From a virus (Duplodnaviria > Caudoviricetes), in the IMG/VR virus record IMGVR_UViG_3300033076_001147, positions 1-55,744 of that record: DNA of 55,744 nucleotides, one strand, 5' to 3'. Under the pieces are notes generated by a model that saw nothing but the letters and a program-made list of their open reading frames with translations, made no database searches and was not told the origin of the DNA. Numbering within the stretch: the stretch's first letter is position 1; each line of letters begins with the position of its first letter. Below are positions 1 to 55,744 of the stretch, piece after piece. Both the position numbers and the translations under genes were made by a program.

Positions 1-1
1 C

Positions 2-958
2 TGGGTCGTGCCGGAGCTACAGGCCCTTCTGCGTGGCGTTCGGGGCGAGATCACGGTCCTAAGCGGCGAGACGGGCCACGGTAAGACGACGTTCACGACG
101 TTCCTGGCTTGGGCTCAGTCCAGCGCAGGACCTGTGCTCGTCTGCTCGCCGGAGCTGCTGCCGGAGCACGAAACGCTCAAGCTGGCGACGATGGAGGCCG
201 GCGGCCCGTTCCTGGACCTCGACGAGCAGGGCCGCCGGCTTGTGCTCCACCAGTTGACTCGCAAGAACATCTTCGTGCTCGACAGCTACGGGCGCGTCAC
301 GCAGCAGGAGCTATTCGACAGCCTGCGATACTTCTACCTCGCCGTCGGAGGCAGGCTTGCCATCGTCGATCACCTCGGGTTCTTCATCGACGAGAGCACA
401 ATACAGCGCGCGACCGAGAGCTCGGTGAAGTTCCTCAAGGACCTCGCCGAGCTCGTGAACCTTGAGCTGCCAGGGCTGCACGTCATCCTGGTCGCGCACC
501 CCAAGAACCGCTCCGACCGCCGGGACAAGGACGGCAAGATGCCGCGCCTAGACATGACCCACCTAAAGGGCGGCAGCTCCATCCGGCAGCTCGCAGACAA
601 CGTGGCGTTCATCGAGCGAGCCGTCGACGGCCATGGCAACCCGAGGGCCTACTTGTGGTTCGACAAGGTTCGCTCGCTGTTCGCGACGATTGGTGAAGTG
701 GCCTTCGCCTTCAGCAAGGACTCGCTGCACTACACCGGCATCGGGTCAGGCCAGAAGGCGCGGACCTCTGTCGCGGTACAGCTTGCCGCACAGAAGGCAG
801 CTCAGCAGGCCGCCATCGCAGCCGCCAGGGCTGCAGGCATCGCAACACAGACGCCGGTCAAGCCGGCCCCAAAGAAGACCAAGAGCCCGCGACAGCGGGA
901 CTTCAAGCGGGCGGCTGCGGCCGACCCAGAGGAGGCTGATGATGACGATCAAGCATAA
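2..958 (+). CDS. C-terminal SF4 (DnaB/T7 gp4/Twinkle-like) helicase part of a primase-helicase; 5'-truncated at the window edge
   Basis: Walker A SGETGHGKT, IVDHL, LVAHP, LKGGSSIRQLADNV and KVR motifs. The frame is open from base 2. Confidence 0.9.
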   Translation, partial: WVVPELQALLRGVRGEITVLSGETGHGKTTFTTFLAWAQSSAGPVLVCSPELLPEHETLKLATMEAGGPFLDLDEQGRRLVLHQLTRKNIFVLDSYGRVTQQELFDSLRYFYLAVGGRLAIVDHLGFFIDESTIQRATESSVKFLKDLAELVNLELPGLHVILVAHPKNRSDRRDKDGKMPRLDMTHLKGGSSIRQLADNVAFIERAVDGHGNPRAYLWFDKVRSLFATIGEVAFAFSKDSLHYTGIGSGQKARTSVAVQLAAQKAAQQAAIAAARAAGIATQTPVKPAPKKTKSPRQRDFKRAAAADPEEADDDDQA

Positions 959-2135
959 CTTGTCCGAGCTTACGGACGAGCATCTCGAAGACATCAAGAC
1001 CACCATCGGAGCCGACGAGAACGTCACAGTCGTACTCCTGCTCCGGCCAAGCTTCGCGGACCTCAGCGACGAGGAGTTCTTCCGTCGCATCGACTACGCC
1101 CTGTCGATGAAGAACCCTCACATCGTCATCAGGGACATCGACATCACACTCGGGATGGGCGGACTGCTCAGCGCTATGTCAAAGCTGTACTGGACGAACC
1201 GGCTCGTCGAGTTCGCATGGGACGTTCAGCACGTCCAGGCCAAGATCCCCGAGGGCTACAGGGCGGTCGGAGCTGTCGACATCCTGCGATACTTCATGGG
1301 CCCGACGTTCGGCTTCCGGCCGTTCGAGCAGACGGCACACCACGCGCTCGAAAACCTCTCTCGAATCGGCCGCAACCCCGACAAGGACAGCGTCGCACTC
1401 GCCGCCTCTGCCGGCGGCATCCCGTCGAACATCTCCCAGGAGACGGAGCCGGCGGACGCCGCAGGGCTCGCCGTCACCTTCCGGGCGGTCACTGGCACCG
1501 GGCCTGTCGTCGTCTGCCCGGGAGACGACGGCGACCTCCTCCGGCGAGGCGAGGGTCATGACCTCGACTGGGTCAAAGCCTTCGTCGAGGCGGGCGGCCT
1601 GACGGGCCTGAGCTGGCTGAACCCGCAGTCAGAGCCCGACAAGGACAAGCGCACCCAACAGGGACTGTTCGCCAACGACATGTTCGACATCGCGTCGACC
1701 TACCTCTGGGGCCGCAGGGGGGACTGTTCTGGGGAGGCGGTTTACGAGGTGGCACGCCTGGAGGCCGCCTTCCGGCAGCGAGCCTACAAGCTGCTCGCCG
1801 AGTCGGAGACCCTCAGCGGAGAGTGGCCCGCGCTGGCGTACATCGCCCGCATCGCCTCTGGCGCCCAGCGCATCAACCCGTCGAGACAACCGCTCGCGAT
1901 CAGCAACCTGTTTGATGCGGACACGGGCGTGCGCAACCTCGGCGACGACCTCAGCCAGGTCACCATCCTCATGGATGCGCTCGCCGCCAGGAGCCTCGAC
2001 AGCAAAGCCATCGTCGGCGAGGCCATGAAGGCTTACGACCGAGAGGTCGGCGGAACCCCGACGCGCGACGGACTGGACAAGCTGGTCATGGAGATTGTGG
2101 CGAAGCACCTCACGGCGCCCGGCGGCGCGTCCTAA
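942..2135 (+). CDS. hypothetical protein (~397 aa)
   Basis: GGAGG RBS at 931-935, overlap with the helicase stop, GC3-biased codons. No motif recognised. Confidence 0.7.
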   Translation: MTIKHNLSELTDEHLEDIKTTIGADENVTVVLLLRPSFADLSDEEFFRRIDYALSMKNPHIVIRDIDITLGMGGLLSAMSKLYWTNRLVEFAWDVQHVQAKIPEGYRAVGAVDILRYFMGPTFGFRPFEQTAHHALENLSRIGRNPDKDSVALAASAGGIPSNISQETEPADAAGLAVTFRAVTGTGPVVVCPGDDGDLLRRGEGHDLDWVKAFVEAGGLTGLSWLNPQSEPDKDKRTQQGLFANDMFDIASTYLWGRRGDCSGEAVYEVARLEAAFRQRAYKLLAESETLSGEWPALAYIARIASGAQRINPSRQPLAISNLFDADTGVRNLGDDLSQVTILMDALAARSLDSKAIVGEAMKAYDREVGGTPTRDGLDKLVMEIVAKHLTAPGGAS

Positions 2136-2188
2136 TGGGGGCGCCTGTCGCGCGGACGCCGCAAGCCGCGACAACGAAAGGTGACGCC

Positions 2189-2404
2189 GTGACCCCGCTC
2201 CAAGAGGCCGCGAAGGCGGCGCGTGGCAAGATTGAGCTTCCAGTGTGCATCGCGTGCAGTGCACCCGACATTCTAACCGGGCGAGCGGTACGGTGGATGG
2301 CCGCCAAGGGCTACGATCCTGAGGTGATGGTAGAGGCACACGACGGCACGCCCGAGGGCGTCGCCATAGCCGTCCTGCGCCTCGTCGCCCGGTGCCCGGC
2401 CTAG
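2189..2404 (+). CDS. small hypothetical protein with CxxC
   Basis: GTG after AAAGG; alternative start at 2135. Confidence 0.5.
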   Translation: MTPLQEAAKAARGKIELPVCIACSAPDILTGRAVRWMAAKGYDPEVMVEAHDGTPEGVAIAVLRLVARCPA

Positions 2405-2538
2405 CCCAACGCGTGCGACTGTGGGAGTGCCCGTGCTCAGCGGCGGGCCAGACCTAACCAGCGAGCCGGCGCGTCGCACGTCCGGCCTGACGGGTGGAAT
2501 GCCCGCCTCCAACCAAACACGTTCGAATGAGGTATGTG

Positions 2539-2934
2539 ATGGCACTTTTCAACCCCGTCGAGGCTGTGATCGCAGGCGACGCCCTTTCCAGGGCGGCCAT
2601 CGAGATCGTCACCATCATGGACCGCATCAGCCCGTCCGAACGCTGGCTCGTCGCAAAGCGCATCCCGAACACGGAGACGAAGCTCGCAGGGCTCGTGCAG
2701 GCCATCAGGGACCTTGCAGCGCATAACGCTGGACTGCCCCTCCAGAAGCCGAGACAGCCGGAGCTTCCTGCCGTCGCGGCCGCCCTGCCAAGGCGGCCGC
2801 TCGACATTACGCCGGCCCAGCTCAGGTGGCTCGCCAACGCCGCCACACGATACCCGGGCTTTGCGGCGCAGTGCTCCCCGTGGCTCACCAAGGAGCTTGA
2901 CGGGCTGGTTTCGCTGGCGGGGGGCCGGAAGTGA
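2539..2934 (+). CDS. hypothetical protein
   Basis: GAGGT RBS, ATG, and GTGA coupling to the next gene. Confidence 0.6.
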   Translation: MALFNPVEAVIAGDALSRAAIEIVTIMDRISPSERWLVAKRIPNTETKLAGLVQAIRDLAAHNAGLPLQKPRQPELPAVAAALPRRPLDITPAQLRWLANAATRYPGFAAQCSPWLTKELDGLVSLAGGRK

Positions 2935-3197
2935 GCGCCATCGAGATAGGGCACGGGCAGACGGCGCGCCGGCTTTGCATCTACGAGTTCGCGGACCGTT
3001 ACGGGGTTCCGTGTTCCCTCCAGAAGTCGAGCCTTGCGACGGAGGATGCCATCTGGTTCGGGGCGAACGGCCCCGCGCCAGGGCGCGCAGACACGCCCCG
3101 CATGCACCTCACGCAGGACCACGTTCGTGCGCTGCTACCGCTGCTCACGCACTTCGCGGAGACGGGCGAGCTTCCGGCGCCTCGGAGCGGCCCGTGA
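2931..3197 (+). CDS. conserved phage hypothetical protein
   Basis: CSLQKSSLATEDAIWFG...RMHLTQ...LLPLLTHFAETGEL resembles a widespread small phage protein. Start and stop are coupled to the neighbours. Confidence 0.7.
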   Translation: MSAIEIGHGQTARRLCIYEFADRYGVPCSLQKSSLATEDAIWFGANGPAPGRADTPRMHLTQDHVRALLPLLTHFAETGELPAPRSGP

Positions 3198-3916
3198 GCG
3201 CGGGGCCGCGCCTCGGGCGCCAGGAGGCCGAGCGCGTCGCCGCGTTCTTGACCCAGCTCGTCAAGCCTGTGAGCGAAAGCGTTCTCGTCGTCGGCTCGCT
3301 TCGCCGGGGAGCCGCGACCGTTGGCGACGTGGAGCTCGTCATCGTGCCGACCGTTGAGCGGACGCCGCTCGCGCGCGACGCGGAGCAGCTCGACCTGTTC
3401 GGCACCGCGGCGCCGAAACCCCAGGAGTACACGGAGAGCGTTCCACTCCTGGGGTTCCTGGACGGCATCTCGCGCCTTACCGACCCGAGAGCCGGCGGGA
3501 GCCCTGTGCAGTTCTACGAGGGCGCCGCCGGGCCTTTCCACGCAACCCTGACGCGAGGGCCTCAGTGGGGGCGCGTGTACCGCAAGGTCAACGTCACGCT
3601 GTGGGAGGCCGGACACCTCGACTTCCCAGTTGACCTGTTCCTGGCAAGCCCGGCGAACGTCGGCTGGGTGACGGTCTTGCGGACCGGCCCGAAGGACTGG
3701 AACCTCTGGCTTCTGCACGGCATGAAGTCTCGCGACCTCCGGTCGCAGGACGGCTTCATATGGGCTGGCGACAGACGGCTCGACACGCCGACCGAGGACA
3801 GCGTGTTCTCCCTGCTCGGCCTGACCTATGTGCAGCCAGAGGACAGGAGCGTCGTAGATGGCGAAGACGAGGCCGCGCGAACGCGGCGATGGTGGAGGCT
3901 AAGCCATGGCGGGTAG
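3194..3916 (+). CDS. minimal family X DNA polymerase (Pol beta nucleotidyltransferase fold)
   Basis: VGSLRRG...GDVELV, PVDLF, LRTGP and TEDSVFSLLGLTYVQPEDR thumb motifs. Confidence 0.85.
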   Translation: MSAGPRLGRQEAERVAAFLTQLVKPVSESVLVVGSLRRGAATVGDVELVIVPTVERTPLARDAEQLDLFGTAAPKPQEYTESVPLLGFLDGISRLTDPRAGGSPVQFYEGAAGPFHATLTRGPQWGRVYRKVNVTLWEAGHLDFPVDLFLASPANVGWVTVLRTGPKDWNLWLLHGMKSRDLRSQDGFIWAGDRRLDTPTEDSVFSLLGLTYVQPEDRSVVDGEDEAARTRRWWRLSHGG

Positions 3917-4079
3917 ACCAGTGAAGACCAGAGATCGGCGCCTTGCCGAGTGCGGGAAGGCGCTCGGCACCGCCTCGCGACTGGCGGACGCCATCGCGTT
4001 CCTGACGCTTATTGCGGCAGCCGTCGCCGACGGGCCTTGGCAGGCCACCTGCGCCGCCGTCAAGATCGCCAAGGAGTGA
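3906..4079 (+). CDS. small hypothetical protein (57 aa)
   Basis: ATG after GGAGG; its stop lies within the RBS region of the next gene. Confidence 0.45.
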   Translation: MAGRPVKTRDRRLAECGKALGTASRLADAIAFLTLIAAAVADGPWQATCAAVKIAKE

Positions 4080-4081
4080 CC

Positions 4082-4373
4082 ATGACTCGCCAGTGCGCGA
4101 AGGCTCCATGCCCAACCTGCCCATACCGGAAGGACGTCCCTTCCGGCGTGTGGGACCCAAGCGAGTACGCGAAGCTGCTGGAGTACGACAAGCCGACGGT
4201 TCTGCGCCGGCTGGGTCGGGACCGTGGACCCCTCCGTCTTCGCCTATCGGAGCCCGGTTCCACTGTTCAAGTCTGGCGCCCAGGCAGCAAGGCACGGGCT
4301 CAGGGCTGTGTTGAGGCCAGGGGGCGCCGCAAAGCGTGCAGTCGCGCGCATACTCATGAGGAGGATGAAATGA
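4082..4373 (+). pseudogene. DUF6283-like Cys-rich protein, internally deleted and frameshifted
   Basis: N-half PCPTCPYRKDVPSGVWDPSEYAKL is in one frame. C-half CAGWVG...SPVPLFKSGAQAARHG is in the +1 frame from ~4200 and ends in an ATGA overlap with the next gene. Confidence 0.65.
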
Positions 4374-4633
4374 CCCAGATACCGCCAAAGACCGTCACAG
4401 CGCTCCAGGACGTAGCCCTGGAGCGCGACCATCAACGCGAGAGGTACGGGGAGCAGGCCGGCAAGCCACTCGCCGAGTGGGTCGTCGTGCTCGCGAAGCA
4501 CTTCGGACGGCTCGCCGGCGCACTCCTCGACGGAGAGAGCACCAAGGGCAGGACTGTCATCCGGTGGCACGCCATCCGGGTCGCCGCCGTCGCTGTCGCC
4601 CTCGCCGAGGCAGCGTCAGAGGGCGGCCCGTGA
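4370..4633 (+). CDS. MazG-like all-alpha NTP pyrophosphatase fold, acidic motif degenerate
   Basis: ERDHQRERYGEQ...EWVVVL...IRVAAVAVA pattern; the expected EExGE reads KHFGR. Confidence 0.55.
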   Translation: MTQIPPKTVTALQDVALERDHQRERYGEQAGKPLAEWVVVLAKHFGRLAGALLDGESTKGRTVIRWHAIRVAAVAVALAEAASEGGP

Positions 4634-4788
4634 GCTGGCGCCTTGCGAGGGACCTGTTTGCGCTCTGGGTGCTATCCAACCTCCACCCCGACGTAACCCC
4701 CGCCGGCTCAGCCGCCATCATCGTTTCTGGAGCGGCCATCGGCCTTGCCATCGCCAGCGTCGAGGACCGACTCAGGCGACGGAGGTAG
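4630..4788 (+). CDS. small membrane protein
   Basis: GTGA coupling; hydrophobic segments and an Arg-rich tail. Confidence 0.45.
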   Translation: MSWRLARDLFALWVLSNLHPDVTPAGSAAIIVSGAAIGLAIASVEDRLRRRR

Positions 4789-4791
4789 TTC

Positions 4792-5478
4792 ATGGGAAGC
4801 CAGTTCAAGATCCGATCGGTTCCGTCCGGCACGTCGCCGACCTACCGCATGGACGGCAGCGCGTCCGCGTCCGGGGCAATGGGGCGTCGCGAGACGTTCT
4901 TGCGACAGCACCTCCCGTTCGCTCAGAGCGTCTGCGCCTCATGCTATCGCCCGTCGTGCTGCTACCAGATTGTCGCGGTCACGGAGGCCGAAGCTGAGGC
5001 CATCCTCGTGATGGGCAAGGGCATCATCCTGCGCGACAACGGCATTGGCCTGCTCCGGCTCGCTGAGCAGGCGAGGGACGAGATCGAGGCTAGCGCCGAG
5101 GACGACGACGAGACGGCCTCCCGGTACTTCCTCAAGGGCCGCCCGTGTGCCTTCCTGACACCGGAGGGCCGCTGCGGGATCTACGCGGGCCGCCCGGACG
5201 CCTGCGCAACGCACCTCCTTTTGGAGGGGACTGTCGACGGATGCGCGCACAAGGAGTCCGAGGCCGGGGAGCCCGTCAACGATCCGAACGAGCAGGGCTA
5301 CCTCGATGCCAGCACCGCAAGGGAGCTGCTCATGCGAGCCCGCGCAAAGAACGATGGGACGCTGACCATCTACAGCGGGCTGGCCCTGGCACTCCTCTCC
5401 GTCGTCATCAAGAATGCCCCGAGCGCCGGAGCGTTCCTGCGCCGCGAGGGCTTTGGAGACGTTGCCTCCCGCCTTTAG
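4792..5478 (+). CDS. YkgJ/FliB-like cysteine-cluster (Fe-S or Zn) protein
   Basis: CASCYRPSCC ... CAFL ... CGIYAGRPDAC. Confidence 0.8.
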   Translation: MGSQFKIRSVPSGTSPTYRMDGSASASGAMGRRETFLRQHLPFAQSVCASCYRPSCCYQIVAVTEAEAEAILVMGKGIILRDNGIGLLRLAEQARDEIEASAEDDDETASRYFLKGRPCAFLTPEGRCGIYAGRPDACATHLLLEGTVDGCAHKESEAGEPVNDPNEQGYLDASTARELLMRARAKNDGTLTIYSGLALALLSVVIKNAPSAGAFLRREGFGDVASRL

Positions 5479-6020
5479 GGGCAGGGCCAGGGAAGGCCGC
5501 CGGAGGCCCTCCAGATAGCCCTTGCGACCTCCTGGGGCGCCAGGGCATCGGCGGCAACCCGGACGCCTCCCAGAGCCTCCGCAAAGCGGGCCGCCTTCGT
5601 CTCTCTGCCGGCAGCCCAGCCCTCGGCCTGCTTAGAGCCGCGGGCTGCGCGCCGCGCGGCAAGCACGGGGCGGGCGGCCTCAAGAAGCACGCACGACAGC
5701 GAGTAGCCGCAGGCCAGGAGGTCTCCGCAGAAGCGGTCGACAGACAGCCTGTCCCCGTCGGACAGGAGCACTGGAGAGGCCAGCGTCGCCACGTCCTTTG
5801 CGGCGTACACGACCGCGTCCATCGGGAGCGTATCGCACCCGGGGTACGGCCCCGTCCTATGGCCCAGCTCGGCGGCAACCAGCCGGCCGCCGAGACTGTA
5901 AGTCGTCACCTTCGTGCGACCGACAACCTCAAGGCTTTTCGACAGCCCAGCGACGAGGGCCGACACGGCCGCGGACTTTCCGACGCCGGGGGCGCCGACT
6001 ACGAAAACGCACTTCTTCAA
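5475..6020 (-). CDS. P-loop kinase resembling phage base-hypermodification (5hmU DNA kinase-like) kinases
   Basis: GAPGVGKS Walker A, GCDTL, DGDRL and RRAARGSKQ...W..GRETK lid motifs. Coupled to the TET/JBP gene. Confidence 0.7.
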   Translation of the reverse strand: MKKCVFVVGAPGVGKSAAVSALVAGLSKSLEVVGRTKVTTYSLGGRLVAAELGHRTGPYPGCDTLPMDAVVYAAKDVATLASPVLLSDGDRLSVDRFCGDLLACGYSLSCVLLEAARPVLAARRAARGSKQAEGWAAGRETKAARFAEALGGVRVAADALAPQEVARAIWRASGGLPWPCP

Positions 6021-6850
6021 GGCTTCACCTTCACCTTTGCCGCCATCGAGGCCTCTCGCGCCGTTCGGCGCTGCCGGCGCAAGCCATCTTCAAGGGCCGC
6101 GGACGCACAGCCCTTCATCCCGGCCAGGGAGTAGTAGACGACCGAGACGCGGTACGAGTCGGCCCCGTCGCACTCAATCGGCGTCACCCCATGTAGAAAC
6201 TTGTGCCCGCGGAACAGGAGCGCGTACCCGTCGTCAGCCGGGAGGGCGACACCATACTCCGGCATCGAGAGCAGGCCGCCGCCCGTCCCGCGGCGAACGA
6301 CGGGCATCGCAGACCAGATCGGGAAGTTGAGCCTGTCGAAGTGGTAGGGGAGCTCAGACGTCATGTTCACCACGCCGCTCGTCCAGGGCGTGTCCTTGTG
6401 GATCCGCCACTCGGGGAGGACGCGGGCGGCCGTCGCCATGTCGGTTGCGGCTTCCGACGGAAGCTCCCTTCGCAGGACACCCCAAAGCCACGGGGCGACC
6501 TCGGCTATCGCCATTGCCGCTTCGGGGGCCTCGGAGGACAGCTTCGTCTGGGAGCAACCCTCGCGCTTCTGCGTCACCTTCTTGTGAACGAAACCAAAGA
6601 TCCGGGACTTGTTCCCGAACCCCATGCTGGAGCGGAGCGTCGAGCCGTAGTGCAGCCCCAGGACGGCTCGCCGGAGCGACCCCCTCATGTCGGCCGGCAT
6701 CTTCACGACGAGGGCGATGCACTCACCCGTCGCCTCGTCCTCTACGCGAGCTTCGCCACGGAAGCTCGCAGGGACCACCGGGACCGTCGCCCCGATTAGG
6801 GCCGAGGCCTTTTCGCGAGACATCACGCGACGGACCATCACCTTGTTCAT
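6017..6850 (-). CDS. TET/JBP-family 2OG-Fe(II) dioxygenase
   Basis: WTSGVVN...YHFD(HxD)RLN...GGLLSMPEY...LHGVTPI...YRVSVVYY(RxS). The ATG at 6850 overlaps the upstream stop. Confidence 0.88.
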   Translation of the reverse strand: MNKVMVRRVMSREKASALIGATVPVVPASFRGEARVEDEATGECIALVVKMPADMRGSLRRAVLGLHYGSTLRSSMGFGNKSRIFGFVHKKVTQKREGCSQTKLSSEAPEAAMAIAEVAPWLWGVLRRELPSEAATDMATAARVLPEWRIHKDTPWTSGVVNMTSELPYHFDRLNFPIWSAMPVVRRGTGGGLLSMPEYGVALPADDGYALLFRGHKFLHGVTPIECDGADSYRVSVVYYSLAGMKGCASAALEDGLRRQRRTAREASMAAKVKVKP

Positions 6851-7422
6851 CGGCAGCGCCTCGCGGCGGCGAGCAGGGCCGCCGAGTTGTCGTAAACCCC
6901 GAACCGCGCCCTGGCCTTCTCGAACAGGGCGTTCACCGCCGCAAACTCGTCCAGCCCGTACTTTACTGTCACCGCCTTCACGGCGGCCGCCGAAGCTCCG
7001 GGCGCGGGAGCCGGAGACAGCGAGGGGGCCTCTTCGAGGTACGCGACCATGTCCGAGATCTCCGACTCGGAGAACCCGGCGACCGCCGCAAGCTCGGGAG
7101 GGACGGAAGAGGCCAGCTCGGCGAGCAGGCGCTCGTCCCAGGACCCAAGCTCGGCCACTCGGTTGTCGGCAACCGCGTACGTCTTCGCGTCCTCCAGCGA
7201 CATCGTGACGTAGACGACCGGGACGACCGAAAGCCCGAGCTTGAGCGCGGCCGAGTAGCGCGTGTGGCCCGCGACGATCATCCCATCGGGCAGGGCGATG
7301 ATCGGGGCCATGAAGCCGAACCGCTTTATCGACCCGGCAACCGCGTCCACGGCGCCCGAGTTGAGGCGCGGGTTCTTGTCCCACGGGTGGAGGGAGCCGA
7401 CAGGGACCATCACGCCGCGCAT
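6847..7422 (-). CDS. ParB/Sulfiredoxin-like domain protein
   Basis: NPRLN...SIKRFGF.API...IVAGHTRY.AA...ADNR. Confidence 0.88.
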   Translation of the reverse strand: MRGVMVPVGSLHPWDKNPRLNSGAVDAVAGSIKRFGFMAPIIALPDGMIVAGHTRYSAALKLGLSVVPVVYVTMSLEDAKTYAVADNRVAELGSWDERLLAELASSVPPELAAVAGFSESEISDMVAYLEEAPSLSPAPAPGASAAAVKAVTVKYGLDEFAAVNALFEKARARFGVYDNSAALLAAARRCR

Positions 7423-8054
7423 ACAGCCTCCTCAAGGAGCGCGCGGACGCCCGCGGCCACACTCCCGCCCTTGTGGAGCACGGCCGCCATCACCTCGGCG
7501 TACTCCGGGGCGCTGAACTCCAGGACGAACGCCCGGCTGTCGCCACCCTCGTACGCATCCAGACGCTCCTTCATCGGCTTCTCCTTCCGGATTCCTTTCT
7601 GCCGCTCCGGCTTGGGCTCAGGCGCGGCCTCGCCAACACCGGGCGCGGCTTCGAGTGCAGGAACCGCGGCGACCGAGACGCCAGCAAGCGACGAAAAGTC
7701 GAACTGCATCAGCGAGGCGTCGAAGTCGTCCATCGCCTGCACCTGCTCCATCAGGAGCGGGACGTCCCACTTACTCTCCTCGCCGAGCCGGTTGTCCGCC
7801 AGGACGTAGGCGGCGGCCTCCTCGTCCGTCAGGTCAACGTACCTCACCGGGACGGACAGGAGCCCTAGCGAGAGGGCAGCTTGGAGCCGCCCGTTCCCGG
7901 CGACAACGAGACCTGTTGACCGCTGGACGACAAGCGGCGCAACGAACCCGAAGCGGCGAAGCGACGCCGTGATGGACTCCAGCGCATGAACGCGCGGGTT
8001 CCCCGGGTACGGCTTCACGAGGCCAATCCCAACTTCTTCAACGACCGAGCTCAT
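7410..8054 (-). CDS. ParB/Sulfiredoxin-like domain protein (paralog)
   Basis: PYPGNPR...SLRRFGF.APL...VAGNGRL.AA...ADNR. Confidence 0.88.
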   Translation of the reverse strand: MSSVVEEVGIGLVKPYPGNPRVHALESITASLRRFGFVAPLVVQRSTGLVVAGNGRLQAALSLGLLSVPVRYVDLTDEEAAAYVLADNRLGEESKWDVPLLMEQVQAMDDFDASLMQFDFSSLAGVSVAAVPALEAAPGVGEAAPEPKPERQKGIRKEKPMKERLDAYEGGDSRAFVLEFSAPEYAEVMAAVLHKGGSVAAGVRALLEEAVCAA

Positions 8055-8152
8055 CTGGCGACCCCTCCCGAGGCTCCGTTCACGCGGAACCTATACGAAC
8101 ATGCTCGGAAGGTATACACCACGGAAAAGGCTTGGCCGCCTGGGAGGGGCTC

Positions 8153-8734
8153 TTGACTGGCGTAACTGACGACGACTACAAGCGAATGGTCGAGAGTTAC
8201 GTTCGCGAGCAGACCGTCGCAGCCGTCATGGAGGCAGGGGGCGTCAGCCGGTTGACGGCCCGGAAGTACATCGAGCACGGCGCCCCGAAGCTGGGTCGCC
8301 CGAGCATCCGGAGCGTGTACGCGGCCCAGGCGACCCAGGCCGCCGCGGCGACGGCCAGGGAGACGGTCTATGACCTCGCCAAGGCCAACGACGACACGGT
8401 CAAGTTGGCCCGGTCGATGAAGGGGCTCCTGGCCCGCCAGATTCAGAAGATGGCGACCAGCGGGGAGCTGTTCCGAGACCCGGTTCGCGCCCTCGAAGTC
8501 GTCGCCAAGGTCGAGACGCTTGCGCTCGGAGGGGCGACCGACGTGCTCAAGCTCCAGGCCGAGAAGGGTCCTGGGGACCCGCTCGCGGACCTCACGGACG
8601 ACGAGTTGTTCGCGTTCATCGAGGCCGGCATGGCCGTCCTCAAGCTCCACCAAGGCGTGCGGCTACAGGTGCCGCCCGCTCACACAGCCGCGACCGTCGA
8701 GGTCGTGGACCAAGCCGCCGCAGTAGCGGCGTGA
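8153..8734 (+). CDS. HTH protein, putative terminase small subunit
   Basis: TTG after GGAGGGG; N-terminal HTH-like segment, helical middle, DLTDDEL tail. First gene of the rightward unit that leads to TerL. Confidence 0.5.
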   Translation: MTGVTDDDYKRMVESYVREQTVAAVMEAGGVSRLTARKYIEHGAPKLGRPSIRSVYAAQATQAAAATARETVYDLAKANDDTVKLARSMKGLLARQIQKMATSGELFRDPVRALEVVAKVETLALGGATDVLKLQAEKGPGDPLADLTDDELFAFIEAGMAVLKLHQGVRLQVPPAHTAATVEVVDQAAAVAA

Positions 8735-8748
8735 ACAGGAGAGACTCC

Positions 8749-9165
8749 ATGGGCAAGCACGAACTGACCCCGGCCGAGGCCCTCGGCCTCATTGACCCCG
8801 CCGCCGTGCGCGGCTGGTCGACGGCGAAGATGCGGGATTTCATGCGTCGCAAGGGCATCGCGCGCGGCGGGCGCGAGAGCAAGGAGGAGCTGGCCCAGAA
8901 GATCATCCTGGCGCTGGACCTCAAGGAGTCGACCTTCACGGTTCGGTGCCCAAAGTGCGGGCTCAACGCGACAGGCGACGGCATCGCGAAAGCGTTCGGC
9001 TTCCGCACCATCGGCAAGGCCACAATCCCGCAGTCGTGGTGCCGGGCGTGCCGACGCGGCGACAGCAAGGCGCGGGCCGAGCGGAAGCGCGCCGAGAAGA
9101 GGGCGGCCCTGGTTGCGAAGCACTCCGCGAGCGTGGACGCCAAGCACGACGGCGGCGCCGCATGA
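8749..9165 (+). CDS. basic Zn-finger protein
   Basis: CPKC...FGFR...PQSWCRAC, with a short helical N-domain. Confidence 0.65.
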   Translation: MGKHELTPAEALGLIDPAAVRGWSTAKMRDFMRRKGIARGGRESKEELAQKIILALDLKESTFTVRCPKCGLNATGDGIAKAFGFRTIGKATIPQSWCRACRRGDSKARAERKRAEKRAALVAKHSASVDAKHDGGAA

Positions 9166-9740
9166 GCGCCCCCAAGCTCGTCCGGCGCACCTTCATGGGC
9201 GTCCCGGTGTTCCTCCATGTTGACCGGAAGGCGGCTTCCGTTGGGGCCGTTGCGGGCGGCATCGAGCTGTCGCTCGTGCTGCTTCGGGAGTCATGGAACG
9301 TCGGGCTCACCGCACGCATCGTCGACCGCCGGGCGAACGAGACGCCTTGGCAGGGGGCGCTCCTCGTTGCCGGGCTCCCGCTTGAGAGCCCCCACGCGAA
9401 GCTCAAGCCGGGGCTCGGTGTTCGCATGGCGGCCGGACCGCTGGCCTTCTCACTCCTGGCGAAGTCGAAGCGGCCCGAGCTGCCGGACATTTCCGGACTG
9501 CGCAAGCTCTACTACGCCGCGGCCGAGCTAGGCAGCGTTGACGGCATCCTGTGGATGCTGGCAGCGGACGTCGTCATCCAGCGGGCCTATGCGACGTTCT
9601 ACAGGACCGCCCCATCCGAGCAGGCAGAGGACCACAACGAGGCCGGCTGCGACACCGCGGCGTCGATGCTGGCGGCCTTCATCCACACGCTCGCGACAGC
9701 GGGCAAGGATCGAGAGGCTACGCGTGCTGGCCGAGGGTGA
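9162..9740 (+). CDS. hypothetical protein
   Basis: ATGA coupling and codon bias. Confidence 0.6.
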   Translation: MSAPKLVRRTFMGVPVFLHVDRKAASVGAVAGGIELSLVLLRESWNVGLTARIVDRRANETPWQGALLVAGLPLESPHAKLKPGLGVRMAAGPLAFSLLAKSKRPELPDISGLRKLYYAAAELGSVDGILWMLAADVVIQRAYATFYRTAPSEQAEDHNEAGCDTAASMLAAFIHTLATAGKDREATRAGRG

Positions 9741-9753
9741 GGCGCCCGCTACC

Positions 9754-10269
9754 ATGAGCGTCCCTGTGACCGAGTTCGCTACCGGCAACAGGGACAGCGG
9801 GCTCGACTGGAGCCTGGCGAGCCAGCTCGTCGGCACCGAGCGACGCCTCATCCTCACGCTGTCGGCCTACTTCCCATCGACCGACGTCGACAAGCTGGCC
9901 GCGGTGGGCAAGCTGACCAAGCTGTTCGACTCGGCCGCCGAGCCCGGCGTCGAGCAGCCCCAGCCCATCCCGGTCGCCCAGCCCGCCAAGACCGGACAGC
10001 CCGCCAGCACCGACCACGCGCGCCCGCTCGCGGACTGGGACGAGCGCGACAGCAACGTCCTCTGGTGGATGTTCCCGGTCGTCGAGCCGCCCTACGTCGG
10101 GACGCCGCTCGACGACGACTGGCCGGGCTATCACACGCACTGGACCCCCATCGACATCCCTGTGTCAGCCCCAGAGACGGCCGGCGACGTGCGCAACATG
10201 CGCATAACCAGCCGGTTCGACCCTGCCTCTATGGAGGTCATCTTCACGGCTCGGGAGGGAGGAGCATGA
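9754..10269 (+). CDS. hypothetical protein
   Basis: Codon bias; Trp/Pro-rich segment VLWWMFPVVEPPYVGTPLDDDWPGYHTHWTP. Confidence 0.6.
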   Translation: MSVPVTEFATGNRDSGLDWSLASQLVGTERRLILTLSAYFPSTDVDKLAAVGKLTKLFDSAAEPGVEQPQPIPVAQPAKTGQPASTDHARPLADWDERDSNVLWWMFPVVEPPYVGTPLDDDWPGYHTHWTPIDIPVSAPETAGDVRNMRITSRFDPASMEVIFTAREGGA

Positions 10270-10487
10270 GTGACCAGTCCGCACTTCGATCCTACTGCCG
10301 GCGCCATGCGCTGGAGCACCGGCTCACCGAGCCCGACGGCACCTTCACGCTCGACGCATACGAGCTTGCGCGCGAGGCGTCGCTCGTCGTCTCGCTGGAC
10401 GAAATGACGACCCAAGCCGCGGCGGCCTGGGCCGAGCAGTACGCGACAGACAACGCAGAGGAGCTGCTCAGCGGCTTCGAGGGATAG
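10266..10487 (+). CDS. hypothetical protein
   Basis: Strong RBS and ATGA coupling. Confidence 0.55.
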   Translation: MSDQSALRSYCRRHALEHRLTEPDGTFTLDAYELAREASLVVSLDEMTTQAAAAWAEQYATDNAEELLSGFEG

Positions 10488-10495
10488 GAGAACCC

Positions 10496-11011
10496 ATGCA
10501 CCCGAACGTGCTTATCGTCGACGACTCCCACGCGAGACACGCGACCATCCTGACCATGCTGGGCAAGGTCGCCCCGCTCAAGGGCTGGACCATCGTCTCG
10601 CGCTACTCGCCGGCCGGCGTCAGCGACGCGGAGCTGGTCCAGGCCGACATCGTGTTCCTCGACCATGACATGTGCCTCGGCTCACACCCCATTGACGAGC
10701 CGTCGCCGCTGCCGCTCGCCAACTTCTGCCCGACCTCCGGCGAGTCGGAGCGGTGCACCTGCCCTACCGGGCTCGACCTTGCCGAGCGGCTCTGCGACCT
10801 GCTCTCGCCGGAGCCCGGGCACCGGGCGGCGCGCCCCGCGGTCGTCGTTCACTCGGCCAACGTCATCGGCCGCGGCCGGATGACCGACCTTCTGCGGGGC
10901 CGCTTCCGCGAGGTCTACACGGTTCCTGGGGCCGTCGCAGGGCATGGGAGCTGGGCAGCGTTCCGCGAGCGCGCCGAGCGGGCCAGCGACGCGCGGGAGG
11001 ACGGCGCATGA
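10496..11011 (+). CDS. cyclic-phosphate-processing receiver-like (cREC) domain protein
   Basis: LIVDD, FLDHDM, TG.DL and VVVHSANVIG...M motifs. Confidence 0.72.
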   Translation: MHPNVLIVDDSHARHATILTMLGKVAPLKGWTIVSRYSPAGVSDAELVQADIVFLDHDMCLGSHPIDEPSPLPLANFCPTSGESERCTCPTGLDLAERLCDLLSPEPGHRAARPAVVVHSANVIGRGRMTDLLRGRFREVYTVPGAVAGHGSWAAFRERAERASDAREDGA

Positions 11012-11316
11012 TCTGGTTCAGGCCCGAAGGGCAGCGCAACAGGCTCGCCCCGCTCAACGATGTCGTCGACCTGGACGGTCGGCGCGTCCTGTGCGGCGGC
11101 GACGTCATCAAGACCTTCGACACGCCGGAGCAGGCCCTCGCCGGATTCCTTGGCATCCGGACGTGCCTCAACAACGGGGCCGATGCCGGGACCCTCAAGC
11201 TGACCGCCCATCCCGACGGCGTCCTGACCGTCGTATACGTCGCTGGCAAGGCCACGTTCAGCGTTCTGCGGACGCCACACGGGCTCCGCGTCGACCCGGA
11301 GGGGCGCCATGACTGA
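11008..11316 (+). CDS. hypothetical protein
   Basis: GGAGG RBS and ATGA coupling. Confidence 0.6.
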   Translation: MIWFRPEGQRNRLAPLNDVVDLDGRRVLCGGDVIKTFDTPEQALAGFLGIRTCLNNGADAGTLKLTAHPDGVLTVVYVAGKATFSVLRTPHGLRVDPEGRHD

Positions 11317-11544
11317 GACCCTGGCAGCCCTAGGATACTGGACGCGCTCGACCAGACGCGACAGCTCGTCCTCGACGGGCGCGTCAAGGCCATCATGATC
11401 CAGGCGCCCTTCGTGACCGAGGACGGGCTGGACGCGACGTTCGCCGCGTTCCACTCCCAGGACGGCTACCCCATCCAGCTCCAGCTCGGGATGCTGGAGT
11501 ACGCCAAGGTCAAGCTGGTGGCACAGATGGAGCGGCCGGCGTGA
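11309..11544 (+). pseudogene. small hypothetical gene with apparent frameshift near its start
   Basis: The ATG at 11309 (with RBS) closes early. The coding-like frame RILDALDQ...LGMLEYAK runs 11317-11544. Confidence 0.4.
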
Positions 11545-11719
11545 CGGCGGGCGGTAGGCCGGGGGCTTCGGCCCCTCGCGCGCGCACGCGCTCTTACTCC
11601 TACAGGGAGAGCGGCAGACGCACGTCCAGCGACCCCCAACCCCACCCCCGCATGGAGCGGTCGCCCCCTCCCCTATCACAGACCAGCGGGACCGCGCAAA
11701 CGCAGGCGCAGGGCGGATT

Positions 11720-11780
11720 TCGTAACGGTTTGGGTAACGGTTCCGAAACGGTTTCGGAACCGTTCCGGAACCGTTCCGCC
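11720..11780. repeat. AACGGTT/AACCGTT direct and inverted repeat cluster (iteron- or pac-like)
   Basis: GTAACGGTTTGGGTAACGGTTCCGAAACGGTTTCGGAACCGTTCCGGAACCGTTCCG. Confidence 0.7.
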
Positions 11781-11807
11781 GTAAAAGAGCAGCAAGGGCA
11801 ATAGCTT

Positions 11808-13577
11808 ATGCCTGCGAAGGGAACAAGCCGTTCTGGGCGCAAGGTTCACGGCCGCGCAGCTTCCCGTCGGAGAGTCACGCCGGAGGAGCGCGCGAAGGCG
11901 GCGGCTGACGCCAAGGCCCTGAGCGAGGCGAGGCAGGCCGAGGCCGCGCAGCGCCGAACGCAACGCGCCGAGAAGGCGGCCAGGGCCGCTGCCCTGACCC
12001 TGCCGAGCCAGAACCTGCAGGCGGCCGGCGTAAAGGCGGCTGTCGCCGCGGACGGGTCGTTCCTCTGGTGGACCCCACGCCGAGAGGTGCGCGTGCCGTC
12101 GCAGGAGGCGGCGCTCCGGGCGATGGGCTCGGGCGTGTTTGGGCGATGGGCGCGCAAGGCCGCCGAGCCGACGCCGCAAGGGCTTTGGGCGTTCCTCCAG
12201 CTCGTGCCGAAGGACCACACCACCCAGGCGCGGTGGAAGTTGGCGCCCCACCACTGGGAGTGGCAATCGGCCGCGTTCCTCCACCGTGAGCTGAACATCA
12301 TCGCACCCATCGGGCACGGCAAGACCGAGCAGCTCAGCTACGCGCGCACGGCCTGGGAGATCGGCTGCAACGTCCGCCTTCGGCACGGGCTTGGCAGCAA
12401 CACCGCGGAGCAGGCAATCCGGACGACACGGGCCATCCGGCACCTCATCGAGTCCTCGGACGACTACAGGCGCGTGTTCCCGCACGTCCTCCCGGGCGAC
12501 GTCTGGACCGACCGGGCCTTCACCGTCCAGCGGCCGAACGTCGGCGACCGCAACCCGACCGTGCAGGCATTCGGCCTTCACGGCGCGCTGCTTGGCGCCC
12601 GCCTGGAGCGCGCCGGGCTGGACGACATGGACGACTTGGAGAGCACCTGGACCAAGGACGCGCGGCACAAGGCCCAGGAGTGGACCCGCACCAACGTCCT
12701 GTCGCGCCTGGGCGAGGCCGGCAGGCTCCGCTCTGTGCAGACGGCATGGCACCCAGAGGACCACGCGCACTCGTTCCGCGCGCTCGGCATGGTCACCTAC
12801 GTCTACCGCATCCGGAACCCGGACGGCTCCTACCTCTGGAGCGCGTACTGGAATGCGGACCGCGAGGCCCGGATGCGGCGCCTGCTCGGCGAGACCGCGT
12901 CGGCGCGAATGCTCGACAGCCGGCCGCGCACCGGCGACCTGAGCCGGTTCCAGGAGGAGTGGCTCAGGGTCGCGCTCGCCAACGGGCTAGGGCGCCCGAC
13001 GTACAGGGCTGTCCAGGCCGACAACGGCTCCGGCATCTTCGTCGGCGTGGACCTTTCGACAGGCATCGAGGACGGAGACCTTGCCAGCTTCGCCGTTGTT
13101 CTTTGCGACCGCGAGGGCCGCCGGCACCTGCTCACCATCGAGTCGGGGCGATGGAACGGGCCTGTCATCCTTGGCAAGATCCGCGAGTTCGCGAAGCGCT
13201 ACCCGGGCGCAACGTTCGTCGTCGAGAACAACGCGGCGCAGGACTACATCTGCCAGTTCGCAGCCGAGCAGGTTGGCAACATCTTCCCCTACACGACCGG
13301 GCGCGCGAAGGCCGACCCGCGCTTCGGTATCGAGTCCCTGGCGACCGAGATGGCGAACGGCCGCTGGTACATCCCGTGCTCACATCTTGGGCCGAGCCTC
13401 CCGCTGAGCTACTCGGCCGACGCCGAGGTAACGGCGTTCATCAGCGAGTGCTTCGACTACCTGCCGGGAAAGCACACGGGCGACCGCCTGATGTCCGTCT
13501 GGTTCGCCCTGGAGGGCATCCGTCGGCAGTTCGGCGCAATGGCCGAGAACGTGGACCTCTGGCAGGCTCGCCGCTGA
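11808..13577 (+). CDS. terL: terminase large subunit
   Basis: APIGHGKT Walker A, GLDDMDD Walker B, GVDLS nuclease motif, VENNAAQ, HTGDRLM. Start uncertain. Confidence 0.9.
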   Translation: MPAKGTSRSGRKVHGRAASRRRVTPEERAKAAADAKALSEARQAEAAQRRTQRAEKAARAAALTLPSQNLQAAGVKAAVAADGSFLWWTPRREVRVPSQEAALRAMGSGVFGRWARKAAEPTPQGLWAFLQLVPKDHTTQARWKLAPHHWEWQSAAFLHRELNIIAPIGHGKTEQLSYARTAWEIGCNVRLRHGLGSNTAEQAIRTTRAIRHLIESSDDYRRVFPHVLPGDVWTDRAFTVQRPNVGDRNPTVQAFGLHGALLGARLERAGLDDMDDLESTWTKDARHKAQEWTRTNVLSRLGEAGRLRSVQTAWHPEDHAHSFRALGMVTYVYRIRNPDGSYLWSAYWNADREARMRRLLGETASARMLDSRPRTGDLSRFQEEWLRVALANGLGRPTYRAVQADNGSGIFVGVDLSTGIEDGDLASFAVVLCDREGRRHLLTIESGRWNGPVILGKIREFAKRYPGATFVVENNAAQDYICQFAAEQVGNIFPYTTGRAKADPRFGIESLATEMANGRWYIPCSHLGPSLPLSYSADAEVTAFISECFDYLPGKHTGDRLMSVWFALEGIRRQFGAMAENVDLWQARR

Positions 13578-13990
13578 GCCCTCGCGCCCGCAGTCGCGGC
13601 AGCACTCCTCCTGTCACCCTTGGGTCGCCCCTGCGACTCCAAGCGGGCGCGAGGCTCTCCTCTTGACCGAGACCGCGCGACCCCGTAACGATGGAAGGCC
13701 TCTGAGGCTTCATCGCTACGATCGGAGCGGTTGTTGTCGCGGCCCCCTCTAGCGCGCCAACGCTAGAGGCGGGCCCTGCCACGACACCTCGACGCGATGC
13801 TCACAACACCCCCTGCAAGGCCGGGCTGGACACGCCGTCGCGACGCCGGCAGCATGAGCCCCGAGCGAGCCCGCGCAGGAGGCCCTGACAAGGCCGCACG
13901 GCCGCGAGCCGGCCCCTACCAAGCGAGCGGCCGGGAGAGCGATGCTCCGGACCTTGGCAGGGCCTCCTGTAAGCGCGGTGCAGAGGGGTG
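13576..13990 (+). ncRNA. candidate multi-stem structured RNA
   Basis: Consecutive long stems at 13576-13657, 13684-13720, 13732-13786 and 13807-13990. Confidence 0.5.
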
Positions 13991-13993
13991 ACG

Positions 13994-14401
13994 ATGAAGC
14001 TGACCATCCAGGGGCGCCCCCCGGCGCTCAACGATCGAACCGGCATCGGTAAGCAGGGCCACGGCTACACGACGAAAGCGGCCAAGGACTACCAGAAGGA
14101 CGTCGCCCTGCAGGCGCGGACGCAGTACCAGGGGCCGCCGCTGGAAGGACAGCTTGCCGTCCTCTACGTCGTCGGCATCGCCAACGGTAGGCGCGACTGG
14201 GACGCGAGCTACAAGGACATCCAGGACGCGCTCTCTGGCATCGCCTGGGGCGATGACAGGCAGATCGTTGTCGGAATCGGCATCATCAACAACCGGGCCG
14301 AAGCCGACGCAGTCTCCGTGTTCGTCGAGCCGCTCGCGGGGCTCGACAAGCTGCTCAACATCGCGTCCGCGGCTGGCGGCGCGATCAGGAAGGCGACATG
14401 A
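13994..14401 (+). CDS. rusA: RusA-like Holliday junction resolvase
   Basis: RRDWDASYKDIQDALSGIAWGDDRQIV. Confidence 0.85.
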   Translation: MKLTIQGRPPALNDRTGIGKQGHGYTTKAAKDYQKDVALQARTQYQGPPLEGQLAVLYVVGIANGRRDWDASYKDIQDALSGIAWGDDRQIVVGIGIINNRAEADAVSVFVEPLAGLDKLLNIASAAGGAIRKAT

Positions 14402-16083
14402 CCGACACCCTCGCGCCCAGCGACCGAAAGGCCACCCTCGACTGGTACGAGTCATTTTGGCGGGCCGTCGAGTACGACGGCCGCGAGCACGACTACCTCG
14501 GCCGGAAGTTCGGAAAGGGGCCTGCGCGCCGCATTGAGGGACCGTGGTACGAGGCGGACGCGGAGGCGTCGGTCCGCAGCGTCCCGATGGCCTCGCGCAA
14601 GCCTGCGTCGCCGTCGCGACTGGGCCGCACCATCGTGACCCGGTTCACCGACGCCCTCTACGCCGACGGGAAGGCGCCGAGCATCGTCGTAAAGGGCGAC
14701 TCGACGACCAACGAGTTCCTGGAGGGCATCCGGCTCGCTGGCGCGTACTGGCCGAGCTGGGTCGAGACGCGCAACGTCGGAGGAGCCCTCGGGTCCGTCC
14801 TCCGCACGTTCGCGTTTCACGACGGCGTACCTGTCTTCGAGGTCCACAACCCGAAGTACGTCAGCATCCAGTGGGGCGACCGGGCGACCGGGCGCATCCT
14901 CGCCGTCGACATCACCTACCAGTACCCGGTCGAGGAGCGGTCGAGGCGAGGCTGGGTCACTCGCTGGTACTGGTACAGGCGCCGCATCGACACGCGGGCA
15001 GACACCGTGTTCAAGCCGCTGGAGGCGAGCGCGGACCCGAGCTCCGGATGGGACATCGAGACCGAGGTCGTTCACGGCCTCGGGTTCTTCCCCGGCGTCT
15101 GGATTCAGAACACGCGCTGCTCGGACACCATCGACGGCGAGCCCGACTGCTACGGGCAGTTCGAGGCCATCCAGGAGTACGACGCCCTCAAGAGCCTGGC
15201 CTCTGCTGGACTCCTGCCGAACGCAGACCCGACGCTGGTCATCGCGACAACCAAACGCGTCGGAGAGGTTCGCAAGGGCTCAGGGAACGCCATCATCCTC
15301 AACCCGAGTGAGTCGGCCACCTACCTGACGCTCAGCGGCGAGGCTGCGGCAGCCTGCATCTCAACGGCCAAGGCGCTCAAGGAGGACATCTGCCAAGCGC
15401 TGAGCGTAGTCCTGGAGGGGACCGACTCGGGCGCGCAGGGCGGGGCCACCGCGACCGAGATCCGCCACCGTTACCGCTCGTTCTTCGAACGCACCGACTC
15501 GTTCCGAGCGCAGTACGGGGCGGCTATGAAGACCGAGGCCGAGCTGCTCTTGGCGGCGGCGCGGCGCCTCATGGAGCCTGTCGCGCCGGCCGCCGAGGGC
15601 GACGACGTACCGCTGACGACGCTCGACACCGAGATCGCACTCGGGCTCCTCAACGATGTCGACGCGGACGTTCCGAGCACGTTCACCAACGGCATCGAGG
15701 GCGGCGTCACGCTGTACCGACAGGTCCTCAAGCTCCCGCCGAAGCTGAGCGACGATGACGGCGACCCGGACACGCCAGCCACCCTGCGACAACGAGAGCT
15801 GGGACCCGGAGGCATCGTCGACGTCTCCTGGCCCGAGCACATCGCGCTCACGCCGGTCGAAATCCAGACCCTCGTCGCCGGCCTTGTCGCGGCGCGCGAG
15901 GCGGGCTTCATCGACCAGAACGGCGCAGCTACCGCGTTCCTCCAAGCGTTTGGCGTGCGCGACACGGCGGCCACTATCGCCAAGGCCACGGCCGAGAAGG
16001 AAGCTCGGGCGGCAGAGGCGGCGGCCAAGTTCCAGGCGGCTATGGCGGCCAGCGGGCCGCAGTTCAGCGAGGAGCGCCCATGA
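14398..16083 (+). CDS. portal protein (SPP1-like)
   Basis: 561 aa, downstream of TerL; VHGLGFFPGVWIQN and ATATEI motifs. Confidence 0.8.
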   Translation: MTDTLAPSDRKATLDWYESFWRAVEYDGREHDYLGRKFGKGPARRIEGPWYEADAEASVRSVPMASRKPASPSRLGRTIVTRFTDALYADGKAPSIVVKGDSTTNEFLEGIRLAGAYWPSWVETRNVGGALGSVLRTFAFHDGVPVFEVHNPKYVSIQWGDRATGRILAVDITYQYPVEERSRRGWVTRWYWYRRRIDTRADTVFKPLEASADPSSGWDIETEVVHGLGFFPGVWIQNTRCSDTIDGEPDCYGQFEAIQEYDALKSLASAGLLPNADPTLVIATTKRVGEVRKGSGNAIILNPSESATYLTLSGEAAAACISTAKALKEDICQALSVVLEGTDSGAQGGATATEIRHRYRSFFERTDSFRAQYGAAMKTEAELLLAAARRLMEPVAPAAEGDDVPLTTLDTEIALGLLNDVDADVPSTFTNGIEGGVTLYRQVLKLPPKLSDDDGDPDTPATLRQRELGPGGIVDVSWPEHIALTPVEIQTLVAGLVAAREAGFIDQNGAATAFLQAFGVRDTAATIAKATAEKEARAAEAAAKFQAAMAASGPQFSEERP

Positions 16084-16445
16084 TCTACTGCATCGGCTTC
16101 GACGGCGTCATCGCCGAGCGGTCGCGGGCCGGAGAACCGCTGCGCTGGGTCGACGGCGCAAGGGATGGCGTGCGAGCCCTTGCCCGCGCCGGGCACGAGG
16201 TCGTCGTGTGGAGCGAGCGCATGGGGCCTTCCGCGACCACTTCCGAGCGGGATGAGCTGGAGACCTTCCTCGCCGAGGATGTCGAAGCGGGGACGCTGCG
16301 CATCGCGACGGCCGAGCGCGACGGCCCGAAGCCAATCGCGTCCGTGTACATCGACGCTCGCGCCGAGCGGTTCGACAGGCTCGCGAGCGCCTATGCGGGC
16401 GGCAGCGTGAGCTGGGCATCCATCAGGCCCGCGCAAGCGAGGTAG
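16080..16445 (+). CDS. HAD-superfamily fold protein, catalytic Asp residues degenerate
   Basis: IGFDGVI (normally DFDG), VVVWS, KP.ASVYIDARA (normally YIDDRA). Confidence 0.6.
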   Translation: MIYCIGFDGVIAERSRAGEPLRWVDGARDGVRALARAGHEVVVWSERMGPSATTSERDELETFLAEDVEAGTLRIATAERDGPKPIASVYIDARAERFDRLASAYAGGSVSWASIRPAQAR

Positions 16446-16449
16446 CATC

Positions 16450-16758
16450 GTGAACCTGACCAACGACAAGGGGCTCGACGAGAACCCGGAGACCGGAAAG
16501 CCGCTTCCCTCTGTGAAGCACGACGCCATGCTCCGGTGGATCCGGAGCACCGGCGCCGACATCGACCCGCGTAAGCCGCGCGAGCGCGCCGAGGCCTCTG
16601 CCCTGCGCTCGGCGTGCGTCGCGCTGCGAGACCTCGCGCACAAGGCAGACGAGGCGGCCCAGCTTCAGACGTACCCTGGGCAGGCCGACTGGTACAGCGA
16701 GGAGGCCGACCGCAACGCCGTCGCCATCGAGCGGCTTCGCAAGATCCTGAACAAGTAA
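16450..16758 (+). CDS. hypothetical protein
   Basis: ORF with codon bias filling the gap before MuF. Confidence 0.55.
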   Translation: MNLTNDKGLDENPETGKPLPSVKHDAMLRWIRSTGADIDPRKPRERAEASALRSACVALRDLAHKADEAAQLQTYPGQADWYSEEADRNAVAIERLRKILNK

Positions 16759-16766
16759 GGGCCGCC

Positions 16767-19766
16767 GTGCCGAAGCTGAGCACACTCACCGCCGACCGCG
16801 TCGAGGAGTTCGTCCGGGCGCGCTTCGACGCGACAACGATCGCGCAAGCGCAGAAGCGCATCTTGCCTGTCCTGGCGGCGGCAAAGAAGGACTTGGACGC
16901 GCGCATCAAGGCGGCCACCCAGGCCGGCAACGTGTTCACGGCGCAGCAAGCCCAGGCGTACCGAGAGCAGCTCACCCAAGCAATGGTGAAGCTCGGGAAG
17001 GCTATGGCTCCTGCCGTTACCGGGGCGATGGTGACGGCGGCCGAGGATGGGCTGCATACGGTCGCGACCGTGCTGAGTATGGTCGGCACGAGCGGCGGCG
17101 TAGCGCCTGTGCCGTTCACCCAGCTCGCCCGGCTCACAGGCGCCTTCGGGCACGACTCCAGCTTGCTGCAGGAGTTCTACGACCGCGGCAACGCGAGCGC
17201 ACTGAACTACGGCATCGGTATGATCGGGCAGTTCGAGACGCTGCTCGCCAACGGGCTCGCCCAGGGCAAGTCGACCGACAAGATGAGCGACGCGATCCTC
17301 TCGTCGAACGCCGGATTCGGGGGAGCTTGGTGGAGGGCCGAGCGCATCGCCAGGACCGAGACGTCGTTCGCTTTCAACACGGCCGCGCGCGAGGGCGTTA
17401 CCGAGCTGCAGGACGACTACCCGGACACGCTCCTCCGATGGGTCGAGCACGTCACCGACGACTCGCGACAGCCGATGGATGACCGCGTCGGCGCGGACAG
17501 CTTGCGCCTCCACGGGCAGCTCCGGCTTCCGGGCCACCTGTTCAATGACCCCGTCAACAAGCGCGAGGTGCGCGAGCCGCCGAACAGGCCCAACGACCGG
17601 GCCGCACTCGTCATGTGGCGCGCGAGCTGGGGGGAGCCCCCAGGCGGTCTTGCCGCGCTCGACGACGAGAGCCGTGCGAGCTTCGACGAGGCGCTCAAAC
17701 GGCTCGCTGCGGCCAAAGCCGGCAAGGCCAAGGCCAAGAACGACGCAGAGGACGCCAAAGCGTTCAAGGCCCAGGACGACCGACTTGCGACGGAGAGTGA
17801 GCGGGCCGCCAGAGAGTCGGCCCAGGCCGACGCAGAAGCCAAGGCGGCAGCCGCGGCGAGAGCTGCAGCGGAGCAGGCCGCGCAGGCCGCGCAGGAGGCC
17901 GCCAGGGCCGCTGCAGAGGCCGCTTCTCTGGCCGCCGCGCAAGCGGCCGAGGCGGCCGCGCGGGAGGCCGCGAAGCAGGCCGCCATCCAGTCCCAGTTCT
18001 CGACAGCCGCCGACGTCGCGGGCGACATCTCAGACGTCATCGACCAACTTGCCGCGCTCGGCTACCAGTTCGACGTCAACGCGGCGAAGGACGCGGCCTG
18101 GGACAAGGTGCTCGTGGCGAAAGCCAACGCGACAGCGGCTGCCGTCCCGAAGGGGACCAAGCTGACGGCGGCGCAGATCGCGTCCGTAGACGCGGCCATC
18201 AAGGCGGGAATCCAGGCCAGCGACGTGCTCGCTGAAACCCTCGGCCCCGTCGCGACCGAGCTGAAGCTCAGCATCGAGGCAGATCTATCGGCCTGGGTAG
18301 ACGTCAACCTCATGCCGGGGCTGAACGCGGCCAAAAGCAGCGCAGACAACGCAACCGGCATCAAGTACCTGTCCAAGAACCAAAAGGCCCTACTGAAATC
18401 AATAACTTCCTCCATAGAGGACGGGTCCTTCGGGGCCAACCTGAAAGCCGAGGCGAAGCAAGCCGTCTACTCTTGGGGCCAGGGCGTCGACGACATCAAG
18501 GCGTACCAGTCGCTCACCGGCGACATGAAGGACCTCCTTGAGCAGAAGGCCCAAGGGACCATCACGACGCTCAAGACGCTGACGGACAAGGCGAGCGCGA
18601 ACGCGGCGCAGAGCGCGGCCAACAAGGCCGCCAAGAAGACGCAGGGGCCGCTGCCGCCGCCGACCCCGCCGACCCTGCCCGCCCAGCCGGTTCCGCCCGC
18701 GCCGCCGCCACTTCCCGTCATCGAGGCGCACCTGCAGGACGCCGCAGCCGCCATCTCTGGGATGGGCCACGCGGAGCTCGATGTAGTCGTCTCCAACGGA
18801 TGGCACACTGTAGTCCCCGACTACGACGCCAAGCTGGCGACCTTCAAGAGTGCCTTCGACGTGTTCTCGGCCTACAAGGAGTGGGTCGAAAACGTTGCCC
18901 CAGGCGCCGGGAGCACGGCGGCAGCGAAGCTCGTGGCAAAGATCCTGAGCGAGGCCGGCCTGCCGGCCGGGACGCAGTTCCGCGACTGGACCATGCCCGT
19001 CAAGCAAGCCCTGGCAAAAGCCGCCAAGGAGTCGTCCGACGCCATAGCGGCCGCCGTCGCATCCAGGGCTGCGGAGCCGTCGTTCGTTTCGTTCACGGCG
19101 AACCGACCCAAGGCCTTGAAGCGCCTCCCGCTCCCAACGCTCGGGGAGTACGTTCAGCACCCTGACAGGGCGTACAACCTGGAGGGCACGTTCTCGTTCC
19201 AGTACACGGACCCGAAGCCAGAGGAGTATGAGGCGATCCACAAGGCCTACACCGAAGCCGTATCAGGCGTCACCTCGGCAGCTCCGCTTGTCAGGAGGGA
19301 GCTTGACGACGCCATCCGGTACTTCACCGGAAGCACGTCGAACTGCGAATGGGCACGCGACCCAAGCAAGAAGGCAGGACAAGCCGGCTACGAGGAAGCG
19401 GCGCGGTGCAACCGCATCATCCAGGCACTGAGCGAGCGAAAGCGCGGGAGCGTGAAGCCAACGTTCCGCGGCATCGGCTTCAAGAAGAACATCGCCGACA
19501 GGCTGCAGGTTGGGAGGGTGTTCGACGGCGGCTCAGGCCAAAGCTGGTCGTTCTCCGAGTTAACCGCCTCTGGCTTCGCCGGCACGTCACACGGAGACAG
19601 GGTGGCCGTCGTCCTCCGGTGGTACGGGTCAGACGAGGGGTCCGACATCAGCAAGCTGTCTGTGTTCCCTTCCGAGAGCGAGGTCCTCATCGGCGGCAAG
19701 TTCCGAATCACGTCCCGAGAGGAAAAGAACGGCCGCGTCTACCTAACCGTCGAGAGGGCACCATGA
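16767..19766 (+). CDS. MuF/SPP1 gp7-like head morphogenesis protein with C-terminal ADP-ribosyltransferase domain
   Basis: RAERIARTET and PPNRPNDR MuF motifs; Ala-rich coiled coil and Pro linker; ART R-S-E motifs TFRG, QSWS, FPSESEVL. Confidence 0.82.
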   Translation: MPKLSTLTADRVEEFVRARFDATTIAQAQKRILPVLAAAKKDLDARIKAATQAGNVFTAQQAQAYREQLTQAMVKLGKAMAPAVTGAMVTAAEDGLHTVATVLSMVGTSGGVAPVPFTQLARLTGAFGHDSSLLQEFYDRGNASALNYGIGMIGQFETLLANGLAQGKSTDKMSDAILSSNAGFGGAWWRAERIARTETSFAFNTAAREGVTELQDDYPDTLLRWVEHVTDDSRQPMDDRVGADSLRLHGQLRLPGHLFNDPVNKREVREPPNRPNDRAALVMWRASWGEPPGGLAALDDESRASFDEALKRLAAAKAGKAKAKNDAEDAKAFKAQDDRLATESERAARESAQADAEAKAAAAARAAAEQAAQAAQEAARAAAEAASLAAAQAAEAAAREAAKQAAIQSQFSTAADVAGDISDVIDQLAALGYQFDVNAAKDAAWDKVLVAKANATAAAVPKGTKLTAAQIASVDAAIKAGIQASDVLAETLGPVATELKLSIEADLSAWVDVNLMPGLNAAKSSADNATGIKYLSKNQKALLKSITSSIEDGSFGANLKAEAKQAVYSWGQGVDDIKAYQSLTGDMKDLLEQKAQGTITTLKTLTDKASANAAQSAANKAAKKTQGPLPPPTPPTLPAQPVPPAPPPLPVIEAHLQDAAAAISGMGHAELDVVVSNGWHTVVPDYDAKLATFKSAFDVFSAYKEWVENVAPGAGSTAAAKLVAKILSEAGLPAGTQFRDWTMPVKQALAKAAKESSDAIAAAVASRAAEPSFVSFTANRPKALKRLPLPTLGEYVQHPDRAYNLEGTFSFQYTDPKPEEYEAIHKAYTEAVSGVTSAAPLVRRELDDAIRYFTGSTSNCEWARDPSKKAGQAGYEEAARCNRIIQALSERKRGSVKPTFRGIGFKKNIADRLQVGRVFDGGSGQSWSFSELTASGFAGTSHGDRVAVVLRWYGSDEGSDISKLSVFPSESEVLIGGKFRITSREEKNGRVYLTVERAP

Positions 19767-19984
19767 CGACCATGACGACCGAGGCACCTGGCGACGCTCT
19801 CATCACACTCACGCCCGAGGAGCAGGCTGAGTGGGACAGAGCGTGGGCCGTCCGGAACGCGCCAACGCCAGAACTCATCGCGGACATCGAAGCGTTCCGC
19901 GCCATCTACGGGGTTGACCCCGAGACCTACAAGGCTCAGCTTCGGCTCGCAGCCAGGACAGCGAAAGCTCAGGAGACCCCATGA
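19763..19984 (+). CDS. small protein, candidate immunity partner of MuF-ART
   Basis: ATGA-coupled directly behind the toxin domain. Confidence 0.45.
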   Translation: MTTMTTEAPGDALITLTPEEQAEWDRAWAVRNAPTPELIADIEAFRAIYGVDPETYKAQLRLAARTAKAQETP

Positions 19985-20370
19985 CCACGTTCCTTGCGTC
20001 CAGCGACAACTCACTGCAGACCCGAACCACGCTCCCAAGCGGCTCTTCCGCGAGCGCGTACATCCAGGCGAGCTTGCGGACCGACCGCCATCAGATCCTG
20101 TTCCTGTCGGCGAGCGCGCAGACGATCGATCTCGATGCCGCCCTGCCGGAGTTTGGGGCGGACGCCTTCGGCGCTGCCGTCGCACCAGACCTCTCTGGCA
20201 TCGCCGCGGATGAGTGGGTCGTTGGCGAGAGCGCGTGGACCGGGCTGTCCAGCGGCATCCAGGTCGTCGCCAGCGGCGTCTTCGCCGGCTTCCGTGTCAC
20301 GCCGAACGGCGGCGCACTCTCGGACGACGTCGTCGTCGTCTACCGGCCCCTCCCGCCGACCGGCGGCTGA
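19981..20370 (+). CDS. hypothetical (probable virion) protein
   Basis: ATGA coupling, beta-rich composition. Confidence 0.55.
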   Translation: MTTFLASSDNSLQTRTTLPSGSSASAYIQASLRTDRHQILFLSASAQTIDLDAALPEFGADAFGAAVAPDLSGIAADEWVVGESAWTGLSSGIQVVASGVFAGFRVTPNGGALSDDVVVVYRPLPPTGG

Positions 20371-20385
20371 CGGCTCGCCAGGGGC

Positions 20386-20414
20386 TTGACAGCGAGCAGG
20401 ACGCTCCCCACGAT
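20386..20414 (+). promoter_or_regulatory. sigma70-type promoter
   Basis: TTGACA-17 nt-CACGAT; ATG at 20422 with no SD sequence. Confidence 0.55.
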
Positions 20415-20421
20415 GCGGCGC

Positions 20422-20589
20422 ATGTACGTCCGAGAAGACGAACCCCGCCGACAGCCCCGCGCAACCGAGGTTCCGCCGGTCAGCAACGACCGGCCCGGAA
20501 CCAAGGGCGTCGGCCCCATCGGCATCCCCGACAGCGACCGCACGCCGGTCAAGAACCCCAAGAACCCGATCAAGGGAGGGAACCGATGA
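20422..20589 (+). CDS. small Pro-rich protein, possibly leaderless
   Basis: ATG near the predicted transcription start; coupled to the next gene. Confidence 0.5.
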   Translation: MYVREDEPRRQPRATEVPPVSNDRPGTKGVGPIGIPDSDRTPVKNPKNPIKGGNR

Positions 20590-20891
20590 ACGCGCTCACC
20601 GACAAGGCCGGCAGCGGCTCGAAGCTCGGCAGCTACGACGCCAAGGCGGGCCTCCCGGCCGGGAAGGCCCAGGCCGCCGCGCAGGGCTCGAACAACGAGG
20701 ACATGGGACCGAACGGCCCCGGTCGAATCGTCCAGCACGAGGGCGGCGTGAAGTTCGGCGCCGGCACCGGGCCGAACCGCGCCACCCTGGACGCCGGCAA
20801 GCTGAACGCGCCCGCCCAGAAGGTCGCGAGCGCGCAGGAGCAGGTGAACCTCGGGGCGCCGCCCAAGAGCAAGGGCAAGGCCTGGAAGTGA
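20586..20891 (+). CDS. hypothetical Gly/Ala/Lys-rich protein
   Basis: GGAGG RBS and very strong codon bias. Confidence 0.65.
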   Translation: MNALTDKAGSGSKLGSYDAKAGLPAGKAQAAAQGSNNEDMGPNGPGRIVQHEGGVKFGAGTGPNRATLDAGKLNAPAQKVASAQEQVNLGAPPKSKGKAWK

Positions 20892-21247
20892 GCCTTCGCG
20901 TCGACGTCAACGGGTCGCTGGCGATCTCGCCGCCGACAGGACAGCCGCTCAGCTCGCCTGCCGGCACGCTGGCTGTGCGCACGACGGCGTACATGCCCTT
21001 CCAGCAGGGCGGCTCGTGGCGATCCGAGGCTGGCGACAACGCCATCGACCTGGGCCCCATCACCAACGTCCGCGCGCTCCTGTTCCGTGCGGACACCCCA
21101 TGCGTCCTCAAGCTGACGAGCGGGGCGGGCACGGACAAGGCGATCCCCCTGGACGGGCTCGTCCAGCTCCTCTGTCAGAACAGCCCTGTCACGGGCATCA
21201 CCATCACCGGGGCCTCATCGGGCACCTACAGCATCGCCGGAGACTGA
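20888..21247 (+). CDS. hypothetical virion protein
   Basis: GTGA coupling; located in the head module. Confidence 0.6.
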   Translation: MSLRVDVNGSLAISPPTGQPLSSPAGTLAVRTTAYMPFQQGGSWRSEAGDNAIDLGPITNVRALLFRADTPCVLKLTSGAGTDKAIPLDGLVQLLCQNSPVTGITITGASSGTYSIAGD

Positions 21248-21251
21248 CGCC

Positions 21252-21659
21252 ATGACCGAGACCTTCACGCCGACCGTCCTGACCACGCTCGAAGGCTGCT
21301 CGCCGACCCAGCTCGCCGACGCGCTTCGACTTCTCGGCTTCGGCAAGTTCTTCGAGAACCTGTCCGCCCCCAAGACCAAGGCCGGCACCATCCCGGGCAC
21401 CCCGTTCCAGATCACGCTCGACAACACGCCCATCTCGGGCACCGTCCGCATCGTCGCATCTTCCACCGGCGTGCTGACCGAGAAGATCACCGGCTCCCCC
21501 GGCTCCGGGCAGTTCTCCGTGAACGGGCGCACCATCACGTTCAACACGGCCCAGGCCGCGCAGACCTACTCGCTGGAATACGCCTCCTGCGACGCGGGCG
21601 AGGACGGCGTGACCACCCTCGCCGACGCCATCGCGCAGGAGATCGGCACCGGCACCTGA
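21252..21659 (+). CDS. hypothetical virion (decoration-like) protein
   Basis: Strong codon bias, Thr/Gly-rich. Confidence 0.6.
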   Translation: MTETFTPTVLTTLEGCSPTQLADALRLLGFGKFFENLSAPKTKAGTIPGTPFQITLDNTPISGTVRIVASSTGVLTEKITGSPGSGQFSVNGRTITFNTAQAAQTYSLEYASCDAGEDGVTTLADAIAQEIGTGT

Positions 21660-21669
21660 TACCCAGCCA

Positions 21670-21928
21670 GACCCGCATCCTAACCCCCCATGGCGGTCCC
21701 ATGGGGCGGCCGATGCGGGTCGGCCCTCTGCCGGCACTCCGCGGGGAGTGGCGCCTTTTGGCGCGACGTGGGGTTCGACTCCCTTGGCCGGCACTACGAC
21801 CGCCGCTATCTTGCCCCGCACGCCGGGTCAGGAGAGCGGAAAGAAGCGGTCCTCATGTCCGCGCCTCGCCGTTGGTGGTTCGACTCCACCCCCTGCGCGC
21901 CACGGACAACGCTCACCACCGACCCGGC
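21670..21928 (+). ncRNA. structured leader with two tRNA T-arm-like hairpins
   Basis: GGGTTCGACTCCC at 21771-21783 and GGTGGTTCGACTCCACC at 21874-21890, inside nested stems. Confidence 0.55.
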
Positions 21929-21949
21929 CGGCAGCCGCGGAGAGCAAGA

Positions 21950-22726
21950 ATGAAGATCCGAAGCAAGTTCTTTGACATCCAGCACAGTGAACCAACCGGC
22001 GTCGCGTCCATCGACGACGGCGCGGGCGACGCTGGCGGCGACACCGGCAGCAACGACAAGCCGCCGAAGACCAATGAGGCCAAGGAGCCCGAGGAGGACG
22101 ACGCTGGCCCGTCGACCGTGACCCTTGGCCGCAAGGCGTTCAACGACCGCATCGATCGGGCCAAAAGGGCTGGCCGCACCGAGCTGCTCCGCATGTTCGG
22201 AGTCGACACGGACGAGGAGCTGGCCGACCTTGCCGAGCGCCTCAAGGGCGACAAGCCGAAGCCCGAGCCGAAGCAGGAGCAGAAGGCCGGCAGCGGCGAC
22301 GTCGAGGCCATCCGGCGGCAGTACGAGGCCCAGCTCAAGCGGGCCGACAAGCAGCGCGAGGCCGAGGTCGAAGCCGTCCGCACGCAAGCCCGCCTGGAGC
22401 GAATGGCTGAGCGCGCCGGCATCGCGGACGAGGAGATCGAGTACGCGATCGAGCGCCTCAAGAGGCACGTCACCGGCCTCAGCGAGAAGCAGGCCGACAA
22501 GTTCGATGCCGCCGCGTGGTTCGCTGATCTGGTCGAAAAGCATCCGACCCTCAAGACAACGCAGGACAAGCCTGCGACGACGGGGACCGGAGGGGCGGCA
22601 GAGGGCAAGGCCGGCAAGGCCGGGCCACCTGCGCCCAAGGACCCGAAGGGTCCAACGTTCAACGCCATGAGCGCTACCTCCAAAGAGGTCGCGCAGCGAC
22701 TGGCAGAGCTTCGCCGCCGGAAGTGA
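21950..22726 (+). CDS. capsid scaffolding protein
   Basis: Charged coiled-coil protein directly before the capsid gene. Confidence 0.75.
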   Translation: MKIRSKFFDIQHSEPTGVASIDDGAGDAGGDTGSNDKPPKTNEAKEPEEDDAGPSTVTLGRKAFNDRIDRAKRAGRTELLRMFGVDTDEELADLAERLKGDKPKPEPKQEQKAGSGDVEAIRRQYEAQLKRADKQREAEVEAVRTQARLERMAERAGIADEEIEYAIERLKRHVTGLSEKQADKFDAAAWFADLVEKHPTLKTTQDKPATTGTGGAAEGKAGKAGPPAPKDPKGPTFNAMSATSKEVAQRLAELRRRK

Positions 22727-22776
22727 CCCCGGCCAGCGGTGAGGGCAACAACTGAGGGGGCTAGCAGGAGACGCCC

Positions 22777-24165
22777 ATGCCGCCGAGCTGGAGCACCATC
22801 ATCCAGGACCCGTACACGCGCGACGTCGTGCAGGAGAACATGCTGACGCGCGCCATTCACGACCCCCTCGCGCCGAAGCAGCTGTTCCGGGCGGAGGCCA
22901 AGTTCGACCTCTGGGAGGCCAACGTCGGCGACTCGATGGTGTTCACCGTCGGTGGCACGATGCCGAAGCGCGGCCGGGCGCGACGGCCGGGCGTTGACCC
23001 GACCCCGGACGTCCAGGCGTTCGAGCAGTACGTCGCGACCATCCAGCGGTACGACGGCAGCGTGGACGTCCACCACCCGTCGGCCGTCCGCGCCATCGTC
23101 GACCTCGTCCTCCAGAAGGCCGCCATCCTGGGCCTCCAGGCCGGCATGACGATGGACTCCGCTGTCCGCAACCGCCTGTTCGGCGTCGGGCTCAGCGGCA
23201 ACACGTTCGCCGACGGCGCGGGCTCGACCTCGACGAGCCTGCTCGTTCCGTGCGTGTACGGCTTCCACGAGGCGCGAGCGGCGGGACAGGCGCGCTTCTC
23301 TGCCGTGAGCCCGAGCAACCCGCTCGCCATCACCATCGGGGCCTCGACGGCGGCTGTCGTCGTCGGCTGCGCGCCGACCTTCAATTCGCCCGAGGGCATC
23401 TACGGTCCCGGCGTCCTGACGCTCCAGGCGGCCGCGACCTGGAGTGACCTCGCGCGCGTCGTCGCTGTGGACGGCTCCCCCATCGTCCGCGCCGGAGGCG
23501 GCAGCACGATGGAGGCGCTGACGTCGAGCGACAAGCTGACGCTCAGCATGGTCCGCCAGGGCGTCGCGTACCTGCGGAGCAACAACGTGCCGACCCACCC
23601 GGACGGCTACTACCACGTCCACCTGGACCCGGAGAGCGAGCAGCAGATCCAGAACGACTCCGACTGGAAGACGGCCTACACCGCCGGGTGGGAGACGATG
23701 GAGTTCCGCGAGCTGGTCATCGGCGTGGCCGCGAGCTGCATCTTCTACCGCAACACCCAGTGCCCGACGGCGGCCACCGTGCAGGACGAGACGGGCGACG
23801 GCTTCGACATCGACGACGCCTTTCCGGGCGGCACGGCGTACCTCCAGAACAGCTCCGGCGTGAACGTCCACCGGGCCATCATCACGGGCGGCGAGGCCCT
23901 GGTCGAGAAGTTCAGCGACCCCGACCTCCTGTTCGAGAACGAAGTCCAGGGCGGCAAGGTCGGCTGGTTCGACGTCTCCATGAGCGGCGTCCAGATCATC
24001 ACCGACCGCGTCAAGTTCGTGTGGCGCCCGCCCATGAACCGCACGATGGACGAGTCCTCGATGTCGTGGCTGTTCGACGGCGACTGGGCCTGCCGCACCG
24101 ACTCGCTCACCGGCGGCGCGGCGCGCTACAAGCGCGTCGTGGTGCTGGAGCACGCCGGGCTGTAA
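22777..24165 (+). CDS. major capsid protein
   Basis: 462 aa, extreme codon bias, position after scaffold; GDSMVF and YYHVHLDP motifs consistent with an HK97 fold. Confidence 0.8.
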   Translation: MPPSWSTIIQDPYTRDVVQENMLTRAIHDPLAPKQLFRAEAKFDLWEANVGDSMVFTVGGTMPKRGRARRPGVDPTPDVQAFEQYVATIQRYDGSVDVHHPSAVRAIVDLVLQKAAILGLQAGMTMDSAVRNRLFGVGLSGNTFADGAGSTSTSLLVPCVYGFHEARAAGQARFSAVSPSNPLAITIGASTAAVVVGCAPTFNSPEGIYGPGVLTLQAAATWSDLARVVAVDGSPIVRAGGGSTMEALTSSDKLTLSMVRQGVAYLRSNNVPTHPDGYYHVHLDPESEQQIQNDSDWKTAYTAGWETMEFRELVIGVAASCIFYRNTQCPTAATVQDETGDGFDIDDAFPGGTAYLQNSSGVNVHRAIITGGEALVEKFSDPDLLFENEVQGGKVGWFDVSMSGVQIITDRVKFVWRPPMNRTMDESSMSWLFDGDWACRTDSLTGGAARYKRVVVLEHAGL

Positions 24166-24359
24166 GCCCGGGTGGCCGCGGAGCAGGAACGGGGCGCCGC
24201 TGAGACGCCCCCAGCGAACACCTGCTCCCCGGCCCCTGCCCTTGCTCCCCGGCTCGGCCGAGGGTATCTCCTGAGGGTCACCCCCGCGAGCCCGGCAGCG
24301 GGACCCAAAGTGCCGGAAACGACCACGGAGAGGCCCGGTCAGGGCCGGGAGCAAGGCAA

Positions 24360-24809
24360 GTGCCGCGAGCCAAGAAGACGCCGATCGACCCCGTCGCAGC
24401 GACCATCCCGCCGGCCCCCGAGCCCAAGCCGGCCCCGGCCAAGCCGGGCAAGCCGGGCAAGCCGGCCAGCGAAGGGGCTGTCCCGTGGAGCGCGCTCGCC
24501 GAGCCCGCTTCCGTTCCGACGCTCGTTCCGAGCTTGGCCCCGAAGGCGCGACAGCCGTCCGTCGAGCCGTTCTGCCAAGTCTTCCGCGCGGCACACGTCC
24601 AGCTTACCGGCTACAACGGGGTCCTGTCGGTCGGTAAGACCTTGCGCGAGTCGCACTACCTGCCGCGCGACTGGGACACCATCATCCGTCACGAGGAGGA
24701 GCTGGACCTCCGGCCGCGCCCGTCGGCGCTGCGTGCCGAGGCCAAGGCCAAGGCCGACAAGGCGGCCGCCGTCGACACCTCCGACGCCGACGGCGTCGAG
24801 AACGAGTAA
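24360..24809 (+). CDS. hypothetical protein
   Basis: ORF after the capsid gene, Pro/Lys-rich N-terminus. Confidence 0.55.
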   Translation: MPRAKKTPIDPVAATIPPAPEPKPAPAKPGKPGKPASEGAVPWSALAEPASVPTLVPSLAPKARQPSVEPFCQVFRAAHVQLTGYNGVLSVGKTLRESHYLPRDWDTIIRHEEELDLRPRPSALRAEAKAKADKAAAVDTSDADGVENE

Positions 24810-24812
24810 CCC

Positions 24813-25208
24813 ATGCCGCTGACCGCCGAGGAGCGGGCACGCGTCAGGCGAGCCCTCGGGTTCCTGAACGTGACCGCCGGGAGCGCGCTGGCTTACGGCT
24901 TCCCGCTGAACGCCCCGCTCCTGACCCTCGTCGAGGCGCGGATGGACGCACTAACCGTCCCGGGGGAGGCGCTCGTCCGAGAGGACCTTGCCCGTTACGA
25001 AAGCGTCCGCGAGCAGCTCGGGACCGTCGGCCCCCGCCTCAAGGCCGAGTCCATCAAGGACATCAAGACCAACCCGCGCGAGACCGAGCAGCTCCAGGGC
25101 CTTCTCGACTACTGGCGCGACCGCATCGCGGACGACCTGGGCGTTCCGCCCAATCAACGAACGTGGACCTCCGGCACCGGAGGTCTCAACGCCCCCGTGA
25201 GGTGCTGA
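24813..25208 (+). CDS. head-tail adaptor-like protein
   Basis: Size, helical character (LTAEERARVRRALGF) and synteny. Confidence 0.55.
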   Translation: MPLTAEERARVRRALGFLNVTAGSALAYGFPLNAPLLTLVEARMDALTVPGEALVREDLARYESVREQLGTVGPRLKAESIKDIKTNPRETEQLQGLLDYWRDRIADDLGVPPNQRTWTSGTGGLNAPVRC

Positions 25209-25209
25209 C

Positions 25210-26028
25210 GTGCTCTCCATCGACCAGACGCTCTCCGCGAGCCTCCGGCAGGTCGCCGACACCGAGACCCTCCAGCGCATCGGGCCGCCACAGCGGTCGC
25301 TGCGCGATCTCGTGTTCTGCCAGGGCTCCTCGACCGTCTACTGGTACGACACCAGCGCAACCGACCCTGGCACGCAAGACATCGCACCGATGGACGGCCC
25401 GGGACTCTGGCGCGTCCTGGCAACACCGCCGGCAGCCGTGGCGGCCGAGGCCGTGACCTTCGACCCGCCGGAATCCGGCCCCATGAGCACGGCCGGCAAC
25501 GTGCAGGAGGCGCTCCAGGCGGCGAACCTCGTCCTCCTCGGAGGCGTCGAGCAGCCCGCCAACGACACCCTGACGGAAACGGGCCTCTACGCCACCGCGC
25601 TGTCGTTCGCGGGAGCCGACCTTTCCATCGGACAGGTCTACGAGTTCGAGGCCATCCAGGCCCTGGCCGCGCTCTCTGGCGGGACCTTCACGACGGAGCT
25701 TGTCATCGGAGACACGCCGACCCGCATCGCCATGCTGCGCGCCTGGACCCCCAGCGACCTTGGCAACCCCGCCACGATCGCCATGCACGCCTTCGTCACC
25801 GTCTGCGAGACGGGCGGCGGGTCCGTCGGGTTCTACGTCAACGGCACCTCCACCGGCGCCGAGGCAGACGCGGGGGCTCCGGCCGCAAGCCAGCGTCCTG
25901 TCATCGGCCTCGTCCAGGTGGACCTCGACGGGGCATCAGCCCTGCCCGTCGGCGTGTACGTCCAGACGGACGAAGGCGAGACGTGCGACGCCCAGCTCCT
26001 CCAGCTCAGGTGGAGGCGCGTGCAATGA
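25210..26028 (+). CDS. hypothetical virion protein
   Basis: NVQEAL motif seen in fibre proteins, beta-rich C-terminus. Confidence 0.5.
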   Translation: MLSIDQTLSASLRQVADTETLQRIGPPQRSLRDLVFCQGSSTVYWYDTSATDPGTQDIAPMDGPGLWRVLATPPAAVAAEAVTFDPPESGPMSTAGNVQEALQAANLVLLGGVEQPANDTLTETGLYATALSFAGADLSIGQVYEFEAIQALAALSGGTFTTELVIGDTPTRIAMLRAWTPSDLGNPATIAMHAFVTVCETGGGSVGFYVNGTSTGAEADAGAPAASQRPVIGLVQVDLDGASALPVGVYVQTDEGETCDAQLLQLRWRRVQ

Positions 26029-26948
26029 GACCCGCTCCGGAGACACCCCTCCTCATCGCAAAGGGCTCGCGCGGGCGCATCGTCGCCGAGCTGCAGCGCG
26101 CACTGGACGTCACCGCCGACGGCGTGTGCGGCCCGGTCACGATGGGCGCAGCGTTCGCTGCGCTCCAGCGACAGACGATCGCGCTGGACATTGGAGACCT
26201 CTGGGAGCTCGGCGTGGACATCCACCTTGGCGTGGACCTGTCGGGCCACAACGAGGGCGGCGGCAAAGCCCTTGTCGACTTCCGCAAACTCAAGGCGGCA
26301 GGCGTCACGTTCGCGATCCTCAAGCTGACCGAGGGCAACAGCTACACCAACACCGAGGCCGCACGGCAAGTCGGCGCCGCCCGTGACGCCGGCATCAGGG
26401 TGGGGGGCTACCACTTCGCCGACCCGTCCACCGACCGCAGGGGGCAGACGCGTGACGCGCTGCTTGCCGACGCTCGCGCCGAGGCCGACCGCTACCTCAA
26501 CGCCGCGTCCAGGCTCTTCGGCGCCCAAGGCCCCGACATCATCGACTGGCTCGACGTCGAGGCGGGCTACCTGTCCAAGCTCCGACAGATGTGGGCCGCG
26601 TCGCCGCTCGGCCGGTCGGGCGCCGCGCGCGCAGAGGCAACCGCGGCTTGGTGCAAGGCGTGGCTCGAAGCCGTGCCTGCAGCCGGCATCTACACCGCTC
26701 GCTGGGCCGTGCAGGCGTACCTGTCGGCGGCGCCCGCTGCCGCGCTGCAGGCGCTGACCGTTCGCCCGCTCTGGCTCGCCAGCTACAACGCCGGCGCTGA
26801 GCCAACGCGCCCGCTGCCGCACCCCTGGCGCCCCTACCACGCCTGGCAGTGCTCGGGCTCTGGCGGGCTCCCTGGCGTTGACGGCAAGGTCGACCTCAAC
26901 ATCGCGCTGGGGTCTGACCTCCGCGCGCTGCTTCGGCGCCGCGCGTGA
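26025..26948 (+). CDS. endolysin: peptidoglycan-binding domain plus GH25 muramidase
   Basis: LQRALDVTADGVCGPVT; GVDLS, GGYHF, LDVE (DxE), WQ, VDLN. Confidence 0.9.
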   Translation: MRPAPETPLLIAKGSRGRIVAELQRALDVTADGVCGPVTMGAAFAALQRQTIALDIGDLWELGVDIHLGVDLSGHNEGGGKALVDFRKLKAAGVTFAILKLTEGNSYTNTEAARQVGAARDAGIRVGGYHFADPSTDRRGQTRDALLADARAEADRYLNAASRLFGAQGPDIIDWLDVEAGYLSKLRQMWAASPLGRSGAARAEATAAWCKAWLEAVPAAGIYTARWAVQAYLSAAPAAALQALTVRPLWLASYNAGAEPTRPLPHPWRPYHAWQCSGSGGLPGVDGKVDLNIALGSDLRALLRRRA

Positions 26949-27466
26949 CGGCCTGGGCCGATACTGTCCTGGGCAGCCTACAGGACACCATCGCCGACCT
27001 CCGCGGGCTTCACGAGGAGTTCGGGACGCGGCGTTATCGCGTGTTCCTTGTGTGGGAGGCGTGGAGCGGCTCTCAGGTGGGCAGCGGCGAGCCGTCTACT
27101 ACGGAGCACGAATTGCTGCCGGTCCCCGACGTCATGGACGAGGAGCAGCTCCGGCTCCGGTTCGCCAGCTCGGGCGCCTACCGCGAGGGCGAGTGGCGAC
27201 TGCGCGAGATCGGCCCAGTGGACCCGCGCATCCCTGGCGAGGCCATCACCGCCCAACTCCTCGCCGGGCAGACCCTCCCAGGCGAGAACACGCCCAACCT
27301 CCCGGCCAACGTGACGTTCCGCTACGAGCTTCGCCCCATCCAGCCCGGCGCGCGCACCCTCCGCATGAAGCCGAGCGGGGACCCGTACCGAACGCCCGTC
27401 GACTGGGGCGTCTCGCTGACGCACCTGACGTCAGACGGCCCCGGAGCAGGCGTCGCGGCGTGGTGA
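26945..27466 (+). CDS. head closure/neck protein
   Basis: Synteny and coupled start. Confidence 0.5.
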   Translation: MTAWADTVLGSLQDTIADLRGLHEEFGTRRYRVFLVWEAWSGSQVGSGEPSTTEHELLPVPDVMDEEQLRLRFASSGAYREGEWRLREIGPVDPRIPGEAITAQLLAGQTLPGENTPNLPANVTFRYELRPIQPGARTLRMKPSGDPYRTPVDWGVSLTHLTSDGPGAGVAAW

Positions 27467-27966
27467 AGGCAGACCACCAAACGGGCGCTCTGTCGGCAGC
27501 GATGCGAGCCTGGGTCGCGCAGAACAGGGGGGCGGCTGTCGTTGCGATGCGGCAGGCTGCCGAGCGCGCAAAGTCCCTGTACGTCTCGCGTACGAGCGAA
27601 CTGCGCGTCGTGGACACCGGGCGGCTCAAGTCGTCGTTCCTGGTTGAGAAGCTGCCTGATGGCGCCATGCTCGCCAACGCAGCCCCATACTTCGTGGTCA
27701 TGGACGAGGGGCGTCGAGCAGGCGCGAAAGCGCCGCCGCTGGAGCCCATCCTGCAGTGGGTCCTCAGGAAGCGCCTCACTGGCTACGCCAGGGCCAAGAC
27801 CAAGAAGCAGCCGGACCTGATGAAGCAGGCGCGCAGCATCGCATTCCTCATCCGGCGCAGCATCGCCAGGAAGGGCATCAAGCCGCGCGGCATCGTCACC
27901 GGAACTGGCGTGCAAGCCACCGTGTGGAGCTTCGTCGAGCAGGCCATGAGGGAGGCGGCGTCATGA
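27463..27966 (+). CDS. HK97 gp10-like neck/tail completion protein
   Basis: VDTGRLKSS, APY...EG and IARKGIKPR motifs. Confidence 0.7.
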   Translation: MKADHQTGALSAAMRAWVAQNRGAAVVAMRQAAERAKSLYVSRTSELRVVDTGRLKSSFLVEKLPDGAMLANAAPYFVVMDEGRRAGAKAPPLEPILQWVLRKRLTGYARAKTKKQPDLMKQARSIAFLIRRSIARKGIKPRGIVTGTGVQATVWSFVEQAMREAAS

Positions 27967-28655
27967 GCGACATCCCGGCAGGCTACCCGCTGAGCGGGCG
28001 CGTAGACGAGGACCTTGCGCTGAGGATCGGCCTCTGCCGGCTCCTCTGCCGCACGTTCGCGCTCGCGTCAGGAACGGTCACCGGCTACATCGCCGACGGC
28101 TCTGACGGGCCGGCGGCACCCCCGCCGAACCCTCTGTCGCTCTACCCCGAGTGGCCCCAGGGCACCGTCCAGCAGACGCTCCCGAGCGCGACCATCCTCG
28201 ACGCTGTCGGGACCTACAGCGACGTCAAGGGCACGCTCGACGAGACGCCCATCGAGGAGGGCGGGACGTACTGGGAGGAGGGGCCGCATGGCGTCGCCTT
28301 GCTGACGTGCGGCGAGTACGAGGTTCCTCTGAGCATCCTTGTCGCGCACGACACCGGGCCGGGCCGAGCGGCCCTTATGGCCGGCATCCGGGGCGCCCTG
28401 ACCCCTGGCGAGGACGAGCGCGACTCCGTCGTTGTCGATCTCGGGGACCTTTACTGGGGGCGCCGGGCACGCTACCGCCTGACCGGCATCGAGCGCCGGG
28501 ACGCCGAGGACGCAGCCGGCCAGAACCGGCGCGTCGCCATCCTGTCCGTGAGGGCTTCCATCGCCGCCGTCAAGCCTGTAGCTTCCGACGTGCTGCGGCA
28601 CACCGAGTTCGTCGACCCAGCCGACCCCGATGGGAAGCTCCTCCCCGTCACCTAA
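27963..28655 (+). CDS. tail terminator-like protein
   Basis: Position immediately before the sheath gene. Confidence 0.5.
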   Translation: MSDIPAGYPLSGRVDEDLALRIGLCRLLCRTFALASGTVTGYIADGSDGPAAPPPNPLSLYPEWPQGTVQQTLPSATILDAVGTYSDVKGTLDETPIEEGGTYWEEGPHGVALLTCGEYEVPLSILVAHDTGPGRAALMAGIRGALTPGEDERDSVVVDLGDLYWGRRARYRLTGIERRDAEDAAGQNRRVAILSVRASIAAVKPVASDVLRHTEFVDPADPDGKLLPVT

Positions 28656-28670
28656 GCCCAGGAGGCCCCG

Positions 28671-30896
28671 ATGCCGCCCGTCCGCGTATACAGCCAGCTT
28701 CCGGCCCTTGCCGAGATCCAGAAGATCAACGGCCCTATCGTCATCGAGCAGTCGAACGGCAACTCGTTTACCGCCCAGAACGTCGGCGTGCTGTGCGTCG
28801 TCGGCGAGACGCTCAAGGGGCCACCGAACGTCCCGACCGAGGTGACGCTGTCGGATCTCATCGACACGTTCGGCGGCTTCAACCCCTACGTCGGAGACGG
28901 CGCGGCCTACGGCTACGACGGCTCCGTGTTCATGGCACTGGCCGGCGGCGGGCAGGCGAGCCGGCTCGTCGTGGTCGCCGTGGAGGACCGCGTCGGGCAG
29001 GTGACGCTGAGCCGCGAGGCGCCCGGCTACGCCACGCTCACGTCGACCAACGTCGGCCCGTTCACCCTCGCCGACGGCGACACGTTCACGGTCGCCATCG
29101 AGGGCCCCGTTACCGACGGCACCGCGACCATCCAGGCGGAAGCCTGCTCGGTCGAGAGCAGCAACGCCGAGACGTTCAACTTGACCACCGTGGGCAACCG
29201 TACGCTCACCCTGGCCGTGAACGGCGGCCCCGCGCAGAGCGCGACCATCACGACCGGCGACGTGTCCAACATCGCCGCCGTGACGGCTGAGGAAATCGCC
29301 GCCTGGGCCAACGCGGCCTTCACCGGCGTCTCCGTCCAGGCGACGAGCACCGGGACCAAGGTGACGTTCACGACGGACCGCGAGGGCCTGTCGGCATCGC
29401 TCCAGTTCGGCGGCGCCATGCGGTCCATCCTCGGCTTCGTCTCGACGCTCATCCAGGCGTCGCAAGACCCTGCGGACAACAACGTGCAGGACGTGTCGGC
29501 CGTCACGACGGACGAATTGGTCGACCTCCTGTCGGCCCAGCTCTCCGACGTCACGCCGAGCAACGTCGGCGGCGCGCTTCGCCTGACCCGCAACGCGGCG
29601 GGCTCGGGCGCCACCATGACGCTCTCGGGCAGCATCCCAGGCGCGCCCTCTGGCGACGTCTCGTTCGCGTCGCTGTCGGCCTCTGGAGGCACCGGCACGG
29701 CCGAGCCCGGCACGCTGAACGCCGGCCTGCGCGTCAGCGACGGCGGCAGCAACGTGTTCATGCTGGCCGAGGACGTGACGTTCGACGAGGACGTGCTGGA
29801 GGCCACGGCGTACATCCGGCAGGTATCCGGAACGACCGTGGCGGCCGCAGCCATCGACACCATCGTGGACGATGACCTCGTCCCGGCGACCATCGTTGGG
29901 CTGTCCGTGACCAACGCGGACGGCACGACGGCCAAGCCGTCGAGCGAGTCGGGCTGGGCTGCCGTCTACCAGACGGCCCTCGACACGCTGCTCGCCAACA
30001 CGGCGCCGGCCAACATCGTCAACATCGTCGTGGCCGCCCGGCACGGCGTCGCCGGAGTCGCCGCCGGCTCGCTCCAGGGGCGCATCCAGAAGGCCCTGAC
30101 CGACCACTGCATCGAGGCGTCGGCCAACGGATTCCTCCGCTCGACGCCGGTCTCGCCGCCGAACGCGACGCCGAAAGCGACGGCCCGAGGGAGCAGCGGC
30201 ATCGGCGTCGCCTCGACGACGGCAGGCGGCCGTAGCGCCCGCCGCTGGTACGCGTGGCCCGGCACCCGGAAATACGTGCAGGAGCTGGTCCAGGCGGACC
30301 CGACGAGCGACGGGCTGGTGGACTGGCCGAGCGACATCGCGCTTGGGCAGCTCCTCTCCATGCTGAGCCCCTACCTGTCCGCGGCCGAGCCGACGGACTA
30401 CATGCGGCAGGTCCTCGACCTGGAGTCGTACTACACGGCCGAGGGCGCCGGGGGCGCCCTGACGCCCGGCGACTACATCACGAACAAGGCCTCCGGCATC
30501 ATCTCGCCGGTCATCGACAACGTGAACGGCCCCGTCTTCGACTCGCAGGCGACGTCCGTCAACCCGGCCGTCGACCCGGCGGCCGCGGACATCAGCGAGC
30601 GGCGAACCCGTGACTGGATCGAGCTGGCGCTCGTCAACGGCGTCGCCAAGAAGCAGTCGAAGCTGAACACGCCGACGCGACGTCGAGCCGTCATCACCGA
30701 CCTCAACGCCTTCCTCAAGGGACTGAAGGACCGCGAGGAGATCGCCAACTACGTCGTCCGCGAGTCCACGCCGGCAAGCCTCAAGGGCAAGGGCGTGCTC
30801 GTCATCACCGTCGGCGTTCAGACGCTCGACCATCTCGACAACATCATTTTCAGCGTGACCGTCGGCAAGACGGTGGACGTCAAGGCCCTGGCGTAA
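28671..30896 (+). CDS. contractile tail sheath protein
   Basis: 741 aa; VGETLKGP..VPT...FGG N-terminus and ISERRTRDWI C-terminal motif. Confidence 0.88.
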   Translation: MPPVRVYSQLPALAEIQKINGPIVIEQSNGNSFTAQNVGVLCVVGETLKGPPNVPTEVTLSDLIDTFGGFNPYVGDGAAYGYDGSVFMALAGGGQASRLVVVAVEDRVGQVTLSREAPGYATLTSTNVGPFTLADGDTFTVAIEGPVTDGTATIQAEACSVESSNAETFNLTTVGNRTLTLAVNGGPAQSATITTGDVSNIAAVTAEEIAAWANAAFTGVSVQATSTGTKVTFTTDREGLSASLQFGGAMRSILGFVSTLIQASQDPADNNVQDVSAVTTDELVDLLSAQLSDVTPSNVGGALRLTRNAAGSGATMTLSGSIPGAPSGDVSFASLSASGGTGTAEPGTLNAGLRVSDGGSNVFMLAEDVTFDEDVLEATAYIRQVSGTTVAAAAIDTIVDDDLVPATIVGLSVTNADGTTAKPSSESGWAAVYQTALDTLLANTAPANIVNIVVAARHGVAGVAAGSLQGRIQKALTDHCIEASANGFLRSTPVSPPNATPKATARGSSGIGVASTTAGGRSARRWYAWPGTRKYVQELVQADPTSDGLVDWPSDIALGQLLSMLSPYLSAAEPTDYMRQVLDLESYYTAEGAGGALTPGDYITNKASGIISPVIDNVNGPVFDSQATSVNPAVDPAAADISERRTRDWIELALVNGVAKKQSKLNTPTRRRAVITDLNAFLKGLKDREEIANYVVRESTPASLKGKGVLVITVGVQTLDHLDNIIFSVTVGKTVDVKALA

Positions 30897-30920
30897 GCCG
30901 GCCGGCGGGAGGGCAGGAAC

Positions 30921-31367
30921 ATGGCGAAATCCGACATCATGGTCCGCGGCGAGGACGTCATCGTCCGGGCCACTGTGGACGGCTCCGAGGTGCTCAGCAT
31001 CGACAAGATCCTGAGCATGAGCGGCACCGTCCGAATCGACAACCCGGAGTCCGAGTTCCTCGGACAGGTTGGCGTCAGCGTCGACATGATCATCAAGGGC
31101 GCGGACGGCACCATCGAGTTCCAGTTCAACGACCAGTCCGTGTTCGACTTCGTGCAGCTGCTCATCGACGCGGCGGCGCGACGCGTGGCCTTCCCGACCA
31201 TCAACATGCAGGCGCAGATCCTGTTCCCCGACGGCTCGGCCCGCGTGATGCTGTTCACCGACTGCGTTTTCGGGAACATCCCCGTGGCCGTCCCGAGCCG
31301 GTCGAGCTACGCCAAGCTCACGCTGACGTGGCGCAGCGGGCAGCCGCCGAGCTTCCCGGTGGCGTGA
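30921..31367 (+). CDS. tail tube protein
   Basis: 148 aa beta-rich protein after the sheath. Confidence 0.75.
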   Translation: MAKSDIMVRGEDVIVRATVDGSEVLSIDKILSMSGTVRIDNPESEFLGQVGVSVDMIIKGADGTIEFQFNDQSVFDFVQLLIDAAARRVAFPTINMQAQILFPDGSARVMLFTDCVFGNIPVAVPSRSSYAKLTLTWRSGQPPSFPVA

Positions 31368-31408
31368 CGCCGGTGTAGGCTCCTCCGGCAACCCAAGGAG
31401 GAGTCCCC

Positions 31409-31855
31409 GTGCTACCCGCCAAGAAACCCCGCATCGTCCACACCTACACCATCCCCGCCATCGGCCAGCCCGTCGCGACAACGACTCCGCGGCCGGCAGA
31501 CCTCTCCAAGGAGGCGCCCTGGCCGCCGCCCTACACGGGGCAGGACCCGTGGGATGGCCAGGAGCCGCTCGTCCGGACCATCGGCATCGTCGCACTCACC
31601 GGCGACGAGGAGGACGCCTGCTTTCGGTCGGCGGCCGGCGACAGCCGGAAGGCCCAGCGGGCGCTGGTCGTCGCTTCGCTCAAGCTCGTCGACGGGCGAC
31701 CCGTGGAGACCATCAGCTTCGAGGGCGAGAACCTCTGGGCCAAGGTGACGCCTCAGGTCCGCGAACTGTGGCTCTGGGCCTACAACCGCCACAACACGGC
31801 CGAGCGCGGGCTACTGGACTCGTTTCGCGCCTCGTACACCGTCGAGGCGAGCTGA
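31409..31855 (+). CDS. tail assembly chaperone (G-like)
   Basis: Lies between tube and tape measure genes. Confidence 0.65.
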   Translation: MLPAKKPRIVHTYTIPAIGQPVATTTPRPADLSKEAPWPPPYTGQDPWDGQEPLVRTIGIVALTGDEEDACFRSAAGDSRKAQRALVVASLKLVDGRPVETISFEGENLWAKVTPQVRELWLWAYNRHNTAERGLLDSFRASYTVEAS

Positions 31856-32072
31856 GCCCGGAGACGGGCCGGCAAGGCTGCTCGTCGAGCTGCTCGACCC
31901 GACAGAGGCCATCGCCGCGCGCGTGGACATCCTGCTCCGGCAGGTTCACGTCTTGCGGAAGGTGTGCGGCTTCACACACCAAGACGCGATGGCGCTGACG
32001 CTTTCCGAGCGGTGCGATTGGATCGGCATCAGCAACGCCATGAACGACGAGGCGGCCGCCCGGACGCCATAG
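31824..32072 (+). CDS. tail chaperone extension (T-like), probably reached by +1 frameshift
   Basis: Open +1 frame LLVELLDP...AMALTLSERCDW; TCG TTT CGC at 31820-31828. Confidence 0.55.
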   Translation, partial: FAPRTPSRRAEPGDGPARLLVELLDPTEAIAARVDILLRQVHVLRKVCGFTHQDAMALTLSERCDWIGISNAMNDEAAARTP

Positions 32073-32106
32073 CAGCCGCCCGGCCGCGCTGCTATGGTGC
32101 CCGAGC

Positions 32107-34008
32107 ATGGAAGCACGCTTCGAGCAACGGTTTCTCGTCGTCGATGACGAGGCGACGTCGGCCAAGCTCGACAAGCTGGCCCGCAAGACCGACACCCTGA
32201 CCGAGTCGTTCGGCGAGGCCGGACAAGCCGCAGAGCGGCTTGAGCAGCACCTCGGCAACCGCCTCGGCAAGGCCACCGACACGTTCCGCGCGGGGACGAG
32301 CGGGCAGCCGCCGCTGGCGAAGTGGCTGGCGCCTCCAGAAGTCATCGAGGCCACGGACAAGGCTGCGCACTCTGTCGGAGGCCTCGCAGGCGAGGTCGGG
32401 AGCCTCAAGTCGGCGGCCATCGGGCTCGGGGCCACCTTCGCCGCCTGGGGGCTGCAGAGCCTCGCCGACGAGGCTGCGGCCGGCGCGTTCGAGATCCGCA
32501 AGGTTGCGCTCACTATGGGTGTCGGCGTCGAAGCGGCCGACAACATCGAGGACGCCTTCACGCGAGCCGGGCTTGCCGTCTCGGAGGCGGGCGAGAGCGT
32601 GGCGAAGTGGTCGATGGCCGTCAGGACCATCCGAAGCGGCGCCGAGCTACCTCGTGAGATGGCAGCCTGGGGTCAACTCACCAAGGAGCAGCTCGCCAGC
32701 TACCCGGCGGCCCTAGAGGCCATCGCGGCGAAACTCCGCGGCGTCACCAGCGAACAGGACAAGCTCATCCTGGCGTCCGGGTTCTTCGGCGAGTCGGCGC
32801 GAAAGCTCCTGCCGCTGCTCGACCAGGGGCCGGAAGCGATCCGACAGGCGGCCTCTGGCGATGGGGCCTTCTACACGGAGGGCATCGTCCGCCGGTCGGA
32901 GGAGTACCGCGTCAAGATGCTCCAGGTGCGCGACACCTGGGACGACATCAAGACAACCGTCGCGATGGAGCTCTACCCCATCATCGAGCGAACGGCCGAC
33001 CGTGTCATGCCTGTCCTGTCGACCGGGGCCGAGGCCCTGAGCGCGGCGCTCAAGTTCGCGTCGGAGAACGCGACGCTCATCGAGGGCGCGCTGGCTGGCG
33101 CCGCCGGCTACGCGGCGACGATGTCTCTATCGGGCGGCGGCGGGCTGCTCTCTGGAGCGGCGTCGCTCCTGACCAAGAACCCACTCCTGGCCGGCGCGGC
33201 CGGCATCGGCTCTGCGTTGTTCGGCATCGGTTCGTGGATGCTGGACGACTTGCGGAGCGCGGGCGGGCAGAAGTCGACGCTGTGGGAGGACGCGGGGCGC
33301 GAGTTCGCGATGGCCGAGTCCAGGCAGCGGGCAGAGGCCCGGAGGGCAGAGGCTGAGGCGGCGGCGGCGAAGGCGGCCGAGCGCGAGACCGAGGCGCTCG
33401 CCAAGTTGACCAAGGCCACCGGGCTCACCGCTGAGCAGCTCGGGGGCTTGGGCATGAGCGCGAGCCAGCTCGTCTCCGACTTCCAGGCTGGCGGACAGGC
33501 GATCAAGCTGGCGAGCTACCAAGCCCGAGCGGCAGAGGCCGGCGCAAAAGCCGACGCGGCCGAGCAGGACGTTGAGTTCCTGCGTCGCGTTGGCGGGCTC
33601 GTCGGTCGCGTGAAGGCGGCCAAGGGCTCAGGCACCTACGCCGACCTGGAGCGGGAGTTCGAGGCTGGCGAGCGCGCTGCGCGCATCAGGGCCCTCGAAA
33701 TGCAAGGCGGCACCTACGTCCTCGGCCGAGGGCGCCTCCCGGCCGAGCAGGAGAAGGACATCGAGGCGGCGCGTTACGCCATCCGGGCGCTGCGCCTCGC
33801 CGAGGCGGAAGCCGAACGCGCGAAGCTGACGAAGCTCCTGGAGTCGGGCCGACCGCTTGTCCAGAACAACTTCAACGGCCCCATCAGCAACCAGTTCGAC
33901 CTCCGCGGCGAGGACCCTGACCGTGTGGCCTTCGCTGTTACAGAGGGCATGGCGAAGGCCGCGCGCGAGCGCACGACAAGCCGGTTCACGCCGGTCGGGG
34001 TGCAGTAA
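32107..34008 (+). CDS. tape measure protein
   Basis: Ala/Gly-rich helical protein with FFGESARKLLPLL; possible extended -10 TGcTATGGT just upstream. Confidence 0.82.
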   Translation: MEARFEQRFLVVDDEATSAKLDKLARKTDTLTESFGEAGQAAERLEQHLGNRLGKATDTFRAGTSGQPPLAKWLAPPEVIEATDKAAHSVGGLAGEVGSLKSAAIGLGATFAAWGLQSLADEAAAGAFEIRKVALTMGVGVEAADNIEDAFTRAGLAVSEAGESVAKWSMAVRTIRSGAELPREMAAWGQLTKEQLASYPAALEAIAAKLRGVTSEQDKLILASGFFGESARKLLPLLDQGPEAIRQAASGDGAFYTEGIVRRSEEYRVKMLQVRDTWDDIKTTVAMELYPIIERTADRVMPVLSTGAEALSAALKFASENATLIEGALAGAAGYAATMSLSGGGGLLSGAASLLTKNPLLAGAAGIGSALFGIGSWMLDDLRSAGGQKSTLWEDAGREFAMAESRQRAEARRAEAEAAAAKAAERETEALAKLTKATGLTAEQLGGLGMSASQLVSDFQAGGQAIKLASYQARAAEAGAKADAAEQDVEFLRRVGGLVGRVKAAKGSGTYADLEREFEAGERAARIRALEMQGGTYVLGRGRLPAEQEKDIEAARYAIRALRLAEAEAERAKLTKLLESGRPLVQNNFNGPISNQFDLRGEDPDRVAFAVTEGMAKAARERTTSRFTPVGVQ

Positions 34009-35120
34009 TGGCGTTCGTTCAAGGCGTCGGCATCGTGGACACGGCGACGTCGCTCTCGCGCGCAGGCGCGACAGGCAGCGACGTTGTCATCGCCGAGCGA
34101 GGCGGCCGACGGCGCGTGTTCCGGCTTTCCAAGGAGGCCAGACCCACGCAGGGCCTTGAGGTCGAGCGGTTCACGGCTCAGAGCGTCACGCGCTCGCAGG
34201 GCTCCATCGACGCGACGGTGCAGAAGTTCTATCCGGGCTGGGCGCCAATCGTTCTCAGGGGACAGTGGCGCACCGTCTGGCTTGGGCGCGGGCTCCTGAC
34301 GGTCGAGGAGGGCGGCGCCAGGACCACCCTCTCGAACACCCGGGATGCCGAGGCCGCGTTCAACTCCCTCTGGGTCGAGGGCCAGGACTGCGACTTCCGC
34401 TGGGAGACGCAGACATTCCGAGTGTCCATCGAGCGGTTCAAGACCCGTTGGATCAGGGTCGAGGACGCCGACTGGGAGCTGGCCTTGACCGTCATCGGGC
34501 CGGGCTCGACGGCGCCACCGAACGAGTACGCGAGCGAGTTCGACGTCATCACGTCGACCGGGACACTGTACGCGCAGGTCAGCGGTTGGCTCTCGACGGC
34601 CAAGGCGGCCATCGCCGGCATCGCGGCCTACGAGCGAGCGGCGAACAGCCACCTCGACCGCATCGCGCGCCTCAACACCGAGCTGTCCACCGTCGTGAGC
34701 AGCGCGGCCGACGTGGCAACCGCGCCGGCCCGCATCGCCGGGCGCGTGGAGGCGACGTGCCGGAGCATCGCGAGCGCCTGGGGCGCGGCCGTCACGGCGG
34801 TCAACGCTGTCGGCGCTGCCTACGCCTCGGACGGCTCGACCGTAGGCAGGGCGCGCGTCGACGCGGCCCAGGCGTCGTTCACTGGGACCGCCAGGGCCGG
34901 AGCGGCCGGAGCGTTCCTGCTGGCGCGGGCGGCGCGGCGCTCGACGGGCTCGACCATCGCCCGTGTCGTCACGGCGAGCGCGGAGACGGACCTGAGACGC
35001 CTCGCCGCGCAGTACCTCGGCGATGCCTCGGCTTGGCAGGAGATCGCCAAGGCATCCGGCCTCTCGGCGCCGAAGCCGCCCGTGGGCTCAACCATCCTCA
35101 TCCCTCGGCGGAACCCGTGA
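34008..35120 (+). CDS. tail tube initiator/baseplate protein with C-terminal LysM-like domain
   Basis: DLRRLAAQYLGDASAWQEIA...GSTILIP. Confidence 0.7.
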   Translation: MAFVQGVGIVDTATSLSRAGATGSDVVIAERGGRRRVFRLSKEARPTQGLEVERFTAQSVTRSQGSIDATVQKFYPGWAPIVLRGQWRTVWLGRGLLTVEEGGARTTLSNTRDAEAAFNSLWVEGQDCDFRWETQTFRVSIERFKTRWIRVEDADWELALTVIGPGSTAPPNEYASEFDVITSTGTLYAQVSGWLSTAKAAIAGIAAYERAANSHLDRIARLNTELSTVVSSAADVATAPARIAGRVEATCRSIASAWGAAVTAVNAVGAAYASDGSTVGRARVDAAQASFTGTARAGAAGAFLLARAARRSTGSTIARVVTASAETDLRRLAAQYLGDASAWQEIAKASGLSAPKPPVGSTILIPRRNP

Positions 35121-36724
35121 CGACGTACTACCCGAGCGGGCTGCTGAACCTCCTTGTAAGGCTCGACGACGGCTACGAGCCGCTCAGTCCTGAGGCCGTC
35201 GCCACACTCCAAGGCGGGACGGCCCCGTACACCGCTGGGACAGCTATCGAGGCGCTGGCGCCCAGCAACGACGGGCTGAGCCTGTTCCTCGCCATCCCGC
35301 CGAACGAACTGACGCATGAGCGCAACGGGCCGCGCACGGCCGACACGCTGTCGGTTCGCATCGCCTACCGCGACCTCCCAGTGCCGCCAAGGGCCATCCG
35401 GTCCATCGGCGTCGTGTGGCACGCCGACACGGTCACGCCGGAGAACTACGCCCTCGGCATGAGGGAGGGGCTGGCGGGCCGCTCGACGGCGCCGGCCATT
35501 CTCGCACCGACGACAGCCAACAAGCGGTTCGTCGGGTTCGTCGACACCGTGGAGGAGGACGACGGCGCCTGCTCGCTCAACATCGAGGCCAGGGACTTCA
35601 CCGCGCTCCTGATCGACCAGATCGTCCCGCCGAGCGTGCTCGCGACGACAGCGACGGACGTCCGCCTCGACGCGCTCGTCATGACGCTGCTCCGGAGCAT
35701 CCCGGGCAACGTGGCGAAGGGGCTGACGGTGGAGTTCGTGGCCTGGGGCGCCGACGACGAGCAGGGGCCGCCCGACCCGTTCCCCGTCGTCTCTGACGTG
35801 TACGGGAAGCAGGGCAGGGCGCGGCGCGGCAAGAGCCCTCGCCTGTCTGCGTCGTCGGGCGGCGCGGACGTCTCGTACTGGGACGTCCTGACCGACATCT
35901 GCGTGGCGTGCGGCTACCTCCCCGTCATCGAGGAGGACCGCCTACGCATCATCCCGCCGAGGACCCTCTACGAGGGCGAGGGGAGCTTCCGGCGCGCAGT
36001 CGCGACGGCCAGCGGCGTCGAGCAGCTCACCGCCCGGCGATTCATCGTCGGCCTCAACGCCGAGGACCCGACGTTCCGCCGGTCGTTCGCTCGCTTGTCC
36101 ATCCCGAGCATCATCGTCCGCTCGACCGTCCCCGGGCTCCGAGAGCCGCTCACGTCCCGCTGGCCGCCAGAGGCCAAGACCAAGGCCCGGCCGCCGAGCG
36201 TGACGCCGAGCGGGCGCGGCGCGCAGGACCGGAGCGAGCTAGTCCTCGTACGCGGCATCAGCACGCAAGCCCAGCTCGACCGCATCGCGCGGAACCTCTG
36301 GCACGAGTACGCGCTCGGCGAGTACGTCGGCAAGATCGCAACGACCCACCTCGCCAGCTACGGGGGCGGCAACGCCGATCCGGACATCCTTGGCATCCGC
36401 TCGGGGGACCCCGTGGACGTCGTGCGAAGGGGCGCTGGGGCAGCAGGGGGCGTGCTGTCGACCATCGCCGACCTCCAGAGCCTGGAGGCCCGCTTCGAGG
36501 CGCTGCGGGCCTCTGGCGTGTCCGGGACGGCGGCTCGCTCCATCGTGCAGTTCCAGGCGGCGACAAGCGGCCTTGGCAGCACGTTCCGCGTCAAGTCGAT
36601 GTCGCAGGCATGGCGGTTCTCGGACACCCCGAGCGTTCGCACGACGCTCAACCTCGGCTCGTACATGACAGTGCAGGCGCCAGGGCGCATCGTTCCAGGC
36701 GCAACGACGAGGTTCATCGCGTGA
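35117..36724 (+). CDS. baseplate hub (gpD/gp27-like)
   Basis: FVGFVD, ARDFTALLID, YWDVL and synteny. Confidence 0.7.
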   Translation: MTTYYPSGLLNLLVRLDDGYEPLSPEAVATLQGGTAPYTAGTAIEALAPSNDGLSLFLAIPPNELTHERNGPRTADTLSVRIAYRDLPVPPRAIRSIGVVWHADTVTPENYALGMREGLAGRSTAPAILAPTTANKRFVGFVDTVEEDDGACSLNIEARDFTALLIDQIVPPSVLATTATDVRLDALVMTLLRSIPGNVAKGLTVEFVAWGADDEQGPPDPFPVVSDVYGKQGRARRGKSPRLSASSGGADVSYWDVLTDICVACGYLPVIEEDRLRIIPPRTLYEGEGSFRRAVATASGVEQLTARRFIVGLNAEDPTFRRSFARLSIPSIIVRSTVPGLREPLTSRWPPEAKTKARPPSVTPSGRGAQDRSELVLVRGISTQAQLDRIARNLWHEYALGEYVGKIATTHLASYGGGNADPDILGIRSGDPVDVVRRGAGAAGGVLSTIADLQSLEARFEALRASGVSGTAARSIVQFQAATSGLGSTFRVKSMSQAWRFSDTPSVRTTLNLGSYMTVQAPGRIVPGATTRFIA

Positions 36725-37293
36725 GACCTTCGCCAGCCATCGCAGTCGTCGACGACGACCCGCAAGCCATCGAGATCGGGACGGACGGCGTGTGGCTCGA
36801 CCTGACCCTCATAGGCACCGGCGAGAGGTGCCGCGGGCGCCTCGCGCTTCCGCTCAGGCCGACCGCCGACGGCTCGGACTGGTCCGGCCTCTGGGCCGGC
36901 GTCCCGCTTCACGGTGAGCAGGTTGCCGTGCTCCTAGACTCGGCCGACCCGAGCAGCGTCGTCGTCTTGGGGTCACTTCAAGACGGGGAGAGCGACGGCC
37001 ATCACCTCCCCACCGAGGTCGTCTCCGACCCGGACACTGTTCGGCTCCGAAGCCTGTCCAAGCTCCAGCTCAGCGCAGAGGGCACGGCGTCTATCGACGC
37101 CCCTCGCGTCAACCTCGGGCAGAGGGACAACGCAGGGACCAAGCCTGTCGCGCGTCGCGACGACGCCGTGTCCGTCGGGGACCTCGCGTGGGTTGCGTTC
37201 GTCCAAGCCATGACCCTCGCCGGCCTTCCTGTGCCGCCGACGAGCATCGGTGGAACCATCACGGCTGGCTCAGCCAAGACCTTCTCAGCGTAA
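36721..37293 (+). CDS. baseplate spike (gpV-like)
   Basis: P..GEQVAVL, PVARRDD, GTITAGS. Confidence 0.7.
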   Translation: MRPSPAIAVVDDDPQAIEIGTDGVWLDLTLIGTGERCRGRLALPLRPTADGSDWSGLWAGVPLHGEQVAVLLDSADPSSVVVLGSLQDGESDGHHLPTEVVSDPDTVRLRSLSKLQLSAEGTASIDAPRVNLGQRDNAGTKPVARRDDAVSVGDLAWVAFVQAMTLAGLPVPPTSIGGTITAGSAKTFSA

Positions 37294-37334
37294 CCTACTG
37301 GGAGGAAAGGACATTTCAGGCGAAACAATAAGAA

Positions 37335-37393
37335 AAGACTAAGGCTAAGACTAAGGCTAAGACCAAGATGAAGAAGGGGGTCTAAAGACCCCC
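37335..37393. repeat. purine-rich hexamer tandem array plus hairpin
   Basis: AAGACT AAGGCT AAGACT AAGGCT AAGACC AAGATG AAGAAG, overlapping GGGGGTC-TAAA-GACCCCC. Confidence 0.75.
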
Positions 37394-37406
37394 ATGTGAG
37401 GTTTCT

Positions 37407-38267
37407 ATGTGGTGGACGGAAGCCTGGGGGCTGTCACCTTGGGGCGGGACGGACGGCACGTTCTCCGCGTTGGCCTGGGCGCGGGATGAGCTCCACGTCG
37501 TCGTGCGGTACTCAATGCGGCCCGAGGCGGCCGCATACGACCCGAGGAGCTACGGCCTTTTCGAGGTGGCCCCGACGCCCTTGTCACCAGAAGTCCCAGC
37601 CGTTGTGGCCGTAGAGGCGGAAGCCTCAGCCCCGCTCGCCTGGGACCTCGTCCTGCGCCTTTCGAGCCCGCTCGGTTCCTCCGGAGCGCTGTACCGCCTC
37701 GTCATCGTTCCGTACCGCCAGGACGTCGGAGAGGCGGGCGGCCCCTCTATCGGCGGCGTCGTCGACTCGATGCGCTCTGCGGACGGCTCGCCGCTGACGT
37801 CGCCGCTTTACCTCGTTCGAGGCGTGACGTCGCCGGCGACAGATCCGGCCGTCGTCTCCGAGACGACGGACCCTCGGCTCGTCGACCTCGACTACCGCTA
37901 CACGGCGGCCGACGGCGCCCTGGCGGCCGGATACGCCGTGGCGCCCAACGGAGACGTTCTTGTGTCCAGCGGCCCTGCGACGCTGCGAAAGCGCATCATC
38001 CGGCGACTGACGACTCGCAAGGGCGGCTTCGCGTGGCTGCCCGACTACGGCCTGCTCCCGGCGCAATCCGGGCTCATCACGGGGAGCAGGCTCGCGGAGC
38101 TTCAAGCCGATGCCGTTGCCCAGCTCTCGGCCGAGCCGGGAGTCGCGTCGGCGACGGTCGTGCTGCGCCATTTCGTCGGGCGCGGTATCGTGACGGCGAC
38201 CGTGTCCATCGGGCTCTCCACGGGCGGCAGCATGGACGTCGAGCCGTTCGCCATCCTCGGAGGCTAA
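37407..38267 (+). CDS. baseplate wedge protein (gp25-like C-terminal domain)
   Basis: LRKRIIRRLTTRKG.F.WLPDYG. Confidence 0.75.
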   Translation: MWWTEAWGLSPWGGTDGTFSALAWARDELHVVVRYSMRPEAAAYDPRSYGLFEVAPTPLSPEVPAVVAVEAEASAPLAWDLVLRLSSPLGSSGALYRLVIVPYRQDVGEAGGPSIGGVVDSMRSADGSPLTSPLYLVRGVTSPATDPAVVSETTDPRLVDLDYRYTAADGALAAGYAVAPNGDVLVSSGPATLRKRIIRRLTTRKGGFAWLPDYGLLPAQSGLITGSRLAELQADAVAQLSAEPGVASATVVLRHFVGRGIVTATVSIGLSTGGSMDVEPFAILGG

Positions 38268-38270
38268 GCT

Positions 38271-39380
38271 GTGGCAGATCAGCCCACCTACAACGACTTC
38301 ATGCTCATCGCGGCCAACGCAGTTGCAGGCGTGGAAGGCGGCCGCATCACGCCGGAAGCCGTGCTCACGCCGGGCAGCGACGTGAACATCCTTCTGTCGG
38401 CGGCGGCGCTCATGGCCGAGCGGTGCATCACCGACTCGGCTCGCATCGAGGCCAACTCCCGCATCGACACTGCAGAGGGCGTCGGGCTCGACCAGATCGG
38501 CTTCGACGAGCCCTACGGAGTCCCGCGCATCCAGGCGGCGCCAGCGACTGTGACCCTGGCGCTGACCAGAGCCTCGTACTCGGCAGGGAGCGGGACCATT
38601 GCGCAGGGGACGCGGCTCAAGCTGGGGGGCGTACCGTTCCGGACGCTGTTCGCCGTGTCGTTCTCCGCGACGGCACTGGAGGCTGAGGTGTACGCCCAGG
38701 CCGAAGCTACGGGCCCTGGCGGGAACGTAGCCGAAGGCACTTCTGGCACCTGGACGGACCAACCGTTCGACGGGTCCATCGCCATCGAGGCGGCTGAGAA
38801 CGCGGCGGGCGGGACGGACCGGGAGACGGACGCCTCGTATCGCGAGCGCCTCCGCGCGGCGCCGAGGGAGGCTCGACGCGGGACGCTGTCGGCCATCGAG
38901 TTCGGTGCGCTGACCGTTCCAGGTGTCGCATTCGCCACTGCGACGGACGTGCTGCAGGCCTCTGGCCTGCCAGCGCTCCAGGTGTCGCTCGTCGTCTCAG
39001 ACGCGGCCGGGAACAGCTCGGGCGCCATGCTCTACCTTGTCGGCCTTGCGCTTGGGGAGTACCGGTGCGGCGGTGTGCCGACGTTCGTAAACGGCGGCAC
39101 GGCCGAGTTCGTCGACGTTGTCGTGGCGTTGACGTTCCTGGCGACCGTCGACTCGCTGGCGGCGGCGCAGGCAGCCGTCCAGCGCATCGTGGCCTACGTC
39201 AATGGGCTTGGCCCAGGGCAGACGCTTGTGACGTCGAGCATCGCCGCGGCGGCACTGGGGTCATCCGTTGGAGCGACGGGCGTCGTATCGTGCGACGTCG
39301 TCTCGCCGGCGGGCAACCTCCAGCCGTCGTCGCCGACGGGCGTCATCAGGACGACGACGGCGCGGGTCACGACGGCATGA
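38271..39380 (+). CDS. baseplate J-like protein
   Basis: AEGVGLD, GPGGNV, GGTDRETDASYRER, ALTVPGV. Confidence 0.88.
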   Translation: MADQPTYNDFMLIAANAVAGVEGGRITPEAVLTPGSDVNILLSAAALMAERCITDSARIEANSRIDTAEGVGLDQIGFDEPYGVPRIQAAPATVTLALTRASYSAGSGTIAQGTRLKLGGVPFRTLFAVSFSATALEAEVYAQAEATGPGGNVAEGTSGTWTDQPFDGSIAIEAAENAAGGTDRETDASYRERLRAAPREARRGTLSAIEFGALTVPGVAFATATDVLQASGLPALQVSLVVSDAAGNSSGAMLYLVGLALGEYRCGGVPTFVNGGTAEFVDVVVALTFLATVDSLAAAQAAVQRIVAYVNGLGPGQTLVTSSIAAAALGSSVGATGVVSCDVVSPAGNLQPSSPTGVIRTTTARVTTA

Positions 39381-40381
39381 GCGCCGTCTACGCGCCACCG
39401 TTCCGACCGGCGACGGCCGAGGAGCTCCTGACGGAGCTTCGCGGCGTCCTCGACCCGAACTACCTCGCGACGTGTGGCGACCCGGCCAGCGGCGGCAAGG
39501 AGCTGCTGGCTGCGCTGTGCGCCATGTTCGCTCGCGTGCAGCTTGCGCTGGAGAGACGCCGCAAGGACGGCATCCTGTCCCTCGCAGCCTCGCCGGCTCA
39601 GGCCAACGTCACGCTGACGCTCTCGCGGACGAACACGGCCGGCGCGCTGGTCCTGTCGCCGGGATCGGAGTTCGCGACGTCCGAGGGTGTCCGCTTCCCG
39701 CTGACGCAACGCGTTCAGTTCAACGACGGAGCGGCGACGCCGACTCCATCCACCGTCGACTGCATCGCACTCCTGCCGGGGTACGACGGCAACATCCCGG
39801 CCAACTCGGCTATCACGCTGACCTCGTGGGTCGCTGAGGCGGGAGAGCCGGGCACGGAAGCGCTCGCCGCCAGCGTTGTCGTTACCAACGCGACGGCTGG
39901 CTCTGGAGGGGCTCCGGACGCCATCGGCATCATCGCCCAGGGGAGGGGCGCCTACCCGAGACCCGGCGAGGATCCCGAGGCCCTGCGGCAGCGGGCCAGA
40001 CGCATCGCCGACGTCGTCTCGCCCGTGGCGCTCCTGGCGACGGCGCGGCGCATCCTGCTCCCCTACGGCATCGCCTCGGGCGACGTGTTCTACTGGGATG
40101 GATGGGACATCGGGCCGGCTGCAGACGAGGACTGCTCCGACGACCCGAGCGACGACATCAGGCAGTTCACGCCGGAGCGCGGGGAGGGCTGGTTCTACGT
40201 CGAGGTGCCGCTTGTCCCGAGCCTCGACCTCGGGGCCTTTTCCGACGCCGATGCCGCGGACGACTGCTGTTCGGACGGCTACCCCGTCCAGCAGGTTGCG
40301 GCTTGGGGCTCTCTGGTGCAGGCTTTGACCGCTGCCAAGGGCGGCGGCACCGCGTTCTCTGTCGTGGTCCGGGAGGACTGA
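39377..40381 (+). CDS. second baseplate wedge protein (J-like domain)
   Basis: PGYDGNIPA, GEDPEALRQR and synteny. Confidence 0.65.
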   Translation: MSAVYAPPFRPATAEELLTELRGVLDPNYLATCGDPASGGKELLAALCAMFARVQLALERRRKDGILSLAASPAQANVTLTLSRTNTAGALVLSPGSEFATSEGVRFPLTQRVQFNDGAATPTPSTVDCIALLPGYDGNIPANSAITLTSWVAEAGEPGTEALAASVVVTNATAGSGGAPDAIGIIAQGRGAYPRPGEDPEALRQRARRIADVVSPVALLATARRILLPYGIASGDVFYWDGWDIGPAADEDCSDDPSDDIRQFTPERGEGWFYVEVPLVPSLDLGAFSDADAADDCCSDGYPVQQVAAWGSLVQALTAAKGGGTAFSVVVRED

Positions 40382-40385
40382 CCCC

Positions 40386-41447
40386 ATGCCGACAAACAAG
40401 CCGTTCGATCTCGTCCGGCAAAGCGACCTCCAGAAGATCACGTCGTCCGAATTGAACGCGCGCGAGCTCCTGCGAGACACGACCATCGCTACCGCTTTCG
40501 GGGCGCTGGCGGGCCTCCGCTCGACGGCTTACGGGGGCGGAAGCAACCCGGGCATCGCCGACCGGGCGTGGTGCGCGCTGGAGCCCGGGAGCTTCCTTCT
40601 GTCGGGCATCGGAACACTGAGCCTGACCCTGTCGCACGGCCTCGGCCTCTGTCGCGACAACACAACCGACTGGCTCGCCGAGGGGCGCGGCTACTACCGC
40701 TGGCTCGACCTCGCGGAGGACGTGAGCATCGGCGTCACGCCGTGCGTGACCGTCGGCAACGCGCGATACGACATCGTCGTGGTCCGGCCGACGCTCCATC
40801 AGGCCGAGGTCGAGTCGGTCCCCATCAAGGACCCGGTCACGAACACCTACAGCGGGCAGAACAGGGCGACGCGTTTCAGGGAGGAGATCCGCTGGGGGAC
40901 CGAGTCGCAGTTCAACGCCGGGGAGGCGGATGGCTGCGTCATCCAGGGGGCCGAGGCCACCTCCGGAACCCAGGTGGAGCCGGCGACGCCGGCGGGGGCC
41001 GTGAAGCTGTGGCGATACACGGTCTCGACCTCGACAACCTCCAACGAGAAGGACTGGCGCCGGATGCCGCGCCGCGTCCCGCAGCGCCTCGTTCTCGACA
41101 TCCACTATGACGCCGGCAGCGGGACGGCGACCGTCATGGACAGCGAGGGGATCTCGCTGTCCGCCTACTCGGAGAACGGCGTTACTGGGCAGATGACCAT
41201 CGCGTTCGATGGCGGCTACCCGACGAGCGTGCCCATCGTTCGTCTCACGGCAGGGAACGACGGCTCGGCCAAGCCGATGCTCCCGTTCATCGCAAACGAC
41301 TCCTGGCGCGTTCCGCTTCGGGGAGTAACCCACCAGATCAACATCAGGTGCTGGGACGTGTTCAACAACGCCGTCAACATCGCGACGGCGACCAAGTTTG
41401 GCATGGAGATCGAGAGCGTCGATTTCGACGACGGCGTGCAGGAGTAA
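40386..41447 (+). CDS. tail fibre/baseplate-attached protein
   Basis: NARYDIVV and PATPAGAVKL motifs; position after the wedge genes. Confidence 0.55.
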   Translation: MPTNKPFDLVRQSDLQKITSSELNARELLRDTTIATAFGALAGLRSTAYGGGSNPGIADRAWCALEPGSFLLSGIGTLSLTLSHGLGLCRDNTTDWLAEGRGYYRWLDLAEDVSIGVTPCVTVGNARYDIVVVRPTLHQAEVESVPIKDPVTNTYSGQNRATRFREEIRWGTESQFNAGEADGCVIQGAEATSGTQVEPATPAGAVKLWRYTVSTSTTSNEKDWRRMPRRVPQRLVLDIHYDAGSGTATVMDSEGISLSAYSENGVTGQMTIAFDGGYPTSVPIVRLTAGNDGSAKPMLPFIANDSWRVPLRGVTHQINIRCWDVFNNAVNIATATKFGMEIESVDFDDGVQE

Positions 41448-41450
41448 GCC

Positions 41451-42614
41451 GTGGCCTCCGTTACCTTCGACGGGACCGAGGGGCCGCAGGCCGTCCCCAT
41501 CGGGACAGCCATCACGCTGAGCAACGGCGACGGCTGGACGGGCGTTGCCCGGGCACTTTGGCAGTTGTTCGTGCCGCCCGGCAGCGCTGCGGCCCTGGAC
41601 GTGCCTGGTGGTTGGCAGATCGCCCCGTTCACCAACGGGTTCACGCCGGACGTGCCTGGGGTTTACCGGGCCGAGCTGACCACGATGGCGCTCGACGGCT
41701 CTATGGCGCGAGCCTCGGGCGTCGCCACCGTCGCGTTCCCGTTCGTGCTCGATGCGGGCCAGACTCCAGCGACGGGTGAGACGACCGAGCAGGGAGCGAG
41801 CGGCTGGACCGACCCGGTCGACCTCCTCCTGCAGCGGGCCGCGCGCATCGACTCGGACGCTCAGCTCGTGACGTTCTTGAACGGCACCGGCTCGGCTTTG
41901 GCCGAGGGCGTCGTCGTGACGCTGACGGAGCAGCGGCGCTGGCCTGACGTCATGGGTGGCGCGCCTGTGACAGGGGCGCCGCTCGACTACATCGCCGAGG
42001 CCGTCGGAGACGTCGGTCTCGACCGACTCGTGCTCGTTGTCCAGGGCGGCGCCGACGGCGAGCGCTGCGTCGGGCTCCGGAGGGGCGTCATCGCCATCGA
42101 CGCGACCTCGTGGGGGCTGACGCCGGGAACCCTCCAGACGATCTACCTGGACGACTTCGGACTCCCCCCAACAGCGACGCAGAGTGAGTGGCCGCTCGGC
42201 AGGGCTGTGGCGGGAGCGGCGGACGCCGACCCCGGCGGCTACGTCTACTGGGACCCGGCGACCAGCGAGAGCGCCGGCCGCACTGGGGCCGTTGTCGCAA
42301 CGCTGGCCGACAACACCGCGGTCGCCACGTCCATCCCCGGCCTGAGCTGGGACGCCGCGGCCGTTGCCGGCGTGTCTATCAAGGCGTGCGTCCGCAGGGC
42401 TGGCCGGTCGTTCGTGACGACGCTCGTTGGGGCCGTCGATAACTCCGTCCCCGAGTTCCGCCTCGGGGCCACGTTTGCTGTGACGACAACCTCGCCCGGC
42501 GTCACCCTTTCCGGAGCTGTCGTGGCTGGCCGAGCCGTCATCCAGTTCACGTCGACCTCGATGGGCAGCGACGCCGAGGCCACCTTCATCGTGGAGCAGG
42601 CATGGAAACGCTGA
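41451..42614 (+). CDS. virion structural protein
   Basis: FTPDVPGVYR Ig-like start, beta-rich. Confidence 0.5.
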   Translation: MASVTFDGTEGPQAVPIGTAITLSNGDGWTGVARALWQLFVPPGSAAALDVPGGWQIAPFTNGFTPDVPGVYRAELTTMALDGSMARASGVATVAFPFVLDAGQTPATGETTEQGASGWTDPVDLLLQRAARIDSDAQLVTFLNGTGSALAEGVVVTLTEQRRWPDVMGGAPVTGAPLDYIAEAVGDVGLDRLVLVVQGGADGERCVGLRRGVIAIDATSWGLTPGTLQTIYLDDFGLPPTATQSEWPLGRAVAGAADADPGGYVYWDPATSESAGRTGAVVATLADNTAVATSIPGLSWDAAAVAGVSIKACVRRAGRSFVTTLVGAVDNSVPEFRLGATFAVTTTSPGVTLSGAVVAGRAVIQFTSTSMGSDAEATFIVEQAWKR

Positions 42615-42925
42615 GCCCCGACCTCATTGCCCAGTTCGGCATCGCCGCGCCGATCTTCGCCCTGCTGACGTGGTTCCTGAGGAGGTCGCTGACCATCCTC
42701 GATGAACGGCTCGCCGCCATCGCCGACCGCATCGGGACACAAGGCGACACCCACCGGGCCGAGGTTCACGACCTCACGGCCGCTCACGCGGCTGAGGTCA
42801 AGTCCCTTGGCGAGGCGCACTCAAAGGCCGTCGAGGCCCTCATCGCGCGCGAGCGCGAGCTGACCGACAAGCTGCTCAAGCTCAAGCTGTCGGAGCTGCA
42901 GGCGAAGGGCCAGGAGCAGACGTGA
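42602..42925 (+). CDS. holin-like membrane protein
   Basis: Single N-terminal TM (QFGIAAPIFALLTWFL) plus coiled coil. Confidence 0.5.
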   Translation: METLSPDLIAQFGIAAPIFALLTWFLRRSLTILDERLAAIADRIGTQGDTHRAEVHDLTAAHAAEVKSLGEAHSKAVEALIARERELTDKLLKLKLSELQAKGQEQT

Positions 42926-43059
42926 CAACGCAAGAGACCCACCTGCGTCGCTTCTGCGCCATGCTGTGGCGGCGCCTCGGCACGGTTCTGCCGAAGGAGA
43001 GAGCGACGCAGATCCTGGCCGACATGGCGGCCGACAGCGACCCATGGGAGCCGGCGTGA
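42922..43059 (+). CDS. small hypothetical protein (45 aa)
   Basis: AGGAG RBS; GTGA-coupled at both ends. Confidence 0.45.
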   Translation: MTTQETHLRRFCAMLWRRLGTVLPKERATQILADMAADSDPWEPA

Positions 43060-43286
43060 CCCGCGCTCTCGTCCTCTGCGCCCTGCTGGCGGACGTGGCC
43101 CTCGTGGGCTGCGCGCCGCTGGCGTGCGTCACGGTCGCGACCCTCGAGGCCGCGCCGCCGGTGCAGGCCACGGGCGCCCCGGGGCTGCTGGTCCGCATGG
43201 GCCGCGAGCTGCTCCTCGCGGCCGCCCGTGCTCGGTGCGCCTCTGAGACGGACGGACCGCTCTTACCGGAGCCGGCGCCGCCCTGA
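43056..43286 (+). CDS. putative lipoprotein (spanin candidate)
   Basis: Hydrophobic signal ending in an LVGC lipobox, Pro-rich tail. Confidence 0.4.
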   Translation: MTRALVLCALLADVALVGCAPLACVTVATLEAAPPVQATGAPGLLVRMGRELLLAAARARCASETDGPLLPEPAPP

Positions 43287-43315
43287 CTCGCACCGGGCGA
43301 CACTCGACACACAAC

Positions 43316-43356
43316 CAACGCCCCGGCAGCCTCGGCTTCCCGGGGCGTTGTCGTTT
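43316..43356 (+). terminator. intrinsic terminator ending the late operon
   Basis: CAACGCCCCGG...CCGGGGCGTTG followed by TCGTTT. Confidence 0.65.
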
Positions 43357-43429
43357 CGGCTCCCATTGCGCGGGCTTGAGTGTCCATGTGAGACCGCAAC
43401 AGGAAGGCGCAAAGCGGCAACTGCGGCAC

Positions 43430-43500
43430 CTTTCCAAACTTTTCGGAGACCACGCTACGAAAGTTTCTTTCGGAGAAACGAAAGATGGGGCATAACACTT
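43430..43500 (+). promoter_or_regulatory. AT-rich early promoter/operator region
   Basis: TTTCGGAGA twice, palindrome CTTTCG-N6-CGAAAG, -10-like CATAAC. Confidence 0.5.
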
Positions 43501-43707
43501 TCACCGGGGCGAGGAACCCCGGGCAAGAGCCCGGCTTAGGGCGGCGAAAGCCGCTCGCGGGAGGAGGCGACGGAGCCTCCAGAGGGGGGCCGGGAAACCG
43601 GCCAGCAACTCCCCGACCTGACGAGAGAGCGGCCCGAGAGGGCGCGCGAAGGCAGGAAGGACTAGGGTTGCGGCGTGTCTCCCCGCTGGCGTGGTCAAAC
43701 TGCCGGT

Positions 43708-43783
43708 CTACCGTCGAGGACGCACCTCGGGCAAAAGCGCCCACCTCCTGACGATGGCAGGGGGCGCCCTGCCGAAACGGTAG
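43708..43783 (+). ncRNA. type III hammerhead ribozyme
   Basis: Stem III CTACCGT/ACGGTAG, GUC triplet at 43713-43715, stem I GAGG/CCTC, core CTGACGA, extra T, stem II GGCAGGG/CCCTGCC, GAAA. Confidence 0.8.
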
Positions 43784-43812
43784 CGCCCAACGCGGCGCCA
43801 AGGACACCGACC

Positions 43813-43977
43813 ATGATCAGCCTCACGCTCTCTGACAAGGAGCTTGCCGTTCTCACCGCCCTCCAGGCCGCCGAGGCACGGCTCGCCGCGGCCGTTGCGC
43901 TGGGGCTTCCGCCCCAGGCGCTCCGGGCCTACCAGGAGGAGGCTGACGCGGCGTTCTACGCCACCCTCAGCCGGTAA
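43813..43977 (+). CDS. small early protein
   Basis: AAGGA RBS, directly after the hammerhead. Confidence 0.55.
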   Translation: MISLTLSDKELAVLTALQAAEARLAAAVALGLPPQALRAYQEEADAAFYATLSR

Positions 43978-44227
43978 GCCTCAGAGGCCGGAAGCGGCCT
44001 CGGCTCGATGACGCATCCGCTCATGCTTCCCACGCTCGATGGGACTAGCGGATGCCTCATCGAGCCAAAGTCGCTTCACCTTCAACCACAGAGGCAGCCG
44101 AACGACGTCCGGTTAGACGTCGGCACCACGTTCCGAGCGGTTCGAAGCGTGGCGAGCCCGCTGCATGATGCGGGAGGCGCACTCGGCAAAGCGCACGCTG
44201 GCGCCACTGGCGCCCAAAGGATCCACC

Positions 44228-45127
44228 ATGAGCACCAACGAAATCCTCGCCGACGTCGAAGCCCTCTACAAGGAGGACAAGGCCGCCTCCCTCGCCAAGA
44301 AGGCCGAGGCCAAGGCCGCCGGCCGGGCGGCCGCCAAAGCCGCCAAGGACCTCTACAGCAAGGCCAACGAGACGGCCGCCAAGATGGCGACCGCGGCCCC
44401 GTCCGCGGTCGGCGAGGAGGTTGTCCTCGCCGACATGAGCGCCTCCGGCCAGGAGGGCGTTGACGCCGGCATCCTGCAGCCGCTCCCGGCCGAGCCCGGA
44501 CCTCAGGCCGGGGCCGAGGCGAAGGCTGATGCCGAGGCCGAGGCGCGCGCCTCGGCCAAGGGCAAGACGACGGCCCAGGCCCGCAAGGCCTACAAGGCGA
44601 CGTTCGGGACTGACGCCCCGAAGGGCGTCGTGGACCCGGTTACGCTGTACCGCGCCATCAACCTCGGCAAGGCCATCACGGCCGAGCCGAAGGCCGAGCC
44701 GAAGGCCGAGCCGAAGGCCGCATCCGGCTCGGCCTGGATGCCTGTCGACGGCCTCGCCTGCGAGGCGGCCCTCCTCCACCACTTCCCGACGCCGTCGTCC
44801 TACAACGACGACAGCACGCCCATGTCTTGGACGCGGCGCCTGGCGAAGGAGATCATCAAGGCGAGCCTCGCTGGCAAGCCGGCCAGCAAGGCCGAGCTTG
44901 TCGCGGCCATGAAGGCCGCCGGCTACTCCGGCAGCATCGACTCCAAGCTGGAGCGCCTCGGCCGGGCGCCCAAGGCGGCCGCGCCCAAGCCGGCCGGGAC
45001 GGCAACCAAGCCCGGCCCGGTCGACGCTTTCCGCGAGTACCTGGGGACCCTGAGCCTCGACACGGCGCTGGCTGTCCTCGGTGTCCTCGTCGAGGAGTAC
45101 GAGCACAAGAAGAAGACTGCCGCCTAA
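44228..45127 (+). CDS. Ala/Lys-rich hypothetical protein
   Basis: AAAGGA RBS, AEPK repeats, strong codon bias. Confidence 0.7.
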   Translation: MSTNEILADVEALYKEDKAASLAKKAEAKAAGRAAAKAAKDLYSKANETAAKMATAAPSAVGEEVVLADMSASGQEGVDAGILQPLPAEPGPQAGAEAKADAEAEARASAKGKTTAQARKAYKATFGTDAPKGVVDPVTLYRAINLGKAITAEPKAEPKAEPKAASGSAWMPVDGLACEAALLHHFPTPSSYNDDSTPMSWTRRLAKEIIKASLAGKPASKAELVAAMKAAGYSGSIDSKLERLGRAPKAAAPKPAGTATKPGPVDAFREYLGTLSLDTALAVLGVLVEEYEHKKKTAA

Positions 45128-45234
45128 CCCGCATCCCCGCCCTGGAGGGCTTGTATCCAGGGAGCCCCCGGGGGCTCGACCGACGTCGAGCCCTCAGGCG
45201 CAAACGCAGGGCAAAGCCCCTGCAGGAGGAAGCC

Positions 45235-45603
45235 ATGTTCGAGAGCCCGAAAGCCGGCGAGACTTGCCGAATCGTAACGCGCTCCCAGGCCACCTGGGAG
45301 TCCGACGTTGTCCTTGTCGAGGACGTTCGCGAGCTGGACGACGGCTCGACGCTGGTCGAGGGCCTGGTCCTCGACCCGCTCAGCACGCCCGTGGCGGGAC
45401 AGTTCCGCTCGGGCTGGCTCATGGCAACGGCCGCTCGGCCGTTCGGCCTCGTCTCATCCCGGCTCGTGAAGCCGACCGAGGCGCGAGGCCACGCGCTCGT
45501 CACGCTCCTGGGAGCCGTTCCGGCGGCCGTCACCGGCACTGGGTGCGTCGCCGGCATCCGCGACATCCTGGCGACCGCAACCGAGAAGGGGGTCGAGCTG
45601 TGA
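45235..45603 (+). CDS. hypothetical protein
   Basis: AGGAGG RBS. Confidence 0.6.
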   Translation: MFESPKAGETCRIVTRSQATWESDVVLVEDVRELDDGSTLVEGLVLDPLSTPVAGQFRSGWLMATAARPFGLVSSRLVKPTEARGHALVTLLGAVPAAVTGTGCVAGIRDILATATEKGVEL

Positions 45604-45776
45604 ACACGTTCGACGCCATGAAGGCCGCCGAGGCGGCCCTGGACGAGGCCCTCCTCCGGTACGAGGAGGCGCTCAAGACCGGCAAGGACATCGCGACGGC
45701 GCAAGCCGCCGCGCTCCGAGCCATCGACGAGGACGAGGAGGCCATGCGCGCCTTCCTCAAGGAGCGATCGCAATGA
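45600..45776 (+). CDS. small helical protein
   Basis: Coupled at both ends. Confidence 0.55.
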   Translation: MNTFDAMKAAEAALDEALLRYEEALKTGKDIATAQAAALRAIDEDEEAMRAFLKERSQ

Positions 45777-46699
45777 GCGCGAACATCACCGGCGCCATCG
45801 CCGGCCGGCACCTCGGCTCCATCTTCTGGTGGAAGCTGCCCAAGGCCCCTGTCCCTCACCAGCGTGTGTCGTCGTTCCTGTCGTCGCAGGCAACCACCCA
45901 TCACGACCGGCTGCTCAACATGCTGCCTGCCGCGCCCGAGCCGCGCGTGGTGTTCGGGCGAGCGGCCAAGGTGCTGAAGGAGGGCGGAAAGCTCGACAGC
46001 CGCAAGATCGTTGACACGGACGACGAGGTCGGCTTCGCAATCGCGGAGCCCCTGGTTGTGGGCCGGGGCGTGAGCTACCGGCACACCGCCGACGTCACCT
46101 GGGCGCGCTCGCCGAGCGGTGGCCCTGGCTCCGTCTCCGCGACGGCCTGGACGAAGGGCGCGACGGCTCTACTCACAGAGTTCAACGCCGGGCTGGACGC
46201 GCTCGGCGGCCCGGAGCTGACGGAGCTGTGCAGCTCCGTCGCTAAGAAGGTCGGAGCCATCCCGCTCCGGCCGAGCGGGGGCGTGTACTGGCTGCCGAGC
46301 AGCTCCCCCGGCTTCATTCTCCTGCATGGCCTGGGCGACATCTTCGCCCTCGCCAAGAACGACGGGGCGCGCCTGAGCATCACGCCGCAGTTCGCGACTC
46401 CCGACGCGGAGCAGGCGCTCGGCTCGGCCGCCAAGGACGCGGTCCTCGGCGAGCTTGTCGAGGTCGCTGCCGAGATCAAGGGGTTCACGGCGACGACGCG
46501 CGACCTCACCATCGACGCGCGACTGGAGAAGCTGCGCGACCTCAAGACGCGCGCCGACTTCGCGGCCGAGCTACTCCGCGAGTCGGCCGAGTCCATTCAC
46601 GCGGCCATCCAGCCGCTCCAGAAGGCCCTCATGGCCCAGCTGCTCGGGCAGGACCCGGGCTTCGACACCATCGACATCGACACCTTCACCAGCCTCTGA
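45773..46699 (+). CDS. DUF6744/DUF3150-like MoxR-vWA-associated protein
   Basis: LGSIFWW start, LRPSGGVYW, coiled-coil C-terminus; precedes the AAA gene. Confidence 0.55.
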   Translation: MSANITGAIAGRHLGSIFWWKLPKAPVPHQRVSSFLSSQATTHHDRLLNMLPAAPEPRVVFGRAAKVLKEGGKLDSRKIVDTDDEVGFAIAEPLVVGRGVSYRHTADVTWARSPSGGPGSVSATAWTKGATALLTEFNAGLDALGGPELTELCSSVAKKVGAIPLRPSGGVYWLPSSSPGFILLHGLGDIFALAKNDGARLSITPQFATPDAEQALGSAAKDAVLGELVEVAAEIKGFTATTRDLTIDARLEKLRDLKTRADFAAELLRESAESIHAAIQPLQKALMAQLLGQDPGFDTIDIDTFTSL

Positions 46700-46733
46700 G
46701 ACGGCGCGCAACCCGCGCCCAAAGGAACAGACC

Positions 46734-47891
46734 ATGACCGTCCTAACCAAGTTCATCGCCCTGGCCGATCACCTCAAGTCGCAATTCGTCGACCGCGATG
46801 CCATCATCGACGCGTCGCTGGCGGCCATCGCGAGCGGCCAGCACGTCCTGCTCCTCGGCGAGCCCGGCACCGGCAAGTCGGCGCTGGTCAACGCCATCTG
46901 CTCGTCCATCGACGGCGCCAGCTACTTCGGCTGGCTCCTGACCAAGGCGAGCCCGCCCGAGGAGCTGCTGGGGCCGCTCAGCCTCAGGGGGCTGGAGAAC
47001 GACGAGTACCGCCGCGTGACGGCGGCCAAGCTCCCCGAGGCGCACGTCGCCTTCCTCGACGAGATCTGGAAGGCCAACAGCACCGTTCTGAACGCGCTCT
47101 TGTCCATCCTCAACGAGCGCACGTTCTACAACGGGGCGACGCCCCAGAAGTGCCCGCTGGTCGCTGCCTTCGGGGCCTCGAACGAGTACCCGACCGACAC
47201 CGAGCTGGCGGCCCTCTACGACCGCTTCCTGGTACGGTTCTGGGTCGAGCGCCTCGACCCCGCCGGGCTCGTCGCCATGCTCGGCAAGCCCGAGCCGCGC
47301 CCGCTCCCCGGGGCGCTCACCCTCGCCGACATCGAGACGGCGCGACGCGAAGTCGCGGCCGTGAAGCTCTCCCAGGCCGGACTCGACCTCATGGCGAGTT
47401 GTAAGAGCGCGGCCGACGGGGCTGGCTTCAGCGCCAGCGACCGGCGCTGGCGCCAGATCGCCCGCTACCTGCGCGCCGTTGCGTGGTACGGGGGCGAGGC
47501 CGAGGTCAGCGACGCCACGCTCATGGCGCTCAAGGACGTGCTCTGGCGGGAGCACAAGGAGCGGCCGGCCGTCATGACGACCATCGGCAAGCTCGCCAGC
47601 CCCATCCTGACGGAAGCGCTGGAGATCGCCGACACCGTCAAGGCGGTCGTCAAGGAGTCCAGCCGTCAGGCCGGCGAGGCCGACGTCGCCTACACGACGC
47701 GCCTGGCCAAGGCCAGCTCCGACGTTCAGCGTGCGGTCGCCCGGCTCCGGGCACTCAACGTGGCGGGCTCCCCCTCCGCGGCTGCCAAGGTCAACGCGTT
47801 CATCGCGGAGGCCCAGAAGCAGCACAAGGTGCTCGCTCGCGAGGCGCTTCGGCTGTCTGGCCTCGACACCGCCTCCCTCATGGGAGGCTGA
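46734..47891 (+). CDS. MoxR/RavA-like AAA+ ATPase
   Basis: GEPGTGKS, FLDEIWKANS..LNALL..LNER, ASNE, ALYDRF, SDRRW. Confidence 0.92.
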   Translation: MTVLTKFIALADHLKSQFVDRDAIIDASLAAIASGQHVLLLGEPGTGKSALVNAICSSIDGASYFGWLLTKASPPEELLGPLSLRGLENDEYRRVTAAKLPEAHVAFLDEIWKANSTVLNALLSILNERTFYNGATPQKCPLVAAFGASNEYPTDTELAALYDRFLVRFWVERLDPAGLVAMLGKPEPRPLPGALTLADIETARREVAAVKLSQAGLDLMASCKSAADGAGFSASDRRWRQIARYLRAVAWYGGEAEVSDATLMALKDVLWREHKERPAVMTTIGKLASPILTEALEIADTVKAVVKESSRQAGEADVAYTTRLAKASSDVQRAVARLRALNVAGSPSAAAKVNAFIAEAQKQHKVLAREALRLSGLDTASLMGG

Positions 47892-47893
47892 CC

Positions 47894-48088
47894 GTGACAC
47901 CGAAGCAACTACTGCTGGAGGCCGCCCTGCTCGTTGAGCGGGCGGCCGGGACGCTGGACTCATCGGAGCACCGCTGCCCGACGTGCTCCGGTCGACGGTT
48001 CAACGACTTCGAGGCCGCCAAGCTCGCTCGCGAGCTGGACACCATCATCAACAGGCTCCGCAAGGGAGCCTCGGAGCTGAAGCGATGA
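47894..48088 (+). CDS. small CxxC protein
   Basis: GGAGG RBS, CPTC, coupled to the vWA gene. Confidence 0.55.
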   Translation: MTPKQLLLEAALLVERAAGTLDSSEHRCPTCSGRRFNDFEAAKLARELDTIINRLRKGASELKR

Positions 48089-49623
48089 CAGACGCCAACA
48101 TCATAGTCGAGCGCACCGACGTCGCCGACGTCACCGCGCTCGCCGAGCGCGTGGGGGCTGACCTCGCGGCCCTGCTCCCTCGGGCAGAGGCCGCGACCGC
48201 CCTTCCGGACGGCACGCGCGCTCTCGGGGCGTGGGAGCGCCTCCTAGCAAAGGGCGCTGAGAAGCGCCTGGACTGGAAGGCGTCGGCCGACCGCGAGGAG
48301 GGCCGGGCCGGCGTGTCGCAGATGCGACATGAGACCTTCGGGCGCCTGTATGGCGACCCGAAGGAGCACGCCGCTGTGAAGCGGGAGCACCGCTGGATGA
48401 AGCGCGTCCACGAGGCGCTCGACCAGATCCCCGACTTCGAGGCTCTCCGCGCGCGGACCCACGGCGACGAACTGTGGTCCGAGATGGCCGTCAAGGCCAT
48501 GTACGAGGCGGCCATGAAGGCGCTCCCCGACGCGACCGAGCGCGAGAAGCGAGCGGCCGAGGCGAGGGCGCGCGTGGAGGGCCTTGCCGGCATGGCTAGC
48601 CTGGGCATCCCTTGCACCGGCGATGACCTCGGCGAGGCGCTGGCCGAGCTGGAGGCGCTCGACGAGGAGGAGACGGCCGAGGAGGACAACGCCGCGCTGC
48701 GGGCGGCCCTCCGCAAGGCCATCGGCGAGGTCACGCAGGACATCGACGCCACGGCAGACGCCCTGGCGATGTTCCAGGGGGCTGGCGGCAAGGGGGCCGG
48801 CGCGCAGGAGAAGGACATGCGCGACCCGGCCAAGCGGGCCGCGCTGGCCAAGCGGCTCAAGGGATCGCGCGACCTCAAGGCCATCATGGCCGAGGCCGGT
48901 CGTCTCCGTCGCATCATCGCCGCCAAGCGGGCAATGCGAGCGAGCCACGCCCCCGAGGAGCTGTGCGACATCGAGCTGGGCGGCGACATCGAACGACTGC
49001 TCCCCGCCGAGCTAAGCCGCATGGCTCACCCGCTGCTCAAGCTCGACACCTACCGCCGCATCATGGAGCGGTCGGCGCTCCAGAGCCGGCTCCGTGGGCG
49101 TGAGAAGCAGGGGCGCGGCCCCATCGTCGTCTGCGTGGACGAGAGCGGCTCGATGAACGGGGCTCGTAACACATGGGCGAAGGGGCTGGCGCTCGCACTC
49201 ATGGACCTCGCCGGGGCCGACGGCCGAGGCTTCGCCCTGGTCGCATTCGACGCCAGCGTGCAAAGCGTGTACGTCCGGAAGGCCAAGGAGCCGCATGACC
49301 CGGCCAAACTCATCGACGTCGTGGCGACGTTCTCCGGTGGCGGGACAGCTTTCGAGCCGCCGCTCAAGAAGGCGCGCCAGCTCATCGAGCGCGAGGGCCT
49401 TGAGAAGGCGGACATCATGTTCGTCACCGACGGCGAGGCATACATCGGCGACACCTTCGCCGACGAGTTCACGGCGTGGCGGGAGGCGAACGGCGTTAGC
49501 GTGTACGGATTCCCCATCGGGACCGAGGTCAGCACGCTCAAGCGGTTCTGCACGACGATCGTGAAGCTGTCCGAGGCCGGCCAGGACGACGGAGGCGTTA
49601 CGGACGCCGTCGCCTCCATCTGA
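48085..49623 (+). CDS. vWA (ViaA-like) domain protein
   Basis: DIERLLPAEL, GPIVVCVDESGSM (MIDAS), GGTAF, FVTDG. Confidence 0.9.
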   Translation: MTDANIIVERTDVADVTALAERVGADLAALLPRAEAATALPDGTRALGAWERLLAKGAEKRLDWKASADREEGRAGVSQMRHETFGRLYGDPKEHAAVKREHRWMKRVHEALDQIPDFEALRARTHGDELWSEMAVKAMYEAAMKALPDATEREKRAAEARARVEGLAGMASLGIPCTGDDLGEALAELEALDEEETAEEDNAALRAALRKAIGEVTQDIDATADALAMFQGAGGKGAGAQEKDMRDPAKRAALAKRLKGSRDLKAIMAEAGRLRRIIAAKRAMRASHAPEELCDIELGGDIERLLPAELSRMAHPLLKLDTYRRIMERSALQSRLRGREKQGRGPIVVCVDESGSMNGARNTWAKGLALALMDLAGADGRGFALVAFDASVQSVYVRKAKEPHDPAKLIDVVATFSGGGTAFEPPLKKARQLIEREGLEKADIMFVTDGEAYIGDTFADEFTAWREANGVSVYGFPIGTEVSTLKRFCTTIVKLSEAGQDDGGVTDAVASI

Positions 49624-49704
49624 GCGCATCCGTGGCACCCATGGGACAGCGCATCCGCGCAACCAGGGGAGCTTCGGTCGCCATTGCTACCGCGGCGTCA
49701 AGCG

Positions 49705-49846
49705 GGCAGCACGACAAGTGCCGGCCGGGTGAAAGGCCCGGGCAGCGCGGCAGCGCGCCATCTGGCTGCGAGGGCCAAACCGCAACCTGCGAAGCGTCAG
49801 AGCAGCGGCAGCACGCCAAGTGCCGGCCGGGGTGAGAAGCCCCGGC
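49705..49846 (+). repeat. duplicated ~40-nt two-hairpin RNA motif
   Basis: GGCAGCACG(A/C)CAAGTGCCGGCCGGG(G)TGA.A.GCCC(C)GG at 49705-49743 and 49807-49846. Confidence 0.7.
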
Positions 49847-49931
49847 ACCCTACTCAGATTCGCGAAGGGTTCGTGGCCGAGCCCTTCGCCTTCTCAACAC
49901 AAGGCGCCAAGGGCGCCAGGGAGGAAGGGCC

Positions 49932-50195
49932 GTGAAACAGCGGTTTGAGTTCCGGTGCGCCCAGCTCGGCGTTACCGCGGCACAGGTTGCCGAGCATGCG
50001 GGGCTCACGCCCTCGCAGGTGTCCAGCATCATCAACAGCAAGACGGACCCTCGCGTCAGCACGCTCACCCAGCTTGCCGACGCGCTCGGCGTCACCATCG
50101 CGTGGCTGTGCGGCCCGGCCGACGCGCCTGCCGTCTGGCAGCGCGAGGCGCTGGACATGATGCCGCCCGAGTGGACGCCCGGAGGCCGGCGATGA
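49932..50195 (+). CDS. XRE-family HTH regulator
   Basis: VAEHAGLTPSQVSSIIN..TDPRVSTL..LADALGVTIAWL. Confidence 0.88.
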   Translation: MKQRFEFRCAQLGVTAAQVAEHAGLTPSQVSSIINSKTDPRVSTLTQLADALGVTIAWLCGPADAPAVWQREALDMMPPEWTPGGRR

Positions 50196-51435
50196 TCCAG
50201 GCCACCGTCATCGAAGTCGACAAGGCAGGACTCACGAAGTCGGTCGCTAACTGGGGCCTCCTGCCGCCCCAGAGCAAGAAGCAGCTCGCCGAGGCCGGGC
50301 GGACAGCTCGCGACGAGTTGAGCGCGTCGTCGCTTATGCTCCAGCTCAAGTGCGAGAGGCGATGGGCCTACCAGAAGCTCGACGGGCTCCAGCCGCCGAT
50401 GCTTGGTCGGAGCGGCCAGATCGGCAGCATCGGGCACCGCATCCTGGCCCACGCCTACGCGGAAGCCTTCAAGGCCAAGGCTGACGGGGAGTTCGCCGAC
50501 ACCGACAGCATCGTCGATGCCGCCGTCGGCGCCGCCGTCGACGCCGCTAGCGCCATCTCCCAGGAGGACGAGTCGCGGGAGCGAGCTTTCGCCATCGCAA
50601 CCGGGGCTAAGCTCGACGAGGACAACCTGAGCGAGGTGAATGTGGCGTTCTCCGGGGCCGCCGGTGCGCTCCGGAAGTACCTTCCGACGGAGCTCAAGCA
50701 CTACGACTTGCTCGGAGTGGAGATGCCGTTCCGGCACTTCATCCCTGGCATCGCCGGGGTTGCGCACAAGGCGGTCATCGACCTCGTGCTCATCGACCGC
50801 GCGAGACGACGCATCCTCGTCATCGACCACAAGTTCGTCGGTGGCCGGGCAACGTCGGAGGCGCACACCAGCCGGTTCGATTTCGACCCCCAACGACGGG
50901 CGTACCAGTGGCACCTGGAGCGCGCGGCGCCTGGGTACACGGTCGACTTCGCCTACAACGTCATCCGGGCCAAAATCCCGGCCGACGTGGCGATCGCAAA
51001 GTGCTGCACCAAGACGGCCTGCACACTGTGCGGCGGCAAGGGGACACGGCTCTCTAAGTCCCCGATGGACACCACCATCGCAAAGCTCCAGACCTTCCTC
51101 CAGAGCAACCCGCATCTGGAGCACACCGAGCGCGCTCAGGAGCTGCTCAAGGACCTCAGGGCCGCGGACGACTACTGGTCGCGGTGCTACATGAGCCCGC
51201 CGCCGAGCCTCATCAACGGCTGGCTCGACGAGGTCCGAGACGCCGTTCGGAACCGGCGCTCGAAGGCGCGGACCGGGCGCTGGGTCAAGAACCGCTCCCA
51301 GTGCTCGACAGTCTACGGGCTGTGTCCGAGGACACTCCCGAGGCGCGCGCGCCGTTCCTGAGGAACGCCGTCGAGGCCGTCGCCGAGGAGCCCAACGACA
51401 GCCCGGCCGGCGACGACTTCGCCGCGCCGTTCTAG
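50192..51435 (+). CDS. PD-(D/E)XK Cas4/RecB-like exonuclease; C-terminus frameshifted near 51328
   Basis: LSASS...C.RRWAY, GSIGH, VE, IDLV, IDHK, Q...Y. The main frame stops at 51361; the coding-like -1 frame ends at 51435. Confidence 0.78.
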
Positions 51436-51444
51436 GAGGAAGCC

Positions 51445-51717
51445 ATGTACGGCAACCGAGACGACGAGTGTGACTGCGCGCCTGTCGAGACGCGCATCAT
51501 CTACAGGCGGCAGCGACCCATTACGGCCGCCGAAGCCGTGCGACTCAGGCCGACGATGCCGATACCCGAACTGTTCGATGCCATCGTTCGCGATGGCGCC
51601 CTCACAGTCGGCGAGGACCCTGTCGTGCAGACCTACAGGCGCGTCAACGAGTTCCGCGTCAACGTACTGTCCGAGCGGCCGGCAACGTCGGAGGATGTGC
51701 GCAGATGGGGCTCGTGA
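51445..51717 (+). CDS. hypothetical protein
   Basis: AGGAGG RBS. Confidence 0.6.
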   Translation: MYGNRDDECDCAPVETRIIYRRQRPITAAEAVRLRPTMPIPELFDAIVRDGALTVGEDPVVQTYRRVNEFRVNVLSERPATSEDVRRWGS

Positions 51718-52058
51718 CGCGAGACGGCTACCCAATCGCCGCCAACAAAGTGCCGTGCCGCGCCTGCCCCTGGCGCAGGGAGCAGGGCGGCCGGCACGAC
51801 GACAGCCTACCGAGCGCCCTCTTGGAGGGTGTTTCGTGGGGTTGTCACACCTCTGGCGTTACTCCGTCAGGGGACGCACTGCGCATCTGCGCCGGCTGGC
51901 TATGTTCCGAGGACGCGAAGTCGGAACGCATCGTCAGGTTCGCTAGAGACAACGGGTGGATCCCAAACCAAGACGAGCAGCGACAGCACGCCCGAGAGGC
52001 CGGCATCGAGCTGTTCACAGACTACCGAGCCGTCCTGGCTCGCAAGGAGAGTCCATGA
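51705..52058 (+). CDS. DUF6283-like Cys/His protein
   Basis: PCRACPWRR...GCH...RICAGW. Confidence 0.6.
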   Translation: MGLVTRDGYPIAANKVPCRACPWRREQGGRHDDSLPSALLEGVSWGCHTSGVTPSGDALRICAGWLCSEDAKSERIVRFARDNGWIPNQDEQRQHAREAGIELFTDYRAVLARKESP

Positions 52059-53044
52059 AAGTGTCCAGAGGAGGAGATCAGGCCGCCACCGTACACCTCA
52101 AGGTGGCGGTCTACGGCCCGAGCGGCGCCGGTAAGAGCACGCTGGGCGCGACGGCCTACGTCAGCGACCCCAAGACCGTCGCCATCATCTGCGCCGAGAA
52201 GCAGGCCAAGGCCATCATCAACCTCTGGAACCCGGAGGCCCTGGTTCTCGATGTCGACAGCGTGTCCGACATCCAGCAGGCGTACAGCCTGCTCAAGCGA
52301 GGGTTCGCGACCGGCACGCTGTGGCTGCCGGACGCCAACGGCAACTGGATCGACACGGCTGAGCCGTTCGTCACCGAGACGGTGGTCATCGACAGCGCGT
52401 CGGACATCTTCCGGACGCTCAAGGGCGATCAGCTCGCCATCGAGCGGGACGCAGCCGAGCGGCGCGCCCGCGCCCGCAAGGGCAGCGGCGACGTCGTTGT
52501 GGAGGACGACTTGGGACAGCACGGATGGGACGTGCTCCAGCGCCGGTTCATGGACGCGATGCGCGCGTTCCGCGACCTCCCGTGCAACCTCCTGGCCCTC
52601 TGGGCGCAGGACGAGCGCGACGAGAACCGAGAGACGACGTATCGCCCGTTCATCCAGGGACGCGACCTCAAGTCCAACCTGCCGGGGCTGTTCAATGCGG
52701 TCGGCTACCTGAGCCGCGTTTCGTTCCCGAACGCGGAGGGCGGGCCGCCGACCATCAAGCGGCTCGTCTCGTTCGCCCTCGACGAGCGGTTCACGACGAA
52801 GGCTCTCGACGGGCTCGACGGCTCCGAGCCGCCGAGCTTCCGCGCGTGGCGGGCAAAGTTCCTCGACCACTGCGCGAAGGTCGCCGCTCGCCGGGCAGCC
52901 CTCCGCGCCGAGGCCACCGAGAAGCAGGCCGCGCATGAGGAGGCCGCCCGAGCGGCGGCCAACGAGGCCGCCGGCCCCGCCGAGACCAATCACAAGGCCG
53001 GACAGCCGGCCGAACAGGGCGAGAAGCCCACCCAGGAGACCTGA
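52055..53044 (+). CDS. AAA_24/Sak4-like ATPase (recombinase)
   Basis: VYGPSGAGKS, TVVIDS; lies between the exonuclease and SSB. Confidence 0.8.
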   Translation: MKVSRGGDQAATVHLKVAVYGPSGAGKSTLGATAYVSDPKTVAIICAEKQAKAIINLWNPEALVLDVDSVSDIQQAYSLLKRGFATGTLWLPDANGNWIDTAEPFVTETVVIDSASDIFRTLKGDQLAIERDAAERRARARKGSGDVVVEDDLGQHGWDVLQRRFMDAMRAFRDLPCNLLALWAQDERDENRETTYRPFIQGRDLKSNLPGLFNAVGYLSRVSFPNAEGGPPTIKRLVSFALDERFTTKALDGLDGSEPPSFRAWRAKFLDHCAKVAARRAALRAEATEKQAAHEEAARAAANEAAGPAETNHKAGQPAEQGEKPTQET

Positions 53045-53047
53045 CCC

Positions 53048-53578
53048 ATGAAGTTCGACCCCAACGCCATCCCCAGCAACCTCCCCGCGCTCGGCCCCAC
53101 GGTCGCGCGCATCACCGCGCTCAAGCACGGCACGTCCAAGAACAACGGCTCGGACTACTGGCGCCTCACCTGGGACCCGCTCGGCCAGTACGACACCAAA
53201 ACCGGAGCCGTGCTGCCGTACACGGGCGACGTCGACCCGGCTGAAGGCATCCTGTCGTTCAGCCCGGCGGCGCTGGCCGGCACGGGTCGCTCCTTCTTCG
53301 GCCTCCGCGTGACGGAGGCGATGGACAGCGAGGACGAGCGCGCGGCCCAGGACATGTTCGTCGGGCGCGTCGCCATCGTCGAGATCAAGCACGAGGAGTA
53401 CAACGGCTCGACCCGCGCCAAGGCCGACAACATCAAGGTGGCCCCGCCGGCCGTCCTGTCGCAGTTCCCGGACCGGGTCAAGCCTGGCGCGGCCGCGGGC
53501 GACGGCGGATACCGGGCACCGCCGAACAACGGTGCGGGCCCGACGTCGACGTTCACCGACGACGACATCCCGTTCTGA
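53048..53578 (+). CDS. single-stranded DNA-binding protein
   Basis: IKHEEYNG motif and acidic DDDIPF tail. Confidence 0.78.
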   Translation: MKFDPNAIPSNLPALGPTVARITALKHGTSKNNGSDYWRLTWDPLGQYDTKTGAVLPYTGDVDPAEGILSFSPAALAGTGRSFFGLRVTEAMDSEDERAAQDMFVGRVAIVEIKHEEYNGSTRAKADNIKVAPPAVLSQFPDRVKPGAAAGDGGYRAPPNNGAGPTSTFTDDDIPF

Positions 53579-53602
53579 CCTTTCAGCCGGAGGACACCTG
53601 CC

Positions 53603-54592
53603 ATGCACGGAACCTATGCGCGCGTCTCTCGGGGTCTCGTCGAGAGCCCGGAGTTCCTTGCGCTGTCGGATGCTGCTCGGCAGGTTGTCCTCTGGCTGGC
53701 CGTCGCAGGCCACTGGTCGGGCCTGAGCGCTCTCGACGCCAACCTCATCGCCGCGCACCTTGTTCGACCCGTCGCATGGGCCGAGGGCGCCCTAGCCGAG
53801 CTGGCAGAGGCTGAGATCGTTTGGCTGTCGGGACGGACCATCTACGTCCCTGGCGCCCTCGAAGCCTTCCCGCCGGCCAACCCCAACATGCTCTGCTCGG
53901 CTGTTCGGCACGGCTTGAGCCTCCCCGACTCACCGACCCGCGCCATGTGGGCAGGCGACCTCGCCGCGCTTGCGCGCCCGGAGTGGGTCAACCGGGAGTG
54001 CGACCTGGGCCTCAGCCGCATGACCGGACGACGACCAAGACCGGAGTCCCGCCTAGCCATCCAGCCGAGGCCGCTTGCGCCGGCGCCAACCCCGCCTTCG
54101 CCAGCCCCGCCAGAAACGCCCGCAGAGGCGCCGCGCCCTGTCGAGGCGCCCAGCGCCAGGGCAGAGGCGCCCATGCCCGCCAGCGGGCCTGCGCGGTCGG
54201 TTCCAGGGCCATCGCCGGCTGCCATTCTTGGAGCGTGGAACGACAACGCCGGACAGCACGTCCGCGCGCAGTCGTTCGTGTCAACCGGGCGCGCCCGCCT
54301 CGCCGAGGGCTACACGCTGGATGACCTCGGGCTTGTCGCTCGCTGGGCGGCGCACGGGCCGAAGTCCGCCTGGTTCGCAGGAGCCAACGACCGCAAGACG
54401 TCGTACCTGTCGCCGCGGACGCTGTGGCGACAGACCAACTTCCCCCGCTACCTGGAGCAGGCCGGCGCCTGGGTGGCGTCGAACGGACTGAGCGATCGCG
54501 ACGCTGCCAGCGTCGCGTTCGTGGCGTCCAGGCTGGCCGAGGAGCCGGCCGATGCTGTGCCGGCAGAGGACGACGAGGTGCCGGAATGGTGA
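53603..54592 (+). CDS. phage replication initiator (N-terminal wHTH/NPN domain, Phg_2220_C-like C-terminus)
   Basis: EFLALSDAAR, PPANPN, RLAEGYTLDDL...YLSPRTLW...FPRYL. Confidence 0.72.
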   Translation: MHGTYARVSRGLVESPEFLALSDAARQVVLWLAVAGHWSGLSALDANLIAAHLVRPVAWAEGALAELAEAEIVWLSGRTIYVPGALEAFPPANPNMLCSAVRHGLSLPDSPTRAMWAGDLAALARPEWVNRECDLGLSRMTGRRPRPESRLAIQPRPLAPAPTPPSPAPPETPAEAPRPVEAPSARAEAPMPASGPARSVPGPSPAAILGAWNDNAGQHVRAQSFVSTGRARLAEGYTLDDLGLVARWAAHGPKSAWFAGANDRKTSYLSPRTLWRQTNFPRYLEQAGAWVASNGLSDRDAASVAFVASRLAEEPADAVPAEDDEVPEW

Positions 54593-55744
54593 ACGCGGAC
54601 GTGTCCGAGTACGTCGCCGCGAAGGGCTGGAGGCAGAAGGGCCGCGAGGTGTGGTCTGGTGTCGGCGCGCAGCTCATCTACGACTGCCCGCTTTGCGGCA
54701 AGACCTCTGACGGCGAGCAGCGGCGATTCTACCTCAGCGAGGCGACGGGCCAGTGGAAGACCTTCTGCTGCGGGCAGACGGGCAACCTCATCACGCTCAA
54801 GAGACAGATCGGCGACCTCCAGGTGCGCCTTGCATCGGCATCGGGCGGCGCCGACAGGGACGCCAGGGCGTTCGGTCAGGCTTTGCTTCGCAAGAAGGGC
54901 ACGGCCGCCGCCGCCGCGCTGTCTATGGTCTCGGACGCAGCGAAGTACACCCTGCCGCCAGAGGGTACTGACGAGCGCTACCATGCCGCGCTGCTGGCGC
55001 ACCCTGTCGCGCTCGACTACCTCCAGCGTAAGGCATCTCCAGGCGTGAAGGGGCGCGGCTTCACGATGGAGACCATCGTGAGGGCCAAGCTCGGCTTCCG
55101 GCCCCTCGACGCCGCCCAGGCGGCGAAGCTGGGGACGGCAGTAGACCACCCGGAGCACGGCTGGATCTGCATCCCTTGGTACTTGCCAGACGGCAAGCTG
55201 GCCGGCTTCAAGTACCGGTCGCTCCCCGCAACGCAGGCGGCCAGCCCGGACGATATGCGCTTCAAGCGTGAGAAGGGCTGCCCGTCCGTGCTCTATGGGG
55301 CGCACGAACTAGCAGCGAGCCCCAGCCCCATCGTCGTCCTGTACGAGGCCGAGCTGGACAAGCTGGCCGGGGACCAACTCGGCTTCCCTGCCGGCCTTGC
55401 CATCACGGCTGGCGCGAAGGCGTGGAAGCCCGAGTGGACGGCCATCCTCGCTGGCGTCGCGACCATCATCATCGCGACGGACAACGACCAACAACCGGGG
55501 AAGGCCAGCAACCCAGGCGAGGAGGCAGCCGAGCAGATCGCCGACATCCTTGGGCGACACCGCTGCAAGCGGCTCAGGCTTCCGCGGAAGGACGTCGGCG
55601 AGGCCCTGGCAGGGAACGACCGCGGCGCGACGCCCTGCACGCAACAGGAGGTCGTGGACGCCTACACCTCACTCGCCGCGTTCCCGCACCCTGGGCTTCG
55701 GGACGCGGGGGACTACACGAGCCTCGCCACTCTCGACAAGACCA
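54586..55744 (+). CDS. N-terminal primase part (Zn finger plus TOPRIM) of the primase-helicase; 3'-truncated; absent from the supplied ORF track
   Basis: Hand translation from ATG 54586 has no stop: CPLC...CC, FKYR, YEAELD, ATDND, RKDV. Confidence 0.88.
   Translation, partial: MVNADVSEYVAAKGWRQKGREVWSGVGAQLIYDCPLCGKTSDGEQRRFYLSEATGQWKTFCCGQTGNLITLKRQIGDLQVRLASASGGADRDARAFGQALLRKKGTAAAAALSMVSDAAKYTLPPEGTDERYHAALLAHPVALDYLQRKASPGVKGRGFTMETIVRAKLGFRPLDAAQAAKLGTAVDHPEHGWICIPWYLPDGKLAGFKYRSLPATQAASPDDMRFKREKGCPSVLYGAHELAASPSPIVVLYEAELDKLAGDQLGFPAGLAITAGAKAWKPEWTAILAGVATIIIATDNDQQPGKASNPGEEAAEQIADILGRHRCKRLRLPRKDVGEALAGNDRGATPCTQQEVVDAYTSLAAFPHPGLRDAGDYTSLATLDKT

Follow-up and report, generated by a model that had tools for sequence, protein, structure and literature searches.

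The window, that is, the whole 55,744-nt stretch of phage DNA analysed here, carries at positions 5475-8054 four overlapping minus-strand genes, which encode two ParB-like proteins (ParB1 and ParB2), a dioxygenase with a TET/JBP fold and a kinase of the Ploopntkinase3 family. The cassette is a divergent member of a known system, in a recurrent variant that lacks an amino-acid:DNA transferase (AADT, formerly aGPT-Pplase). It probably acts as a ParB-associated phage thymine-dioxygenase system, in which T would be converted to 5-hydroxymethyluracil (5hmU) and then phosphorylated by the kinase, the phosphorylated base being either the end product or handed on to an unrecognised activity. This interpretation is largely in print already as regards the T to 5hmU chemistry and the role of ParB as activator: ParB-dependent, post-replicative conversion of T to 5hmU by phage thymine dioxygenases has been reported in vivo and in vitro (O'Toole et al., PNAS 2026, PMC13229309), and the available text of that paper presents ParB as activating the oxygenase on dsDNA. 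What the window adds is a very divergent member of the cassette family, from a new high-GC myovirus.

Cassette layout and encoded proteins

A first-pass annotation of this DNA had described four overlapping genes forming the only minus-strand unit. Both points hold, as the genes overlap by 13, 4 and 4 nt and, in a GC3-based gene call, the other minus-strand candidates are all shadows within longer plus-strand ORFs. The features are as follows.

8054..7410, minus strand: ParB1, 214 aa, ATG start; ParB-like (PF02195 and phrog_620)
7422..6847, minus strand: ParB2, 191 aa, ATG start; paralogue of ParB1 (PF02195 and phrog_620)
6850..6017, minus strand: TET/JBP-fold Fe(II)/2-oxoglutarate dioxygenase (5mYOX), 277 aa (PF12851, phrog_6059, AF2/Foldseek)
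6020..5475, minus strand: P-loop kinase, Ploopntkinase3 family, 181 aa, TTG start (PF18751)
8055..8131, no strand: divergent intergenic region of 77 bp that separates ParB1 from the opening gene of a long plus-strand block; presumed cassette promoter region

Purine-rich motifs resembling ribosome-binding sites lie 5' of the cassette gene starts. A 481-aa ORF for the oxygenase was rejected; the ATG at 6850 is the true start, giving 277 aa. A search of 4600-8800 for sigma-70-like sites gave none, a result that is uninformative for a high-GC host. The ORF at 8132-8734, earlier put forward as a putative terS, finds no backing from Pfam, PHROG or hhalign.

The oxygenase matches Tet_JBP (PF12851) with E 2.2e-7 and 30.7 bits, under the gathering cut-off of 34.9; since the oxygenases of phages Tonitrus, MementoMori and Stinger also score below it (26.5-32.2 bits), the model is a weak one for this clade. 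The protein also matches phrog_6059 (E 1.3e-61), whose PHROG label, 'queuine tRNA-ribosyltransferase', is a mislabel for the oxygenase. The HxD, H and RxS residues reported earlier are indeed kept: H170-x-D172, H220 and R234, and C248 as well, do not vary across the 32 homologues aligned, and S236 is invariant in a 4-sequence alignment. When the AF2 model (pLDDT 86.2, pTM 0.81) was searched against the PDB with Foldseek, a check that the first-pass annotation had suggested, TET-family chains were the top matches, NgTET1 being the best (E 4e-12, TM 0.62), followed by CMD1, CcTet and TET2. The modelled oxygenase has a TET fold with an intact Fe/2OG site. Past C248 there is a 29-aa tail, in which a helix is modelled at 251-273 and A252, E254, R262, R265 and E266 are invariant; O'Toole et al. 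(PMC13229309), in the text available, describe a C-terminal helix past the conserved Cys as exclusive to the ParB-dependent subclass. The protein falls in the ParB-adjacent phage TET/JBP (5mYOX) group and is most likely a thymine dioxygenase acting on DNA, a prediction drawn, as to the substrate, from family and gene context.

The kinase matches Ploopntkinase3 (PF18751) with E 1.2e-17 and 64.5 bits (cut-off 27), shares 29-33% identity with its counterparts in Tonitrus, MementoMori and Stinger, and retains Walker A and each of the 21 columns that are invariant in a 23-sequence alignment. The structure search suggested for this protein confirmed a P-loop kinase fold in its AF2 model (pLDDT 85.8), with matches in the PDB to generic P-loop kinases only, such as adenylate kinase and gluconate kinase (best E 5.8e-5, TM 0.54). 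Similarity to M6 gp54, a characterised 5-HMUDK, is remote (hhalign probability 82%, E 1e-5, 123 columns), and neither blastp nor hmmsearch matched the two proteins. Because the kinase family adjoins AADTs in related cassettes, the window enzyme would naturally be taken to phosphorylate 5hmU in DNA, and the sequence predicts a 5-hydroxymethyluracil DNA kinase.

Both ParB-like proteins exceed the ParB_N (PF02195) cut-off of 26.3 bits, ParB1 with E 2.8e-6 and 27.7 bits and ParB2 with E 4.9e-6 and 26.9 bits, and both match phrog_620 (E 7.7e-36 and 1.4e-34, respectively). ParB1 comprises a nucleotide-binding domain (NBD) at the N-terminus, a Pro/Ala/Glu-rich linker of ~50 aa and a C-terminal domain (CTD); its NBD and CTD align with 33 oxygenase-linked ParBs, and N19, R21, G53, D87 and N88 are kept. 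ParB2, encoded directly 5' of the oxygenase with an overlap of 4 nt, has a shorter linker, and its NBD and CTD both align with the oxygenase-linked ParB family. The two paralogues are 44% identical across 98 NBD residues, and their C-terminal parts have diverged. In the PDB, the family profile finds chains of Noc and ParB (E 5e-10 to 5e-5), with coverage of profile positions ~4-125 only. Judging by their length (214 and 191 aa) and linker-like sequence, ParB1 and ParB2 appear to have no recognisable central HTH.

Related loci and enzymes not found

The neighbourhood survey of homologues that had been called for covered 84 related records, 30 of them with the kinase, and 67 bounded loci. It bore out the linkage to ParB, which lies directly 5' of the oxygenase in 71 of 71 related records with at least 700 nt of upstream sequence and in all 7 loci from Actinomycetota genome contigs. 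It did not bear out a unique cassette: an AADT is present in 22 of the 30 kinase-bearing records and lacking in 8, and the supposedly novel 'stand-alone' arrangement recurs in complete genomes of cultured phages, namely Microbacterium phage MementoMori and Mycobacterium phage Stinger. PF18724 gave 0 matches in these two genomes, in one 90%-complete relative and in one DTR-complete relative, and its positive controls scored (Tonitrus, E 2e-24; G007, E 5e-20). On the kinase tree, the AADT-less state needs at least 2, and most parsimoniously 4, state changes and is found in several independent lineages; across whole genera of cultured phages the kinase is kept without an AADT. ParB-oxygenase-kinase without a transferase is a recurrent, apparently stable architecture.

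The kinase is present in 18 of 18 terL-bounded AADT loci, and no bounded AADT locus is without it. A TAGT-like glycosyltransferase is encoded in 39 of the 67 bounded relatives and never together with the kinase (0/67), so the two enzymes look like alternative uses of 5hmU; in three further bounded loci (3/67), ParB and the oxygenase stand without either.

Six-frame searches of the whole contig with PF18724 (ADDT), PF18746 (aGPT-Pplase3), PF20691 (TAGT), PF00145 (C5-MTase), PF00535 (GT2), PF13692 (GT1), PF00303 (ThyA/hydroxymethylase) and PF02511 (ThyX) gave 0 matches at E<=10 or E<=1. The earlier statement that no C5-MTase, thymidylate-synthase homologue, glycosyltransferase or aGPT-Pplase is recognisable thus stands, and no cryptic MTase or aGPT-Pplase, the discovery of which among the hypothetical ORFs was to count against the proposal, came to light in profile searches of the contig. 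For the AADT, tblastn of Tonitrus gp6 against the window returned only noise; a local AADT HMM, validated on the characterised M6 gp51 (E 1.5e-13), reached E 0.3 at best; and in hhalign comparisons of window ORFs of 90 aa or more (64-gene list), probabilities did not exceed 2.1% for AADT and 2.2% for TAGT-like enzymes. A Pfam scan of 54 window ORFs found a single polymerase-like match, a 240-aa PolX-like protein (3194-3916), in line with the claim that no replicative polymerase can be recognised. Most of these 54 ORFs have no family match, for example 939-2135, 44165-45127 and 45773-46699; because many ORFs of this very divergent phage are of this kind, 'not recognisable' is a weaker statement than 'absent'. 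With no C5-MTase and no ThyA/ThyX-type hydroxymethylase, the contig appears to encode no pre-replicative or 5mC route. Pairing of phage TETs with C5-MTases is no longer a sound premise, as O'Toole et al. (PMC13229309), in the text available, give a C5-MT in just 6% of the pathways that they mined.

Proposed route and its alternatives

After replication, the TET/JBP-fold enzyme would hydroxylate the C5-methyl group of thymine in double-stranded phage DNA to give 5hmU, and one or both ParB-like proteins would switch the oxygenase on, as in other members of the group; this dependence, like the substrate, is suggested by family and context. The P-loop kinase would then move a phosphate from ATP onto the new hydroxyl, yielding 5-phosphomethyl-uracil in DNA. 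Because no AADT or glycosyltransferase is encoded to consume it, the phosphorylated base may be the end product or may be passed to an unrecognised phage or host activity. The first-pass proposal of thymine hydroxylation followed by phosphorylation gains from the ParB-adjacent grouping of the oxygenase, the lack of a C5-MTase, the AADT-linked kinase family and the lack of a known transferase; phospho-hmU, which it named as a possible final product, is a candidate for that role.

We advance only tentatively the reading that 5-phosphomethyl-uracil is the terminal modification in packaged DNA of AADT-less phages, made post-replicatively by a ParB-activated dioxygenase and the kinase, with the diverged ParB pair possibly setting where or when. 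According to the available text of PMC8989533, 5-HMUDK makes 5-PmdU, and 5-PmdU alone protects DNA against NcoI. Phosphorylation of 5hmU is reported in PMC6457204, as far as its text is available, to cut transcription by E. coli RNAP in vitro to 37% of that on the unmodified template, so a genome-wide phosphorylated base would be costly unless made late or at few sites. Targeting of packaging by ParB is an older hypothesis, which Burke et al. (PNAS 2021, PMC8256090) credit, in the text available, to Aravind and coworkers. If 5-phosphomethyl-uracil is the product, the natural DNA bases would gain a new, phosphorylated kind, and the ParB activator, oxygenase and kinase would form a minimal enzymatic route to charged, restriction-resistant DNA; if it is not, a novel class of 5-PmdU-acting enzyme would still be to find. 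The AADT-less cassettes of cultured phages (MementoMori and the Stinger/Cooper type) make the end product directly measurable.

The first two steps might run as proposed with 5-phosphomethyl-uracil as an intermediate, its phosphate being swapped for another group by an unrecognised non-AADT phage enzyme or a host activity; this is possible, if somewhat doubtful. 5-PmdU is an intermediate in every characterised pathway covered in the available text of PMC8989533, and the constant pairing of kinase and AADT in the bounded AADT loci, the many window ORFs without a family match and the extra GT1, GT2 and cytidylyltransferase genes of the AADT-less relative G004 all argue for it. However, the families common to the window and to MementoMori, Stinger and G002 are only ParB, oxygenase and kinase (tblastn at E<=1e-3, a search that itself missed the kinase), none of these four has GT2 or GT1 families, and the window yields no match to AADT, TAGT-like, DAO or PALP profiles. 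It is unlikely that what the oxygenase makes, 5hmU or a more oxidised base, is the functional end point while the kinase serves nucleotide metabolism or NTP supply to ParB, or is the decaying remnant of an AADT cassette. Such a role would suit the very long branch of the window kinase (5.25 changes per column), its generic structure matches, the 'adenylate kinase' label of its relatives in GenBank and the three loci with neither kinase nor glycosyltransferase, but the kinase keeps all invariant family residues, several independent lineages, including the whole cultured-phage genera, have kept it without an AADT, and a housekeeping nucleotide kinase that never accompanies the glycosyltransferase would be odd.

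Whether a transferase is missing merely because the contig is incomplete depends on the earlier description of the genome as near-complete, against which the database record is linear with a CheckV value of 67%. ORFs are cut at both contig ends, and the Logan contig of the single run holding this sequence ends at window position 19. Yet adjacent parts of one 609-aa phage primase/helicase align to the two contig ends, residues 52-301 to the right-end ORF (Toprim) and residues 353-567 to the left-end ORF (DnaB_C), with an implied gap of roughly 10-30 codons between the ends; as the ends resemble two halves of one gene, the genome is probably almost complete despite the CheckV value. Moreover, the transferase of the relatives sits inside the cassette between oxygenase and kinase, where the window genes overlap by 4 nt, and complete genomes share the AADT-less state, which together make incompleteness a very unlikely explanation. 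Action of the oxygenase on 5-methylcytosine from a host methyltransferase, with phosphorylation of 5hmC by the kinase, is highly improbable. Iterative oxidation of 5mC is a further activity of the characterised phage T-dioxygenases (PMC13229309, available text), and kinase action on 5hmC was considered for some contigs by Burke et al. (PMC8256090, available text). The contig nevertheless has no C5-MTase, its relatives show a link to enzymes of thymidine hypermodification (AADT) but none to C5-MTs, and in the accessible part of PMC6457204 commercial 5-HMUDK switched off transcription on 5hmU templates, not on 5hmC templates.

Relation to known systems

Post-replicative conversion of T to 5hmU by a TET/JBP enzyme, as proposed for the window, also underlies base J formation by trypanosome JBP1/2 and the phage ParB-oxygenase-TAGT cassettes; there, 5hmU is glucosylated, whereas a TAGT-like glycosyltransferase is missing from the window. 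With the M6, ViI and PaMx11 pathway (Lee et al. 2018, 2021) the proposed window route shares the logic of a P-loop kinase that converts 5hmU in DNA to 5-PmdU, the M6 gp54 kinase being only remotely similar to that of the window. Unlike in the route proposed for the window, 5hmU there enters at replication via a dUMP hydroxymethylase and an AADT always consumes 5-PmdU. Replacement of dUMP hydroxymethylase by TET/JBP beside hmU kinases and AADTs has been described by Lee et al. (NAR 2021).

Like the ParB-dependent T-dioxygenases of O'Toole et al. (5mYOX clade C1, e.g. 5mYOX176/ParB176; PMC13229309), the window has a TET/JBP-fold oxygenase adjoining a short ParB of NBD, linker and CTD. In both, as far as the available text describes those systems, the ParB has no obvious DNA-binding domain (for the window, judging by length and linker-like sequence), the oxygenase has a C-terminal extension and no C5-MT neighbour, and P-loop kinases and terminase genes lie in the neighbourhood. 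The window has two ParB paralogues where those systems have one, and the likeness is one between described features on their side and genes on that of the window.

The cassettes of Rhodococcus phage Tonitrus (PMC11955845) and Gordonia phage CaiB (PMC9302106) likewise combine ParB, TET/JBP and Ploopntkinase3 genes with short overlaps and an adjoining terminase; identity between window and Tonitrus is 42% for the oxygenase and 33% for the kinase. They differ from the window in carrying an AADT (Tonitrus gp6: PF18724, E 9e-23) and in orientation, the window cassette being inverted relative to the packaging genes. MementoMori (Mementomorivirus) and Stinger/Cooper (Coopervirus), which are not myoviruses of the window lineage, share with the window an AADT-less ParB-oxygenase-kinase cassette adjoining the terminase. 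Their cassette genes are annotated as 'ParB-like nuclease domain protein / oxidoreductase / adenylate kinase' or as hypothetical, and a literature search found no functional study of them. Oxygenase identity between the window and MementoMori or Stinger is just 38-43%, and tblastn matches at E<=1e-3 are confined to ParB and the oxygenase. A second ParB (gp97) lies at the right end of MementoMori, which gives a ParB-ParB-oxygenase-kinase order spanning the genome ends, like that of the window.

The minus-strand cassette and its products

The cassette is the sole minus-strand unit of the window, as the first-pass annotation had stated, since in a GC3-based gene call all other minus-strand candidates lie inside longer plus-strand ORFs. 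The window, an entire virus record of 55,744 bp and 68% G+C, carries the four genes in the order ParB1, ParB2, oxygenase, kinase, with successive overlaps of 13, 4 and 4 nt and with purine-rich motifs resembling ribosome-binding sites 5' of the gene starts.

Genes of the cassette
8054..7410, minus: ParB1, 214 aa
7422..6847, minus: ParB2, 191 aa
6850..6017, minus: oxygenase, 277 aa; true start at the ATG at 6850, within a longer spurious ORF
6020..5475, minus: kinase, 181 aa; TTG start

The two ParBs score 27.7 and 26.9 bits against Pfam ParB_N (cut-off 26.3), the kinase matches Ploopntkinase3 (E 1.2e-17), and the oxygenase matches Tet_JBP at E 2.2e-7 and 30.7 bits, which is under the cut-off of 34.9. 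PHROGs assignments are consistent with Pfam for these genes; the oxygenase family, phrog_6059, is mislabelled 'queuine tRNA-ribosyltransferase', a label now carried by many actinophage records in RefSeq.

The motif residues of the oxygenase are indeed kept: H170-x-D172, H220, R234 and C248 are invariant in all 32 of 32 homologues. The best PDB matches of its AF2 model (pLDDT 86.2, pTM 0.81) are NgTET1 (E 4e-12, TM 0.62), CMD1, CcTet and human TET2. Past the invariant Cys248, the alignment and the AF2 model show a conserved, helical tail of 29 residues, and such a C-terminal tail is described as exclusive to ParB-dependent enzymes (O'Toole et al., PMC13229309, section 11). ParB1 and ParB2 share 44% identity in the nucleotide-binding domain and diverge beyond it. 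Each can be aligned to 33 oxygenase-linked ParBs across its N-terminal and C-terminal domains, the linker being shorter in ParB2. In the PDB, the family profile finds Noc and ParB chains, over the N-terminal domain only. In the ParB tree, duplication has at least two independent origins, and the pairing of the two window ParBs there depends on long, compositionally odd branches.

The kinase keeps 21 of 21 invariant family columns, and its model (pLDDT 85.8) is that of a P-loop kinase, for which the solved relatives are generic only. Its relation to M6 gp54, a characterised 5hmU DNA kinase (5-HMUDK), is remote: hhalign gives a probability of 82% and E 1e-5, and neither BLAST nor HMM search yields a match between the two. 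The RefSeq annotation of M6 gp54 (L086:13686-14249) as 'terminase small subunit' is a mislabel, which is also found on phrog_800, a weak match to the window kinase.

A CxxCxxCC protein (PF03692, E 5.5e-6), putatively Fe/Zn-binding, is encoded at 4792-5478 on the plus strand and converges on the kinase gene, the stop regions overlapping by 4 nt. A link between this protein and the cassette is unsupported, because none of 83 related records (the best 80 of 268 IMG/VR relatives and three phages) has a homologue close to the oxygenase.

Gene context among relatives and the missing transferase

At the DNA level, 56 phage records match, covering part of the oxygenase gene only (Mycobacterium 37, Microbacterium 15, Gordonia 3, Rhodococcus 1). 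An IMG/VR search with the single oxygenase protein returned no relatives and an alignment query was needed, which gave 268, the best 80 of them, each 41-47% identical, being kept. Together with MementoMori, Tonitrus and Stinger, which are cultured actinophages, and the window, these form a set of 84 records, compared by local HMMs and clustering. Within this set (best 80 of 268 plus four), a ParB precedes the oxygenase in 71 of the 71 records with upstream sequence of 700 nt or more, two ParBs occur in 7 of 84, a kinase in 30 of 84, and an amino-acid:DNA transferase (AADT) in 28 of 84. The content downstream of the oxygenase was scored in 67 records with a bounded cassette.

Content downstream of the oxygenase in 67 bounded records (from the best 80 of 268 relatives plus four)
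TAGT-like glycosyltransferase only: 39/67
AADT and kinase: 18/67
Kinase only: 7/67
None of glycosyltransferase, AADT and kinase: 3/67
Glycosyltransferase and kinase together: 0/67

A survey of homologous neighbourhoods, as proposed at the outset, shows that the AADT-less kinase cassette recurs in 8 of the 30 kinase records (best 80 of 268 plus four): the window, MementoMori, Stinger, and the loci L011, L023, L027, L032 and L074. On the kinase tree the AADT-less state involves at least two changes, most parsimoniously four. In L074 the gene order is identical to that of the window (ParB-ParB-oxygenase-kinase), followed by terS and terL. The same four-gene order is found in MementoMori, where, on a circularised or concatemeric form of the genome, ParB-ParB-oxygenase-kinase-terminase runs across the ends, the second ParB gene, gp97 (L096:2290-2973), lying at the right genome end. 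Searches of whole records, with Tonitrus and the relative G007 as positive controls, found no AADT in complete MementoMori, complete Stinger, or the relatives G002 (90% complete) and G004 (terminal repeats, 100% complete). Outside the cassette, no gene family common to the window, MementoMori, Stinger and G002 was found at tblastn E<=1e-3, a threshold at which the kinase itself is also missed.

Seven relatives were found in bacterial genome contigs, and every one belongs to Actinomycetota, a hint that the host of the window phage is actinobacterial. All seven have an upstream ParB; AADT and kinase follow in four, a glycosyltransferase in two, and a kinase alone in none.

The first-pass annotation had recognised no transferase, glycosyltransferase, C5-methyltransferase or thymidylate-synthase homologue, and six-frame searches of the whole contig bear this out, with zero matches to ADDT/aGPT-Pplase (PF18724, PF18746), TAGT (PF20691), GT2 (PF00535), GT1_4 (PF13692), C5-MTase (PF00145), ThyA-type synthase (PF00303) or ThyX (PF02511). 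A local AADT HMM, which detects the characterised M6 gp51 at E 1.5e-13, reaches at best E 0.3 on the window, and AADT, TAGT-like, DAO and PALP profiles give hhalign probabilities of at most 2.2% against those window ORFs that are 90 aa or longer. Absence here means only that no homologue is recognisable, because the phage is very divergent (best tblastn identities 23-31%) and many of its ORFs match nothing.

Proposed modification and its end product

ParB-dependent and ParB-independent phage T-dioxygenases were defined by O'Toole et al. (PNAS 2026, PMC13229309), who show that ParB activates the enzymes both in vivo and, with dsDNA as substrate, in vitro, and who note that the ParB-dependent enzymes are linked to GATases, P-loop kinases and AADTs. 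The AADT-containing cassette already appears in the genome announcements of Tonitrus (PMC11955845) and CaiB (PMC9302106), and TET_JBP is reported in place of a dUMP hydroxymethylase in some contigs (Lee et al., NAR 2021, PMC8989533). The cassette of the window is real and is a divergent member of this published kind of system; its AADT-less variant is recurrent and uncharacterised. A literature search at the level of listings and abstracts found no paper on an AADT-less cassette or on a natural end-product role for phosphorylated 5hmU (5-PmdU). For testing, cultured phages that share the variant are better suited than the window.

In the pathway that we judge most likely, with moderate confidence, the ParB-activated oxygenase would turn thymine of replicated phage DNA into 5hmU, which would then be phosphorylated by the kinase. 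ParB targeting of modification during packaging is a proposal of Aravind and coworkers, as cited by Burke et al. (PNAS 2021, PMC8256090). That the phosphate ester of 5hmU is itself the end product can be put forward only tentatively, at a rather low probability. 5-PmdU is the product of 5-HMUDK and by itself blocks NcoI, and AADTs displace its phosphate (Lee et al., PMC8989533), the solved structure of one AADT, PaMx11 gp46, being reported in PMC11472151; transcription by E. coli RNAP on phosphorylated 5hmU templates is reported to go down to 37% of that on the unmodified template (Vanikova et al., PMC6457204). Kinase and glycosyltransferase exclude each other, and an intact kinase has repeatedly been kept where no AADT is present; taken together, these points argue for a separate use of the kinase. 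However, the AADT-less relative G004 carries extra glycosyl- and cytidylyl-transferases, and many window ORFs lack a family match, both of which count against such a use. A handover of phosphorylated 5hmU to an enzyme of an unrecognised kind is the alternative, and an equally tentative one.

The complete, AADT-less G004 has GT2, an ORF of unknown kind, a cytidylyltransferase-like gene and GT1 together in one block (L100:3846-6612), as well as a second small AAA_33 kinase between terS and terL (L100:13527-13937), and the syntenic glycosyltransferase-type relative G003 has neither. Both records are complete, and the glycosyltransferase of G003 and the kinase of G004 occupy the same position; this 'clean swap' was not accepted as demonstrating a pathway based on the kinase alone, since a GT1/GT2/cytidylyltransferase block and a second AAA_33 kinase are also present in G004.

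Remainder and completeness of the contig

The Pfam scan covered 54 window ORFs and the PHROGs scan 20 of these.

Other features recognised on the contig
Left contig end: DnaB-type helicase end (Pfam)
3194-3916, plus: PolX-like protein, 240 aa; DNA polymerase beta palm and thumb matches (E 1e-5 and 5e-6)
3950-4633, plus: DUF6283 (E 3.8e-11)
10496-11011, plus: cREC_REC, cyclic-phosphate processing receiver (PF20274, E 8e-7), among small genes between cassette and terL
11808-13577: terL (PHROGs, E 2e-50)
46734-49623, plus: bpMoxR AAA+ ATPase (E 2.7e-53), then a VWA-domain protein
Right contig end: Toprim end (Pfam)
Further: portal and major head protein (PHROGs); RusA, GH25 lysozyme, HTH, PD-(D/E)XK and AAA_24; tail sheath and two Baseplate_J proteins

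The tail sheath and the two Baseplate_J genes point to a myovirus. No polymerase-like gene other than that of the PolX-like protein was recognised on the contig, and a role of this protein in oxidised-base repair is speculation. The earlier assignment of 8132-8734 as terS could not be verified: Pfam, PHROGs and hhalign comparison with three clusters of terS from relatives gave no match. A tRNA gene search of the window was negative, and the ESM Atlas gave no usable match for the 398-aa ORF at 939-2135 (Atlas model pLDDT 0.35).

The description of the genome as near-complete is at odds with the database, where the record is linear with a CheckV value of 67%; its support comes from the contig ends. 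Both ends (1-958 and 54586-55744) truncate open reading frames. A 609-aa Pseudomonas phage primase/helicase is matched over residues 52-301 by the right-end ORF (386 aa, Toprim) and over residues 353-567 by the left-end ORF (318 aa, DnaB_C); the frames of the two ORFs are one base apart, with about 10-30 codons apparently missing between them. Most simply, the ends would be two halves of one primase/helicase gene, and since they align to adjacent parts of one protein, the genome is taken as probably nearly complete and circularly permuted. One sequencing run, and no RNA run, contains the window, as Logan contigs; the Logan contig of that run ends at window position 19, which does not settle circularity or completeness.

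Upstream (5') of the bpMoxR/VWA pair are two ORFs of about 310 aa without a family match (44165-45127 and 45773-46699). A small plus-strand ORF at about 51720-52050 has, by eye, a Cys-Pro-x-Cys-Pro-(W/Y)-R motif like that of the DUF6283 ORF at 3950-4633.
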